A stretch of DNA of 64,000 nucleotides. Source: Arenicellales bacterium (GTDB lineage Bacteria; Pseudomonadota; Gammaproteobacteria; Arenicellales; JAJDZL01). The stretch is taken from the NCBI GenBank assembly GCA_958295885.1, contig OY282380.1:1884082-1948081 (forward strand), in the 5' to 3' direction. Positions within the stretch are counted from its first letter, which is position 1. Each line of letters begins with the position of its first letter. Under the pieces are notes generated by a model, which did no database searches, was not told the origin of the DNA, and worked only from the letters and a program-made list of their open reading frames with translations. Positions 1 to 64,000 of the stretch are shown one piece after another. The translations under genes and the position numbers were made by a program.

Positions 1-334
1 CATTTTCACGAATGGCCACGCTGTGCGGGTAATCGTTGAATCTGATATAGGTTTGTGCAATGGCATAGGGCGGTCTCAGCAGGTATACGCGTCTGGGCGA
101 ACCGACAAACATTTCGCCTGCCGGAGCAAATTCAATCATTCTGGGCCGGCTCAATTTCGCGTCCAGAAGCTGCAGCTCATATCCCTGTGGAACCTGAACT
201 GATACCTTTCCGAATTTCGGATGACTCAGTTCCTGCGTCTGCAGTTTGATTTCTGATTCAGCAGAACTGCTGGAAATCAGAACAAGGAACGCCGAGAAAG
301 CGCAAACCACCCATTGAACCAAACGCACAGTCAT
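1..334 (-). CDS. PQQ-dependent sugar/sorbosone dehydrogenase family protein, N-terminal part (runs off window)
   Basis: Not in the ORF track. Manual translation from ATG 334 gives a signal-peptide-like MTVRLVQWVVCAFSAFLVLISSSSA, then VQVPQGYEL...SRPRMIEFAPAGEMFVGS...YPHSVA. ATGA overlap with the upstream stop. Confidence 0.7.
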   Translation of the reverse strand, partial: MTVRLVQWVVCAFSAFLVLISSSSAESEIKLQTQELSHPKFGKVSVQVPQGYELQLLDAKLSRPRMIEFAPAGEMFVGSPRRVYLLRPPYAIAQTYIRFNDYPHSVAIREN

Positions 335-1059
335 GACAGCAGCAGATCCTTCGCTCGATTGATTTGACTTGCCAGCCAGGAAGAACCACCGCGGTCGGGG
401 TGATTTTTCTGCATCAGAGTTCGATGAGCTTCAATAATTTCTTCGCGTGTCGCCCCGGCTTCCAGTCCTAAAATTTGAAGGGCTTCTTCCCGCGTCATTT
501 TTTCAGATGAAGCGCCAGGAGAGGAGTCCTGCTGATGCTGCCGAACGTATTCGTCCCATTCGTCGCCGCGCATGCGATCAAGATAAGTTTCAAGTACGGA
601 CGCAGACTGTCGATCTCTCCGTCTGCAGAGTTCGTAAAGATCAACGAGCTCGTAAAATTCAAGATCTTCGAGCGCTCGCCCCTTTGACGGGCCGGCGAGC
701 ACGGTTCCCGAGATCGCGCCTGTATCATGATTTAAAGTCATTTGCAGATACTTGGTTTTGACGTCTGACGTCTGTCCGGGTTTGGCGCCTTGAGTCGGGC
801 CCTGCCACGACTTGAACATCTGATAGGCGCTTTGCATCATGATGACTCGCTGAATCCACGGCACCGCCATCGCCAGTATCGCGAACAGTGCGTGCAGCTT
901 TCCGGTAAGAATGAGAGCGAGCAGCACGCCTGCTCCGCCGTACAGAGCGGTCAGTTTCAAAAGTTTTGCGCGGTCTTGTGGACTTGATTTTCCCAGTTTT
1001 CCGGCGAACCACATGATTCCCACCAATACAACCAAGAGCAGAAAGATGCGTGGGAACAT
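331..1059 (-). CDS. Membrane-anchored protein with C-terminal DnaJ (J) domain
   Basis: N-terminal hydrophobic helices; C-terminal MTREEALQILGL...NHPDRGGS with the HPD motif. Confidence 0.85.
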   Translation of the reverse strand: MFPRIFLLLVVLVGIMWFAGKLGKSSPQDRAKLLKLTALYGGAGVLLALILTGKLHALFAILAMAVPWIQRVIMMQSAYQMFKSWQGPTQGAKPGQTSDVKTKYLQMTLNHDTGAISGTVLAGPSKGRALEDLEFYELVDLYELCRRRDRQSASVLETYLDRMRGDEWDEYVRQHQQDSSPGASSEKMTREEALQILGLEAGATREEIIEAHRTLMQKNHPDRGGSSWLASQINRAKDLLLS

Positions 1060-1061
1060 GT

Positions 1062-1775
1062 TTATTTTCGCTTGATCTGATGTGTCAGCTGAGCTACGAC
1101 TCCGCGCCGTCTGCTGCCAAAATGCTCCAATGCTGTGCGTCCGCCTGCTGCATAAACCGCAACTGCTGCGAGCAGGTCCTTGAGCTGCTGCGCGCTAGAG
1201 GCATCAAAAGAACAGTAGGCTCCGCCGCTCAGTGAGGCAATTTCACGAAACGCTTTCGCTGCGATTGGATTGAATCCTTCATGAAACACGAATGCCGGCA
1301 CGCCATTAATGCCAAGCTGCCCGGCTTTGTCAGATAGAACATCAATGTTTTCTTCCACCGCATCTCCGACGAAGATCAGAGCATTGACGCGCTGTTTCTT
1401 TGTTTCCTTGATGGCGTGATTCAACAATCGACCGATCTGCGTGAGTCCGCCTGCACATCGAGTCCGACTCATCATTCGCTGCAGCTCGCCTGCGTTGCTC
1501 ACCCATCTGCTTGCGTAGAGTTCGCGAAATCCTCGATAAAAACAAAGTTGAACGTCCAGTCCGCCATGCACGGACGTGGCTGCGAACATTTCCGATTGAA
1601 TGTGGCAGGCCTGATCCCACATTGGTTCACGACTGGCGGTGGCATCCATTCCAAAAATTAAACGCCCGCGTCGCCCGCCTGCCACCGGTTTTGGGGTCAT
1701 TTTGACTCTGCTCAAAAATCGATCAATTTCGTTGGCCGTCGAACGAGTCAGCTGCTTGTCGTCTGATTTTGGCAT
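1062..1775 (-). CDS. VWA-domain protein
   Basis: MIDAS-like DATASR, GGLTQI and FVGD motifs; 2 bp from the J-domain gene. Confidence 0.85.
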   Translation of the reverse strand: MPKSDDKQLTRSTANEIDRFLSRVKMTPKPVAGGRRGRLIFGMDATASREPMWDQACHIQSEMFAATSVHGGLDVQLCFYRGFRELYASRWVSNAGELQRMMSRTRCAGGLTQIGRLLNHAIKETKKQRVNALIFVGDAVEENIDVLSDKAGQLGINGVPAFVFHEGFNPIAAKAFREIASLSGGAYCSFDASSAQQLKDLLAAVAVYAAGGRTALEHFGSRRRGVVAQLTHQIKRK

Positions 1776-1810
1776 GTTGTGACGGTCGCGTCAGTTGGTT
1801 TTATATTCGT

Positions 1811-4471
1811 TCAGTTTTCTGATGATGGATTCACAGAAGCGAGAATTCTGTCAACTATTTCATAAACATTGATAGAAACCCCTTTCGTGGAAGCGATTTT
1901 CTGCAGTCTCTGAAGCATCGCTGCCTGTCGTTCTTCCGTATGTCTTCCAATATCAGAGAACGCTTCCACGAGCTGCGCAGAGGCTTGAGGTATGAATCTG
2001 TCGACTTTGAGAACATATTTCATAAGCAGATCGTACCCGTTCCCGTTTTTTGCATGAAAACAGTAAGGATTTGCATGACAGAACGCTCCAATCAAGGAGT
2101 AAATTCGATTGGGGACCTGGAGCGTGAACGCCTGGTGATTGGTTAGAGCCTGCACTTTGTCAATGGTATCACTTCTGGCAGAGGTGGCTTGAATTCGGAA
2201 CCATTTGTCAATCACTCCAGATTCATGATGCCAGTCGGAATAAAAGGTCCGAAGTACGGATTCTTTCACAGGGCTGTTCGAATTTACGATGCAGGTCAGT
2301 GCGGCCGCACGGTCCGTCATGTTCGCGCCGCCTGCAAATTGATTCAAGGCAATTTCATGCACGGTGGGAGTATCCAGCGCAATCAGATAGCTCAGGCACA
2401 GATTGCGGAGACTTCGTCTGCCGATCGCTTCCTGGGAGCCGCCCCACTCACCGGTGAGCTGGTCATAGAGCTGCAAGAACTGTTCGTAAAATTTCAAAGC
2501 AATTTCGCGAACGATCAATCCCCTCGCTCTGTTGATGGCGGTCGGTGCAACGATATCCATGGTTTGACCGATCGAAATTTCAGAGGGGATTTCCAGCACC
2601 AATGCAGTGAACGCAGGGTCGTCAGCCGCTTTCGACAGAACTGATTCAAAAGCGTCCAGGTACTCCCTCTGCAGCGACAGGGTACGCTTGTTCTGAAGAG
2701 CCGACACCAGACGATAAACCTGTCGTTTTGATGCCCGCTGGCAGGCATCCCAGAGGCAGTAAGGATCGTCCTCATGCGCCATCGCGAAATACACTTCGTC
2801 CTGTGCATCCTGATCGTGAATGATGACAGGGGCGCTGAATCCCCTCAAAATGGAAGGAACTGGTTCTGATGGAATCTCCATGAACTCGAACGACTGCTTG
2901 GATTCAGTCAGCTCGAGCAGCAATTCGGTCCGGACGAATTTCTGCTCTTCGCTTAATTTAAGCGGGAGCCGTTTGCCATTGTGCCCCAGCAGCGCCATCT
3001 GAATGGGAATGTGCATGGGCTGCCATTCGAACTGTTCCGAGTGATTCGAGGGGCCTTGCTGGAAGGTCAGCGTGTATGTCTGAAGGTCAGCGTCGTACCG
3101 TCTTTGGACGGATACGCGTGGGGTTCCAGCGGTGCTGTACCATCGTCTGAACTGTTCTAAATTCAACCCGCCTGCCTTTTCGATGCAGCGAATAAAATCT
3201 TGGACAGTCGCAGCCTTGCCGTCAAACTGATCAAAATACAGATCCGTCGCTGCTCGGTACCTTTGAGCGCCCAGCAGCAGGTACAGCATGCGAATGAGCT
3301 CAGCGCCTTTGTTGTAGACTGTGATCGTATAAAAGTTGTCAATCGTCAAATAGGAAGCCGGTTGAACTGGATGGCTGGTTGGTCCTGCGTCTTCTCGGAA
3401 CTGGTGCAGTTTCACCATGTGCGTGTCCTTGATCCTTTGCACTGCAGCGGAGCCCATATCCGCACTGAACTGCTGATCTCGGAAGATGGTGAAGCCTTCT
3501 TTCAGACTCAGCTGAAACCAATCTCTTAAAGTAACCCGATTCCCCGACCAATTATGAAAATATTCGTGAGCGATCACGCTTTCGACGGCATTGAAATCCT
3601 GATCGGTTGCCGTGTCGGGTTTTGCATAGACGTATTTTGAGTTAAAGATGTTCAAGCCCTTGTTTTCCATCGCGCCCATGCAGAAACGGTCTACGGCAAC
3701 GATCATATAGCGACTCAGGTCGTACTCTCTGCCGTATTTTTCTTCATCCCAGTGCATTGCCCGTTTCAGGCATTCCATGGCATGGACGCAGGCGTCCAGG
3801 TGATCATTTGATTCCGTGTAAAACTTAAGAGCTACGGATTTGCCGGAAGTGGTGATGAACTGATCTTCCAGCACAGTCAGCCGACCGGCGACAAGCGCGA
3901 ACAAGTATGTTGGTTTTGGATGAGGATCATGCCAGACTGCAAAGTGCTTGGCATCTGAAATGGCGCCGGACTCCACTAATTCACCATTGGACAGCAGGAC
4001 CGGAAATTTCTGTTTGGATGCAATGATTTTAACAGTGTATTGACTCAGTATGTCAGGACGGTCTGGGAAATAGGTGATGTTTCGAAATCCTTCGGCTTCA
4101 CACTGAGTGCAGAGAATATTTCCGGATGTATACAGACCAGTCAATGAAGCGTTTTTGGACGGGTTGATTCTGTTGCGGATGCTGAGGCTGAATGCTGCCG
4201 GTGGGTTTTCAATGGTGAGGCTTTCTGGATCCGCCTGGTACTGAACAGGCGCATCATTCAAATAAATCGATATCAGCGCCAGATTGTTTCCATTCAGCAC
4301 AAATGGCTGATCGTTGCCATGTTCTGTTCGTCTGACCGCCAGGGTTGACTGAACAATGGATTCAGTGCGGTCCAGCTCAAACGTCAGATGGACCTTGTCC
4401 ACTGTGTATGGGGGCGGCTGATAGTCGCCTAAATACGTCCTTGGGATGTGGGATGCGGATTGGTACGTCAT
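1811..4471 (-). CDS. pepN: Aminopeptidase N (M1 peptidase)
   Basis: GAMENKGLNIFN and HEYFHNWSGNRVT...E zinc motifs; 886 aa. Confidence 0.97.
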   Translation of the reverse strand: MTYQSASHIPRTYLGDYQPPPYTVDKVHLTFELDRTESIVQSTLAVRRTEHGNDQPFVLNGNNLALISIYLNDAPVQYQADPESLTIENPPAAFSLSIRNRINPSKNASLTGLYTSGNILCTQCEAEGFRNITYFPDRPDILSQYTVKIIASKQKFPVLLSNGELVESGAISDAKHFAVWHDPHPKPTYLFALVAGRLTVLEDQFITTSGKSVALKFYTESNDHLDACVHAMECLKRAMHWDEEKYGREYDLSRYMIVAVDRFCMGAMENKGLNIFNSKYVYAKPDTATDQDFNAVESVIAHEYFHNWSGNRVTLRDWFQLSLKEGFTIFRDQQFSADMGSAAVQRIKDTHMVKLHQFREDAGPTSHPVQPASYLTIDNFYTITVYNKGAELIRMLYLLLGAQRYRAATDLYFDQFDGKAATVQDFIRCIEKAGGLNLEQFRRWYSTAGTPRVSVQRRYDADLQTYTLTFQQGPSNHSEQFEWQPMHIPIQMALLGHNGKRLPLKLSEEQKFVRTELLLELTESKQSFEFMEIPSEPVPSILRGFSAPVIIHDQDAQDEVYFAMAHEDDPYCLWDACQRASKRQVYRLVSALQNKRTLSLQREYLDAFESVLSKAADDPAFTALVLEIPSEISIGQTMDIVAPTAINRARGLIVREIALKFYEQFLQLYDQLTGEWGGSQEAIGRRSLRNLCLSYLIALDTPTVHEIALNQFAGGANMTDRAAALTCIVNSNSPVKESVLRTFYSDWHHESGVIDKWFRIQATSARSDTIDKVQALTNHQAFTLQVPNRIYSLIGAFCHANPYCFHAKNGNGYDLLMKYVLKVDRFIPQASAQLVEAFSDIGRHTEERQAAMLQRLQKIASTKGVSINVYEIVDRILASVNPSSEN

Positions 4472-4504
4472 ATGCGATGGCTGCCAGGATAGGAAGGGGA
4501 GCGG

Positions 4505-5200
4505 TTACCAGTTTGCGTGCCAGTCTCTTAAAAATTTGACAATCCAATTTTCCATCGTTTTCCCGTATTGATTTTCATCTTGATATTGGCGTTCAGCTGA
4601 GTGCGCACCGCTACGATTCATCATGAGACTGCTGGCAGCAAGCCAGCTGCTCATTACCTTTCTTGACACTTCCGGATGAAACTGAAAGCCGTACACGTTG
4701 GAACGATAGCGAAATGCCTGATTTGGGAAATCGTCCCCCCGTGCGAGAAGCTCACAGTTCTCGGGCAGGCTGAATCCTTCTTGGTGCCACTGATAGAAAT
4801 GGGCGTCCGAGTCTAAAAATCCGTCTGCATCCGTTGTCGGTCTGACTTTACGAAATCCGATTTCAACGAGTCTGTCGTCACGCGGTGAAACTTCTGCACC
4901 CAAGGACTTCGCGATGAGCTGCGCACCCAGACAGATTCCAAGCGCTGGGCGGCCGGAATTCAACCAGTTTGTGATCCATTCGATTTCTTCGGCGATGTAA
5001 GGTCTTTCGTCTGCATCGTTGGCGCTCTGGATGCCGCCATAAATCACCAAAGCGTCGCAGTCTTCGGCATCGGGCGGCAGTGGAATCCCATTCGCCGGGT
5101 TCACGTGCACCTGCTCAACATCGTTGGCATTAAGAAATTTCGCGACATGGTCATCGCGCTTTTCTTTCATGTGACGAAGAATGACGGCTTTTTTTGTCAT
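4505..5200 (-). CDS. Class I glutamine amidotransferase-like protein
   Basis: GICLGAQ (catalytic Cys) and QFHPE (His-Glu). Confidence 0.9.
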   Translation of the reverse strand: MTKKAVILRHMKEKRDDHVAKFLNANDVEQVHVNPANGIPLPPDAEDCDALVIYGGIQSANDADERPYIAEEIEWITNWLNSGRPALGICLGAQLIAKSLGAEVSPRDDRLVEIGFRKVRPTTDADGFLDSDAHFYQWHQEGFSLPENCELLARGDDFPNQAFRYRSNVYGFQFHPEVSRKVMSSWLAASSLMMNRSGAHSAERQYQDENQYGKTMENWIVKFLRDWHANW

Positions 5201-5261
5201 GACAGATGATTATCTACGAACAATGAAATGGTTTGATGCTCAAGCAGAAAATTTCAAAGCG

Positions 5262-5453
5262 TCATACGATTGAGATCAGCAATATCACAAATAGAACCAC
5301 TGCACCTAGCGGCAGCAGCACGCCTTTCCAGTCTTTTTCAGCTTTTTGGCTGTCTTCCTGAATTTTCTTAAGGCCTGGTACAAACAAAAATATGACTATG
5401 ACCGCGACTGCACCAAGTGCGATCATTTCCCAAGTTGATAAACCGCCGTCCAA
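5262..5453 (-). CDS. Small two-helix membrane protein, function unknown
   Basis: Two hydrophobic segments around a KDW motif; same strand as the downstream operon. Confidence 0.6.
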   Translation of the reverse strand: MDGGLSTWEMIALGAVAVIVIFLFVPGLKKIQEDSQKAEKDWKGVLLPLGAVVLFVILLISIV

Positions 5454-5999
5454 AATTTGCCTCTAGTTAATATGGTTCAGTCTCGATAGGTTTGATGTTA
5501 CATAAGTCCTTTTTAACAGAAAACCAACATATATTCTCTCCAAATTCTGTTGAGACCAGACAGAAATCAGAATGATCAAGAAATGATCAAAAAAGAGTTT
5601 TACGCTTTCAAATTACTCGTTTCATTATATTCACTCGAATTAGAGCGTCAGTTTATGTCATGGACTATGTCGGCCTATGTATCGGCCCCGCAGATACTGC
5701 AGTCGCTGAAAATGAATGATGCAATCCATCTGCAGCAAAAAAGATACAGCGCTCATGACTGCTGACCATTCAAGCAGCTCTCCGCGCTATATGGTAAGAC
5801 AGATGAAGACTGCAGGTGATGGGTTTTCTGGAATGCTGACAGGAAACCGAATCGACTGCAGTGCCGTTTTGAGACAGCCGGGTCCGGCAGGATTCAGGAG
5901 CGGCTGCAGCGCAGGTCCGAAATCGAGAGCAATGGTGTCTTTTGCGCGGCGAGTCGCAATGTGACGGGATAAGTGACATAGGGGTGTTGGGGCCGTAAA

Positions 6000-6128
6000 G
6001 AGGCTGTGAAAGTATTCTCATTTTCGTAGAATTCTGAATCAGAACAAATATTAATATCAATTAAATCAATGAGATAAATATTCATAATCCACTAATTTAA
6101 ACTAATTTGGCAATACTTTCACAGTCTC
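6000..6128. mobile_element. MITE copy 1 (129 bp, IS1182-like ends)
   Basis: 17-bp TIR GAGGCTGTGAAAGTATT / AATACTTTCACAGTCTC, AT-rich interior, 4-bp target duplication TAAA (5996-5999, 6129-6132). Confidence 0.8.
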
Positions 6129-6414
6129 TAAAGCATTGCGGTCGGCTTTACCGATGGCACCACCGCAAGGCCATCATCACAATTCACCGTGCACCGCTTC
6201 GCTCACGGGGCGTAATGCACCTGAATCGATATCAAGCGCATTGTGAGCTCCGCAAATTGGAAATTTATTGGCTTCTATGGTAAATTGCAATGAACATTTT
6301 CAACAACGTCGCCATCTAACTTACATCACCAAGGAAAAATTACAATTGTGATTTCATTGGCAAAGTCGGTGAACATGAAGTGAAGGAGAACAAAATTAAA
6401 AAGGATTCAATATT

Positions 6415-7443
6415 GTGGTAAAGATTCCATTGGCCCGATATCGGCTGCGATTCCGGCTGCTGGATTCGACCTCCCAGGAACAGGCAAGAGCTCTGCAGAC
6501 ACATTACTTGGGATCGGCCTGGCGCGGCATGTTGGGAATGAATCTGAAGAAAACCGTATGCGTAACCCGATATCCGGTCTGTGACAATTGCCCTCTGCTG
6601 TATTCATGTCCATATCCGCAAATTTTTGAACACAGGCCTCCTCTAACCTCAGATAAACTGAAACGATATACGCATGCTCCAAATCCTTACGTACTGGAAC
6701 CAAGCAATTCAGATTTCGACCACAGCGGCCATTCAATCAGGCTGGGGCTGGTTTTAATCGGCAAAGCAAATCAATATCTGCCATACATCGTTTATTCTTT
6801 TGATCGAATTGCGCGGCACGGATTGACCAACAAGAGAATCAAACTGGAGCTGATCGATGTTCAATCAGAGCCATTGCATACTCAAGACCGTTCATCTTCA
6901 AGCAAGTGGGAAGTCATATACGAACCAGGTCAGCCTTTGGTCTCCAAATCTCCAGAGAGTCCCATGCCGCCCCAGGGAACAGAAATTGTAAAAGTGCAAC
7001 AAATAACGCCACTTCGCCTGAAAGTAAAAGGCGATTTGGTCGTTGCTGAGGAATTCAGTTTTCGGACATTTTTTGGCCATCTGCTTCGACGCCTGTCGCT
7101 GCTCTCTTATTTTTTCAGCGACACGCCTCTCGAAGTTGATTTCAAAGAACTGATAGAACGATCCAAAGCGGTCCGAATCCATAACCAAAATCTCAGATGG
7201 ATGGACTGGACGCGTCACTCCTCTCGGCAAAAAACCTATCTTAAAATGGGAGGACTGATCGGTTCATTCGAACTGCTGGGTCAGGAATTTCAGCCGTTTT
7301 TGCCGTATCTGTGGGCGGGGCAGTGGACACATTTCGGAAAAGGCTGCACCATGGGACTAGGACGCTACTTGCTTCAGCCAGTCGATCAGTCTGTCACTGA
7401 AAACAATCACTTCACCGACTGGAATTCTCCTCTGCCTTTATAG
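6415..7443 (+). CDS. cas6: CRISPR pre-crRNA processing endoribonuclease Cas6
   Basis: C-terminal G-rich loop HFGKGCTMGLGRY; N-terminal YLGSAWRG and Cys cluster; WTRHSSRQ. Confidence 0.9.
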   Translation: MVKIPLARYRLRFRLLDSTSQEQARALQTHYLGSAWRGMLGMNLKKTVCVTRYPVCDNCPLLYSCPYPQIFEHRPPLTSDKLKRYTHAPNPYVLEPSNSDFDHSGHSIRLGLVLIGKANQYLPYIVYSFDRIARHGLTNKRIKLELIDVQSEPLHTQDRSSSSKWEVIYEPGQPLVSKSPESPMPPQGTEIVKVQQITPLRLKVKGDLVVAEEFSFRTFFGHLLRRLSLLSYFFSDTPLEVDFKELIERSKAVRIHNQNLRWMDWTRHSSRQKTYLKMGGLIGSFELLGQEFQPFLPYLWAGQWTHFGKGCTMGLGRYLLQPVDQSVTENNHFTDWNSPLPL

Positions 7444-7469
7444 TTGGAATTAAAGCAGGTTGAGAATCA

Positions 7470-8651
7470 GTGTGTAAAACGAAGACAACTCAAAAGTCGC
7501 CTATCGGTTCGAATGCAACGAATCCAAGTGACTATCCACGGAGAGTTCTGCTTGTAACAACCGGACTTTCGCCGCAGGTCGTCACTGAGTCTCTATATGC
7601 ACTCGCAGTACGAAATAAACAAAAATTCTTACCAACGGAAATTCATCTGATCACAACGAAAATTGGCGCTGAACGAGCGTGTTCGTTTCTGCTTGGAGAC
7701 CAAGGGTGGCTGCCGCGATTCTGTCATGACTATAAAATATCAGGAATTCAGTTTGATCTGAATTTCATTCGGCCGTTGCTTGGAGCCGACGGCCAGCCTT
7801 TAGATGACATTCAAACTCCTGTCGACAATCAGCTGGCAGCTGACCAGATCACCAACTGCGTTCGCCAGTTGACCGCCGATCCTGATTCTGCGATTCACGC
7901 CTCCATCGCCGGCGGACGCAAGTCCATGGGTTTGTTTCTAGGATATGCACTTTCATTTTTTGGGCGGCCTCAGGACCGATTGAGTCACGTTCTGGTATCA
8001 CCGCCTTATGAGTCCAATCCAAATTTCTTTTATCCGCCTCCAAAAGATTATTTCATCCAAAACTCCCGTTCAGGTCATCAACGCATAAATGCAGCAGAAG
8101 CGGAAGTAAATCTTGCAGAAATCAAGTTTGTCAGGCTCAGAAATGAGATTCCAGCGCACGTGCTGGAAAACGCGGCCGTCTTTGACAGTGTCGTTGACAT
8201 TGCACAGCAAGTGATGAAGCCGGCAGAATTAATCATTGATTTGGAAGCGCAAAAAATCCAAGCATCGGGCAAAGCGATTAAAGCTTCGCCGGTAAATTTA
8301 GCTTTCTTTGCATGGCTGGCTCGAAACCAAAAAGCTGGAGGTTCCTGGGTAATCTGTCCCGTTGAAGAAGTGCGGGAACGAGAGCATGCAGACTCTTTCT
8401 TGAACGAATACCAGCGCATTAAGAGCAATGCAGCGAATTACATGCGTACGGTTAAGCGATTGGAAGGTGGGATGACACGCACGTTCTTTTCTCAGACGAA
8501 ATCGAAATTGAATCGGCAGCTGCGGGAAAAACTGCCGAATGAATCCATGCGCCCATATCTCATTGAGCGCAGGAGAGATGGGAACATTTGGCGTCATGGA
8601 TTCAATGTCGCCAGCGAAAACATTCACTTTGAAAAAATCAATTCGCTGTGA
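7470..8651 (+). CDS. csx14: CARF-family Csx14 (NE0113-like) putative ring nuclease with C-terminal extension
   Basis: LLVTTGLSPQVVTESLYAL, SIAGGRKSMG and DRLSHVLV motifs typical of the NE0113/Csx14 family. Confidence 0.82.
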   Translation: MCKTKTTQKSPIGSNATNPSDYPRRVLLVTTGLSPQVVTESLYALAVRNKQKFLPTEIHLITTKIGAERACSFLLGDQGWLPRFCHDYKISGIQFDLNFIRPLLGADGQPLDDIQTPVDNQLAADQITNCVRQLTADPDSAIHASIAGGRKSMGLFLGYALSFFGRPQDRLSHVLVSPPYESNPNFFYPPPKDYFIQNSRSGHQRINAAEAEVNLAEIKFVRLRNEIPAHVLENAAVFDSVVDIAQQVMKPAELIIDLEAQKIQASGKAIKASPVNLAFFAWLARNQKAGGSWVICPVEEVREREHADSFLNEYQRIKSNAANYMRTVKRLEGGMTRTFFSQTKSKLNRQLREKLPNESMRPYLIERRRDGNIWRHGFNVASENIHFEKINSL

Positions 8652-9154
8652 AGGCAGATTGTTCTAATGTCTCAGCTCAGATGCATTTAAGACTCTACAT
8701 GGAACTTTGATCATTTGATTGACATTATTAAATCAATTGGAGTATTCTCAGGAAAACATTCAGCATGAAACTCGATTAAGGAACGCTCTATTGAATCAGC
8801 GTCCGCTAAAGACAATCTCAGCACCCTTCGTTTATCCGGTTTCAGCGCACGACAGTACCCGATGGGCGTTCCCGTGACTGTAAGGATTTCGCTGCAGACT
8901 GCAGGAATCCGCACCGCATGGGAGGACGGTTGAAAATAATTTTCCAGCAATTCGGATCAAACGATTGGCCGTCCGGTAGAAGCGGACATCTTACGGCGAG
9001 AGCTCAAGTGCGGCAACAGTCAGTCGAAATTGGCTTGAGAATCAGTTCCAAAGATCTCTCGGTACGGTTGGAATTTGGAATGTAATCGAATTGTCCGTGA
9101 CAGCCGATCATTAAGGAGAAATGTAATTTAGCATAGAGCTGCCTCTCATATCGC

Positions 9155-9742
9155 TTAGGCGAAGATCCGATTCGCTATCGTACGTTCTTCCTGATCAACG
9201 GTTTGCGTATAAATCACTGTCGAATTGGTTGAACTGTTCCCGAGCCAGCGTACGACCAGGTGCAGCGGCGCTCCGGACTGTACTGCAGCTACACCAAAGC
9301 CATGTCGCAAGCCTTTCGGCGATGCCTGGGGCCATGGATGCCTGCGTCGTCGAGGATTCGTTAAGTATGCCGCCACGCTGTAGTACGAGAAAAGTTCCAC
9401 AGGCGCTCATCAGGCTGCCGTCTGAACTGACGTCGTCGCAAAGCGTGCGCGAGATCAAGATGTTCAATCAATATTGCTGGTACGGGTACTGTACTCCATT
9501 GTCCGCGTGTCTTTTTTTAAGGTCTCGAAACTCACGAGATGTTGATCGAGATCAACATTCCCGACAGTGAGAGCGAGCGCCTCTGAGACGCGGCAGCCCG
9601 AGTACAGCAGGGATTCTGCGAGCGTACGCGACGCAGCATCCTGACGTGGCGCGCATGCGAGGAAGTCCTTGCGCTCGGTAGTATTGATGAATTTTCGACT
9701 CCCGCGACGATCATATAAGAATGATGAAGTTGGCAGAGGCAC
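9155..9742 (-). pseudogene. Small tyrosine recombinase, frameshifted
   Basis: 5' piece LYDRRGSRKF...LYSGCRVSEAL (catalytic Arg); 3' piece in another frame, KGLRHGFG...WLGN...IY (the usual LGH His is Asn). Confidence 0.85.
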
Positions 9743-9804
9743 AATCGAAAATCAAGCGCAATCCTGCGTAATTGCAATCAGAAATCTCATAGGGGATATT
9801 CGAT

Positions 9805-9927
9805 GTGAAACATTATAGCTATATTGTTTCACTCTTGGTGAAAACCACTACGATTTAGGCGAGAATCAAGGGAATAACTGCGTACTAAGCTGTTGTTTAT
9901 GAAACAGAACAGTGCCGTTTTGTTTAA
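9805..9927. promoter_or_regulatory. Two related imperfect palindromes upstream of the recombinase (candidate binding/recombination sites)
   Basis: GTGAAACATTATAGCTATATTGTTTCAC (9805-9832) and TGAAACAGAAC-AGTGCC-GTTTTGTTTAA (9900-9927) share TGAAACA...TGTTT arms. Confidence 0.5.
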
Positions 9928-9971
9928 CAAGAATCCAGAGATTCCAATTTCAGATTCGCCTTTTCAGCATT

Positions 9972-10000
9972 TTGCAATCTATGCTGAATTGTGCAATAAT
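9972..10000 (+). promoter_or_regulatory. Sigma70-like promoter facing the structured unit
   Basis: TTGCAA-17 bp-AATAAT with an extended -10 TG at 9992-9993; predicted start near 10007. Confidence 0.5.
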
Positions 10001-10025
10001 GAAAGTACATTGAAATTGCCGGTGT

Positions 10026-10289
10026 AATCGCTTTTTGAACACTGGGCGCTTCCTAGGGGAGCGTAAGTATGACAGTGATTTCCGTTTGAAGCGGGAATGT
10101 TCTGTCGAAAGGTCCGGCCCTGATGTGGACGGATTCAGGCGGTAAAGTCCTAATGGATTGTTGCCGAGAAAAAACCGCGGTAACAGGCGGTTTTCAGCAG
10201 CGGTGAAAGCCGCATAAACCCTTCCGGGGAATTGTTTCCCTGGAAAGGGTGTGATTCCTCCGGAGCAACTCCTAGTAGGAGGGAAAATA
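10026..10289 (+). ncRNA. Candidate large structured RNA, 5' arm
   Basis: Nearly back-to-back hairpins with G-U pairs: 10047-10063, 10071-10106, 10171-10194, GCGGT-GAAA-GCCGC 10200-10213, 10218-10250, and 10255-10261/10278-10284. Confidence 0.55.
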
Positions 10290-10721
10290 ATGAGCAATGA
10301 TGCTAGGTATGTAACTCGAGAAGATCTGGCCTACGCAGAGCGTGTCGCCACGCTTGAAGTGATGGCAGCTGACTTCAAAGAGTTCAGCAAAAGCGCTGAA
10401 AAGCGCTACGAGCGACATCAAAGGTTCAATATTAGATTGATCGTTGGCGTTCTGTTAGTGGTTGCAGCTGCTTTTTTCACGGCAGCTCTCAACACCTTTG
10501 AAGTTAGCACAAGTTTGGCTAACTTGACAGTCAAAGTTGGCAACATTGAACGTGATGTCGCAGGCCTGAAGACCGATGTCGCATTTTTGAAAGAGAACGC
10601 GGTGTTGAAGTCGGATACTGCGTTCATCAAGCAGCAGGTGTATGAAGTCTTGGATGAAACCGGACTGCTCCGACTTGTTGAAACTGCTCCCCAGACCCAC
10701 GAGGGTAGCTTAGAGGAGTAA
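10290..10721 (+). CDS. Small single-TM coiled-coil protein of unknown function (143 aa from ATG 10290)
   Basis: GGAGG SD at 10278-10282; TM LIVGVLLVVAAAFFTAAL; heptad-like VAGLKTD/VAFLKEN/AVLKSD/TAFIKQQ. Confidence 0.72.
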   Translation: MSNDARYVTREDLAYAERVATLEVMAADFKEFSKSAEKRYERHQRFNIRLIVGVLLVVAAAFFTAALNTFEVSTSLANLTVKVGNIERDVAGLKTDVAFLKENAVLKSDTAFIKQQVYEVLDETGLLRLVETAPQTHEGSLEE

Positions 10722-11118
10722 AAGCAAACGAATCCTTCGTTGGCTCTTTACAACCCACGCTGGGAGAAGCGGGCGCGGTGAGCGGAACCTGATTCGAACC
10801 GAATATATTTCGGTAGTGGTCATGCGCGCGTAACCTTCGAGGCGGTAACACCCCAAGTAGAAATGCATGACTTACCCGAGGGACCGCAACCTTGGGAAAT
10901 GAAGCCGCTTGTCGGGGTAAGGCTGCAGCTTATGAAACCCGACAAAGCCAACCCTAGGACGCAAACACCGGGACACTATCTAGGTCGCGGCAATGGATAG
11001 TGCAGTCAAAAGCTGAGACTGGAGTGAACTTGTGAACCCAGGAGCTGGCAGGGATAGCAGCCTGCTTTATCTTGCCTCTTCAGGCAAACAAAGTTAGAGT
11101 TCAAAGGAGCAGTTGATT
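10722..11118 (+). ncRNA. Candidate large structured RNA, 3' arm
   Basis: Stems at 10727-10741, 10798-10814, 10819-25/10865-71, 10875-10896, 10909-16/10938-45, 10974-80/10996-11002 and 11047-11076; 11099-11110 can pair with 10030-10040. Confidence 0.55.
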
Positions 11119-12482
11119 TTGCCATTGGGCGAAAAAATCCGCAGGAGCACTCGTCCCTTTTTGCTTATTTTCGTGCGTTTCTCAATGTAATCGATTGTCT
11201 TTTTCAGTGCTTCCATTTTGAACCCTCCTGCAGCAAGTTTCGTGCGTGACTTTCATTTTGAATTCAATAATTTCAGTAATTTACTGAATGTTCGTACGAT
11301 TTTCGTAAGGATGAGTCGTCGATTCAGTCGAATTTTTCTTGGATATTGAGTTCGTCGTGAACTCTGCTAGACAACACGATTGGAGCTCGGGCTGTACCGG
11401 TCGGAAATTCAAACTCGACTTCTGAGTTTGACCAATGGTTCGGCAACGAAGCGAAGTTGACTTGAGTGCTGGCATTTCGTTGGTGGCGGAAATTGCTCTT
11501 CAGCTTGCCGATTGGTTTGTGGTTGTTTACGTTCGGCATCGCTGATCGGCTTTCTGATTTCCTTAGGTCGTCAATTGACGAAATTAACGGTTACGATCAT
11601 CATAGTGTCAAAATTAATTCGCATTTTATTCATCAGAAGTGTCGTATGTTAATCAAGCAATTTGCTGTGATTTCTGCTGATTGTATCAATGTGTCCTGCT
11701 GACGGCACCCGGCAACATCGCATGCATGTTGCGCCCGGAGCTGTCGCAGATCAATGAGTCTGGATTCCTGACCCCGGAAATTCCGCTGTCTCGCAGTTCA
11801 TCACATCTTAGTTTCCAAAATGGCAACTGAGTTTTCAGCATTGGCCAATTTTCTTGCGAGCATGGATATCTTCACCGCATTTGACGTACCTGAAATACCG
11901 CGGAAAATTCAAACAAAAGAACAGAACTCAACATTACCTTCAAGCGGGTATTTTCAGACTGTAAACGGGCTATAATAAATCCAGCCTTAATTTCAATTTA
12001 TTTCAACGAGTTACATAACGACTAGAAGAACGAAGAGTCACTCGGGTCAGAGTGACGCGGTACAAAAGTTGCATTGGCGTAGTTTCGATATGTCCGACTG
12101 AGACATGAAATTTCCGGGAATATTTTGGAGAGCGTGCGAGGCTTCTGAAATATTGTTGTTGATGCCCGACAGTTCTTATGTCTGCCAGAATTATTCATAG
12201 ATTTGGAAAGGAGAAAATTTCGGGCGTCTGGAAAGATTGCCGACATGTTTCCGCTTCAGCCCGCATTTCTTGCCCAGCTTGCGCGAATGAGGCAAGAACC
12301 CCTGGGGCGGCTGTCTGAGTGAGATGCCGGAGAGTGGCAACGTTGCCAACCCACAGATGCTAAAAATTGTAATTATCATTGCAGTTGAAATGAGATTGCA
12401 GCCTCATGCGTTTTCAGTCGTTTTCTTTAGTTCTGGTTGCGAGGCAGTTAAGTACAGGAGTTAAAAAGTTGGGGCAAAGGAC

Positions 12483-15017
12483 ATGGTAATGAATCAAAAC
12501 TGTCAAATCGCTCTTGCAGGGCTTCTCAGCGGTATTGGAGATTTTGCTGAGCGTGCTGTTTGGAGGCCGCAAGAACGCGAATCTTACGCTGAGTTGGCGC
12601 TGGAAGAAATTCTTCAGTACCTGCCATCATCGTCTATCACAGAAGGCGACCAGGCTGCTGAAGAAGCAGCTAATACTGCTTTAGCAAGATTGGTTCTAAG
12701 TCAGGAAAATTCGGATGTTCTGCTTCACTGGATCGTCAATGCTGCGAGGAAGGCAGCTTATGGACAATCGCATGACCGAACTTCAGCGTCGGATTTGCAT
12801 GAAACTTCGCAACGGACGACGATTCTGAGTCCATATACGACGCGGCTCTGCTGTCTGTTCGAACAAATTGATTCGGCTGAAGGCAATTCGGACAAGAAAG
12901 AACCAAAAACTTTACGGTATCGGTATTCCCTAAGTCCCTACAACCTAGCGAGCATGTTTCCAGTCGACGCCAAATCAACCGAATCGAATAGTGAATTCAT
13001 GGGGCATAGGCAATACGTTGATCTTTGGAATAGCTTTAAAAGTTCATGCGAATTAATCCCAGAATCACACCAAGAAATTCTTCCACTATGGTTAGACAGC
13101 TTCAATTCATTGCTGATGACCTTTGCTCATGCAGTTCCTTCAAAGTCAAACAGCGGGATTCACGCCAAAACTTCCCTTTATGACCATTCTCGCGTTGTCG
13201 CAGCGCTCACAGTCGCACTTTGGAATTTTCATAAGAGCCGTCAAAGTAACGAAGAGGCAGAAATTCGCACTCTCAAACAAGGCGCTGACTGGAACGAAGA
13301 CAAGTTCTTATTCATTCAAGGCGATCTTTCCGGAATTCAGAATTTCATTTTTACAACCGGTGGCAAATCAACCAAATACGCGGCCAAACTTCTGCGGGGC
13401 CGTTCCTTTTATGTGAGCCTTCTTTCAGAATGCGCTGCGCTTCGAATTCTGGAAGAATTGGATCTGCCGCCGACGAGTCAGGTATTGAACGCAGCAGGAA
13501 AATTTACAATCGTCGCTCCGAATTCCGAAGCGACAGTTTCAAAATTATTGGCATTGCGAAAGGTATTTGATGAATGGTTTCTCAAGTTCACTTATGGTCA
13601 GACGGGCATTGGCATCGCTTGGACGGCAGCTTCGTGCGCTGATCTGGAGAAAGGTGAAGGTGACGATAGCTCATTCAGGAAACTGCTGAGAAAACTCTTT
13701 GGTGAATTAGACGAAACGAAATTTCAAAAATTCAATCTTTGCGGAGAAAATTCTCCCGACCCGATTATCAATCCGGATTACCTGAGCGCCTATCGCAAGT
13801 ATGGACTTTGCGAAATCGATGGCCATCTGCCCGCGGATCATCGTCCAGGACGCGGCAATTCATCCGACCCAAAGATCAGCTTAAGTCAATTGGCGGAAGA
13901 TCATTTAAGGATCGGAGAAATTATCGTACGAAAACAAGGAGTCAGCCGAATTTATATTTCTAAGCGAAAACTGCGAAGTTCAAATCTGGAGCATTTGAAT
14001 TTAGATCTGTTTGGCTTCTGGGCAGCGTTTGCAAAAACAGAAATAAATGCAGATTTATCGAGTGAAATTCTAGACAAAGAGGAGCTGTTGCGAGTATGGG
14101 ATTTTTCTTTGCCGTCAGACTCGGCCAAATCACTTTTCAATGGTTTTGCAAGACGAAATGTGAATGGATGGGTTCCAAGCGATGACAACGGAGTAAAAGA
14201 TTTCGAGTCGATTGCGGACGCAAGCGAAGGCATTAAGGCACTGATGACCCTGAAAGGAGATGTAGATAATCTTGGAGCGATATTTCAACAGAGTCTGAAG
14301 TTTTGCAGTCTGACGGACTGGACTGCTCTGTCGCGTCAGATAGACGCCTTTTTTACCGTATACCTGCCCTCTCTGTGTCAAGCTCGATATGAAAATTCAT
14401 ACACGGTATTTGCCGGCGGCGACGACTTCATGTTAATTGGACCATGGGCCCAACAAATGAGGCTCGCTGATCGAATGAGGAAGGAATTTGCCCGGTATGT
14501 AGCGAGTAATTCAGCCATCAGCTATTCCGCGGGCCTGGCCATGACAAAGCCAAATATTCCTATTCAATTTTTGGCATCACTGTCCGAGGAAGCTGTGGAA
14601 ATGTCGAAAAGCCATGAAACTGAAGATTCTGAAAAGAATGCGGTGACCTGCTTTGGTCAAACGGTCGACTGGAATTCCTATTCCGCGATGCTGCAGTCTC
14701 AAGAGCGCCTTCAGCAGCTTGCAGCTGAAGGAAATTTGAGCACATCGTATTTCTACGGTTTGCTTCAGTTCGCGGAAATGGAAGAACGTTTAAATTCTGA
14801 TGCCGCTCACAAGTCGATTAGAAACGCGTTATGGCGCTCGCAATTCTACTATCGCACATCTCGACTTCTAGAACAGAATGTTAAGCAGCCATCTGAGCGA
14901 GACAAAATTCTGAACAGACTTGTTGAAGAATTCATTGAAAAAGGAATTAGAAAATATCAGGGCAATTACAAAATCGCATTGCACCATCACTTATATCGAT
15001 TGCGAAACAAGGAGTGA
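12483..15017 (+). CDS. cas10: Type III-A Cas10/Csm1, Palm GGDD intact, HD motif lost
   Basis: GDLSGIQNFIF, LRGRSFY, KGDVDNLG, FAGGDDF; the N-terminus reads LLSGIGDF where LLHDIGKF is expected. Confidence 0.95.
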   Translation: MVMNQNCQIALAGLLSGIGDFAERAVWRPQERESYAELALEEILQYLPSSSITEGDQAAEEAANTALARLVLSQENSDVLLHWIVNAARKAAYGQSHDRTSASDLHETSQRTTILSPYTTRLCCLFEQIDSAEGNSDKKEPKTLRYRYSLSPYNLASMFPVDAKSTESNSEFMGHRQYVDLWNSFKSSCELIPESHQEILPLWLDSFNSLLMTFAHAVPSKSNSGIHAKTSLYDHSRVVAALTVALWNFHKSRQSNEEAEIRTLKQGADWNEDKFLFIQGDLSGIQNFIFTTGGKSTKYAAKLLRGRSFYVSLLSECAALRILEELDLPPTSQVLNAAGKFTIVAPNSEATVSKLLALRKVFDEWFLKFTYGQTGIGIAWTAASCADLEKGEGDDSSFRKLLRKLFGELDETKFQKFNLCGENSPDPIINPDYLSAYRKYGLCEIDGHLPADHRPGRGNSSDPKISLSQLAEDHLRIGEIIVRKQGVSRIYISKRKLRSSNLEHLNLDLFGFWAAFAKTEINADLSSEILDKEELLRVWDFSLPSDSAKSLFNGFARRNVNGWVPSDDNGVKDFESIADASEGIKALMTLKGDVDNLGAIFQQSLKFCSLTDWTALSRQIDAFFTVYLPSLCQARYENSYTVFAGGDDFMLIGPWAQQMRLADRMRKEFARYVASNSAISYSAGLAMTKPNIPIQFLASLSEEAVEMSKSHETEDSEKNAVTCFGQTVDWNSYSAMLQSQERLQQLAAEGNLSTSYFYGLLQFAEMEERLNSDAAHKSIRNALWRSQFYYRTSRLLEQNVKQPSERDKILNRLVEEFIEKGIRKYQGNYKIALHHHLYRLRNKE

Positions 15018-15023
15018 AAAGAT

Positions 15024-15461
15024 ATGCCACAAAAACCTAATATTTCATCTTTGTTGAAAGACATTCAGCTGAATATGGATAGTCTGGATCCGAAAATCTT
15101 TGACGAGACGGCGAAAAAAGCAGCAGAAATTGTTGGAGAACATAAAGGTAAGAAAAACAAACCTACGCAAATTCGTAAATTCTATGACGAGCTCCTTCGG
15201 CTTGAACAAGTGGTTTCGAGAGATGATCCTCATTCGACCGATGCCACTAATTCCCTTGCGACCCAACTTCCGATGATCCGAATGCTCAATGCGAAGGCAG
15301 CGTATGCAGAGGGTCGCGATCTAGTTGATACGGATTTTGTTTTATTGCTCCGCCACTGTCTCAAGCAGATTGATCCAAATCAGCCAAAATCATTGAGAAA
15401 CTGCTGCCTGTTTTTTGAATCATTTTTAGGGTTTTATAAATTGATTCGTCCATCCGATTAA
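15024..15461 (+). CDS. csm2: Type III-A small subunit Csm2
   Basis: PTQIRKFYDE, AKAAYAEGR, FFESFLGFYK; directly after cas10. Confidence 0.92.
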   Translation: MPQKPNISSLLKDIQLNMDSLDPKIFDETAKKAAEIVGEHKGKKNKPTQIRKFYDELLRLEQVVSRDDPHSTDATNSLATQLPMIRMLNAKAAYAEGRDLVDTDFVLLLRHCLKQIDPNQPKSLRNCCLFFESFLGFYKLIRPSD

Positions 15462-15463
15462 CA

Positions 15464-16207
15464 ATGGAGGAATTTTCCATGCATCTGAAAGCAGTAAGAA
15501 AAATTACATGCACTATTGAGCTTGTCACCGGACTTCATATCGGCACCGGGAGCGCAGCAATGCGCATTGGAGGGACTGACAACCCTGTAATCAAAAATCC
15601 AACAAACAATTATCCCTATATACCGGGCTCCAGCATCAAAGGAAAAATGCGGAGTCTTCTGGAATGGTACATCGGAATTGTAGATGAAACTAAAGGCGAA
15701 CCAGTAAGTTTCAACACTTTAAATTTAAAGTCACTTGATGCGGATAAAAAAGAACAGGTACGTGACATTTTGAAGTTGTTCGGCAGTTCACAAGCTGGAG
15801 AAGCAGCTGATGACGTGATGTCGGAGATAGGTCCCTCCCGACTCTCGTTTTGGGACTGTCCACTCAAAGGAGACTGGATTGATCAAATGAACAAAAAAGA
15901 GCTTCCTTTAACGGAAATCAAAATGGAAAACACCATTGATCGCATTACCGGGGTCGCACAAAATCCAAGAAGCACTGAAAGAGTGCCAGCGGGAGCGCTG
16001 TTTGAATTCAATTTGACTGTGCGATGTCATGCCGGTGACGATGATCGTCTGATGGAACAGGTTTTCAAAGGACTGCGACTGATTGAATTGACTGGACTGG
16101 GCGGGTCGGGTTCACGCGGTTATGGAAAAGTTAAATTTACAGATTTAAAGTTGGATGATGAGTGCAGACAATCTGAATACGACAAAATCGATTTCCGTGG
16201 AACATAA
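15464..16207 (+). CDS. csm3: Csm3 (Cas7 RAMP)
   Basis: GLHIG, IGGTDNPV (catalytic Asp present), PYIPGSSIKGKMR, LGGSGSRGYG. Confidence 0.95.
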   Translation: MEEFSMHLKAVRKITCTIELVTGLHIGTGSAAMRIGGTDNPVIKNPTNNYPYIPGSSIKGKMRSLLEWYIGIVDETKGEPVSFNTLNLKSLDADKKEQVRDILKLFGSSQAGEAADDVMSEIGPSRLSFWDCPLKGDWIDQMNKKELPLTEIKMENTIDRITGVAQNPRSTERVPAGALFEFNLTVRCHAGDDDRLMEQVFKGLRLIELTGLGGSGSRGYGKVKFTDLKLDDECRQSEYDKIDFRGT

Positions 16208-16240
16208 TAGACACAGAGATTCTTTGACTGGCAGAACAAG

Positions 16241-17236
16241 ATGGAAAATTTGACTGTCCAAATTGAACCGAAATCTGCATTTGGCACGCCAATGAAAGGC
16301 GACACCCTTTTTGGACAGCTGTGTTGGACGGTTCGAGCAAGGCATGGGGATCGTCGGCTGCAGAATCTCTTAGATGGGTACGACAGAAATCATCCATTTA
16401 TCTGTGTTTCAGATGCATTCAGTTCTGGATTTCTTCCGCGGCCTAAAATTCCGACTAAATTTATTTTTTCTAATGTAACAGCGGCAGATCGCAAAAACTT
16501 AAAGGTGAAGAATCTATTGCCGATCGAGAAATTTGATTCTCATGTTTGCGACTGGCATCGACATCTCGTAGAAAAATCCGCAGATGTTCAACAAATGGAT
16601 TCTAATCGAAAAGATCGTTGCACTCGGATACGGACTCACAATTCCATTGACCGTCGGTCCAATACGACAGGCAGTGAAGGTTTTGCACCTTACTCAACGT
16701 CTGAAGACTGGTATTTAGATGGGACGAAATGGGACATTCATTTCATATTTGACCCCGAAAGAATCAGCAGGGAGGAAATTCTAGGACTGATGCATGACAT
16801 CGGACAATTTGGATTTGGACGGGATGCTACGAATGGCATGGGGCGTTTTCAGGTCAACGGCGATGCATCTTCCATTCACTTTCCAAGAGAACAAAAAAAC
16901 TCTGATTCCTGGCTGACGCTTGCTCCAACAGCTCCACAGAACATCGGAATTGACCCGCAGCGAAGTTGGTATCAGCCTTTCGTCAGGTTTGGACGACATG
17001 GCAACGTAGGCGCTATCGGAAGATTCCTAAAGAAACCTCTTCTGCTTGCTGACACAGGCGCAGTGCTTACACCTATCGAAGGTTATGAATCCAAGCTGTT
17101 CATCGGTCAGGGTCTTGGAGGAAAATATTTGCCAATTTCGGATTTCATGGCAGAAACCGTACATCAAGGATATGCGCCGGTTTTGGGCATCAATCTTTCA
17201 GCAAAGGATTCCAGCCTGTCAGAGACTGAAAAATGA
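16241..17236 (+). CDS. csm4: Csm4 (Cas5 RAMP)
   Basis: GDTLFGQLCW, VSDAF, GFGRDATNGMGRF. Confidence 0.92.
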   Translation: MENLTVQIEPKSAFGTPMKGDTLFGQLCWTVRARHGDRRLQNLLDGYDRNHPFICVSDAFSSGFLPRPKIPTKFIFSNVTAADRKNLKVKNLLPIEKFDSHVCDWHRHLVEKSADVQQMDSNRKDRCTRIRTHNSIDRRSNTTGSEGFAPYSTSEDWYLDGTKWDIHFIFDPERISREEILGLMHDIGQFGFGRDATNGMGRFQVNGDASSIHFPREQKNSDSWLTLAPTAPQNIGIDPQRSWYQPFVRFGRHGNVGAIGRFLKKPLLLADTGAVLTPIEGYESKLFIGQGLGGKYLPISDFMAETVHQGYAPVLGINLSAKDSSLSETEK

Positions 17237-18783
17237 GCTTAGAATTCTTGTCCCGTTGGCGGATGGACATTTCAACACTTTCGCCGATTCACATCGGCAC
17301 AGGCGAAGAAATTGATCCATTCAGTTATATTGTTGATAACAATATACTTTATGAATTTTCACAACGGAATTTTCTCAAAGATCTTTCTAAAGAAGAAAGA
17401 GCTAATCTCCTAAGAATTTCGGACCGAAATCTTAGTGCGTTACAGAATTTCTTTGGAAAGCATAGCAATAAGGCTATCGCAAATGCCGTGCGTATCTCAA
17501 GAGTGCCAAGTGAATTTGCTTCTTTGTACAAAAGCAGTCTGGGGAAGGCAGCCTCATCCGATTCAAATGAAATCAATCAGTTGGTGATCAACCGCATGCA
17601 AGCAGATGCGGCAAAGGGAAATCCCATTTGCCCCGGCAGCAGCTTGAAGGGATCCATTCGTACCGCCCTGCTGGAATCAGAGAGACAAAAGAAAAAAATT
17701 GGTGAATGGTACAGGGGTAAAAATTTCGATTTGCAAAAAAGACTTTTTGGCAACCGAACGATTCAAGACGATCCAATGCGACAGATAAGTGTGACAGATG
17801 CCGTTTGGACAGATGAAATGGAAAAACGTCAATTTGCCATCGGTTCCAACGTTGTTTTTGCAGTCAATCGAAAAAAGAAAAGAGAAGGGAAAGTCGATGG
17901 AGGTCCACAACGAGTTCTTGAAGTGGTCGACGCTATGAATATGCATGCGTTTGCTGCCGAAATTTCAATATTTCAACCTACCAACGCCAGAACGCCGAAG
18001 TGGCAGATAAAAGAGATTTCGGATGCTTGCAACAAATTCTATGGAGAGAAATTTGAAAGTGAATTGAAGAAATTACATGAGTGTAAATATGTCGACGAAG
18101 AATGGAAAAAACAAGCGCTTGAGCGTGTTGGACGACTTCCTGCCAACGATGGAAACGCCAAATTTAGCTTTCTGCTTCGAGTAGGATGTCATAGCGGCGC
18201 TGAATTTGTGACTCTTAATGAAGTTCGAAAGATCACGATTAAGGGTCAGCGTAGACCAGGCCCCACTGCTACGACTTGGTGGCTGGCGTCAAGTCGCAGG
18301 AAAGCGGTCCGTGGCATGAAGCCTTTCGGATGGATGATTGTCGAATGCACTCCCTTGGACTCAAATGAAGACTTTATTCTTGCTGTTGAACCAAAACTTC
18401 CATCGGATTCGAAAACAAAAACCGACTGGGTGCATCAGGCAACCAAAAAAATTGAAAAGTGCCGTAAATCTTTGGAAAACATTCCACCAGAAGTGCCAGA
18501 ACCTCCCAAGTCTTCTGAGCCTTTGCCGCCTGAGAAAGAAAAATTAAAACAATTCGAAGAATTACTCGATCGTACTAGTGAGTACCAATGGAAACAAGGA
18601 GGGAGTGAAGTTTCCCAAAAAGCGAACGAAATCCTGAACGACGCTGAGTCTTGGGAGACGAGTTTAAAAACAGAAGCCGTTGATCTGTTAAAACGATATT
18701 TTGATATTGCAAAGTTTCCAAAAAGCAAGAAAGGCAGAATTCGACGTGCAAAGTTTCAAAAACTGCAGGATGATATTGCTTGA
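17233..18783 (+). CDS. csm5: Csm5 RAMP with C-terminal extension
   Basis: LSPIHIGTG, PGSSLKGSIRT, LRVGCHSG, PFGW; ATGA overlap with csm4. Confidence 0.9.
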   Translation: MSLEFLSRWRMDISTLSPIHIGTGEEIDPFSYIVDNNILYEFSQRNFLKDLSKEERANLLRISDRNLSALQNFFGKHSNKAIANAVRISRVPSEFASLYKSSLGKAASSDSNEINQLVINRMQADAAKGNPICPGSSLKGSIRTALLESERQKKKIGEWYRGKNFDLQKRLFGNRTIQDDPMRQISVTDAVWTDEMEKRQFAIGSNVVFAVNRKKKREGKVDGGPQRVLEVVDAMNMHAFAAEISIFQPTNARTPKWQIKEISDACNKFYGEKFESELKKLHECKYVDEEWKKQALERVGRLPANDGNAKFSFLLRVGCHSGAEFVTLNEVRKITIKGQRRPGPTATTWWLASSRRKAVRGMKPFGWMIVECTPLDSNEDFILAVEPKLPSDSKTKTDWVHQATKKIEKCRKSLENIPPEVPEPPKSSEPLPPEKEKLKQFEELLDRTSEYQWKQGGSEVSQKANEILNDAESWETSLKTEAVDLLKRYFDIAKFPKSKKGRIRRAKFQKLQDDIA

Positions 18784-19062
18784 CTGCTTATTTTGTATCC
18801 TGACATCCGGCTGCGAGAGATTAGGGCGACAGTATTGATATTCAATTTGACCGTTAATTTGAACATTTGAATGTCTCGAACATTGAAGCGGGCGATGTCG
18901 TAATTGGAAATTTACCGATAAACTTTGCAGCCGAAGTTCAAGAGAGGTGCTCGCTATATGCAAATTTCGCTTGATTTGCCTATCTCTCAGAGAGGTAAAG
19001 AACTGTCAGTCAGTGATATGAAATCAGCCAATGCGAAACTGCAAGAGTACAAAAAATTTTGA
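18780..19062 (+). pseudogene. csx16: Csx16 (putative ring nuclease), inactivated
   Basis: Not in the ORF track. Manual translation gives MTAYFVS*HPAARD*...FDR*FEHL...AGDVVIGNLPINFAAEV / RGARYMQISLDLP...RGKELS: three stops and one frameshift in an otherwise recognisable Csx16 pattern. Confidence 0.85.
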
Positions 19063-19086
19063 ATCCACAATTGATCAATCAAATAT

Positions 19087-20319
19087 ATGCATATCTTAAT
19101 TTCTTTTGTTGGTGCGCCATTTAAAGGCAACAAAACTTACGATGAAGTTGTTTACAGTTTTCCTGATGGCAGTGAAGGGGGAAAAACAAAATTATTTGCG
19201 AAGAATTTAATTTCGCGATGCAAGCCTGACCGGGTTGTGTTTCTGGGCACATCCGGAAGCAATTGGGAGTCGGTATTAGAAATTGCGGATTTAGAACAAA
19301 AGTCAGAGCTGGAAGCAATGGCAATCATTGACAGCGAGAGGGGGCAAACGTTAGAGAATGCCCTACATGATTACCAGAGATGCCTTTCAGATAAAGTGGA
19401 CTTTGATTTGCGATTGAAATTAATCCCTTTCCCTGCATACGAACTATCCGAACAGCTGGAAATTCTTCAAGTGATGGCCGAAATTTCTGAAAACTGCACT
19501 CAGATGACATTAGATGTCACTCATGGTTCTCGTCTTCTTCCGATGATCGGTATGGTCGCCGCAGTTTATTTAAATTCGATTAGAAACGTCGAACTTCGAG
19601 GCTTATGGTACGGTTCCTATGACCGGAGATCAAAAGTTGAAGGTCAGTCCGGCAGGGGAAAAGCTTTCAATGTAGAAGGACTAACAACGCTCTTTGATTG
19701 GATACAGGCATTGAGCGCTCACCAATATAGCGGTAATTTTGGAGTATTTGAAGAATTGCTTGAAGGTCCAATTCAAGAACTGAATGAAAATATACGAGTT
19801 GACTCCCTGTCGAAAGCCGCCTACAACGAACGGATTACGCGGGACAATAATGCGTATTATGAAATTGCTCAAATTAATGCATTGTTAAGACGCAGAGAAT
19901 TTAGCGGAATTGCGAGCTTGTTTCAGCCAACCCTTAGGGACCGGCTTGATTGGGCGCGTGACAATAGGCGCTCGGCAAGGCAGGAAAAACTCGCGAGGCA
20001 CTACTATGAGCATGGTGACTACTTACGAGCGGTAATTTATGCAAAAGAGTCTGTGATTACACGAATCTGTGAAGAGCGTGAAATTGACACGAAAAGATAC
20101 AGCAATCGACGTGAAGCTACGGAAATATTAGATCTCGAAAATTCATCGAGTTACAGGTTGATAAATGCCATCCGAAACGCGATGGCACATGGAACGGAAC
20201 CGAATTGCCCAGAGGCAAGAAGATGCCTGCAGAACGAAAATGAATTAAGACAGGTTATTGAGAACTTTCTTGATGAATGGATGATACTGCCAGTTGGTGT
20301 GGTTGACCGTTGCCAATAA
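19087..20319 (+). CDS. csx1: CARF-HEPN ribonuclease (Csx1/Csm6-like cOA effector)
   Basis: LISFVG, GTSGSNW and LDVTHGSRLLP CARF motifs; C-terminal RNAMAH (R-X4-H HEPN). Confidence 0.88.
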   Translation: MHILISFVGAPFKGNKTYDEVVYSFPDGSEGGKTKLFAKNLISRCKPDRVVFLGTSGSNWESVLEIADLEQKSELEAMAIIDSERGQTLENALHDYQRCLSDKVDFDLRLKLIPFPAYELSEQLEILQVMAEISENCTQMTLDVTHGSRLLPMIGMVAAVYLNSIRNVELRGLWYGSYDRRSKVEGQSGRGKAFNVEGLTTLFDWIQALSAHQYSGNFGVFEELLEGPIQELNENIRVDSLSKAAYNERITRDNNAYYEIAQINALLRRREFSGIASLFQPTLRDRLDWARDNRRSARQEKLARHYYEHGDYLRAVIYAKESVITRICEEREIDTKRYSNRREATEILDLENSSSYRLINAIRNAMAHGTEPNCPEARRCLQNENELRQVIENFLDEWMILPVGVVDRCQ

Positions 20320-20816
20320 TTTTATTTAGCGACGACTCAATGCCAAGTTGTTACTGAGACCTACCCGAAAAGGTTCAGACGCGTTAATATGATGAAAGAT
20401 AGGTCATTATCTTCCGATGACTGAAGGATCTATGATTTAGCGTGTAGACAGACTTGGTTACTCACGCGTCAACATGGCTGGCTAACTGCTGAATTCCGCG
20501 TAATCTGCGCCATTTTCCCTCCGCATGCCGCTCCTGCCGGAAATCATGCGCGGCATTCGTCGCGACTTGAACTACCTTTGGTGTTACGAAATGCACGGCT
20601 TTGACTGCATAATCTGAAATCATTGGCTGTCAAGCGTTTAAACTCACTGCGCCGCTGCGAGTTGCAATGGCATTGACATAGGACAAAAATATTTACAGGT
20701 TTTTGTTAAGATGGCAACGGATTGATTTAGCGGGTAAATCGGGGGATGTAAAGAATCTGTACATCGGCACTTCACTTCATCTTGTAGATAAGGCAAAATA
20801 AGGGTAAGGAATTATT

Positions 20817-21500
20817 TTGTCTGGAGATCGGCGGTGGATGAGCGGCATCAGGAATTTGAAGTCAACGACGTTTTTCGGTCATCGTTTCACCTGCAGGCAG
20901 TTGGCTGAGATTCAACAGACAGTTTCGCTGTTTCGGAGTTTGAGCCGGACTGAGTTGGTACAGATGATCAGTGAGCAATTAGGCTGGCGCACGTCAAAGT
21001 GTGACAATCGCTACCAGTCAGTGCTGCTGGATCGATTCGAACAATTGGATGTTTTGCAGTTGCCGCCAAAGCGAACGCGTCTTGGGCGCGGCAACAGCAG
21101 GCCGCTGGCGTTGACGGCGCGCACTGGAGGCTGTGAAAGCATTTTAAATTTTGTAAGATTCCTAATTCGATAATATGTATTAATTCAATTAAAACAATAG
21201 TTATATATCCGATGTCGATGATAATCAGACTGATGTGGCAATTCTTTCACGGCCTCACTGCGCCACAGGCGGAGCTGTTGGACTGGATGCCGCTTTCGCT
21301 GCAGCTGGTGGACGCAGCGGATCAGGTGGGGGAGTTCAACGAATGGGTGGAGCGTTATCATTATCTGGGTCATAAGCATCTGATCGGGTCGAACCTGCGC
21401 CATTTCATCGTTGACGGGCAGGGTCGGAAACTGGGCTGTTTCTTGTTTCAGTACGCGCTCAAGGCGTTGCCGCGTCGGGATGAATGGAGCGGCTGGGTGC
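20817..21500 (+). pseudogene. DUF4338/DruA-like gene remnant interrupted by a MITE
   Basis: FFGHRFT...LSRTEL...LQLPP then, after the MITE, FNEWVERYHYLGHKHLIGSNLRHF...RDEWSGW. Confidence 0.75.
21127..21256. mobile_element. MITE copy 2 (130 bp)
   Basis: TIR GAGGCTGTGAAAGCATT / AATTCTTTCACGGCCTC with 4-bp duplication ACTG (21123-21126, 21257-21260). Confidence 0.8.
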
Positions 21501-22202
21501 ATCAAAAACAACGTTCCAATCGTTCCTATGCGCGCCAATCGAACCGGGCGCGCAGCAAATGGATTCGTAAACGAAATCAACCTCAGGTATCTACGAACCG
21601 GTAGCAACAAGTTAAAAAATCAATGAAAATAGTTGATCGAGAGGTATGCACTCTTAAGTTAACGCGTATCTATCGTAATGTTAATGCTATTGCTGCGAGT
21701 TGTGCCGACCAAACTATTGCGGGTGTTCTGAATGCGATCATTAAGAGACTGCAGCTGCGTCGGAGCGTTGATTCTATCCAGTTATCGTTGTTGATAGAGG
21801 ATATTCTCCATCGCGACGTTACGATTGCATAGTGCTATTTCGTCACGACTGAAAAACTCCAAACCAATTATTTCTTCGCCAAAAAGTCAAAAATTCATGT
21901 TCGAATTTAGAGCATTGCTGAGCAACAGCACTCTTTTTGAACGTACGAAAAGCACCTCAGACGTGAAGAGGCGTCCGCCTTGAGCGGCACCGCACTCTGC
22001 TTGCTAGGACGACAGACTAACGAAGGTGGCCTGCGAGCCAATTCAAAGAAATTAGTCGGTAATTTGATACTCAATCAGAGATTTTCGGAAATGTACGGAC
22101 TTTCATGGCAACGTTGCGGGAAGCAAGTTGTTCTGAATTTCTAAGATAATATCAATCGAAAGGAATTACTTCTGAAACAATCAATAATTCAAAAATAATT
22201 AC

Positions 22203-22487
22203 ATGACTCGCCGATTGCTATACATTGCAAGCTACGACATCACACAAAATACCCGACGTAGAAAGGTCCATGCTGCGATCAAGCAGTTCGCAACCGGTGG
22301 ACAAAAATCTGCGTATGAATGTTATGTGTCAGGCAAAGAACGAAATGATTTATTCCGAATTTGTGTTTCATTGATAGACCAGACTGACGATCGTTTTGCG
22401 CTGCTTCCAGTAGAAATGTCATCGGAGCCCATACTTTGTGGAACTGCAGTTCCCCCTACTGACCCCGAATTCTACTACGTTGGCTGA
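22203..22487 (+). CDS. cas2: Cas2 (copy 1)
   Basis: YIASYDI and GQKSAYEC; 94 aa. Confidence 0.9.
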   Translation: MTRRLLYIASYDITQNTRRRKVHAAIKQFATGGQKSAYECYVSGKERNDLFRICVSLIDQTDDRFALLPVEMSSEPILCGTAVPPTDPEFYYVG

Positions 22488-22554
22488 ACCCTGATGATTG
22501 ATCACAAATAATCAAACAATTCCAGTGATTCAATTGGTCGATGGAGTATTAAAG

Positions 22555-23523
22555 ATGTTAACTGTATATGTAGACCGAAAAGATATCGAACTTATTGTGA
22601 AAAGTAATTCGCTTCAGTTCAAGTGTCCGACCAAACGTCGAGGTTCCGTACCGCTTGCTCAGATTGATCGACTGATAATTCGTGGAAACGCAAAGTTTTC
22701 CACTGGTTTACTAGGAACTCTTGCCAATTACGGAATTGGCGTATTAGTGCTGAGCGGACGAAATAATCGTCATTTAGCTTCTATTGTAGGACGACCACAT
22801 AAAGATATCCTTCGAAGATTAGGGCAGTTCGAAATTTATAGTAACTCGATTGCAAGATTGTCTTGGTCTCGCAGATTGATAGCATCAAAAATCCAGGCTC
22901 AGCTTCGCCTGCTGTCCAAGGCACTCGGTCAACGACCTGATAAACGTAGGGAGTTGACAAAGAGGATCAATGCCTTAAGCGATGCATTGGACAGCGCTTC
23001 AAGTTCTACGCAATTGACGACTATTCCACAACTTCTGGGGATTGAAGGGAACGCGGCGCGACAATATTACGCAGGATTATCTTCTCTGTTCGCAGATTCA
23101 CTAAAATTCAAGAATCGAAATCGACGCCCGCCTCGAGACCCGGTCAATTCCTGCCTGTCACTGGGCTATACATTACTGCATCACGAGGCTGTGCTAGCTT
23201 GCTATGGCGCTGGTTTAGATCCTATGCTTGGAATATTTCATTCACCTAAATATGGAAGAGAGTCTTTAGCATGTGATGTCGCTGAGCCGATGCGTCCCCG
23301 CATAGACGAGTGGACTTGGAATCAATTTAGATCTAGAACACTGACGGCGAATTGTTTCACGACAGATAAAGGCGCAGTCTATCTCACTAAAACGGGCCGC
23401 CAGATATTTTATAAGCAATTCAATCCATTGCAAAAATCAATCTATCGATTGTTGCGCGTTCACATGCTTGCCGTTGTTCGGGAATTCAAACAGAAGCCCA
23501 AATCAAAAAGCATCTCGACTTAA
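22555..23523 (+). CDS. cas1: Cas1
   Basis: LGIEGNAAR, RNRRPPRDPVNSCLSLGY, GIFH, ACDVAEP; ATG 22555 has GGAG upstream. Confidence 0.95.
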   Translation: MLTVYVDRKDIELIVKSNSLQFKCPTKRRGSVPLAQIDRLIIRGNAKFSTGLLGTLANYGIGVLVLSGRNNRHLASIVGRPHKDILRRLGQFEIYSNSIARLSWSRRLIASKIQAQLRLLSKALGQRPDKRRELTKRINALSDALDSASSSTQLTTIPQLLGIEGNAARQYYAGLSSLFADSLKFKNRNRRPPRDPVNSCLSLGYTLLHHEAVLACYGAGLDPMLGIFHSPKYGRESLACDVAEPMRPRIDEWTWNQFRSRTLTANCFTTDKGAVYLTKTGRQIFYKQFNPLQKSIYRLLRVHMLAVVREFKQKPKSKSIST

Positions 23524-23759
23524 CAGACAGAATCTGCAACGCAGAAAATTTCATTTGATCGGGTTAGACGGCCATTCACTCAAATTCAACGATCTCCTTT
23601 ACGTACTGGTTTCTGAAATAATCGATTACATGATGATTGATAATGCTCAATTGTTGTTGAGGAGATTGGGGATGTGCTCAGTTATGATAGTATTGTGTAA
23701 TTAACAATTCGATATTCTGAATTCAAATCGCATCAATTCTCCCTAATAATGGATATCTC

Positions 23760-24092
23760 ATGCCGTTAAACCGTAGAGTGCCTTGGCTTCTCTGTTACGA
23801 CATTGCAAATCCAGGCCGATTACGAAAAATTCATAAACTGGCTGTTCGGTTTGCAATTCCGTTACAATATTCGGTATTCTTAACTTGTGCGACACGCTCC
23901 GAGATGTTAAATTTCGTGGGACAGCTGGAATCTATCATTGATCCAAGGTATGATGATGTTCGTGGTTACCCGCTGTCAACTCGAATTCAACCACTTGTCT
24001 ATGGCAAACCTATTTTTCCAGAGGGTATTCTACTTTTGCATTCGTTACAGACTAGTGTAAATCAACTCTTGGAGGGGGAATATTCAAGCTAA
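23760..24092 (+). CDS. cas2: Cas2 (copy 2)
   Basis: LLCYDIANPGRL, LQYSVF, DDVRGY. Confidence 0.9.
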   Translation: MPLNRRVPWLLCYDIANPGRLRKIHKLAVRFAIPLQYSVFLTCATRSEMLNFVGQLESIIDPRYDDVRGYPLSTRIQPLVYGKPIFPEGILLLHSLQTSVNQLLEGEYSS

Positions 24093-24199
24093 GATTAGAG
24101 GTGAATCTTGCAGATTTTGAGGTTAGCTTTTTTCAGAACTGGATATTGTACAACCCATTTTGTAAATATTTGTTTTGAAAGGTGTAATATCGAGTTAGA
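24093..24199 (+). promoter_or_regulatory. CRISPR leader
   Basis: AT-rich non-coding stretch between cas2 and the first repeat; the degenerate repeat is at the far end of the array. Confidence 0.65.
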
Positions 24200-24942
24200 G
24201 TTAGAAACTTAGACCTGTTAGAGAAGGGATTGAAACAAAAATTTATTGTGTTATGCCAATTCACCATGTTAGAAACTTAGACCTGTTAGAGAAGGGATTG
24301 AAACTATTAATAACCGCGCTATCACCATCCTTTTGTTGTTAGAAACTTAGACCTGTTAGAGAAGGGATTGAAACTGCGTTTTTAGCGCTAGAGTTTATAT
24401 ATGGAGAGTTAGAAACTTAGACCTGTTAGAGAAGGGATTGAAACGGACGCTCTATTGCCTTCATCACTCCGCTTTGATGTTAGAAACTTAGACCTGTTAG
24501 AGAAGGGATTGAAACTCATCAGTTTGCACACCAGCCTCCGCGCGAACAGTTAGAAACTTAGACCTGTTAGAGAAGGGATTGAAACTCAGATTGAGGCATG
24601 TTTGCATCTGTCCCCAGTTGTTAGAAACTTAGACCTGTTAGAGAAGGGATTGAAACGATGGCATTGATGATTGTTTTCGCAGTCGAAAGCCGTTAGAAAC
24701 TTAGACCTGTTAGAGAAGGGATTGAAACATCAAAGAGCGTCAAGGTATCGGCGCTTTTTCGCCGTTAGAAACTTAGACCTGTTAGAGAAGGGATTGAAAC
24801 CTCCTTATGTGGACTTCGTCAGGCAGGTCTCAAGTTAGAAACTTAGACCTGTTAGAGAAGGGATTGAAACGTTTCAGTTTTGTCTATTTTGACACTATTT
24901 GGGGTGTTAGAAACTTAGACCTGTTAGAGAAGGGATTGAAGC
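24200..24942 (+). CRISPR. CRISPR array: 11 repeats of 37 bp, 10 spacers of 31-35 bp
   Basis: Repeat GTTAGAAACTTAGACCTGTTAGAGAAGGGATTGAAAC starts at 24200, 24268, 24338, 24408, 24479, 24549, 24620, 24692, 24764, 24834 and 24906; the last copy ends ATTGAAGC. Confidence 0.99.
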
Positions 24943-25293
24943 AGAATGATGCTTCGGGAAGGAACGCAGAAGATCGAAAGAGGCAATTTCAGTTCTTTGT
25001 GCAAGTCGTCGAAAGTTCACCTTGCCTTCACTTATAATTCTTAATTTCAATTCTACTTTCCGGACAAAACCGTTCCATATTTTTGAGTAGCATCTCGGCT
25101 GGTTTTGATTGTGTTAGTGGTGTTGAAATGAAAAATAAATTTGGATATTTTTATAGTTATAGTTTGATTTGGCCGAGTATGGCAGCTGAGTCATATTTAT
25201 TACCGCCGGAATACTGCTTTTCACTTGGGATGCATTACATCGCAGTTCAGTAGCCCGGTGGTTTTTTATTGAAGTGAATTCAGGGAGAGATTC

Positions 25294-27294
25294 ATGATTG
25301 AAGGCGGGTGGATTCCAGTAACTCTCGGTATTTTGGGCTTAGTCACTGCGTGGATCATTTTTGGTCTCGTCAAGCGCTACCCAGAAGGAGAAGGCGAAGT
25401 CGTAGAAATTTCGCGCGCAATACATCACGGAGCCATGGTTTTTATGCGTCGAGAGTACACGATTCTCGCCATTTTTGTGGTGGTGGTCGCGGTTTTGATC
25501 GCAATCTCCGAATTAGGTCTCAATACGATGTATGCCTTCCTGCTGGGTGCGCTGTGTTCGGGCAGCGCAGGTTACATTGGCATGTACACCGCAACGAAGG
25601 CCAACGTGAGAACAACCACCGCAGCCCACACTTCCGGTGCCTCGCAAGCGCTGACCGTCGCATTCTTCGGCGGTTCAATCATGGGAATGACCGTTGCTGC
25701 CATGGGCTTGTTTGGTCTCGGTTTGCTTTATCTGTTTTTTGGTTCTGACCCGCACCATGCGCATGCAATCCATGGTTTCGGGATGGGGGCTTCATCCGTT
25801 GCTTTGTTCGCTCGCGTCGGCGGGGGCATCTTCACTAAAAGTGCGGACGTTGGTGCCGACCTGGTCGGTAAAGTGGAAGCTGGAATCCCAGAAGATGATC
25901 CGCGCAACCCGGGTGTAATTGCAGACAACGTTGGTGACAATGTCGGAGACGTAGCTGGAATGGGGTCCGACATTTTTGAATCATACTGTGGCGCCATGAT
26001 CGCAACTATTGCGATTGCAGCAACCTTAAGCGAGTCGAATCTCGGCGCTCAGAACAGTCTGATGTTTCTCCCGCTCGCCCTGTCGTCAGCAGGAATATTG
26101 TGTTCTTTGCTCGGTATCATTTTAGTGCGAATTTTCTGCTCAAGATCCGCAGAAGCCGCACTTCGCATTGGCACCGTGGGCGCTTCACTGATTTTTATCG
26201 CTGCAGCAGCCGTTGTTGTTGCCTGGGTGGATGTTGATTTCTCGATTCATGGTTGTGTAGTCACAGGTGCTGTGGGCGGCATCGTGATTGGCATGGTGAC
26301 AGATTACTATACCAGCGGAAAACCCATTCGAAAAATCGCAAAAGGCGGTGAAACGGGTCCCGCAACTGTGATGATCAACGGACTTTCGCTCGGTATGCGG
26401 TCCGTCGTCGTTCCTTTGCTGATGCTCGCCTCCATCATTTATTCTGCCAGTGCTCTAGCAGGTCTTTATGGCGTCGGCATTGCAGCCGTCGGCATGCTGG
26501 CGACTGTCGGCATGACCATGGCAATTGACGCCTACGGCCCGGTCGCAGATAACGCCGGCGGTATTGCTGAAATGGCTGGTTTGGGAGAAGAAACCCGGAA
26601 AATTACAGATTCACTCGACGCAATCGGAAACACCACTGCTGCGGTCGGAAAGGGGTTTGCCATCGGTGCCGCAGCTCTGGCGGCATTGGCCATCATTACG
26701 GCTTACATCGAAACTGTCAGCTTAAACAACCCAGGTTTTTCTCTCCATATCAATAATCCTGTGGTGTTGGCGGGAATGTTCTTGGGTGGAATCTTTCCCT
26801 TTCTTGTAAGCAGCATGACGATGACTGCTGTGGGTGATGCGGCGTTTGACATGATCAAGGAAATTCGTCGCCAATTTAAGGAAATTCCTGGCTTGCTCGA
26901 GGGCAAAGCCAAACCTGATACAGAACGCTGTATTGACATCGCAACGAAGGCCGCGCTGAAGCGAATGGTTCCACCAGGAATTTTAGCGGTAGCAGCGCCG
27001 GTTGTGGTTGGGTTTTCACCTCTCGGACCAGAAGCGCTCGGAGGAATGCTAGGCGGTGCGCTGTTAGGCTGTGTGCTGCTGGCGCTGACGATGGCGAACG
27101 CTGGAGGGGCCTGGGACAACGCAAAGAAGTATGTTGAAAGCGGGAATTATGGTGGAAAAGGTTCCGAAGTTCACAAAGCCGTTGTGGTTGGTGACACGGT
27201 GGGCGATCCTTTTAAAGATACGTCGGGACCGTCCATGAATATTCTGATCAACGTGATGGCGATCGTGAGTTTGGTGATCGCACCCTTGCTTTAA
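25294..27294 (+). CDS. hppA: Membrane-bound H+/Na+-translocating pyrophosphatase (K+-dependent signature)
   Basis: [30 protein letters not shown]; GNTTAA has Ala at the K+-dependence position. Confidence 0.96.
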
Positions 27295-27373
27295 ATCATT
27301 GCTGCTTACTCATAAGCAGGAATGAATTGAGCGAATCGGCTGCCCGTTTCGATTCGCTTCCCAAAGGAATGAG

Positions 27374-27615
27374 CAATTGCCGGGCGTACTGAGTTTCACA
27401 ATAGGCTCGATATTCAATAAATTTTCTGAATTGATCTCTTCAATGAAGGAGTGCGCTACTGGAACCCCAGATTCCTGCTGAACATCTGCAGGAATCAGCT
27501 GTATCGAATTCCGGTTGTAACAGCTGCCAAAGCCAACTTGAACGTCCAGCAGACTGCGCGCTTTCTTGAGGTATTGGCCGTTGTCAGTGAGACCGCGCAG
27601 CTGATCCAGTTCCAA
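27374..27615 (-). pseudogene. Decayed copy of a small hypothetical gene (paralog at 51055-51210)
   Basis: KARSLLDVQVGFGSCYNRNSIQLIPADVQQESG...VKLSTPGN aligns with the other copy; the stop codon is lost (TGA to TGC). Confidence 0.65.
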
Positions 27616-27916
27616 GACTCCAATTGTCCTTATCTGAGACGAAGGTTTAGTTTATAAGATATTGATAATAATTATTGATCGACCATTGCTACGCTTCAAC
27701 GAGTTCGGGAGAGGAGCCTCGCAAACGTCTCTGGTCAACCTCATTCAAGGACATGTTGCGTCAGACGGCGGGAGAAATCATTTTCATCCCTGCGCTTAAT
27801 GCGTCAATTCAAAACCCTGCAAACTATCGGATTTTCGCTCTATGGACAGACTCGTCACCGAATGATCGGATAGTTGGAACAATTTGTTTATTTTGGTTTC
27901 GAAACAGCTTGAAACT

Positions 27917-30145
27917 TTATGCCTGTTCCTCCGGCTTGTTAAGATTTCCCAGGCTTGGATCAGCCCTTAACTGGTCGTTGAAAGTCTGAGCGATCAGGTA
28001 GCGATAGAATTTGAGGGCAAGTCGTTCTTCGGTCTCCTCCAGCCAGTGCATGTCAGTTGGCGCCATGACCATTGTTCGGCACGAATCGTCCGCGAGTACC
28101 AAGTTTGCATGATCATCCAGCTTGCGGACAGGCCAGATCGCATCACCTGGAATGAATTGACGAAGGCGTGTTCCGGTGTGATCGTAAACGGAAGCGCGGC
28201 CTGAAAGCAGAAACTGCAGACCGTCCTGCGATCTATCGGGACCTGTAAGAATCTCGTTGGCGGAGTACTCCCGTGGTATGAGCCAGTGTTCCAGCTCTTC
28301 AATCAGTTCCTCGAACTGAATTTGCTGCTCCAGACGAAATTCGATATCGTCAGCCGTGGCGTCAAATAATCGGATCCCGCGCGGATCCGTCTTGGCTGCA
28401 TCCGCGTTCCACTCTGTAATGATGATGTCCTCACAGCGTTCGAGTCCGAAGTCGGCATCCGGTTCGACATGAATCGTTTTGAAAATCTCCGGCTGCAGGT
28501 TTTGTTCCAAGCCCGATCTCAACATATCGGACAAGCCCACTAGAACCAAGTGTGTTTCATCGGCGTGCAACTTCTCCAAGAACTTGGAAAATACTCTGAC
28601 CGCGGAAAAATCAACGCCTGAGACAGCGGTGAAATCCAGCATCAGACAGGAGGTGGCATCAGTCAGTGAGTTCCTCAGATTCTCAACCAGCGGGACGACG
28701 CTGCCGAAGAAGATGTAGCCGCGTAACCGGTAGGCCTGCACGCGGTCACCCTCCGCCCGCAAGATGGCGCGGTCTGGTACCGAGCGAGCCATTTTGCTGT
28801 GGCGTTCGCGTGCGGTGAACTGATCTTTGATCGGGTTGACGCGATTGAGCCGTACGGTGAAAAAAACGAGGGTGAGCAGCACTCCAGCGGTTACTCCCTC
28901 GATCAGCCCAATGAGATTAATGATGAAAAAGATCAATAGAATGACGCTGTATTCTGACAGCGGAAGTATTTTCCAGCTTTTCACCAAACCTTCATCCACC
29001 ATGCCAAGGCCGGCAAAGACCAGAATTCCTCCTATAAGCGCCACCGGGATGATTTCCAACAATTCGTCACCGAGGAACAATGCGCAGCCGATGACTGCGG
29101 CCGCGACGATGCCGGTCAGCCTGGTGTGTGCTCTGAAGAGCTTGCTGCGGAGCGACGCCGGTACTATCAAGGTAGACACCGTACCTCCACCGAGGCCGCT
29201 GACGATGCTTGCCAACCCTGTTGACTTGAATTCTCGGTCCCAGTTCAGATCCTGATTGACGGCAAGTTCGAGTCCCGCGATGTTCATAATGATGCAGATG
29301 TAAGCAATCATGATTAACATCAACATGTTGTGAATCTGACCAACTATCGCTGCCCAGTCCACGCGCAGCAAATCGGAAGGCCAAAGAGCCGGCCAGATAT
29401 TTCCCTCTGAACCGCTGAGAAGAAACCCCGCCGCTCTTGCTTCGTCAACGGATATGTTGAAAAAAACAAGCCCTACGTGGTACGCTGCAACTGCGATCAA
29501 CATACTCACCGGAAATAACCACGAGTTTCTCCAGCGTTTCACCGCAATATAGATTACAGTCCCGAATACAATGCCCGGAGCCCAATTGATCAGGACGGCT
29601 GGATCGAAATTCGCCGCAAGATTTCGCCATTTCAAGTCCACCCCTGAAATTGACATGGCCGCCAAACATACCGCACCGCCAATTCCTGCCACAAATCCGC
29701 ATGCCACTGAATAGGGAATGAAGCGCAGCAGATTGGCAATCCTGAAATGTCCGATCACCAAGGAGCTGATGCCAGTGGCTGCAGCGCAGATCATAAACGC
29801 GACCACCACAGTGACAAACAGTTGCTCACCTTCTGCGTTCATGCTTAATGCGATCAAAGCCATGATGATTACCAGTGCAGGGGAAAGCCCGGCAATGGCT
29901 CCGCGATAGCCACTGGTGATGGATATGATGAGGCAGGCTGCAAAGTTCCCGAACAGCACTAGACCAATGCCAAGTGATGAATAATGCGCCAGCTCGCCAG
30001 AGAAGATGAAACTGCCAAACGCGATTTGTGCAACCAGCAAACCTAGGCCTGAGGAGAATCCAGTCGCCAACGCGGGAACAATCTTTGAGGATTCGATTTC
30101 CACGCGAAATTCAGACAAGATATTCTGAAACAGTAAATTTGCCAT
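27917..30145 (-). CDS. SulP-family anion transporter with STAS and cNMP-binding-like domains
   Basis: Multi-TM N-terminus with RFIPYSVACGFVAGIG; STAS region LRGYIFFGS...LDFTAVSGVDFSA; C-terminal LQFLLSGRASVY. Confidence 0.88.
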   Translation of the reverse strand: MANLLFQNILSEFRVEIESSKIVPALATGFSSGLGLLVAQIAFGSFIFSGELAHYSSLGIGLVLFGNFAACLIISITSGYRGAIAGLSPALVIIMALIALSMNAEGEQLFVTVVVAFMICAAATGISSLVIGHFRIANLLRFIPYSVACGFVAGIGGAVCLAAMSISGVDLKWRNLAANFDPAVLINWAPGIVFGTVIYIAVKRWRNSWLFPVSMLIAVAAYHVGLVFFNISVDEARAAGFLLSGSEGNIWPALWPSDLLRVDWAAIVGQIHNMLMLIMIAYICIIMNIAGLELAVNQDLNWDREFKSTGLASIVSGLGGGTVSTLIVPASLRSKLFRAHTRLTGIVAAAVIGCALFLGDELLEIIPVALIGGILVFAGLGMVDEGLVKSWKILPLSEYSVILLIFFIINLIGLIEGVTAGVLLTLVFFTVRLNRVNPIKDQFTARERHSKMARSVPDRAILRAEGDRVQAYRLRGYIFFGSVVPLVENLRNSLTDATSCLMLDFTAVSGVDFSAVRVFSKFLEKLHADETHLVLVGLSDMLRSGLEQNLQPEIFKTIHVEPDADFGLERCEDIIITEWNADAAKTDPRGIRLFDATADDIEFRLEQQIQFEELIEELEHWLIPREYSANEILTGPDRSQDGLQFLLSGRASVYDHTGTRLRQFIPGDAIWPVRKLDDHANLVLADDSCRTMVMAPTDMHWLEETEERLALKFYRYLIAQTFNDQLRADPSLGNLNKPEEQA

Positions 30146-30494
30146 CAGAGTCTTGTGAGAGAATATCTCAGGGCACTATAAATCATCATTTTTCCCAAGC
30201 TGTCTGAAAAATAATTCGCTGTTACTGTTACAGCTGTCAAACAGCCGCCAAAGTTCTCAAATCAGCATCTGGATCATGTTGCCAAATCTATTGGTAACAG
30301 TCGATTAATGTAGCAGTTTTTCAAATTCAGCACTCAGACAGAATCGATTCGAGAACCAAAATTTCATTGTAAAGGATATTTTGGCTAAGTGGCGCGTTCA
30401 GGCACTGAATATTTGATTGCTGAGTGTCTGGTCGCAGCTGAATCTTCCACAATGAGCGACCGAGGGGAAAATCTAGAATGCTTGCGATTGTCGG

Positions 30495-30705
30495 TTGTTT
30501 TGGGTTACACCGTTTGTTCGCGGGGCTTCCCTCCTTACATGCGGCGTCGCAAGTCAGCAGATTTGCGATTGCCGTTTTAACACCGCAGGGTCGTCTTCGA
30601 AGCGCCGCTGTCTCACACCGCCCGAGCGCCGCTTCGGTGTGATGAGCCCGATGTGCTGTGTAGGGCTGCTCGGTTTCTTTGACCACTCTGATTCGAGGAG
30701 GTTTT
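30495..30705 (+). ncRNA. Structured leader resembling an IS110-type non-coding end, without transposase
   Basis: Hairpins TCGCAAGT/ATTTGCGA, TCACACCG/CGGTGTGA and AGCCC/GGGCT, ending in a GAGGAGG SD. The resemblance to IS110 leaders is from memory only. Confidence 0.4.
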
Positions 30706-30858
30706 GTGCCTGCGGTGCGTGATCAGTTGACCGAGACCTTGATGCGACTCACGACGACCGAAGCGCTGGACCGGTTTGGAGACTGGATCATTCAGTGTGA
30801 AACTGTCGAGGAACTGTTCGAGCGCATTCGTTCAAGTGCCAACGGAATCACTGGATAG
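30706..30858 (+). CDS. Small ORF corresponding to an Rpn/DUF4351-like C-terminal tail (copy 1)
   Basis: GTG with GAGGAGG SD; VPAVRDQLTETLMRLTTTEALDRFGDWIIQCETVEELFERI; near-identical to 31262-31400. Confidence 0.55.
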   Translation: MPAVRDQLTETLMRLTTTEALDRFGDWIIQCETVEELFERIRSSANGITG

Positions 30859-30989
30859 ACAAGCCTAAGGGAGCGTTTTCTGTCGATTTGCCAGCCGGCA
30901 GACGTCTGTTGTCTTGTTCGTCCAAGACCCATTGGAATCCTCATCAGCAAAAGCGGGATGCACAGCGTCAGTCCGAAGAGTGCTGAGCG

Positions 30990-31420
30990 ATTTGGTCCAT
31001 GCATGTAACCATAGTCTCGAAAATCGGGCGACAGTGAACTGAAAGCGGATTTGGCGAAGTGGCTGAAAGCGTCGATCAATGATCGGCTGCGAGATCGGAT
31101 GGAAGGAGTAGAATGATCTGGGGATGCTGGCAAAGAACATCAAAAAATGAGCCGTTGACTACCGTGCTCAAGGTCGTGTTCAAGCTGTTGAGGAAGGTCG
31201 GATTCAAGGTTTGGAAAAAGGCAAACGCGATCTGGTGTTCCGGCAGGTCGAGTCGAAGTATGTGCCTGCGGTGCGCGAACAGTTGACCGAGACCTTGATG
31301 CGACTCACGACGACCGAAGCGCTGGACCGGTTTGGAGACTGGATCATCCAGTGTGAAACTGCCGAGGAGCTGTTCGAGCGCATTCGTTTAAGTTCCAACG
31401 CACTTGGTAAAGATGGGTAG
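30990..31420 (+). pseudogene. Rpn (recombination-promoting nuclease / putative transposase) C-terminal remnant (tail copy 2)
   Basis: ELKADLAKWLK fragment, QGRVQAVEEGRIQGLEKGKRDLVFRQVESKY, then the duplicated tail. Confidence 0.65.
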
Positions 31421-32321
31421 TGATGCTTTGTTGTGTGTGGCGAGAACAGAGTTTGCGATTAAGCTTCTTTGAGGCATGGAGCTCAGTCGGTAAATCATAA
31501 TGATGCTTTACTCAGGGATGCGCTGCTTCTCAAGCCGCGACTCGCAAGAGTTACGATTGTGAGCTTAATAGCATTTTCTTTGGTGGCAAAGTAAAAAGGG
31601 AGACTTAGGAACAACATCGGGCATGCGGTCGGCACATTATCCTCAAAGGTAATTTGGCTTATTGGCATCGTTACGTAAATCTGGAAGAGGCTGGCAGTAG
31701 TGATGCAGACGGTCAATTAAAACATTCACCATAAGTTCATGGTGGCTGTATAAATGAATATTTAAGGAATTGGTAACAATAACAGTTAACTTAAGGCGAA
31801 ACCCAAAATTGGGTCAAAGGTGGAGAGCGCCTGCTGTTTCTCTGGTAGCGACTGCGTAGTCCAGCGAGATTGAACTGATCGCGAATTTACTTGAAACGAA
31901 CCGGTTTGTGCCCGTCGAATAGTACAGGTCAATTTTGCCAGCTGCCTGACGAGCGTGGTTCGTTGCTGGTGTGGGCGGCTGCAGCCAAAACAATTTCTGC
32001 TTCGCCTGCTGAACTGTCAAATTCTAGTGCACACCAAAAGCAGCCTAGCCGCCACCCAATCGCAAAATGATCGCAGACTTCTGTTTGTACCAGCTGCTCA
32101 AGGGCATTCGCGTCGGTTCGTTTGCAATTGACGAGGCAATTTCTTGGAAATTCGTAAAATTAGTGATGAAATGAACGATTGTGAGAGATTCAGTCAACTC
32201 CAAGAGTGCGTGAATATCTTGCATCGCGCAACTGCCGCGCAATAACAAGCGTATGAAGTATTACAATTGTTCGAATTAATTCAGGAAATTCAATTTAAAT
32301 TGGTGCAAGAGTCTTTTAGAT

Positions 32322-33320
32322 ATGGCAAAGTTGAAAAATGACTGGTACGTCTGCTCGATCGATAAGAATCTATTGAGATCGTTCTCGAAGCGATCTGACA
32401 AACCAGCGTTGATTTGGTTTGGCAGCTATTTCCTGTTATTGGCTTTAATGGGAATAGCTGTTGTTTTAACTTGGGGCAGCTGGTGGGCTTGGCTGTTTGC
32501 GGTTGCCTATGGCGCGATATGGGGTTGCGCCGCATCCGGATTTCATGAAACCTGCCATAAAACACCGTTTCGCACCCGCTGGATGAATGAGACTGCATTG
32601 TGGGTCTTCGGATGGATGGTTCAGATGGAGCCGATTGCTGTAAGGTGGGGACATTTGGGACATCATAGTTTCACTCATTTCAATGAAGGCGATACCGAGT
32701 TGTCTGAACCTAATCCCGTGACTTGGGGCCTGCTTTTCAAGGTTGGTTCCGGCCTTGGCGGCACATACTTTTACTCGAAATCGCTGCTGGGACAGGCTTT
32801 CGGCTTCATTTCGGAAGAAATGCAGGCGGTCATCCCCTCAAATAAAGTGCCCAAGGCGATCAATAACGCCCGCGTTATGGTGGGTCTCTATGCTTTTGTG
32901 ATCATCTGGGCGTTGTCAGCGCAATCTTGGCTGCCGATTGTGCTTACATTTGCCGCCAGAATCATTGGTGGTCCCGTGACAGGTCTTTTGCATCTTACGC
33001 AGCATACCTGCCTGCAGATGAACGTAATGGACCACCGTTATTCGACGCGCAGCTTTACAGCAGGTCCAATCACCCGTTTCTTCTATTTCAACATGAATTA
33101 TCACGTGGAGCATCACATGTTCCCAATGGTGCCGTTCTACAATCTGCCACAACTAAATGACGCATTGAAAAATCAGCTGCCTGAACCCTGTAAAGGCCTT
33201 GCGGGTGTATTCAGGGAGATTTTCGCTGGTGTGGTCAGGCAGCAGAAAGATCCTGATTATTTTGTCCGCAAAACAGTGCCAGGCCTGCCTGAACAACCTA
33301 CCGCGGCTAGTCCATCTTAG
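32322..33320 (+). CDS. Membrane fatty acid desaturase / hydrocarbon oxygenase family (MocD-like)
   Basis: His boxes HETCH, HLGHH and YHVEHH; PMVPFYNLP. Confidence 0.9.
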   Translation: MAKLKNDWYVCSIDKNLLRSFSKRSDKPALIWFGSYFLLLALMGIAVVLTWGSWWAWLFAVAYGAIWGCAASGFHETCHKTPFRTRWMNETALWVFGWMVQMEPIAVRWGHLGHHSFTHFNEGDTELSEPNPVTWGLLFKVGSGLGGTYFYSKSLLGQAFGFISEEMQAVIPSNKVPKAINNARVMVGLYAFVIIWALSAQSWLPIVLTFAARIIGGPVTGLLHLTQHTCLQMNVMDHRYSTRSFTAGPITRFFYFNMNYHVEHHMFPMVPFYNLPQLNDALKNQLPEPCKGLAGVFREIFAGVVRQQKDPDYFVRKTVPGLPEQPTAASPS

Positions 33321-33686
33321 GGTGATGTCAGGCGCATAGGAGAATTCAGGGATGGCGTAGAGGTCAGCGTTTCTGCGACAGACACGATTGGTGAGGAAAA
33401 CGTCGTTTGCGTTGGCTGCTTTTCCCATCCTTTCATCGTTCACAGTTCAAGAAAAAGCCTGAATCTGCCGCCGATGATCAACGCCACTGTGCAACAGCAT
33501 CTCCAAGGCCGCGAGGAATGGCGAAGATAATGGAGTTCATTGCACCATCTAAGCCACATCAATGTTGAATTTGGTTGTTCCTCTCGCTCCAGTGTTCCCA
33601 ATGCACGTCAATCTCACGACATGCTCATGCAATGTCAAGGGCAGGGGATTCAGTTTGTCAATCTTCAAAACACAGGATTGCGAATA

Positions 33687-33845
33687 TGGCCCTACACCGA
33701 TAAAGTAGAGACACTATGTGACAGAGTAAACCTTAAATATGGATGAAAATCAAGGAGGTGTAAAGTGATCTACTCGGAGGAGTTGAAAGCGCATATCTTA
33801 ACCGAGCATGAAGCTGGGTTATCGGTGCGGGAACTGGTTCGCAGA
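33687..33845 (+). mobile_element. IS3-family left-end remnant
   Basis: TGGCCCTACACCGATAAAGTAGAGACA end, AAGGAGG SD, OrfA-like start IYSEELKAHILTEHEAGLSVRELVR. Confidence 0.55.
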
Positions 33846-34265
33846 ACTTTTCTGATCGAATATTTCAAGCACATGCCTGATGCTTTCGCGCACTTGTTTG
33901 TTCGGGTCCAGCACGACGCGGTCACGTAGATCATAGACCAACCCCACCGGCAGCCGAATACGCAGTTCACCGCGCTTTGCACAGCTGAAAAGCCCGCCAA
34001 GCAGACGAGACTTGAACAGATGCAGTTCCGCTTCGCTAATCGTCCCCTTAATCCCCAGCAGCAGGCGATCATTGAAATCAGTCGGATCGTAAACACCATC
34101 CTCATCGACAATCAAGGTATCGGTGAAGGCGCAGATTTCCACCAGCCGGTGCCAGTCGCTGCTGTTGCGAGCCAGCCTTGAAACTTCCAGTCCAAGCACC
34201 ACTCCAACATTGCCCATGCCGATTTCACCCACCATGGCCTAAAAGCCATGACGCCCGCTTGCGGC

Positions 34266-36689
34266 CTACCTATACAGTACAAATTGGGGCTTGACTTTTA
34301 AAATTCGAGCTGGTACATTTGAACATCATGTATCAGCAGAATCAAATTCCGCGCAAGCTGAGGTCAGCATCTGGTCTGGAGCAGTTGCAGTCGATCCTGG
34401 CAACGCGCAGTTTTGCGAATCGTACGGAATTGACGCATGCGGTGTGTGAGGAGTTTGGATTTTACGATGCGCGGGGTAAAGCGCAGGTGACGAGCAGTCT
34501 TCGGGTGCTGCGGGATCTGGAGCAGACGGGTCGGATCGAGCTGCCGGCTTCGAGTCGTACGGTGCGCCAGGTAAAGGCGCGTGGATTGGGACAGGCGGTG
34601 GCCTTGGCGCAGGGAGTGCCGGCGCGGGTGGATCAGGTCAGTGGTTTGCAGCTGTTGCTGGTTGAAGAGGAATCGCAGTTGCGTCTGTGGAACGAGCTGA
34701 TGATTCGCGAGCATCCGCGAGGAGCGGCAGTTCATGTAGGCTGTCAGCTGCGATATCTGGCAGTGTCTGAGCATGGCTATTTGGGTGCGCTGGGATTTGC
34801 GTCGTCGGCGCTGGCGCTGCGCAGTCGAGACCAGTGGATGGGCTGGGATGCAGAGTTGAAGTCTCGACATTTAAATCGAGTGATCGGCATGAGTCGGTTC
34901 CTGATCCGGCCTTCGGTGCGCTGTCAGAATCTGGCGTCGAAGGTGTTGGGTCTGTGTCTGCGTCGAGTCGGCAGGGATTTCAAGAGTCGCTATGGATTTG
35001 ATCCGTATTTGGTGGAGACGTTTGTGGATGGGTCTCACAGTGGGGTATCGCTGCGAGCATCGAACTGGCGCCATGTGGGCTGGACGACGGGTCGCGGTCG
35101 ATTTGGGGGCAAGTCTGATCCGGCGGCTGTGAAGTCGGTGTATATCTATGAATTAGAACGGAAATGGCGAACGTATCTGGGGTTGGACAAGGTTTGCGTC
35201 CCGGTGCGTGACAGAGGTCGGGGACTAGCGATTGATGAATGGTCGGAGCAGGAATTTGGAGGTGCGCCGTTGGGTGATGAGCGTCGCAGCAGAAGACTGG
35301 TGAAAAGTGCGGACATCCAGGCTCGGCAGCCGATGGAGCCGTTCACGGCTGCGTCCAGGTCGGATCAAGCGGCGGTGCATGCGCATTATCGTCTGCTGGA
35401 TCAGCCGGCGGAATCGGCGGTGACGCCAAAGAACATCTTGGCGCCGCATCGACAGCGAACGCAGGAGCGAATGCAGGCACAGTCGGAAGTTTTGTGCGTG
35501 CAGGATGGCACCGATTTGAATTTCGCCAATCACGGTGGCTGTCAGGGCATGGGCTTGATCAGTCGCAACCGCAAATCGGCTGGCACCATGGGGATTCACA
35601 TGCATTCGCTGCTGGCGCTTGATGCGCAGGGAGTGCCGTTGGGGGTGCCGCACATTGAATATGGCCATCTGGATGACGAGGGCACCAAGACGCAGCGATG
35701 GCTGCGCGGGCTGCGTGCGAGCGCAGAGTTGGCGGCGCCGCTTGAAAAGGTGCGGATGGTGGCGGTGATGGATCGCGAGGCGGATTGTTTTGAGGTGATG
35801 GCCGAGTGTCGAAGGCTGTCAGATGTGGAGTTGCTGGTGCGCGCCCAGCATAATCGAAGTCAAGGCAAAGGCCAGCCGAAGATGTTCGATGCGATCCGCG
35901 GGCAACGTGCGCAGGCGAGTCTGGAAGTGCCGGTGTTGGCGCGTTCGGCGCGCCGCAGCAGCCGCAGTCAGAAGGCGATGTCGAAGCAGCCGGCGCGGAT
36001 GGCGCAGGTCGAGTTGCGCTGGCGTCAGGTGCAGATTCAGCCGACGCGCGGTTTTTCGGGTGAGAAACCGCTGAGGTTGAATCTGGTTCATGTGTATGAA
36101 GCAAAAGCAGGCGACGCGGTCAAGCCGCTGGAGTGGTTTCTGCTGACCAGTCTGGCGGTCAACAGCGCGCACGATGCGACGCAAGTAGTACAGCGTTATC
36201 GGCTGCGTTGGCGAATTGAGGATTGGCACAAGATTTTGAAATCCGGCTGCAAGGTGGAGTTTCTCAAGCATCGCAAATGCGAGCGCATCGAACGTGCGGT
36301 CACCATCAACGCGGTGATTGCTTGGCGGCTTGCGGCGATGACGCTGCTGGGCCGAGAAACCCCGGAATTGCCGATGGAAGTGCTGTTTAGCGAGACCGAA
36401 ATCGGTGTATTGAAGGACTTCGCACGCCAAAATCGCAAAAAAGTGCCACAAAATCTCGGCGCCGGCGTGGTGACGATGGCCATGCTCGCCGGTTATTTGA
36501 ATCGTAAAAATGATCCACCACCGGGTTACAAGAAGATCTGGGAAGGCTATAGCATGCTGACAACAATGGCGCGGACTTATGATTTGGCTCTGTACATGGC
36601 AGCCCAAAAAGAAAGCTGGTTTCACCATAACTTAAAAGATTGGATTCAACATAAGTTAAGTCCAGACTGAATTTGTACGGAATAGGCAG
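34266..36689 (+). mobile_element. IS4-family (IS50/Tn5-like) element, copy 1, 2424 bp
   Basis: TIR CTACCTATACAGTACAAATT / AATTTGTACGGAATAGGCAG (17/20); 8-bp duplication CTTGCGGC. Confidence 0.95.
34319..36670 (+). CDS. IS4 transposase with N-terminal DUF4338/DruA-like domain
   Basis: N-terminal RDQWMGW...SRFLIRP...NLAS...LVETFVD...NWRHVGWTTGRG; C-terminal FGGAPLGDER, QDGT, MDREAD, YRLRWRIEDWHKILKSG. Confidence 0.92.
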   Translation: MNIMYQQNQIPRKLRSASGLEQLQSILATRSFANRTELTHAVCEEFGFYDARGKAQVTSSLRVLRDLEQTGRIELPASSRTVRQVKARGLGQAVALAQGVPARVDQVSGLQLLLVEEESQLRLWNELMIREHPRGAAVHVGCQLRYLAVSEHGYLGALGFASSALALRSRDQWMGWDAELKSRHLNRVIGMSRFLIRPSVRCQNLASKVLGLCLRRVGRDFKSRYGFDPYLVETFVDGSHSGVSLRASNWRHVGWTTGRGRFGGKSDPAAVKSVYIYELERKWRTYLGLDKVCVPVRDRGRGLAIDEWSEQEFGGAPLGDERRSRRLVKSADIQARQPMEPFTAASRSDQAAVHAHYRLLDQPAESAVTPKNILAPHRQRTQERMQAQSEVLCVQDGTDLNFANHGGCQGMGLISRNRKSAGTMGIHMHSLLALDAQGVPLGVPHIEYGHLDDEGTKTQRWLRGLRASAELAAPLEKVRMVAVMDREADCFEVMAECRRLSDVELLVRAQHNRSQGKGQPKMFDAIRGQRAQASLEVPVLARSARRSSRSQKAMSKQPARMAQVELRWRQVQIQPTRGFSGEKPLRLNLVHVYEAKAGDAVKPLEWFLLTSLAVNSAHDATQVVQRYRLRWRIEDWHKILKSGCKVEFLKHRKCERIERAVTINAVIAWRLAAMTLLGRETPELPMEVLFSETEIGVLKDFARQNRKKVPQNLGAGVVTMAMLAGYLNRKNDPPPGYKKIWEGYSMLTTMARTYDLALYMAAQKESWFHHNLKDWIQHKLSPD

Positions 36690-37232
36690 CTTGCGGCCGC
36701 GGAACAACCCAAATCGGAATCGTCCACAATAATCTGCTCGGCTGACCATCCCAGCGTCAATGCACGTTCATCAAGTGCATACTGGCGACGCGTGCTCTCG
36801 GAATTTGTCATCACCTGGTGCATCGTCGACTGGCGCACATAAAGATAGGCCCGACGACTGAGGTGACTGTTGGCCACTTTTCTGAATGCTAACGCACTCA
36901 TGACTGCTTCTCAGGCAGATGCGCGCAAATCATGTCCACCCACACCGGCAAAATCTCAGCCAAGACAATCTCGTTCGGCTGGGCCGGTTCAGCCGGCAGT
37001 CGAGTCGACTGCATATCCATATCAATCCGTTGCGATGTGACTTCGCAAGCTATGCCTGAATCCGATGCGCAGGGATACTTCTCGACCCACTCCACTACGC
37101 CAGCCCCTGCTGATAGATAACGCCCGCCGAACAGCTCGCCTGCCACGGCAGGATTGGCTGCTTGCGCAGTTGTTCACAATCGTTTTGCAGCGATTGTTTA
37201 TACCAGGATCAATGGCAGCTGGCAGACCACCG

Positions 37233-37625
37233 TCAGGCAGAGTTTTGTTTTGCTCGATGCAAAGCGCGTTCTATGGTGGTGCGATGCACCGACAGCTCGA
37301 AACGGTCCTGCAGCAACTGCTGCAGTTGTTTGATCGTGACCGCTGGTGTTGTCTGCTGGACTTCCAGCAGTGCATTGATGATATGCGGTTTGAGCTTGCG
37401 TGCCTGGCGCGGTCCTGGTCGGTCCGGCAAAAGCCCCGGCAGACCGTGCTGTTCGAAGGCTTGAAGCGCTCGATAAAATGTCGGACGCGAAAATCCAAAA
37501 CATTCGACCGCGTAATGTACGCTGCGGCCATCGATTTGCACTTTTCGCAGCATTTCGTACTTCACCTGCACCAGATCACAGGCATCGAAAAATGGATGCT
37601 GTCCGAAAATGCGCACGACCTTCAC
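37233..37625 (-). CDS. Helix-turn-helix protein of the recombinase module
   Basis: FFDACDLVQVKYEMLR, FGFSRPTFY, GLPGLLPDRPGP, VHRTTIER. Confidence 0.75.
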   Translation of the reverse strand: MKVVRIFGQHPFFDACDLVQVKYEMLRKVQIDGRSVHYAVECFGFSRPTFYRALQAFEQHGLPGLLPDRPGPRQARKLKPHIINALLEVQQTTPAVTIKQLQQLLQDRFELSVHRTTIERALHRAKQNSA

Positions 37626-37818
37626 TTATTTCAACATATGCGTCCACCTCTGCAGTGTCGGTCCAGCTTCGCGGCACCGAACATGCCTGTCCATTCGGAC
37701 TCTTGAAATAGAACCATTCACGAATCGCTCTTTTTCGGATGTTGATCACTCGAATCTGCTGACCATGCAGCGGATGACATGGATGCATAATTCGCACATG
37801 ACTAGACGAAGCTGGCAA
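37576..37818 (-). CDS. DUF5372 / Y4bD-like small protein of the recombinase module
   Basis: HPCHPLHGQ and VPRSWTD motifs. Confidence 0.6.
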   Translation of the reverse strand: MPASSSHVRIMHPCHPLHGQQIRVINIRKRAIREWFYFKSPNGQACSVPRSWTDTAEVDAYVEISEGRAHFRTASIFRCL

Positions 37819-37829
37819 TATAGGTTACA

Positions 37830-38109
37830 TCTGGCACCTCAATTCAAGAATAACGGATCTCACATGAAGCACAACTTCGGCCACGGTCACCAGGGACTGT
37901 CCAATCTGCTGCTGACCCTGAACCTCATCTCCTTTGCCTGCCACACCGTCTGCGATCAGGTGTGCACGCTGTGGAACCCGGCTCGCAGCCGCATCTCCAA
38001 ACGACAGCGTTTCTTCACCACAAAGATTGTGCTCAACAATTACATCTACTTTGTCGACTGGGAACAGCTGCTGCCGCGGCTCGCACAGCCGCCGCGGGCA
38101 CCGCCCTGA
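37830..38109 (+). pseudogene. Transposase C-terminal remnant (ISNCY-like)
   Basis: KNNGSHMKHNFGHGHQGLSNLLLTLNLISFACHTV...FVDWEQL. Confidence 0.65.
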
Positions 38110-38357
38110 TAATACTCATTATCAGCCGCCGTGCGTGGCTGCCTTCAATCACCCTTAGCAGACATCGGACCTTAATAGGAAACTAAAATGTACAAAATCC
38201 GATAGTTGGATTTGCTGCATGTTGTTCTTTTCTATAGTGAAATTTTGGTATATAGTTCTGAATTGGAGGTTTTCGAGTTTCAATTCATGCTAATTTTGGC
38301 GATCGATTGAATCAAGAATACTCCTACATTAAAACTACTAAATAAAGGAGAAAGACC

Positions 38358-39764
38358 ATGGAACAATTAAATTCAATCATTAGCTCCATCAATGCATTCG
38401 CGTGGGGACCACCTATGCTCGGAATTCTTGGAGTTACTGGCGTTCTGTTGACCCTAGGGCTGGTATTCATGCCATGGCGCAAGGTTGTCTACGGATTTGG
38501 GATCCTGTTTGCCAAAGACGACGCTGGCGGAGAGGGCGAAGTTAAGCCTTTCAACGCTCTTATGACCGCTCTTTCAGCGACGGTTGGAACAGGTAACATA
38601 GCGGGTGTAGCGACAGCGATCGCATTAGGTGGTCCTGGAGCCATTTTCTATATGTGGTTGATCGCTGCATTCGGTATGGCGACAAAGTATGCTGAAGCGG
38701 TTTGCGCGGTTGAGCATCGTGAAGTTGACGCCGACGGGAAGTATGTTGGTGGTCCAATGTATTACTTACGCAATGGTGTAGGTGCTTTTGCACCTGAACT
38801 TGGAAAATATTTAGGATTGGCATTTGCGGTCTTTGGTGCAATTGCAGCGTTCGGTATAGGTAATGCGGTACAAGTCAACTCTATGGCGGCGGCACTTCAG
38901 AATACCTTTAGCGTTCCAACATATATAACCGGTGTTGTCGTGGCAGTTCTTGTTGGCTTTGTAATCCTCGGTGGTATTCAACGAATCGGTGAAGTTGCCG
39001 GTAAATTGGTTCCGACAATGATCGTTCTTTATGTTGGTGCAGCATTGGTTATCATCCTGATTAATATCACTGACGTTCCAGCTGCGTTCGTATTGATCTT
39101 CAAACATGCATTCAACCCGATTGCAGCCGCAGGTGGATTTGCTGGCGCGGCTGTTGCAGCAGCAATTCGTTTTGGTGTCGCACGAGGTGTGTTTTCGAAT
39201 GAATCTGGTCTTGGGTCTGCAGCCATTGCACATGCGGCAGCAAAAACCAACAATCCGGTTCGACAAGGCATTATTGCAATGTTGGGAACGTTCATCGATA
39301 CATTAATCGTTTGTACAATGACTGCATTGGTCATTATTACTTCCGGTGCCTGGATGATGGTCGGTGCGGATGGAATGGGCTTAACCGGTGCTGTATTAAC
39401 TTCAACTGCATTCCAAGAAAGTATCGGTGGTGGTCAATACGTCGTTACAGTTGCATTGGTCGTGTTTGCCTTTACGACAATTCTCGGGTGGTCTTACTAC
39501 GGCGAACGATGCTGGCAGTACCTGTTTTCCGAAAAGAGCATAATGATCTACAGAATTCTGTGGGTATTGGCGGCTCTAAGTTTTGCTAACGTGAAAGTTG
39601 ACTTCGTATGGAACTTGTCTGACACTCTCAATGGACTAATGGCGGTGCCCAATCTCATTGGGTTATTGTTACTAGCTCCGATGGTATTTAAAGTGACACG
39701 CGAACACTTTGAACGAGAAGGTAGACCGATAGGAACAAGTCTCAGTGATTCCGATAAGAGTTAG
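38358..39764 (+). CDS. Alanine/glycine:cation symporter (AGCS family)
   Basis: ATVGTGNIAGVATAI, GGPGAIFYMW, RGVFSNESGLGS. Confidence 0.95.
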   Translation: MEQLNSIISSINAFAWGPPMLGILGVTGVLLTLGLVFMPWRKVVYGFGILFAKDDAGGEGEVKPFNALMTALSATVGTGNIAGVATAIALGGPGAIFYMWLIAAFGMATKYAEAVCAVEHREVDADGKYVGGPMYYLRNGVGAFAPELGKYLGLAFAVFGAIAAFGIGNAVQVNSMAAALQNTFSVPTYITGVVVAVLVGFVILGGIQRIGEVAGKLVPTMIVLYVGAALVIILINITDVPAAFVLIFKHAFNPIAAAGGFAGAAVAAAIRFGVARGVFSNESGLGSAAIAHAAAKTNNPVRQGIIAMLGTFIDTLIVCTMTALVIITSGAWMMVGADGMGLTGAVLTSTAFQESIGGGQYVVTVALVVFAFTTILGWSYYGERCWQYLFSEKSIMIYRILWVLAALSFANVKVDFVWNLSDTLNGLMAVPNLIGLLLLAPMVFKVTREHFEREGRPIGTSLSDSDKS

Positions 39765-39769
39765 TGATG

Positions 39770-40076
39770 ATATGGAATCTCACCCCTCCAGAAACAGAGT
39801 TTAAAATTGAAATCTCATAAACTTGTAGACTCAATCCAGAGAGGTGAGATTATGGGCTATACAACACTCGGCTTGGACCTTGCAGAGAGCATCTTTCATT
39901 ATGTGATCATCAAAGTCCAAGCCGAGCCATCGCGCAAGGGAATTCAAGGCGAAATCAGCTGCTGGACCAGCTGTTGAACCTGGAAGTGGGTCTCATCGCC
40001 ATGGAAGCGCGTTCCAGTTCCCGCTATTAGGGTGGAAAACTGCAGGAGCTGGACATCCTACAATTTGTCAAGCCGA
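39770..40076 (+). mobile_element. IS110-family (IS1111-like) 5' remnant
   Basis: Inverted repeat AATCTCACCCCTC / GAGAGGTGAGATT before the ATG; MGYTTLGLDLAESIF, later IAMEA; frameshifted and truncated. Confidence 0.7.
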
Positions 40077-41599
40077 ATTGCGGATCTGCAACTTTGCAAT
40101 CACTCACTGCACTCGGTCTGTTATGCTGCAAGTTCATATGTTGGAAAATCAAATATCATTTGATTTTCAACAACACGCAGGCGACCTTAAGCAGTCGGTC
40201 GGCCACACTTCGCAAAGCTCTCGCGTGTCTGTGCCCCTCCCTCGCCACGAAGAGCCCCGCGTATTTGGTTTTGCTGACTGCATCATGCTGACAGGCGACT
40301 CGAGCCCAATGATAGATGGCATTCTGCAACTGCGTGTTGATGGCCCGGCGACGCACCACTACATACGAACTGCTGGAACGTTTGGTGACCGGTGCCACCC
40401 CAGGGCACTCCCACGCTAACCAATTCAGTGCAAAATATCCAACGATCCCAGTAAATTGCCGTCAGGGGTGACTATTTTCGTTGCGATGTAGTATATATGC
40501 GGACATGAACGAACATGGCCGCGAAAATAACCCACCCATCCAAGCTGGCGAGGTCAAGGTACGTCTTGCCCGCACCAGCGAATATCCGAAGTGGGACCGA
40601 CTGATGCGTCAGCATCATCAGCTTGGATTCAAGCGTTTTGCCGGTCGCGGATTGCGATACATCGTTGAGTATCAGAAGCGGTGGGTGTGTCTGAGTGGCT
40701 GGCAGACCGGTTCATTGAAGTGCGCTGCGCGCGACCAATGGATTGGCTGGGCACCGGAGCAACAGTGGTGTCGATTGCATTTGATTGTGAATAACACTCG
40801 CTTTGCAATGCTGCACGAGGCGTGTCGATATCCGAATCTGGGTTCGCATGTGCTGAAATTGATCTGTCAGCGAATCAGTGATGACTGGGAAGCGGCCTAT
40901 GGTCACGGTCTGCTGTTGGCGGAGACATTTGTCAACCCCAAGCAACATGGTGGAATCATGTACCGCGCGGCTGGGTGGCAGACGTTGGGAAAAACCGCCG
41001 GCTATTCGCGCAAAGGGGGCAAGTATACCGAGGCGCATGGTGAGGTCAAGCTGTTGTCAGTCAAGCGATTGCGTCGCGATGCCAGGCGCGCGTTGTGTCA
41101 GCCAGGCGAGTTGGAGTCGCGCTGGCAGAAAAAGGGCAAGGCGAGCGGTCATTCGCTGCCGACGTTGCGCAGTTTGCATGCTGAGTTTTCCGAGATGCGG
41201 GATTTTCGTCGCGCACAGGGGCGCAAGCACACGCTTGCGAGTGCCTATTCAACGCTGATTCTGGCACAATTGAGTGGATTTTACGGCTCGGTGGCGGCGG
41301 CACAGTTTGCCGCGGCTCTTTCTCAGGAGGAGTTGGCTGCGATTGGCAGTTGGCGCAATCCGAAAACAGGCTGGTATGAGCCGGCGTCGAAATCGACGTT
41401 GCACCGGGTCATTCAGTACACCGATACGGAACAGTTGCAAGGCGTGTTGGATCGCTATTCTGGATGTCGAAACAAACAGTTGTCGGCACTTGCGGCGGAC
41501 GGAAAGCGGATTCGCGGCGCCAATCGAAATGGAGACAGCCACTATGAGACGGTAACGCTTGTTGAGCATGGCAGTGGGATTCCGAAAGCCAGCCGCAGT

Positions 41600-44023
41600 C
41601 TGCCTATTCCGTACAAATTCAGTCTGGACTTAACTTATGTTGAATCCGACCTTTTAAGTTATGGTGAAACCAGCTTTCTTTTTGGGCTGCCATGTGCAGA
41701 GCCAAATCATAAGTCCGCGCCATTGTTGTCAGCATGCTATAGCCTTCCCAGATCTTCTTGTAACCCGGTGGCGGATCATTTTTACGATTCAAATAACCGG
41801 CGAGCATGGCCATCGTCACTACGCCGGCGCCGAGATTTTGTGGCACTTTTTTGCGATTTTGGCGTGCGAAGTCCTTCAATACACCGATTTCGGTCTCGCT
41901 AAACAGCACTTCCATCGGCAATTCCGGGGTTTCTCGACCCAGCAGCGTCATCGCCGCAAGCCGCCAGGCAATCACCGCGTTGATGGTGACCGCACGTTCG
42001 ATGCGCTCGCATTTTCGATGCTTGAGAAACTCCACCTTGCAGCCGGATTTCAAAATCTTGTGCCAATCCTCGATTCGCCAACGCAGCCGATAACGCTGTA
42101 CTACTTGCGTCGCATCGTGCGCGCTGTTGACCGCCAGACTGGTCAGCAGAAACCACTCCAGCGGCTTGACCGCGTCGCCGGCTTTTGCTTCATACACATG
42201 AACCAGATTCAACTTCAGCGGTTTCTCACCCGAAAAACCGCTCGTCGGCTGAATCTGCACCTGACGCCAGCGCAACTCGACCTTTGCCATCCGCGCCGGC
42301 TGCTTCGACATCGCCTTCTGACTGCGGCTGCTGCGCCGCGCCGAACGCGCCAACACCGGCACTTCCAGACTCGCCTGCGCACGTTGCCCGCGGATCGCAT
42401 CGAACATCTTCGGCTGGCCTTTGCCTTGACTTCGATTATGCTGGGCGCGCACCAGCAACTCCACATCTGACAGCCTTCGACACTCGGCCATCACCTCAAA
42501 ACAATCCGCCTCGCGATCCATCACCGCCACCATCCGCACCTTTTCAAGCGGCGCCGCCAACTCTGCGCTCGCACGCAGCCCGCGCAGCCATCGCTGCGTC
42601 TTGGTGCCCTCGTCATCCAGATGGCCATATTCAATGTGCGGCACCCCCAACGGCACTCCCTGCACATCGAGCGCCAGCAGCGAATGCATGTGAATCCCCA
42701 TGGTGCCAGCCGATTTGCGGTTGCGACTGATCAAGCCCATGCCCTGACAGCCACCGTGATTGGCGAAATTCAAATCGGTACCATCCTGCACGCACAAAAC
42801 TTCCGACTGTGCCTGCATTCGCTCCTGCGTTCGCTGTCGATGCGGCGCCAAGATGTTCTTTGGCGTCACCGCCGATTCCGCCGGCTGATCCAGCAGACGA
42901 TAATGCGCATGCACCGCCGCTTGATCCGACCTGGACGCAGCCGTGAACGGCTCCATCGGCTGCCGAGCCTGGATGTCCGCACTTTTCACCAGTCTTGTGC
43001 TGCGACGCTCATCACCTAACGGCGCACCTCCAAATTCCTGCTCCGACCATTCATCAATCGCTAGTCCCTGACCTCTGTCACGCACCGGAACGCGAACCTT
43101 GTCCAACCCCAGATACGTTCGCCATTTCCGTTCTAATTCATAAATATACACCGACTTCACAGCCGCCGGTTCAGACTTGCCCCCAAACCGACCGCGACCC
43201 GTCGTCCAGCCCACATGCCGCCAGTTCGATGCTCGCAGCGATACCCCGCGGTGAGACCCATCCACAAACGTCTCCACCAAATACGGATCAAATCCATAGC
43301 GACTCTTGAAATCCCTGCCGACTCGACGCAGACACAGACCCAACACCTTCGACGCCAGATTCTGACAGCGCACCGAAGGCCGGATCAGGAACCGACTCAT
43401 GCCGATCACTCGATTTAAATGTCGAGACTTCAACTCTGCATCCCAGCCCATCCACTGGTCTCGACTGCGCAGCGCCAGCGCCGACGACGCAAATCCCAGC
43501 GCACCCAAATAGCCATGCTCAGACACTGCCAGATATCGCAGCTGACAGCCTACATGAACTGCCGCTCCTCGCGGATGCTCGCGAATCATCAGCTCGTTCC
43601 ACAGACGCAACTGCGATTCCTCTTCAACCAGCAACAGCTGCAAACCACTGACCTGATCCACCCGCGCCGGCACTCCCTGCGCCAAGGCCACCGCCTGTCC
43701 CAATCCACGCGCCTTTACCTGGCGCACCGTACGACTCGAAGCCGGCAGCTCGATCCGACCCGTCTGCTCCAGATCCCGCAGCACCCGAAGACTGCTCGTC
43801 ACCTGCGCTTTACCCCGCGCATCGTAAAATCCAAACTCCTCACACACCGCATGCGTCAATTCCGTACGATTCGCAAAACTGCGCGTTGCCAGGATCGACT
43901 GCAACTGCTCCAGACCAGATGCTGACCTCAGCTTGCGTGGAATTTGATTCTGCTGATACATGATATTCAAATGTACCAGCTCGAATTTTAAAAGTCAAGC
44001 CCCAATTTGTACTGTATAGGTAG
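41600..44023 (-). mobile_element. IS4-family element, copy 2, 2424 bp
   Basis: Same TIRs as copy 1, inverted; 8-bp duplication GCCGCAGT (41592-41599, 44024-44031). Confidence 0.95.
41619..43970 (-). CDS. IS4 transposase with N-terminal DUF4338/DruA-like domain (copy 2)
   Basis: 783 aa, differing from copy 1 at only a few residues. Confidence 0.92.
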   Translation of the reverse strand: MNIMYQQNQIPRKLRSASGLEQLQSILATRSFANRTELTHAVCEEFGFYDARGKAQVTSSLRVLRDLEQTGRIELPASSRTVRQVKARGLGQAVALAQGVPARVDQVSGLQLLLVEEESQLRLWNELMIREHPRGAAVHVGCQLRYLAVSEHGYLGALGFASSALALRSRDQWMGWDAELKSRHLNRVIGMSRFLIRPSVRCQNLASKVLGLCLRRVGRDFKSRYGFDPYLVETFVDGSHRGVSLRASNWRHVGWTTGRGRFGGKSEPAAVKSVYIYELERKWRTYLGLDKVRVPVRDRGQGLAIDEWSEQEFGGAPLGDERRSTRLVKSADIQARQPMEPFTAASRSDQAAVHAHYRLLDQPAESAVTPKNILAPHRQRTQERMQAQSEVLCVQDGTDLNFANHGGCQGMGLISRNRKSAGTMGIHMHSLLALDVQGVPLGVPHIEYGHLDDEGTKTQRWLRGLRASAELAAPLEKVRMVAVMDREADCFEVMAECRRLSDVELLVRAQHNRSQGKGQPKMFDAIRGQRAQASLEVPVLARSARRSSRSQKAMSKQPARMAKVELRWRQVQIQPTSGFSGEKPLKLNLVHVYEAKAGDAVKPLEWFLLTSLAVNSAHDATQVVQRYRLRWRIEDWHKILKSGCKVEFLKHRKCERIERAVTINAVIAWRLAAMTLLGRETPELPMEVLFSETEIGVLKDFARQNRKKVPQNLGAGVVTMAMLAGYLNRKNDPPPGYKKIWEGYSMLTTMARTYDLALHMAAQKESWFHHNLKGRIQHKLSPD

Positions 44024-45934
44024 GCCGCAGTTTCTACAAAGATGGGCAAGAGTTGGACGCAACCCGGCAGTTGCTCAGTGAGATTGATGTCGCTGGACGA
44101 GTGATCACACTGGATGCGCTGCACAGCACTTTTGAGAGCGTCGATTTGATTTTAGATGCCAAGGCAGACTATATGCTGACGCTCAAGGACAACACATCTT
44201 TGCAGTTGGACTAGGTGCAGTCAATGCCGTGGTACAGTCAGCGGGTGCGGCGTTGGGAAGAGGAGTTGACCAAGGCGCACGGACGCATTGAACAGCGTCG
44301 TATTGAGGTGCTGGAGGTAGACGATCCGAAGCGTTTCGATTTTAAGCAGGTGCGGCAGGCATTTCGCATTGAGCGCGACCGCGAGGTGATCAAAGAAGCG
44401 GACAGTGCGAGCACAGAGCTTATGTTTGGCATCACTTCGGTTGGTGCAGAGCGAGCCGATGCGCAACAACTGCTCAAGTGGAACCGCGGACACTGGAGTG
44501 TTGAAAACTTGAACCATCACATTCGGGACCGTACATTCCTTGAAGACGCCTGCCTGACCCGAACCAGCAATGGTCCGAGCAATCGTGCAATGTGCAACAA
44601 TATTGCGCTGGCGCTGATTTTTCATCACAGTTCCTTAGAGTCAGTGCCGCAGGCGCTGCGCCATTTCAACCTGAATCGTAAAGAAGCTTTCGCCGCAGTA
44701 TTCTCACCGACCTGAAGCCGCGCTTCAGACCCACATTGAACTGACAGTTACCGCTGCTGCGGACCACCGCGGATACGCTCGGCTGTCCATCGGTCGAGAC
44801 CGCACAATTCGTCCGTAGAGTGACAAAAACCACCGTCAATTACCGAATTTGTTCGAAAATGAGCAAAACAGCCATGTGCTGTGAGTGTCATTTCAAATGC
44901 CGCCTACCGGATTTTATGGACCAAAAAATAGCATGGGAAACACCTGGGTGCCACCCCACTGTAGGCTCGCAGCGCGTTATAATCTCTGTGTTGCAGAAGA
45001 TCGGGAACTTCTGACAGTAGCGTGGCGAGGATGAAGATGCCGACACCGGGCAGCGAAGCTAAGATTTCCACGTAACGCTGGCGCGCTTTGTGTTCGGGTT
45101 CATCTGCTTCTCGCAAAATCTTGTCATAAACCTTGATCAGCCGACCCATTTCATGACGGATTTCATGGAGCTGGCGCACCACCACGGTCAAGCGCTCGAC
45201 GACGCTTTTGAGTTGAAACACGGCACCTTGGGTGGTGCCTGCGGTCACTTTCACTGACAGTTCACTGAGAAGTTTCTTGACGGAGCTGGCATCCACGCAT
45301 CGGATGTGATGTTGTTTCAAGAATCGAGTCACGCTGCTGATTCGCAGGCGTTTTGCTTTTTGCGGAGTCGGCGCCAGTTTCAACAGCTGCAGCACCCAGG
45401 AGTGGCTCAGATCGCCATAGAGGTCGATAAACTGTGGGTAACAGTGCCACAACACATCTTGCATCTGGTTGATCAGACGCACTATTTCCTGTTTCAGTTG
45501 AGCATCGAGCCGGGTACAGTCAGGCAACTGTACCAGTTCGCTGCAGGACGCTTCCAGCACTCGTAGCAAGGGTGGTCCAAACGCACGGATTCGACCAGCA
45601 CCCGGGCATCGAGCCGGGCATCCTTGGCACCGGCCACACTGGAATGATCGCGCTGCAGGTCCAACTGTTTAGGATTGATCGAAAACACCTTGAAGTGCCC
45701 GCACAGTAGACTCTCTACCACTGGGCCGCGCGGGGTTTCAATGGCAATGCCCACCGGCTGCGGCTGGCACTCGGTGGCGTTTAAAATTCAAGCGGCCATC
45801 TGGCTCAGGCCGCACCCGCTGTGCTCGAAACTGCGCTGTGCGCAGACCTTGCCGGCTCGGTCCACGATGCACAGCTGGTGAGCTTTCGAACCCCAGTCCA
45901 CGCCCACAAAATTGCTCAATGACTCCATGCACAT

Positions 45935-46130
45935 TCCTCCTGATCGTTGTCGTTCAAAAATTTCGGGCTGCCACAATGCTGATCATCTCCTGTACTGGTG
46001 CTCGATGGCTCAAACATCCTACTGGGCCTCCATTGTGGCGAATGATCGGAGCACAGGCCCAGCTCAGGTGTTCACGACACGAGGGTCATGTTGGCACTCG
46101 TTGCACCCACCTGGTTCGCAATGAACTAGG
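45935..46130 (-). ncRNA. IS110 non-coding end upstream of the transposase (candidate bridge RNA locus)
   Basis: ~200 bp stretch directly upstream of the IS110 SD with no convincing ORF; position matches IS110 architecture; boundaries approximate. Confidence 0.4.
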
Positions 46131-46756
46131 GATTCAGTATCCTCTAAAGCGCAATGTCTCCAGCCCCACCGCAGGCTTCGAACCCGACCCAAAATGCTTC
46201 AGCATTGTGAATCGTTGAATTAATTCGTTCCGATTTAACTCGAATTATCCTTTTCAAACTAATCCGAAATACAACACCCTGACGCAAAAGCATGTATTGA
46301 ATTGGTGCCGAACTTTATTAAAGATGCAATTGCACTGTATCGCGCCATAAACGGTAAAGAAATGGTGTAGATCACCCTGCTGATCTATTGCGTGAGCCAT
46401 ACGAATTTATCCTCGCTCTGCTTGATCAGCATTTTCCGAACATTACCGTTTGGGCTTTTGGGGTGCTTGAAAAATGAACTTCATACCCGAAATCTGACAT
46501 TGAAAATGTTGTGTTTTTCGACGGTGATTCAACGAAATTAGGTTGCGCTGTAGCGAAATTAATTTGAAGAGAGTGATTTGCCGTTCTGAGTTCGATATTC
46601 AGATTTGGAGCGAGTTGCCAAAAGCATTAAAAGATGAGGTCGAACACATCGTGTTAATTCACAAAAACCGTCATGAAATACGAGGTCTGGAAGAAACTGA
46701 CGATCAATGCCTGTAGGGCAGTTTACTACTATACGATACAGTCAAGGCGGTTTTAC

Positions 46757-47704
46757 TTATTTTCTAGTTGCTGCAGGTCCCAAGAAATGCTCACCGTCGT
46801 AATGGATTAAGTGGTTCGGAGCATCGCTTAACCAGACTTCCGTTTCCCAGGCGATGTGATCGATATGCTTTCTAAATTCAGCAGTGTCGGGAAATGCGCT
46901 GACATAGATGGCTTCGCAGGAGCAGTTTGAGAGCATTTCCTTCAATTCCAATTTTCGTTTATCCGAAACCGGCCCGTGAGAAGTGACAGCTTCAATGAAA
47001 AACACCCAATTCATTTCTTCAGAATAAAGAATTACATCCGGCAGTTTGTCGTGTCGCGTGATGTCTATTCCGATTGCTACAAGACCCGCGTTATCTAGTA
47101 TTAGGTCTTTTTGTACAGTATCTCCTAGATACAAAAGTGCTGAACCGGGAGCAAATCTCGGCGCGAAATTCTCGACTATCGCTTTTTGCAGCTCATTGTG
47201 AGAGCCCGGAGACAATTTAATCTGTCGGTCATCTGGCAATATTACCGGAACCAATTCAAATGCTCTGTTGGTTTCGTAGGTTTCCTGCAATATTCCTCGG
47301 TTGGAAATAAAAGTGGCGACCGTCTCAGCCCATTTTTCGGAACCGAATTTTTGGACTGCCTCCAACGCGGCTTCTGAAATTGCGTAGTGTGTATTTGGAC
47401 TATTTGTAGGAAGTCCGGGGTTAAAGGGATTCTGATCGGCAATTCTTCCCTGAATGAACTGATGCAGTACATGTCGACGAAAAGTCTCTCGCGTATTCGC
47501 CGCGTACTCCGCGCCATAATGTTCTTTTATATAGTCCATAATTCCTTTCGTAACTGTGCAGCCAATTCGCCTTGAGTCTGTCCAAGATGTTTCGGGTGTC
47601 AGTGCGCAAAGAGCCAGAAGCGTTAGCCCCGACATACGGTTGCACTGAGCTGGTCGCATACCGAGAGCTCGCAGCACCTCCTGAGCCTGCTCAACATCAG
47701 CCAA
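46757..47704 (-). CDS. BsuBI/PstI-family type II restriction endonuclease
   Basis: YAANTRETFRRHVLHQF, LSPGSHNEL, FAPRFAPG, HDKLPDV, IEAVTSHGP, IAWETEVW. Confidence 0.92.
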   Translation of the reverse strand: MADVEQAQEVLRALGMRPAQCNRMSGLTLLALCALTPETSWTDSRRIGCTVTKGIMDYIKEHYGAEYAANTRETFRRHVLHQFIQGRIADQNPFNPGLPTNSPNTHYAISEAALEAVQKFGSEKWAETVATFISNRGILQETYETNRAFELVPVILPDDRQIKLSPGSHNELQKAIVENFAPRFAPGSALLYLGDTVQKDLILDNAGLVAIGIDITRHDKLPDVILYSEEMNWVFFIEAVTSHGPVSDKRKLELKEMLSNCSCEAIYVSAFPDTAEFRKHIDHIAWETEVWLSDAPNHLIHYDGEHFLGPAATRK

Positions 47705-47705
47705 C

Positions 47706-49319
47706 TTAGACTCTCCCCAAGTCGTTATCAGGCATGCTCATCGTCAAAAAATCGTCAATTAATTGATTTTGTTTAGAACATTTCCTGAAATTACGACCAA
47801 TCGCTGTTATTGTTTGAGCATCTGGCAGCGGAATTGACCGAATTTCAGTCGCATTGACCTGTGTATTCCCATTGACTGTCCGAAAATACGTATCAAGAAT
47901 TCTACTGTTATAGAGCGCTGCCAAACCATATGCTTCAGCTTGAGATATCTTTCCCCCTGGTCGATGAATGTAGTTGACGTGGTTCTCAATGCCAACAGAT
48001 GGACAATCAAGTTCGTCTGAAATATAAGGTGCCGCGGTCAGGCGACGTGGTTGCTCCTTGGAACTGAAGCGACGTAACAGTATATAGTTGTCATTGGGAA
48101 CCAATAGTTGCGTTGCTGAGTTGCTGATGAATTGGGGCTTGCCGCCGTCCAGGGGCCATGTGAAGCGCATGGATTTGACGTGATTCATCCAGATAAGCGG
48201 CAGGTCGCTCTCTACGCGACTGCCTTCTTCCTTAATGAATTTCCTCGCTCGAAAGGGTACGACGGGACCGGTTGAAATCTTCAGCCCCAAGCTTTGTAGA
48301 TTGCAAGGCCAATTGTCCACCAAATCTAGGATGTTTTTCTCTTCTTCAGTGATGGGTAGACGCAAAAATTTCTCTTTAGAATTCGACCTGGTTGCCAAAC
48401 TGAGAGGAACTTTGATTACCGTTCTATTTTTTATGTCATTGATGCCTTTACTCGTAGAAATGATCAGCTGATCGTCTTTTTTGGGCTTAGTGGAACTAGC
48501 AATTCGTTTCCCGTGCATGATGATGTTTTCCTGAAGAACATTGTCTCGAACGAATGCTTTGCGCCGGGAACCGATTACGTGTACAGACTTCGGTTGAACA
48601 AGCTGAAATAAGTATTCCCGAAATCGACGAAAATATAATCCGGATGAAAAACTCCTAGGTGTAATGAATATGAAATCTCCTTGATCGCGTAACAGCGATG
48701 CTCCGACCGCCATAAAGAGTGAATATATGTTCGGCTGTCCGTGTACCACAGCATGTGCCGCGAGAGCACGTGGATCATTCTTATTTATCTTGAAATAAGG
48801 TGGATTTGCAATGACCGCATCATAGAAATCCGGCATTTTCTCTGGTCGAAACAATCCCTTGGAAATCTGTAATGCCTTTGCTTGGTCGAGGATGAAGTCC
48901 CGATTCAAAATGTTGAATGAAACCTTTACATCATAATTCAGTTTAGACCAGTTTTTAAGATAAGTTAGTGTGGCATAAAGAAGTTCTGCCAAGCTCTCAT
49001 CAATTTCGTAAGCGTCTAATTCCACTTCTTTGCATTCAGGACAACTCTTGGCCAAGTGCTCTATTGCTGCGCAACACAACACCCCGCTACCCGCACCGGG
49101 ATCAAGAATGCGCACACTTGAGTTGGATCTTTCTAGGAATCCTGCCATGAAATCTGCTATGACAACCGGGGAAAAATATATCCCGAGATCCTTGCGGCGT
49201 TTTTTGGATATTTGGTTTGTGTGCCATGCGCCAACTCGGTCGGCAAACAGCGTGGGACGTTCTTCCGATGCTGGAACCGGTTGCAATAGTGATTTGGTTG
49301 ATGCAGCTCCCTGATGCAT
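47706..49319 (-). CDS. N6-adenine DNA methyltransferase, cognate of the BsuBI/PstI-type REase
   Basis: ILDPGAGSG (motif I), IANPPY (motif IV), STGPVVPFR, NGNTQVNAT. Confidence 0.92.
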   Translation of the reverse strand: MHQGAASTKSLLQPVPASEERPTLFADRVGAWHTNQISKKRRKDLGIYFSPVVIADFMAGFLERSNSSVRILDPGAGSGVLCCAAIEHLAKSCPECKEVELDAYEIDESLAELLYATLTYLKNWSKLNYDVKVSFNILNRDFILDQAKALQISKGLFRPEKMPDFYDAVIANPPYFKINKNDPRALAAHAVVHGQPNIYSLFMAVGASLLRDQGDFIFITPRSFSSGLYFRRFREYLFQLVQPKSVHVIGSRRKAFVRDNVLQENIIMHGKRIASSTKPKKDDQLIISTSKGINDIKNRTVIKVPLSLATRSNSKEKFLRLPITEEEKNILDLVDNWPCNLQSLGLKISTGPVVPFRARKFIKEEGSRVESDLPLIWMNHVKSMRFTWPLDGGKPQFISNSATQLLVPNDNYILLRRFSSKEQPRRLTAAPYISDELDCPSVGIENHVNYIHRPGGKISQAEAYGLAALYNSRILDTYFRTVNGNTQVNATEIRSIPLPDAQTITAIGRNFRKCSKQNQLIDDFLTMSMPDNDLGRV

Positions 49320-49659
49320 TTCTTATCTTTGCCTGTGTTTTTGTTTCAGCCTAATTTGTTCACTAAGAAATCGGTATGTGGTTGGCGCTTGCTTTTCCCT
49401 GAATATTTGCGCCCGATATTAGCACTCTCAACTTCGAACAAACTGTACAGTCGATAAACTTCATCGCAAACGCCCACAGCAATTCGAAATTTACGTAGCA
49501 GATGGTGTGCGTTACGCCAAGCGACATGACACCAATCATGTGTGCCATTTGAGTGGTCGAATTGCAAACTTTGTCCGAATTCATTAGATAAGTGCTTGCA
49601 AACCATTTGAGCAGGAGCAGATTGATCTGTTCAAAGTTCGAACCGGCGGTGACTGGAGA

Positions 49660-49842
49660 TCAATGGCAATACCTGGCAGATTGACTTAGCAAAAAATAGG
49701 ATAAAGCACTGGCTTGGTGGAACCCGCTTCCCGAGCACACAAAGCCCTTCGGCCAGCGATGCCGTTTGAGTTCTTCCAAGCTGGCTTGCTGGATTGAATT
49801 AGTTGTGCACCAGTTGACCAACTTGGTGAATTTCTGTTCCAT
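49660..49842 (-). pseudogene. IS1595-like transposase N-terminal remnant
   Basis: LEELKRHRWPKGFVCSGSG, a degenerate zinc-ribbon start. Confidence 0.5.
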
Positions 49843-49968
49843 GATCTTGGTTTACAAATCATAATATAAATTATTGATTTTAATATCAAAAGTTAACTCT
49901 GATTATACCACATTGTGTAACAGAAACAGAGATGTATTCCCCTTCAATACGGACTGAAAAATCAATCA

Positions 49969-50715
49969 TCAACCATCTCTTTTTTCAATCTGTCTTAATT
50001 TTTCTGAAGGCAGGCTTGAATATTTTTCTTTAAGTTTTCTGGGTTTCGTCAGCATTTCATCTGCAATATCATTGACCAAGTGAAAAAGATATTCAACAGT
50101 TTCTGCTTCATCACCAAAATCGATTTGACCAGGATGAACGGATTCGTTGCCGATGACTCTGCAGTAGTCTGCCGCCTGTTGCACCCTTTCCGAAACTCCT
50201 CGCCGTACCAGCTCTTTGATGCATTTATTCAAAGTTCCGCTTAATCCCAATTCTCTACATAAATTTTCGACGCATAGTCGAAGAAGTGCGGCGGAGGCTC
50301 TTGCTGAATCCGGAAATATGAGTTGGGCTTCCTCATATAGTCCTTTAATTTCCGAACTCAAGTCTTCATTCGGTGGCGCGACAGTAGACTTCCTCGGAAA
50401 AACCAAATCGTTGCCGACCCATATCGTGAATTCATTACAAGACTTGCAGATTGCAATGCTAAGACTTTGTGGTACTTTAGAAACATGAATACTTTGCATT
50501 CGTTCAAGCAGATGCCTAATGAAATTTTCAACTATTCCCTGATCATAAGATCCTATGTTTTTTCTGTAATCTAAAAACTCTTGGGTCGTCATCAGACCAA
50601 ATCGATCTTTGACACTTCTTGAGTCAACCCATGACTGCTGTGCAAACACTCTGCAATGTGGACAGGTGAATTCTCCTGAATATCGTTTGGGTTTCTTGTC
50701 GGAGGAATTATTCAC
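49969..50715 (-). CDS. DUF4145-domain protein
   Basis: CPHC and CKSC pairs, YEEA...SARASAALLRLCVE, RVIGNESVHPG. Confidence 0.85.
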   Translation of the reverse strand: MNNSSDKKPKRYSGEFTCPHCRVFAQQSWVDSRSVKDRFGLMTTQEFLDYRKNIGSYDQGIVENFIRHLLERMQSIHVSKVPQSLSIAICKSCNEFTIWVGNDLVFPRKSTVAPPNEDLSSEIKGLYEEAQLIFPDSARASAALLRLCVENLCRELGLSGTLNKCIKELVRRGVSERVQQAADYCRVIGNESVHPGQIDFGDEAETVEYLFHLVNDIADEMLTKPRKLKEKYSSLPSEKLRQIEKRDG

Positions 50716-51054
50716 TAATGTCCGTATGGCTGGTATAGATAATTTCAGGTTTATTCACTGATTCCAAGAGTTTTTTCGACACGAACGGTGCAACCGTAGT
50801 TGGCATGGCGTTTAACCCTAAATCAGAGACGAAGCTCTTTCATAAAAGCACAAAGCCAATAGTTGAATTGTAGATTTGTAGAAATTTTAATCTCATTCGG
50901 TAAACGAATCACTACATGAAAAACCGCAACTTGGTTCTCATTGATACGCAATCATATCATTCGCTCGGGTACGAGTCAAAAGATGTAGCATCTAAATTCC
51001 AAGTGAGTTTCAATGAAGTCATCTACTTACCTAAATTAACCGACAACGTCAGGA

Positions 51055-51210
51055 TCAATTGCCGGGCGTACTGAGTTTCACACCCGGCAGAATGCCATGC
51101 TCCCGCTGGATGTCTGCAAGAATCATCCGCATCGAATTGCGGTTGTAATAGCCGCCAAAACTGACCTGGATGTCCAACAGCTGGCGCGCTTTGTCAACGG
51201 TCATGATCAT
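51055..51210 (-). CDS. Small hypothetical protein (51 aa), internally shorter than its paralog at 27374-27615
   Basis: Not in the ORF track: MIMTVDKARQLLDIQVSFGGYYNRNSMRMILADIQREHGILPGVKLSTPGN, starting 5 bp after the pfp stop. Confidence 0.6.
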   Translation of the reverse strand: MIMTVDKARQLLDIQVSFGGYYNRNSMRMILADIQREHGILPGVKLSTPGN

Positions 51211-51215
51211 ATCGT

Positions 51216-52487
51216 TCAGTCTCCATCTCTCCAGTTTGCAGGCAGCTGTTTCTGAACCAGCTGGTTTTTCAGTCTGACATACTGCGGCAGGCCATCTTTG
51301 TAGGGTGGATAGTCTTCACCGTGAATCAATGGCTGAAGATACCGGCGGGCTTGATCGGTAATGCCGAATCCATCTTCCGAGATAAAGTCTCGCGGCAGCA
51401 TTTTTTCCTGATTGGCGACCTTGTGCAGCTCCGCAGCAGCGATGTCCCATTCATACGGTTCATCTGACAGTCGTCGAATTGCGGGCATAAAACCGGACCG
51501 TCCGCTGACCGCATACTCAACGCCCGCTTGACCGACGGCGTAGGCCTGTTCCGCATCTGTCTTAGAAGCGATGTGGCGGGCTGATCTCTGCAGATAGTCT
51601 GCGATCGCGTAGTGATACTTGAGTCCAAGATCCTCTTTGACCATATTTGCCACAACGGAAGCGACGCCCCCAAGCTGCGCATGTCCAAAAGCGTCCCGCG
51701 TGCCTTGATCCGATAAAAATACGCCATTCTCATCTCGCACTCCTTCCGATACCACAATGGACACATAACCATTTGCCCGTTCCATGTCACTGACTCTCTG
51801 AATGAACCGGCCGCGCTCAAACGGAATTTCTGGAAACAGTATGATCAGTGGAATGCTGTTCGTAGAATCGGCTGCAAGACCGCCCGCAGCAGCGATCCAT
51901 CCTGCATGACGTCCCATTACTTCAATAATGAATACTTTTGTGGAGGTCCGCGCCATTGAGGCAACGTCAAAACTGGCTTCACGAGTTGAAGTCGCGATGT
52001 ATTTGGCAACAGAACCAAAGCCCGGACAGCAGTCCGTAATTGCAAGGTCATTGTCGACGGTTTTCGGAATGTGATTCACCGTGACGTTTCCCATGCGGAC
52101 CTTGAGCTGCTGGGCGAGCTTTAAGCACGTATCCGCAGAATCCCCGCCTCCGTTGTACAGAACGTGGCGAATGTCGTATCGCTCGCAGACATCGACAACG
52201 CGCTTGAACTCAGTTTTCTGAATGTCCGGATCCTGCAGTTTATATCGACAGGTCCCAAATGCTCCAGAGGGAGTATGACGAATCGCCCGAATGGCTTCTG
52301 GAGATTCCAAGCTCGTATCGATGAGTTCTTCGTTGAGAACGCCGAGGATTCCATCTTTCCCGGCATACACTTTGTGAATGGTCTCGGGATATCTGCGCGC
52401 GGTCTCAATGACCGCTGCCGCTGTAATGTTGATGACGGAGGTAACTCCGCCGGACTGAGCGTATAGAAGATTTCCAGGTGTTGTCAT
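51216..52487 (-). CDS. pfp: 6-phosphofructokinase, PPi-dependent signature
   Basis: AQSGG, GGGDS (Asp of PPi-type enzymes), PKTVDND, EVMGRHAGW. Confidence 0.9.
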   Translation of the reverse strand: MTTPGNLLYAQSGGVTSVINITAAAVIETARRYPETIHKVYAGKDGILGVLNEELIDTSLESPEAIRAIRHTPSGAFGTCRYKLQDPDIQKTEFKRVVDVCERYDIRHVLYNGGGDSADTCLKLAQQLKVRMGNVTVNHIPKTVDNDLAITDCCPGFGSVAKYIATSTREASFDVASMARTSTKVFIIEVMGRHAGWIAAAGGLAADSTNSIPLIILFPEIPFERGRFIQRVSDMERANGYVSIVVSEGVRDENGVFLSDQGTRDAFGHAQLGGVASVVANMVKEDLGLKYHYAIADYLQRSARHIASKTDAEQAYAVGQAGVEYAVSGRSGFMPAIRRLSDEPYEWDIAAAELHKVANQEKMLPRDFISEDGFGITDQARRYLQPLIHGEDYPPYKDGLPQYVRLKNQLVQKQLPANWRDGD

Positions 52488-52511
52488 TTGAATTGATTTC
52501 TTAAGAAAATA

Positions 52512-52874
52512 TTAACCAAGGTCAGCTCCCGTCGAGCCTGAATAGACACCATGTGTTTCACGAGCATGATCGGCTTCGTCTCTCAATAGAGAAGACGCGC
52601 AGTTGATCACGTCCGAATACTCATTGTGCTTCTCTGGAAACTGTTCATGGGGATTATAGAAATACCGACCATGAAATCGACTTTGATCCATTTTGATTAC
52701 GATGAAGTTGCAGCCCAAGGCGTTCCAGAAAATTGCCGGTCGCTCAACGATGTCACGATCGCTGAGATCGGGCTGAACTTCACAGTCCGCCAAATGGATT
52801 TCAATTTCCTCCTTGTAGCGGCGATACAGAGCATCTTGAACTGCCTCTAATTCTGAATCGGTGAAGTCTGTCAT
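52512..52874 (-). CDS. Hypothetical protein
   Basis: 120-aa acidic ORF in tandem with pfp. Confidence 0.7.
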   Translation of the reverse strand: MTDFTDSELEAVQDALYRRYKEEIEIHLADCEVQPDLSDRDIVERPAIFWNALGCNFIVIKMDQSRFHGRYFYNPHEQFPEKHNEYSDVINCASSLLRDEADHARETHGVYSGSTGADLG

Positions 52875-52995
52875 AATTTTGAATTATAAAGCGGTGTTTG
52901 CAGCGATCAATTTTCGATGTGCCGTGAAAATTCCGATTACAATGATTCCTATATTGGTGCGTCTGCGCCTAGTTTTCAACAATTGATGGAGAGAA

Positions 52996-54737
<1,742 letters not shown>

Positions 54738-54767
54738 ATCACATTTCGCGGAATTAGGTGAACAGAG

Positions 54768-55136
54768 TTGAAAGGTTTAAAGCCAACCGAAATCAAGCTG
54801 CATAAGCAGTCTCGAATATTGGAAATCACGTTCAATAACGGGAAAGCCTTCCACTTGAGCTGCGAATACCTCCGTGTGTACTCGCCGTCGGCTGAAGTAC
54901 AGGGGCACGGCCCTGGACAGGAAGTTCTTCAGTACGGAAAAGAGCGGGTTAACATTTGGGCGATAGAGCCCGTCGGTCATTATGCAGTGATTTTTAAATT
55001 TGATGATGGGCATGACACCGGGATTTATTCGTGGGATTTGCTCTATGAGCTCGGCGTCAACCAAAGTCGGTACTGGCAGGCTTACCTGAAGCGGTTGGAA
55101 CAGGCCGGTTATCAGCGTAAAGATCAGTCGCATTGA
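54768..55136 (+). CDS. DUF971 / GBBH-like N-terminal domain protein
   Basis: EYLRVYSPSAEVQGH, VGHYA, FDDGHDTGIYSW. Confidence 0.88.
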   Translation: MKGLKPTEIKLHKQSRILEITFNNGKAFHLSCEYLRVYSPSAEVQGHGPGQEVLQYGKERVNIWAIEPVGHYAVIFKFDDGHDTGIYSWDLLYELGVNQSRYWQAYLKRLEQAGYQRKDQSH

Positions 55137-55143
55137 CCCCATC

Positions 55144-55905
55144 ATGACAGTCAGAGAAACGCGCGAAGATTCTACACACTTCGGGTTCAGCACCGTAAGT
55201 GAATCCGAGAAAAATAGTCTTGTGTCGGAAGTGTTCAGTTCGGTTTCGAATCGGTATGATCTGATGAACGACCTGATGTCCTTCGGCATCCATCGAATAT
55301 GGAAGCGTCTGGCCATTGCCTATGGAGGAATTCGGCACGGCAGTCAGGTTCTGGACGTAGCAGGTGGTACGGGTGACATGAGCCTCGCCATCGCGAAAAA
55401 GTTAGGGGACCAGGGCAGGATCGTATTGACGGACATTAATGATTCGATGCTGCGCTTGGGTCAGGACAGACTGATTGATCATGGCTTCTTGGACAAACTG
55501 CTTTGTGTGCAGTGTGACGCCGAAAATCTGGTTTTTGAAGAAGACAGTTTCGATTGTGTGATGATCTCCTTTGGTTTGCGAAACGTTACGCGGATGGACC
55601 GGGCCTTGGCCTCCATGTTTCGCGTAACGCGTGTTGGAGGCCGATTGGTCATACTCGAATTTTCGAAACCTGTCATTCCACTTCTTGAAAAAATTTACGA
55701 TCGGTACTCTTTTGAAGTGATTCCCCGCCTGGGTGAGATGGTGGCGGGAGATCGACAGAGCTATCAGTATCTGGTCGAATCGATTCGTAAACATCCAGAT
55801 CAGGAAAAACTCGCAGACATGATGGCTGACGCGGGGTTTGAACGGATTCAGTATCACAATTTAACTGGAGGCATCGTTGCGCTTCATATCGGCTGGAAGC
55901 TGTAG
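55144..55905 (+). CDS. ubiE: Ubiquinone/menaquinone C-methyltransferase
   Basis: YDLMNDLMSFGIHRIWK, LDVAGGTGD, FGLRNV, YLVESI. Confidence 0.97.
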   Translation: MTVRETREDSTHFGFSTVSESEKNSLVSEVFSSVSNRYDLMNDLMSFGIHRIWKRLAIAYGGIRHGSQVLDVAGGTGDMSLAIAKKLGDQGRIVLTDINDSMLRLGQDRLIDHGFLDKLLCVQCDAENLVFEEDSFDCVMISFGLRNVTRMDRALASMFRVTRVGGRLVILEFSKPVIPLLEKIYDRYSFEVIPRLGEMVAGDRQSYQYLVESIRKHPDQEKLADMMADAGFERIQYHNLTGGIVALHIGWKL

Positions 55906-55918
55906 CAGCGGGTTCTGA

Positions 55919-56539
55919 ATGTCAAATCCATATGTGAATTATGTAAAGGTTCACTTTTCAGATGCGCTGACAGGTGCGATCAATGCGGCCGCTGAAACAA
56001 GCCCTGAACTGAGACTTTGCATCGCTGAGCTTGAAGGGCGGCGAGTAGGAGTCGAAGTCACTGATTTTCACCTTTCCATTACGCTGAGTGTCGTAGACAG
56101 CTTGGTTTTGGTGAACGATGGACCGCATCAGAAAGAGCCTGACCTCCTTTTTCGAGGAACCGCCGCGAATCTGCTCAAGGTAATCGCTTCAGGAGACTGG
56201 GATCCGAAAGTACTTGAAAATATCGAGATTGTCGGCGATGTTCAATTGGCACAAAAACTGTACAGGCTCCTTAAGAAGATCAATTTTGACTGGGAAGAAG
56301 AAGTTGCCAAGCGGCTCGGTGACGTTCCAGCGCGACAGGTTGGAAATTTCGTTCGTTGGTGCAGGCGAACGATTCTTGCGGACGATTCGCCATTCAGGCA
56401 GCAGGTGCGAACTAAACTTGTGGACGAGAACTACATTCTTCCCGAGCAGTCGCGGGTTGAACGTTTTCTTGATGAGGTTGATCATATCCAGGAGGATCTC
56501 GACCGATTGGAAAAACGCTTGGACCGACTGTCCAAATGA
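55919..56539 (+). CDS. ubiJ: Ubiquinone biosynthesis accessory factor (SCP2 domain)
   Basis: Between ubiE and ubiB; IVGDVQLA, DWEEE...GD, C-terminal coiled coil. Confidence 0.85.
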   Translation: MSNPYVNYVKVHFSDALTGAINAAAETSPELRLCIAELEGRRVGVEVTDFHLSITLSVVDSLVLVNDGPHQKEPDLLFRGTAANLLKVIASGDWDPKVLENIEIVGDVQLAQKLYRLLKKINFDWEEEVAKRLGDVPARQVGNFVRWCRRTILADDSPFRQQVRTKLVDENYILPEQSRVERFLDEVDHIQEDLDRLEKRLDRLSK

Positions 56540-56552
56540 CGATTGAGCTGAA

Positions 56553-58175
56553 ATGCTGCCTGCACTGAAGAGAATCTGGGAAATTGCTCGCGTCATACGC
56601 AGGCACGGCCTTGATGCGGAGCTCGACCCCCATCTTCGGTATCCTGCTGCAAAAGTGCTGCTCCGCATGCTGTTCGGTCGTTCCAAATACGATGTCGACA
56701 GTCCGTTTGCGGTTCGACTGCGACAGGCATTGCAGGAACTAGGCCCCATTTTTGTGAAGTTCGGTCAGAGTTTATCCACTCGAGCCGATCTTTTTCCGAG
56801 TGATCTGATTCAGGAAATGAGCATTCTCCAGGATCAGGTGCCGCCATTTGACAGCAGCGAAGCTCGATCCATCATCGAAAGATCGCTCGGAAACCCGATC
56901 AATTCCGTTTTTCAGGAATTTGATGATATTTCAATCGCGTCCGCATCGGTTGCCCAGGTTCATCGCGCAACTTTGTCAGGCGGTGAAGAAGTCGTTGTCA
57001 AAGTCCTGCGGCCGGGAATCGCAGAGCAGATTGACTTGGACATCAAAGTGATGAAGCTGCTTGCAAACGTGCTGGAGTTCTTGTGGCCGCATACCAGGAA
57101 CTATCGCGCCAAAGATGTAATTCAGTCCTATTACGATACACTGTCCGACGGATTGGACCTGATGGTGGAAGCGGCCAATGCGAACTTCTTCCGAAAGCGA
57201 TTTGAGAATGATGAATTCCTGCGGGTGCCTGGCATCTACTGGAATCTCACCCGAACCGATGTAATGGTGATGGAGCGGGTCGGTGGAATTCCAATCCGCG
57301 ATGTGGAGGAGTTGAAGTCTGCATCCGTCGACTTGAAGAAGCTGACTCAAAATCTTGTCAGTTCGTTCTTTGTTCAAGCTTTTTACGATGGTTTTTTTCA
57401 TGCTGATCTTCACCCGGGAAATTTGTTCGTGACCGAGTCCGGTCAGCTGAACATCGTCGATTTTGGAATCATGGGAAGTCTCACTGAACAGGATCGAGGT
57501 TATCTGGCGGAAAACATCACAGCCATACTGCGGCGGGATTACAAAACCGTCGGAGAAGCGCATATTCGCTCTGGCTGGACGCCGCCCGACATTTCGATTG
57601 AAAAGTTTGAAGTTCGAATTCGCACCGTCTGCGAACCGTTTGTCGGCCAGCCGATTGGCGAGGTTTCATTCGGTCTGCTTATGGGCCGTCTGTTTCGGAT
57701 CGCACGCGATTTCAATATCAACATTCAGCCTCAGCTGCTGATGTTTCAGCAGACTTACGTAAACCTCGAAGGGCTGACAAGGTCTTTGGACTCAGAAATT
57801 GATATTGCGGGCACCGTTCGCCCGGTTTTGGAGAGCTGGGTTCGTCAGCGCGCTGGAATCGCCAGCTTAGGTTCCAGCATTAAGTCGGAAGCGCCGCATT
57901 GGATTGGCGCTGCCCCGGAAATTCCACGACTCGTTCACAGCGTCCTGCTGCACATGCATAGAAATCAAATACAGAATCCGGCAGGCAGAAAGCAGGGTGC
58001 GCTAAATGAATTCGAAAACATCTATGGGAAACTGTTTTTCGGTGTGCTTGGCGCTGCGCTTTTGACCGGAGCTGCGCTTGACTGGAGCTGGGATGGATTT
58101 GGATTTTCGACGTTTGTGCTGGGAATTGGTTCCGCGATCTGCCTGAAAATGGCTTGGCCTCAAAAACGGCGCTAG
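56553..58175 (+). CDS. ubiB: Ubiquinone biosynthesis kinase-like protein
   Basis: LGPIFVKFGQ, ASASVAQVH, FFHADLHPGN, DFGIMG. Confidence 0.95.
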   Translation: MLPALKRIWEIARVIRRHGLDAELDPHLRYPAAKVLLRMLFGRSKYDVDSPFAVRLRQALQELGPIFVKFGQSLSTRADLFPSDLIQEMSILQDQVPPFDSSEARSIIERSLGNPINSVFQEFDDISIASASVAQVHRATLSGGEEVVVKVLRPGIAEQIDLDIKVMKLLANVLEFLWPHTRNYRAKDVIQSYYDTLSDGLDLMVEAANANFFRKRFENDEFLRVPGIYWNLTRTDVMVMERVGGIPIRDVEELKSASVDLKKLTQNLVSSFFVQAFYDGFFHADLHPGNLFVTESGQLNIVDFGIMGSLTEQDRGYLAENITAILRRDYKTVGEAHIRSGWTPPDISIEKFEVRIRTVCEPFVGQPIGEVSFGLLMGRLFRIARDFNINIQPQLLMFQQTYVNLEGLTRSLDSEIDIAGTVRPVLESWVRQRAGIASLGSSIKSEAPHWIGAAPEIPRLVHSVLLHMHRNQIQNPAGRKQGALNEFENIYGKLFFGVLGAALLTGAALDWSWDGFGFSTFVLGIGSAICLKMAWPQKRR

Positions 58176-60523
58176 TTGATTTCAATTTTCATTTTCTGCA
58201 GCCGCAGAGAGTTGCCAATGACGGAAACCGATGAAAGGCTCATGGCGGCAGCGGCAAATACCGGTGACAGAAGTATTCCAAAGAATGGGTACAGAACGCC
58301 GGCGGCGATCGGGACGCCCGCCAGGTTGTAAGCAAAGGCGAACCATAAGTTCTGCCGGATGTTTTTCATGGTCGCTTCAGCGATCACTCTCGCTCGGACA
58401 ATATTCTGCAGATCACTGTTGGGTATCGTCAAGTCTGCGCATTCCAATGAAACGTCGGAACCGCTGCCCATGGCGAATCCCACTTCTGCTTGAATCAGTG
58501 CAGGTGCATCATTGACGCCATCTCCAGCCATGGCGACAGGATGATCTTTTTGAATCTTCCTGACGATGTTCACTTTGTCCTCTGGCAGCGCTCCCGCATA
58601 AACTTCTTCTATCCCACACTTTGCAGCGATGGCGTTGGCGGTATCCGCGTGATCTCCGGTGACCATGATCACCGTTATTCCTCGATTCTGCAGTGATCGA
58701 ATCGCATCCGGAGTTGTCTCTTTTATGGTGTCTGCGATTTCAAACATGCCTTGAAGTTCGTTTTCGACAGAAAGGTAAACCAGGCTGCTCTCAGGATTTT
58801 TCTGTTGAATGGATGATGTAAAGGACTCAAAATTCCCGACCCCTGTGTGTGTCATGAATCGAGCGTTGCCAAGAGCGATTCGTTTGCTGTCAACCTGCCC
58901 CGTAATGCCCAATCCCGGCAGCGCTTCAAACTGATCGGTGACCAAGGTCGGCACGCCTTTGTCTTGTGCTGCGTTCACGATTGCCTGGGACAGCGGGTGC
59001 TCGCTGGCGCGGCAGACTGCAGCGGCGTAAGACAGGATTTGGTCGGAATCTGATCGTTCCGTACCGATGTGTATCAGCTTCGGTTTGCCGACGGTCAGGG
59101 TGCCCGTCTTATCGACGACGAGGGTTTTGACTTTTGACAGCACTTCCAGTGCCGCTGCGTCCTTTACAAGTATGCCTTCTCGAACCGCGCGGCCGACCGA
59201 AACGGTCACAGACATGGGCGTTGCGAGTCCAAGCGCGCAGGGACAGGCAATGATCAGGATGGATACAAATACGACAAGCGCGAAATTGGGCGCTGGTTCC
59301 GGTCCATAGTTCAGCCACAGCACGAAGCTCACCACAGCAACCAACATGACGACTGGAACGAACCAGGAGGCGACAAAATCGGCGAGTCGCTGAATCGGCG
59401 CTTGGCTCATCTGCGCTCTTGCAACCATGTGGATCATTTGAGACAGTATCGTGTCGGACTGCGCATGCTTAACGCGCATCACAAACGATCCGGTTCCGTT
59501 CATGGTGCCTGCATGAACCGGGTCTCCAACCAGCTTCTCGACGGGAATGGATTCGCCGCTCAGAAGTGATTCATCAACACTGGATGTTCCCTGATGGACG
59601 GTGCCGTCAGCGGGCACGTGCTCGCCCGGACGCACCTGAAGTAAGTCTCCCCTGAAAATCTGCTCAATATCGATTTCTTCAAGTTCACCATTTTCCTTGA
59701 GTCTCATGGCGGTTTGGGGTGTTAGTTCCAAAAGAGATTGAATTGCTATTTTTGTTCGTTCTCGCCCCTTCAATTCGAGCACTTGCCCTAACAGCACAAG
59801 CAGAATGATCGCCGCTGAGACTTCAAAATAAACGCCGAACTGCCCGTCAATAGTGCTGAAAACCGGACGAAAAAATTCCGGAAACAGCACGACCGAGATG
59901 CTGACCAGATAAGCGGTGCCTGAACCCAGTGCGATCAAGCTGAACATATTCAGTGATCGATTGCGCACTGACGCCCAGCCTCGTTGAAAAAATGGCAGCC
60001 CGCACCAAAGCACAATGGGCGTGGAAAGGATCAGCTGCAGCCAATGGGAAGTCGAATCTGGGATCAGCCGGGATGAGAGCAGACCAATATGAGGTCCCAT
60101 AGAGAGAATTAAAATTGGAATTCCGAACAGCAGTCCCAGCTTGAATCGCCTGGTAAAGTCGATGAGTTCCGGATTTTCCTGATCGCGATCGAGTGATGGC
60201 ACCATGGGTTCGAGGGCCATGCCACAGATTGGACAGTCAGCCGGACCGCTTTCAACAATCTCTGGATGCATCGGGCATGTGTAGTCAGTACCCGCTGCGG
60301 TTTTACCCAGAGAGACGTTGGAGGCCGATTCTGGGACTTCGTCACGCTGCTGCAGATACTGATCGGGATTATTTTCAAATTTTGTTCGACAGCCGCTGCA
60401 GCAGAACCAGTAAGTCTGATCCATGTAACTGAAAGAATGCGCTGATGTTTCTGGATTCACGAACATACCGCACACTGGGTCGCGGGGTTCTTGAGATTTC
60501 TCAGTCGAACTGCAGCTGGTCAT
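58172..60523 (-). CDS. Cu+/Ag+-type P1B ATPase with YHS domain
   Basis: DPVCGM/YHS, YTCPMHP, CPC, DKTGT, GDGVND, YN and MSLSS motifs. Confidence 0.93.
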   Translation of the reverse strand: MTSCSSTEKSQEPRDPVCGMFVNPETSAHSFSYMDQTYWFCCSGCRTKFENNPDQYLQQRDEVPESASNVSLGKTAAGTDYTCPMHPEIVESGPADCPICGMALEPMVPSLDRDQENPELIDFTRRFKLGLLFGIPILILSMGPHIGLLSSRLIPDSTSHWLQLILSTPIVLWCGLPFFQRGWASVRNRSLNMFSLIALGSGTAYLVSISVVLFPEFFRPVFSTIDGQFGVYFEVSAAIILLVLLGQVLELKGRERTKIAIQSLLELTPQTAMRLKENGELEEIDIEQIFRGDLLQVRPGEHVPADGTVHQGTSSVDESLLSGESIPVEKLVGDPVHAGTMNGTGSFVMRVKHAQSDTILSQMIHMVARAQMSQAPIQRLADFVASWFVPVVMLVAVVSFVLWLNYGPEPAPNFALVVFVSILIIACPCALGLATPMSVTVSVGRAVREGILVKDAAALEVLSKVKTLVVDKTGTLTVGKPKLIHIGTERSDSDQILSYAAAVCRASEHPLSQAIVNAAQDKGVPTLVTDQFEALPGLGITGQVDSKRIALGNARFMTHTGVGNFESFTSSIQQKNPESSLVYLSVENELQGMFEIADTIKETTPDAIRSLQNRGITVIMVTGDHADTANAIAAKCGIEEVYAGALPEDKVNIVRKIQKDHPVAMAGDGVNDAPALIQAEVGFAMGSGSDVSLECADLTIPNSDLQNIVRARVIAEATMKNIRQNLWFAFAYNLAGVPIAAGVLYPFFGILLSPVFAAAAMSLSSVSVIGNSLRLQKMKIEIN

Positions 60524-60683
60524 GACGATGTACTGTTTGGTTTAGAAAACACGAGTTGAAAGATTGAAATTTTGTTGACTGTCAGCGCTTTTTCATTCTA
60601 TTTTAAGAATTAATCATGCTGGGATTGATTCGTAATAATTGACCGGTTCACGTCTGATGCAGCTGATCCGGCTATCAGTTCGG

Positions 60684-60723
60684 TTGACAATCTTGAAATA
60701 ACCAAGTAAATTACTATGTTATT
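60684..60723 (+). promoter_or_regulatory. iscR-suf promoter with overlapping palindrome (candidate IscR operator)
   Basis: TTGACA-17 bp-TAAATT; AATAAC...GTTATT palindrome at 60697-60723. Confidence 0.55.
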
Positions 60724-60747
60724 ATAAGCGAACCGAGCATACGTAAT

Positions 60748-61257
60748 ATGAGACTGACAACAAAAGGCCGATACGCGGTAACCGCAATGATGGACTTAGC
60801 CTTGCATGAGTCTTCCAGGCATCGAGTTGTGCTGAAGACGATCGCAGAGCATCAAGTAATTTCAGTAACCTATCTTGAGCAGCTTTTTGCAAAACTCAGG
60901 GACAGAGGCTTGGTAATTGGCGTTCGTGGTCCGGGAGGTGGTTATCGTCTGACCCGCCCCGCAAGTGAAATTTCAGTCTATGAAATCATAAGCGCGGTGG
61001 ATGAATCTGTGGATGTTACGAGATGCCATGGGAGGAAAAACTGTCAGGATGGGGAAATCTGCCTGACTCATGAATTGTGGACGCAGCTGAGCGAACAGAT
61101 TTCCAGTTTTCTGGACAATCTTTCACTAGCTGACATTGTGCAGTCAGAGCGCGTACGGACGATTGCTGAACGGCAGTCAATTCTATGTAAAGAAACCGAA
61201 GTGGAAGATTCAAAGCGAGTCGTTTTTTCGGATCCGAAACTTTCAGTGCAACATTAG
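60748..61257 (+). CDS. iscR: Rrf2-family Fe-S regulator
   Basis: MRLTTKGRYAVTAM, YLEQLF, RGPGGGY, three Cys plus His (C..C..CLTH). Confidence 0.92.
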   Translation: MRLTTKGRYAVTAMMDLALHESSRHRVVLKTIAEHQVISVTYLEQLFAKLRDRGLVIGVRGPGGGYRLTRPASEISVYEIISAVDESVDVTRCHGRKNCQDGEICLTHELWTQLSEQISSFLDNLSLADIVQSERVRTIAERQSILCKETEVEDSKRVVFSDPKLSVQH

Positions 61258-61266
61258 GGGAAAATT

Positions 61267-62718
61267 GTGAGATCATCGACTGCTGCTGACATCAGTGAAT
61301 TTGTAAAGCGCGAATACAAGGAAGGATTTGTAACCGACATCGAATCGGATACGTTCCCTCCTGGTTTGAATGAGGATGTCGTAGTCGCGTTATCGGTCAA
61401 AAAGGAAGAGCCCGAATTTATGCGCGGCTGGCGGCTCAAGGCCTACGCTCGCTGGAAAAAAATGAGCGAACCGGTTTGGGCGCACGTCAACTACACACCG
61501 ATAGATTATCAATCCATCAGTTATTACTCCGCTCCGAAGACGGATAAAGATGGTCCGAAGAGTTTGGATGAAGTTGATCCAAAGCTGCTGGAGACGTACG
61601 AGAAACTTGGAATCCCACTGTCAGAGCAGAAAATGCTGGCTGGAGTTGCGGTGGATGCCGTTTTCGACAGTGTTTCGGTCGCCACGACCTTCAAAAAAAC
61701 GCTTGCCGATGCCGGTGTTATTTTCTGTTCTTTCTCTGAAGCAGTGAAAGAACACCCGGAACTGGTCCGCAAGTATTTAGGAAGTGTCGTACCGTCTGGC
61801 GATAATTTTTTCGCTGCGCTGAATTCCGCTGTATTCAGTGACGGTTCGTTTGTTTATGTGCCCAAGGGCGTACGCTGTCCAATGGAACTCTCTACTTATT
61901 TTCGAATCAACGCGATGAATACAGGACAGTTCGAACGTACGCTGATCATTGCCGATGAAGGGAGCTACGTCAGCTATCTGGAGGGATGCACGGCTCCAAT
62001 GCGAGACGAAAATCAGCTGCATGCGGCGGTTGTGGAATTGATCGCTCTGAAAGATGCTCAAATAAAGTACTCAACAGTGCAGAATTGGTATCCAGGCGAT
62101 GCGGAAGGTCGAGGGGGAATCTACAATTTTGTTACGAAGCGAGGCGCCTGCCGCGGTGAAAACGCAAAGATTTCATGGACACAGGTCGAAACCGGGTCTG
62201 CAATTACCTGGAAATACCCAAGCGTGCTGCTCGAAGGCGATCACTCAACGGGTGAATTCTATTCTGTTGCGCTTACCAACAATTACCAGCAGGCGGATAC
62301 CGGAACCAAAATGGTGCATATCGGCCGTGCGACATCAAGCACCATCATTTCGAAGGGTGTATCTGCAGGCCGTGGACAGAATTCATACCGGGGTCTGGTA
62401 CGGATCCTCAAGGGGGCTGAGGATGCGCGAAATTACTCCCAGTGTGATTCTCTTTTGATGGGTGATCGCTGTGGCGCACATACTTTCCCCTACATTGAAG
62501 TGAAAAATCCAACCGCTAAAGTCGAACATGAAGCCACTACTTCGCGCATCAGTGAAGATCAGCTGTTCTACTGCCGACAGCGGGGGCTTTCGGAAGAGGA
62601 TTCAGTGTCTATGATTGTGAATGGCTTCTGCAAAGAAGTGTTCAAAGAGTTACCTATGGAATTTGCCGTTGAAGCCCAGAAACTGCTTGGCATCAGTTTG
62701 GAAGGTGCAGTCGGCTAA
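61267..62718 (+). CDS. sufB: Fe-S assembly protein SufB
   Basis: [34 protein letters not shown]. Confidence 0.97.
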
Positions 62719-62762
62719 TTTCTTACCGATTTTTTATGAAATTAATTTAAGGACGGGTATTT

Positions 62763-63521
62763 ATGCTGTCTATTCGAAATCTGCACGTCGAAATTGCGAA
62801 CAAGAAAATTCTGAACGGAATCAACCTAAACGTTCAGAATGGTGAGACTCATGCCATCATGGGTCGAAATGGTTCAGGCAAGAGCACGTTGGCGAATGTG
62901 ATTGCCGGAAAACTGGAAGACGGTGTCGACGGCGCAGTTCTGTACGACGGTGTTGATCTGCTTGAACTGGACCCCGAAGAACGTGCGCGGGAAGGCGTCT
63001 TTTTGGCCTTTCAGCATCCAATCGAGATTCCAGGCGTCAACAACATCTATCTCATCAAAGCTGCCGTAAACTCGATTCGCAAGCATCATGGCGAAAGCGA
63101 AGTGGATGCCATCGATTTTCTGAAAATGGTTCGAAAAAAAATGGAGCTGCTCAGCATACCTGAGTCCTTTCTGTATCGATCTGTCAATGACGGGTTTTCC
63201 GGTGGTGAGAAAAAACGCAATGAAATTCTCCAGCTGCTGATGCTTGAACCAAAGTTGGTGATACTGGATGAAACCGACTCAGGACTTGATATCGATGCTC
63301 TCAAAGTCGTTTCAAAGGCAGTTAATTCCTTGAGTAGAGAAGGTCGGTCAACGATCATCGTCACACATTTTCCGCGCATTCTTGACTACATTGTTCCCGA
63401 TTATGTACATGTTCTGGCAGAGGGACAGATTGTCATGTCCGGTGACAAAACTCTGGCTCACGAGCTGGAAAGGTTTGGATATTCGTGGGTAATGCAGCAC
63501 CGACCGGCAGCAGTTGCATGA
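62763..63521 (+). CDS. sufC: Fe-S assembly ATPase SufC
   Basis: GRNGSGKS, FSGGEKKRNE, LDETDSGLD. Confidence 0.97.
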   Translation: MLSIRNLHVEIANKKILNGINLNVQNGETHAIMGRNGSGKSTLANVIAGKLEDGVDGAVLYDGVDLLELDPEERAREGVFLAFQHPIEIPGVNNIYLIKAAVNSIRKHHGESEVDAIDFLKMVRKKMELLSIPESFLYRSVNDGFSGGEKKRNEILQLLMLEPKLVILDETDSGLDIDALKVVSKAVNSLSREGRSTIIVTHFPRILDYIVPDYVHVLAEGQIVMSGDKTLAHELERFGYSWVMQHRPAAVA

Positions 63522-64000
63522 GACCAAGTAAATTTTCCAGTCATCTGATTGAACGAAGTTCTGAGCTGATGCAGCGCCTGCCGGGGGCTGCAGTCGAGAA
63601 TATTCATGCCATGCGCGCCGCTGCCATCGCGCGCTTTGGGAACATTGGACTGCCAACCTTGAGAGACGAAGCGTGGAGGTACACCAACATTCAGCCGCTG
63701 GGACGGTTGGCATTTGAACCCGCACGAAAAACCGAAGTCAATATCACCGAGCAGGAAATAAAACACCTGAACATGAGTTCGGTCGGTGCCGCACGAATTG
63801 TTTTTCTTGATGGATGGCTGGTATCTCACCTCTCCGATCATGCTGATCGAGAAAACGGAATTGAGGTGATTTCGCTCGCTCAGATTCTCAGCGGTGAACG
63901 AATCGTTGAAAGTGCCCTGTACGAGTTCGTCACTGAAAGACTGCAGGAGAGAGCCACGCTGGGGAGCGATGGTTTCACTGCGCTGAACTCTGCTCTGGCA
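63518..64000 (+). CDS. sufD: Fe-S assembly protein SufD, N-terminal part
   Basis: ATGA overlap with sufC; GLPTLRDEAWRYTNI, VFLDG, FTALNSAL. Confidence 0.88.
   Translation, partial: MRPSKFSSHLIERSSELMQRLPGAAVENIHAMRAAAIARFGNIGLPTLRDEAWRYTNIQPLGRLAFEPARKTEVNITEQEIKHLNMSSVGAARIVFLDGWLVSHLSDHADRENGIEVISLAQILSGERIVESALYEFVTERLQERATLGSDGFTALNSALA

What the first reader, a model, noticed from the sequence alone, without database searches (positions are those of the whole stretch)
10007..11118. Candidate large ornate RNA with a protein-coding gene in its middle
Seen: downstream of a plausible sigma70 promoter there are ~260 nt of nearly continuous hairpins (one with a GAAA tetraloop), then a 143-aa ORF, then ~400 nt more of nested stems. 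The 5' arm has competing pairings GTCC/GGAC and CCTGA/TCAGG that could form a pseudoknot. CCTGA 10788-92 can close the 3' arm with TCAGG 11080-84, and GCTTTTTGAAC 10030-40 can pair with GTTCAAAGGAGC 11099-110 to close the whole unit. Many stems rely on G-U pairs on the + strand, which argues for selection at the RNA level. I found no tRNA, tmRNA, RNase P or intron catalytic motifs. Established: GOLLD-class RNAs have structured 5' and 3' domains joined by a variable linker that can hold tRNAs. Inference: a GOLLD/ROOL-like or new large ncRNA carrying an mRNA cargo, sitting inside an RNA-targeting CRISPR locus.
Basis: partly seen in the sequence, partly recalled or inferred. Interest (0 to 1): 0.88.

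Follow-up and report, generated by a model that had tools for sequence, protein, structure and literature searches.

The report
Repeated structured leader–gene–RNA cassette
The flagged stretch is one copy of a multi-copy expression cassette in which a long, hairpin-rich RNA leader and, in some copies, a second structured RNA flank small membrane-protein genes; both RNA elements match no described family, but it is not a GOLLD/ROOL-type giant RNA.

Summary
Window 9972-11076 holds a sigma70-like promoter, a ~280-nt leader of consecutive hairpins (fold z -5.96), a real 143-aa coiled-coil/transmembrane ORF, a ~330-nt conserved 3' element ('arm3') and a terminator-like hairpin. It is one of 10 leader copies in this genome and 18 in one congener (G009). 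With the leader's 5'-half model, no credible match was found in 29 other genomes of the genus or in order and class samples. Leader helices P1-P4 show strong covariation (22 of 30 pairs compensated; 0 of 500 shuffles reach it). A conserved anti-SD pairs with the Shine-Dalgarno sequence. G-U outnumbers A-C about 4:1, pointing to plus-strand RNA. The ORF differs between copies (CCDC90-like, a 'VTREE' family, one other). Arm3 occurs in only 9 units (7 full), also shows compensatory changes, and in 4 units precedes a STIV-B116-like gene. Not supported: GOLLD/ROOL membership (no Rfam hit), the proposed helices closing the unit, the pseudoknot, and any tie to CRISPR. The copy lies in a decayed integrase-bearing insertion that splits the type III locus. 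Best reading: a lineage-specific mRNA with a new cis-regulatory leader that sequesters the SD, plus a separate structured 3'/intergenic RNA. The trigger is unknown.

The parts
9155..9742 (-). Decayed tyrosine-recombinase gene, divergent from the cassette. It survives as two frame fragments, 9464-9742 and 9155-9400.
   Evidence: Pfam Phage_integrase scores 24.5 bits (profile 3-65) and 25.4 bits (profile 125-171), E 2.5e-5 and 1.4e-5. Both are just under the 27.1-bit cut-off. A paralogous stretch lies elsewhere in the genome.
9972..10000 (+). Sigma70-type promoter: TTGCAA, 17-nt spacer, AATAAT with an upstream TG. The transcription start is inferred near 10007.
   Evidence: It is the only promoter-like site in 9800-11400. 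The same -35 / extended -10 arrangement lies at the same distance upstream of the other leader copies. The start site is inferred, not mapped.
10007..10289 (+). Structured 5' leader. Helices: P1 10019-10045, P2 10047-10063, P3 10071-10106, P4 10113-10133, variable hairpins 10139-10213 (including the GAAA-loop hairpin 10200-10213), P7 10219-10249, and P8 10255-10285, which pairs the anti-SD UUCCUCC with the SD GGAGGGAA.
   Evidence: Fold z -5.96. Models R1 and R2 match this copy at 100.2 and 65.6 bits. Covariation is shown. The G-U excess is shown.
10290..10721 (+). 143-aa ORF: N-terminal coiled coil, one transmembrane helix, heptad repeats (DVAxLKT) and a conserved C-terminus. This is the 'VTREE' family, which has no Pfam family.
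   Evidence: Four proteins match at E <= 0.001 among 80 candidates, at 100, 99, 95 and 48% identity. Paralogs exist in G000 and G009. An in-frame 21-nt/7-aa repeat polymorphism is seen in P0003 and in an RNA-library contig. Pfam gives only a sub-threshold coiled-coil hit.
10723..11048 (+). Arm3, a conserved structured 3' element. Helices: S1 10725-10743, S2 10755-10778, and the core S4-S7 at 10870-11020.
   Evidence: nhmmer finds 5 copies in G000 and 2 full plus 2 partial copies in G009, all downstream of a leader+ORF on the same strand. Model R3 scores this copy at 123.9 bits. Compensatory changes are shown. It is not coding: there is a frameshift between copies and no start codon (by inspection).
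11047..11076 (+). Terminator-like hairpin with a U-rich tail, the probable 3' end of the transcript.
   Evidence: It is the only terminator-like site in 9800-11400. Its function is inferred.
11151..11688 (-). A dispersed repeat outside the cassette. It holds a truncated 40-aa ORF at 11094-11216. It is not part of the RNA unit.
   Evidence: 77% identity over 543 nt to G000 1305359-1305889. No Pfam family.

Best explanation
Window 9972-11076 is one copy of a lineage-specific, multi-copy expression cassette. It consists of a sigma70 promoter, a ~280-nt 5' leader built of consecutive hairpins (conserved P1-P4, a variable middle, P7, P8), a small membrane-anchored coiled-coil protein gene, and, in a minority of copies, a second ~330-nt structured RNA (arm3).

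The leader acts in cis on the mRNA. Its last hairpin pairs a conserved CCUC-type anti-SD with the Shine-Dalgarno sequence, so translation is off by default. It would be released by an unknown trigger acting on the conserved upstream hairpins, such as temperature, a ligand, a protein or an sRNA.

Arm3 is a separate module: a structured 3'-UTR or intergenic RNA. In 4 of its 7 full copies it lies between the small ORF and a STIV-B116-like gene. It is not the other half of one closed RNA.

The window copy is part of a decayed integrase-bearing insertion that split a type III CRISPR-Cas locus between csx1 and cas10.

Shown: copy number, conservation, covariation, strand asymmetry, anti-SD:SD complementarity, the variety of ORFs, and presence in RNA libraries. 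Inferred: the transcription start, the transcript's 3' end, translational control, and the roles of the trigger and of arm3.
For: Copies. Model R1 (leader 5' half) finds 10 matches in G000 and 18 in G009. Three of 31 genomes of the genus have a match at E <= 0.01, the third being a marginal one at E 0.0098. In the order sample, 5 of 151 genomes match, three of them marginal at E 0.007-0.01. In the class sample, only G000 matches of 151.

Covariation in the 5' half. In the MAFFT alignment of 17 copies, 87.6% of cells are paired against 40-48% when partners are slid, with 73 doubly changed cells and 0 of 500 shuffles as high. In the model-fitted alignment of 27 distinct copies, 88.8% are paired, 22 of 30 pairs are compensated, there are 127 doubly changed cells, and 0 of 500 shuffles reach the observed value on any of the five measures.

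The 3' half, 24 distinct copies. 85.6% of cells are paired, and the anti-SD:SD helix is 90.3% paired. That helix appears in most single-sequence MFE folds of the 17 copies folded (my count from the printed folds, about 10).

Strand. G-U against A-C is 87:22 and 78:18.

The promoter is conserved at a fixed distance from the leader.

ORFs. Of 22 loci with an R2 match, 11 carry a CCDC90-like ORF (PF07798, 40.4 bits for L054), 8 a 'VTREE'-type ORF, 1 another type, and 2 none.

Arm3. In 7 copies, 88.8% of cells are paired against 33-46% slid, 13 of 28 pairs are compensated, and 0 of 500 shuffles reach the observed value on 4 of 5 measures. All 9 arm3 copies follow a leader+ORF. A B116-like gene lies downstream in U3, U4, U5 and V9.

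RNA. Contigs of RNA libraries from 3 studies cover the leader and ORF. One 1544-nt contig spans 10041-11549.
Against: No trigger or alternative 'on' structure could be identified. The only extra conserved complementarity found is between the SD and the P7 5' strand CUUCC.

The anti-SD and SD barely vary, so that helix rests on conservation, not covariation: 1 of 6 pairs shows a change on both sides.

The RNA evidence comes from assembled contigs. They cannot show starts, ends or strand. The runs with long contigs also cover the silent-looking flanks, so DNA carry-over is not excluded.

Two of the covariation alignments were fitted to the model, and the copies are paralogs from only two genomes, so shuffle statistics overstate independence.

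Terminator-like hairpins are not consistently found after other units, so transcript ends are unknown.

The window's arm3 alone folds no better than shuffles.
Confidence: 0.6

Rival explanations
1. It is one large functional RNA. The 5' and 3' arms act together around an mRNA 'cargo', either as a GOLLD/ROOL-like ornate RNA or through hok-mRNA-style 5'-3' fold-back control.
For: All 9 arm3 copies lie downstream of a leader+ORF on the same strand. Only one promoter-like and one terminator-like site bracket the whole unit in the window. RNA-library contigs bridge the ORF-arm3 junction: X1 covers 10041-11549 and X6 covers 10554-10877. The ORF between the arms differs between copies.
Against: Only 9 of the 28 leader copies are followed by arm3. 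No conserved inter-arm helix exists: the only two 6-column runs are GC/GU-rich and use strands already paired in P1 and S2. The proposed closing helices lie outside the conserved element. No Rfam large-RNA family matches. The leader has no conserved junction or long-range helix. In 4 units arm3 is followed by another gene, as an intergenic region would be.
Confidence: 0.1
2. The conserved elements work mainly at the DNA level. They would be recombination sites or ends of a mobile gene cassette, like an elaborate attC-type site, moved by the nearby tyrosine recombinases. Their apparent RNA structure would then be single-stranded-DNA structure.
For: The elements are multi-copy with a very narrow distribution. 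Different ORFs sit between the same elements. Tyrosine-recombinase genes or fragments lie within 1.5 kb of several units: U3, U10, V8, V9, Vd, Ve and the window copy. A B116-like (DUF1874) gene is associated, recalling the DUF1874 motif, which Weinberg et al. 2017 discuss as a possible unusual attC (PMC5737381, passages read). A tRNA gene lies 70 nt beyond one arm3.
Against: The leader keeps a fixed register with a promoter upstream and an SD and start codon downstream. The roughly 4:1 excess of G-U over A-C is expected for RNA of this strand, although G-T also forms in ssDNA. The Rfam DUF1874 motif does not match. No cassette arrays with an integron-type integrase at one end were seen, and no direct repeats flanking units were looked for.
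Confidence: 0.1
3. The units are type I toxin-antitoxin-like modules. A membrane-active small protein would be kept silent by its heavily folded mRNA, with an undiscovered antisense or trans sRNA.
For: The products are small single-pass membrane proteins. The SD is sequestered in the mRNA. Many copies occur in a narrow lineage. One CCDC90-like member gives a weak PHROG 'hemolysin' (XhlA-like) hit at 1e-9.
Against: The products are 60-167 aa long coiled-coil proteins, not peptides under 60 aa. The commonest ORF type belongs to the widespread CCDC90-like family. No promoter-like site lies on the minus strand in 9800-11400. There is no 5'-3' fold-back. PADLOC gives only coiled-coil noise.
Confidence: 0.08
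4. It is chance hairpins or decayed coding/IS sequence with no function.
For: The cassette sits in a 3.8-kb gap littered with dispersed repeats and an integrase pseudogene. The window's 3' arm alone folds no better than shuffles.
Against: Twenty-eight copies show compensatory base changes. The promoter and SD geometry is conserved. The ORFs are intact, with an in-frame repeat polymorphism. The unit is present in RNA libraries.
Confidence: 0.02

Closest known systems
Long structured cis-regulatory 5' leaders with an SD-sequestering hairpin (riboswitch expression platforms, RNA thermometers)
   Same: The leader lies between a promoter and the start codon on the coding strand. Its helices are conserved and covary. 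A terminal hairpin pairs an anti-SD with the SD.
   Different: No Rfam family matches. At about 280 nt with roughly 8 local hairpins and no conserved multi-stem junction, it is much larger than known thermometers and unlike compact aptamers. No ligand or trigger is known. It precedes unrelated ORF families in 28 copies confined to two genomes.
GOLLD / ROOL / OLE large ornate RNAs
   Same: The total conserved structured RNA is of similar size, about 600 nt in two blocks. Variable material lies between conserved 5' and 3' parts. The units lie near mobile-element genes and, once, near a tRNA.
   Different: No covariance-model match. The middle is a translated gene with its own SD. The two blocks occur independently and show no conserved mutual pairing. 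The leader has no conserved junctions or pseudoknots. For GOLLD and ROOL themselves I saw only search listings and abstract starts and passages of PMC5737381.
hok/sok-type (type I toxin) mRNAs
   Same: A heavily folded mRNA for a small membrane protein, with the SD masked, in many genomic copies.
   Different: The proteins are far larger and are coiled coils. No 5'-3' fold-back pairing is conserved. No antisense promoter was found. The features of hok/sok are recalled, not checked in a paper here.
DUF1874 RNA motif / attC-like arrays (Weinberg et al. 2017, PMC5737381)
   Same: A multistem conserved element alternates with ORFs. It is associated with DUF1874 (STIV-B116-like) genes, and recombinases are in the neighbourhood.
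   Different: The Rfam search gave no such match on the window or on six arm3 loci. That the motif is in Rfam is recalled. Arm3 lies upstream of a B116-like gene in only 4 of 7 full copies. The strand asymmetry of G-U pairs, measured on the leader, favours RNA.

Membership tests
GOLLD / ROOL / OLE / HEARO (large ornate ncRNAs) | A match to the family's Rfam covariance model | tested here: not met
   The whole window gives 0 matches at gathering score. Window 9000-12600 at E <= 10 gives 4 chance-level hits of 17.5 bits or less, none to these families. Thirteen paralog loci give none. That these families are in Rfam 15 is recalled.
GOLLD / ROOL / OLE / HEARO (large ornate ncRNAs) | A complex fold with multistem junctions, long-range helices and pseudoknots | tested here: not met
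   A column-pair scan over 22 leaders found no conserved helix beyond the local hairpins. No leader-arm3 helix was found. The pseudoknot is no better than shuffles.
GOLLD / ROOL / OLE / HEARO (large ornate ncRNAs) | A non-coding RNA whose linker, if any, holds tRNAs and not a translated gene | tested here: not met
   The middle is a conserved ORF with an SD and an in-frame polymorphism. The window has no tRNA.
GOLLD / ROOL / OLE / HEARO (large ornate ncRNAs) | Homo-oligomeric RNA-only assemblies (cryo-EM) | not testable with these tools
   This needs purified RNA. I saw only the abstract start of PMC12286853.
Group I / group II introns | A match to intron covariance models, that is, the catalytic domains | tested here: not met
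   There is no hit in the window. The group II models work here: they detect an unrelated ORF-less intron in L020 at 152.3 bits.
Cis-regulatory structured 5' leader (a kind, not a named family) | Lies between a promoter and the start codon of the downstream gene, on the same strand | tested here: met
   The promoter is at 9972-10000 and the ATG at 10290. The other copies have the same layout.
Cis-regulatory structured 5' leader (a kind, not a named family) | A conserved secondary structure supported by compensatory changes | tested here: met
   22 of 30 pairs are compensated, 88.8% of cells are paired against 38-50% when slid, and 0 of 500 shuffles are as high. An alignment not fitted to the model gives 87.6% paired and 0 of 500.
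Cis-regulatory structured 5' leader (a kind, not a named family) | An expression platform that can mask the SD or terminate transcription | tested here: met
   The anti-SD:SD helix is 90.3% paired in 24 copies. It is present in most single-sequence MFE folds of the 17 copies folded (my count, about 10). That it actually regulates is inferred.
Cis-regulatory structured 5' leader (a kind, not a named family) | A defined trigger (ligand, temperature, protein or sRNA) | not testable with these tools
   No alternative 'on' helix was found. CsrA is excluded as a partner, since G000 has no CsrA gene and the control genomes do respond.
Type I toxin-antitoxin (hok/sok-like) | A hydrophobic toxin peptide, typically under 60 aa | tested here: not met
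   The ORFs are 60-167 aa and mostly coiled coil with one transmembrane helix. The commonest type is CCDC90-like.
Type I toxin-antitoxin (hok/sok-like) | An antisense or overlapping antitoxin sRNA | tested here: inconclusive
   No promoter-like site lies on the minus strand in 9800-11400. The RNA data are contigs without strand information.
Integron attC / DUF1874 motif | A match to the described motif, and cassette arrays bounded by an integron integrase | tested here: not met
   There is no Rfam match. Tyrosine recombinases are nearby but scattered and were not typed as IntI.
Integron attC / DUF1874 motif | A structure that acts as single-stranded DNA | tested here: inconclusive
   G-U against A-C at 87:22 and 78:18 favours plus-strand RNA, but G-T pairs can form in ssDNA. 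Settling this needs an experiment.

The most novel reading that the evidence does not exclude
The leader and arm3 are the two RNA (or ssDNA) 'ends' of a new kind of mobile expression cassette. It would be a self-contained module that is shuffled between sites by the associated tyrosine recombinases, and in which different small membrane-protein genes are swapped between the same two ornate elements. The ends would work together, either as an elaborate attC-like recombination substrate or as a bipartite RNA device that gates translation of whatever gene lies between them.
Probability: 0.12. Interest if true: 0.8.

Novelty: new variant of a known kind. Interest (0 to 1): 0.55.

Why it matters
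The analysis yields two candidate RNA families that match no Rfam family.

- The first is a ~280-nt leader with eight or so hairpins, present in 28 copies. Its covariation is strong for a lineage known only from metagenome-type assemblies.
- The second is a ~330-nt structured 3'/intergenic element.

The same leader is wired to unrelated small coiled-coil membrane proteins, including bacterial CCDC90/MCUR1-like proteins whose function is unknown. That suggests a shared regulatory signal for a whole set of envelope proteins, and it gives a handle for studying them.

The leader, gene and 3' element combine in different ways and lie near recombinases. This makes the system a possible example of regulatory RNA travelling with gene cassettes.

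The value is limited by the very narrow distribution: two species, plus a divergent trace in a third. The trigger is also unknown.

For the scan, the case shows that a 'GOLLD-like' reading of hairpin-rich UTRs should be tested against paralogs before it is believed.

Tried and rejected
- The search of earlier findings was not open.
- Protein-seeded locus searches in genome contigs and metagenome contigs found no relative: 302 and 411 pattern hits, none confirmed.
- The weak Rfam RT-3 hit (16.7 bits, E 0.78) is chance. It is absent from 7 other leader loci at E <= 1.
- RNAduplex of whole leader against arm3 gave only meaningless long looped duplexes. It was replaced by the column-pair scan.
- The RNAalifold long-range helix on the first 8-sequence alignment (columns 82-91 with 287-295) had no compensatory change and did not recur in the 22-copy scan.
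- CsrA/Rsm binding of the conserved GGA that follows the anti-SD was rejected: G000, 97.6% complete, has no CsrA gene.
- A weak RsmW hit on one copy (28.8 bits, E 0.26) is likewise chance-level.
- My own terminator scan of 28 units gave no consistent terminator after the ORF or after arm3.
- There is no orthologous type III locus to compare for an empty site: cas10 was found only in G000 of 31 genomes.
- In the two low-depth RNA runs (X8, X10) only 10026-10725 is covered and arm3 is not. Absence of cover is not evidence.
- Arm3 as a coding region was rejected. Its open frames shift between copies, for example U2 against U3-U5 after the CAACCCTAAGAC block, and they lack start codons (by inspection).
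- PADLOC, PHROG and NCBIfam scans of the ORFs gave mostly coiled-coil noise.
- The exact-pattern scan for arm3 over about 185,000 species found only G009. It sees only near-identical copies.
Full report
SETTING. The window lies in a single-contig genome of 4.42 Mb, G000. The record title that the tool prints for its congener G009 reads 'MAG: Arenicellales bacterium'. Around the finding lies a type III CRISPR-Cas locus:
- cas6 at 6415-7443
- a Cas_NE0113/Csx1-like gene at 7470-8651
- cas10/csm1 at 12483-15017
- csm2 and three RAMP genes up to 18783
- a CRISPR array at 24197-24871.

Between csx1 and cas10 there is a 3.8-kb gap (8651-12483) whose only long ORF is the one in the finding.

CHECK OF THE OBSERVATION. 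The promoter is real as a consensus match. TTGCAA-17 nt-AATAAT with an upstream TG at 9972-10000 is the only promoter-like site in 9800-11400. The only terminator-like hairpin there is at 11047-11066, followed by a U-rich tail.

The 5' arm folds far better than chance. Window 10025-10290 gives -111.8 kcal/mol against -82.95 +/- 4.84 for shuffles, z -5.96, with 0 of 200 shuffles as good. The minus strand gives z -4.16. The fold contains a GAAA-loop hairpin at 10200-10213.

The 3' arm does not fold better than chance: z -1.32 with 11 of 100 shuffles as good, and z -0.99 on the minus strand.

No tRNA or tmRNA was found. The whole window has no Rfam family at gathering score. Window 9000-12600 gives only four chance-level hits at E <= 10.

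THE ORF IS A GENE. The 143-aa product has an N-terminal coiled coil, one transmembrane stretch, heptad repeats and a conserved C-terminus. A search of 5.8 billion proteins returned 4 proteins at E <= 0.001 among 80 candidates: itself, and relatives at 99%, 95% and 48% identity. The 95% relative has one extra heptad. An RNA-library contig carries the matching in-frame 21-nt insertion after 10553. Paralogs exist in G000 and in G009. Pfam offers only a sub-threshold coiled-coil match.

THE KEY RESULT: THE FINDING IS ONE COPY OF A REPEATED UNIT. A piece of the 5' arm (10167-10231) matched two other places in G000. Both lie directly upstream of small coiled-coil ORFs. Aligning the regions upstream of paralogs showed that the whole ~280-nt leader is homologous, from the promoter to the start codon.

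A covariance model of the 5' half (R1; P1-P4; 143 positions) finds 10 copies in G000 and 18 in G009. It finds nothing credible in the other 29 genomes of the genus: 3 of 31 genomes match at E <= 0.01, and the third is a single match at E 0.0098. In an order-wide sample, 5 of 151 genomes match, three of them marginal at E 0.007-0.01. In a class-wide sample, only G000 matches of 151.

The 3'-half model (R2) finds 8 copies in G000, 14 in G009, and one divergent copy in a third congener, G044, at E 3.9e-5. In G044 a P7-like hairpin and a CCUCU...GGAGG hairpin precede two different small ORFs.

STRUCTURE OF THE LEADER. The copies share the following parts:
- P1, a 7-bp stem with a conserved loop containing GCxUUUxAA
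- P2
- P3, with outer and inner stems around an internal loop
- P4, whose loop reads CUGAnGU
- a variable set of hairpins, including GNRA-loop hairpins (GAAA, GCAA and GUAA in different copies)
- P7
- P8, in which a CCUC-type anti-SD pairs with the SD.

On a MAFFT alignment of 17 copies that was not fitted to any structure, 87.6% of cells are paired against 40-48% when partners are slid. There are 73 doubly changed cells against 9-28 in the slid controls, and 0 of 500 shuffles reach the observed covariation.

On the model-fitted alignment of 27 distinct copies, 88.8% of cells are paired. Twenty-two of 30 pairs carry compensatory changes, there are 127 doubly changed cells, and 0 of 500 shuffles reach the observed value on any of the five measures.

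The 3' half is 85.6% paired in 24 distinct copies, and the anti-SD:SD helix is 90.3% paired. That helix hardly varies, so it is supported by conservation and not by covariation. It appears in most single-sequence MFE folds of the 17 copies folded (my count from the printed folds, about 10).

Across modelled pairs, G-U/U-G outnumber A-C/C-A by 87:22 and 78:18.

A scan of all column pairs over 22 leaders found no further conserved helix. The only addition is that the SD is also complementary to the CUUCC of the P7 5' strand. The leader is therefore a string of local hairpins and not a junction-rich fold.

THE 3' ARM. A profile of the 3' arm finds 5 copies in G000, and 2 full plus 2 partial copies in G009. 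All 9 lie downstream of a leader+ORF on the same strand. A model of its core (R3, 190 positions) finds the same 7 full copies and none in the other 29 genomes of the genus. An exact-pattern scan over one genome each of about 185,000 species found only G009.

Per-helix listings show compensatory changes in S1, S2, S4, S5 and S7. On the fitted alignment of 7 copies, 88.8% of cells are paired against 33-46% slid, 13 of 28 pairs are compensated, and 0 of 500 shuffles reach the observed value on 4 of 5 measures.

Arm3 is not coding. Its open frames shift between copies and lack start codons (by inspection).

In the window, arm3 runs from 10723, directly after the stop codon, to about 11048. The terminator-like hairpin overlaps its end.

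ARE THE TWO ARMS ONE RNA? Only 9 of the 28 leader copies are followed by arm3, 7 of them full.

In the 7 full units, a search for columns of the leader that pair with columns of arm3 found only two 6-column runs. Both are GC/GU-rich, and both use strands already engaged in P1 and S2.

These lie outside conserved arm3 and beyond the terminator-like site. Their partner 10030-40 is the P1 loop.

The proposed P4 pseudoknot is no better than shuffles (4.38 against 4.04).

In 4 of the 7 full copies (U3, U4, U5, V9), arm3 is followed after about 150-180 nt by a STIV-B116-like (PF08960) gene, scoring 38.1 and 48.4 bits against a cut-off of 26. There arm3 behaves as an intergenic region of an operon. 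In another unit a convergent tRNA gene follows it.

I therefore read arm3 as a separate module that accompanies some cassettes.

WHAT SITS BETWEEN. I examined the 22 loci with an R2 match:
- 11 carry a CCDC90-like (formerly DUF1640) protein with a C-terminal membrane anchor and a variable number of repeats. PF07798 scores 40.4 bits against a cut-off of 33.5 for L054, and 24.2 bits, below the cut-off, for L060.
- 8 carry the 'VTREE' type, to which the window's ORF belongs.
- 1 carries a third type.
- 2 have no ORF.

NCBIfam, PADLOC and PHROG scans add little beyond coiled-coil noise.

EXPRESSION. Runs on record as RNA from several studies hold parts of the stretch. I laid four of them, from three studies. 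Two low-depth runs cover only 10026-10725, which is the leader plus the ORF. Two runs of one study carry contigs that bridge ORF to arm3, including a 1544-nt contig over 10041-11549. Those two runs also cover the flanks of the gap, so DNA carry-over cannot be excluded. Contigs show neither ends nor strand.

CONTEXT AND THE CRISPR QUESTION. The gap also holds two fragments of a Phage_integrase-family gene on the minus strand at 9155-9742. They score 24.5 and 25.4 bits, just under the 27.1 cut-off, and the gene is divergent from the cassette. The gap further holds several dispersed repeats with copies elsewhere in the genome.

Tyrosine-recombinase genes or fragments also lie near U3, U10, V8, V9, Vd and Ve.

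cas10 occurs once in G000 and was found in none of the other 30 genomes of the genus, G009 included. Twenty-seven of the 28 copies therefore have no cas10 neighbour. The location inside the CRISPR locus looks like the scar of an insertion.

MECHANISM. Shown: a conserved promoter, a conserved and covarying leader, an SD-masking hairpin, and intact downstream ORFs.

Inferred: the leader keeps translation off until some signal remodels or unmasks P8. I could not identify the signal. No alternative helix is conserved. CsrA is not encoded. No known riboswitch model matches. The highly conserved loops of P1 and P4 are the best candidates for a contact site.

Rivals are listed separately with odds: a single large RNA, DNA-level cassette ends, and a type I toxin-like module.

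COMPARISON WITH WHAT IS KNOWN. The closest kind is a structured cis-regulatory leader with an SD-sequestering platform. The closest in appearance are GOLLD and ROOL, whose membership tests fail. The closest in genomic behaviour is the DUF1874 motif, which Weinberg et al. describe as a multistem element alternating with ORFs and discuss as a possible unusual attC site (PMC5737381, passages read). No such match was found here.

A full-text search for 'DUF1640' returned 13 papers. Judging by their titles and abstract starts, none concerns an RNA element (listing only). I made no other literature search for this leader, so 'not described' rests on Rfam 15 and that one search.

VERDICT. They are better explained as a modular mRNA, with a regulatory leader and an optional 3'/intergenic RNA, that belongs to a lineage-restricted and probably mobile gene-cassette family. 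A single GOLLD-like RNA explains them less well. The interest is moderate: the covariation is strong and the architecture unusual, but the distribution is narrow and the trigger is unknown.

Noticed in passing
window 8651-12483: The type III CRISPR-Cas locus is split between csx1 and cas10 by a 3.8-kb stretch. The stretch is made of dispersed repeats (8820-9107, 9337-9718, 11151-11688, 11717-11924, each with copies elsewhere in G000), integrase pseudogene fragments and the cassette. It looks like the remains of an integrated element.
   Followed up: partly
window 10540-10600 (ORF heptad region): The DVAGLKT heptad array varies in length between near-identical strains. There is an in-frame +21 nt insertion after 10553 in an RNA-library contig, and +7 aa in protein P0003. 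Paralogs carry very different numbers of 7- and 11-residue repeats, which suggests slippage-driven variation in stalk length.
   Followed up: partly
L020 550-1173 (G009): An ORF-less group II intron (Rfam D1-D4-6 at 152.3 bits and domain V/VI at 40.4 bits) ends a few bases before a leader copy.
   Followed up: no
promoter spacers of copies U2, U5, U7, V5, V10 (listing): The spacer between -35 and -10 holds an inverted repeat (GCACTC-n5-GAGTG followed by TATG/TGTGA). It closely resembles the P2 hairpin plus the following junction of the leader itself. It may be an operator or the trace of a duplication. It is absent from the window copy.
   Followed up: no
P3 of the G009 'V-type' leaders (e.g. 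L033 5892-6155, minus strand): The internal loop reads GA on one strand and GAUGA on the other, between two stems. This fits the kink-turn consensus as I recall it. The other leader types do not have it.
   Followed up: no
L092 1380-1610 and 2160-2300 (G044): A third species of the genus carries two adjacent divergent versions of the leader's 3' module (a P7-like hairpin plus a CCUCU...GGAGG hairpin). They lie in front of two unrelated small ORFs, so the SD-masking module is older or more mobile than the P1-P4 part.
   Followed up: partly
G000 units U3, U4, U5 and G009 unit V9 (L043, L044, L045, L039): A conserved module reads leader, CCDC90-like gene, arm3, then a STIV-B116-like (DUF1874) gene. 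In several cases a convergent tyrosine-recombinase gene or fragment follows.
   Followed up: partly
window 34319-36670 (+) and 41619-43970 (-): Two inverted copies of a 783-aa ORF combine a DruA-like N-terminal region (98.5 bits) with Tn5-type transposase domains. They could bracket a composite transposon. The equally long ORF at 58172-60523 is an unrelated P-type ATPase.
   Followed up: partly
window 19087-20319: A 410-aa ORF directly after the csm genes has no Pfam family.
   Followed up: no
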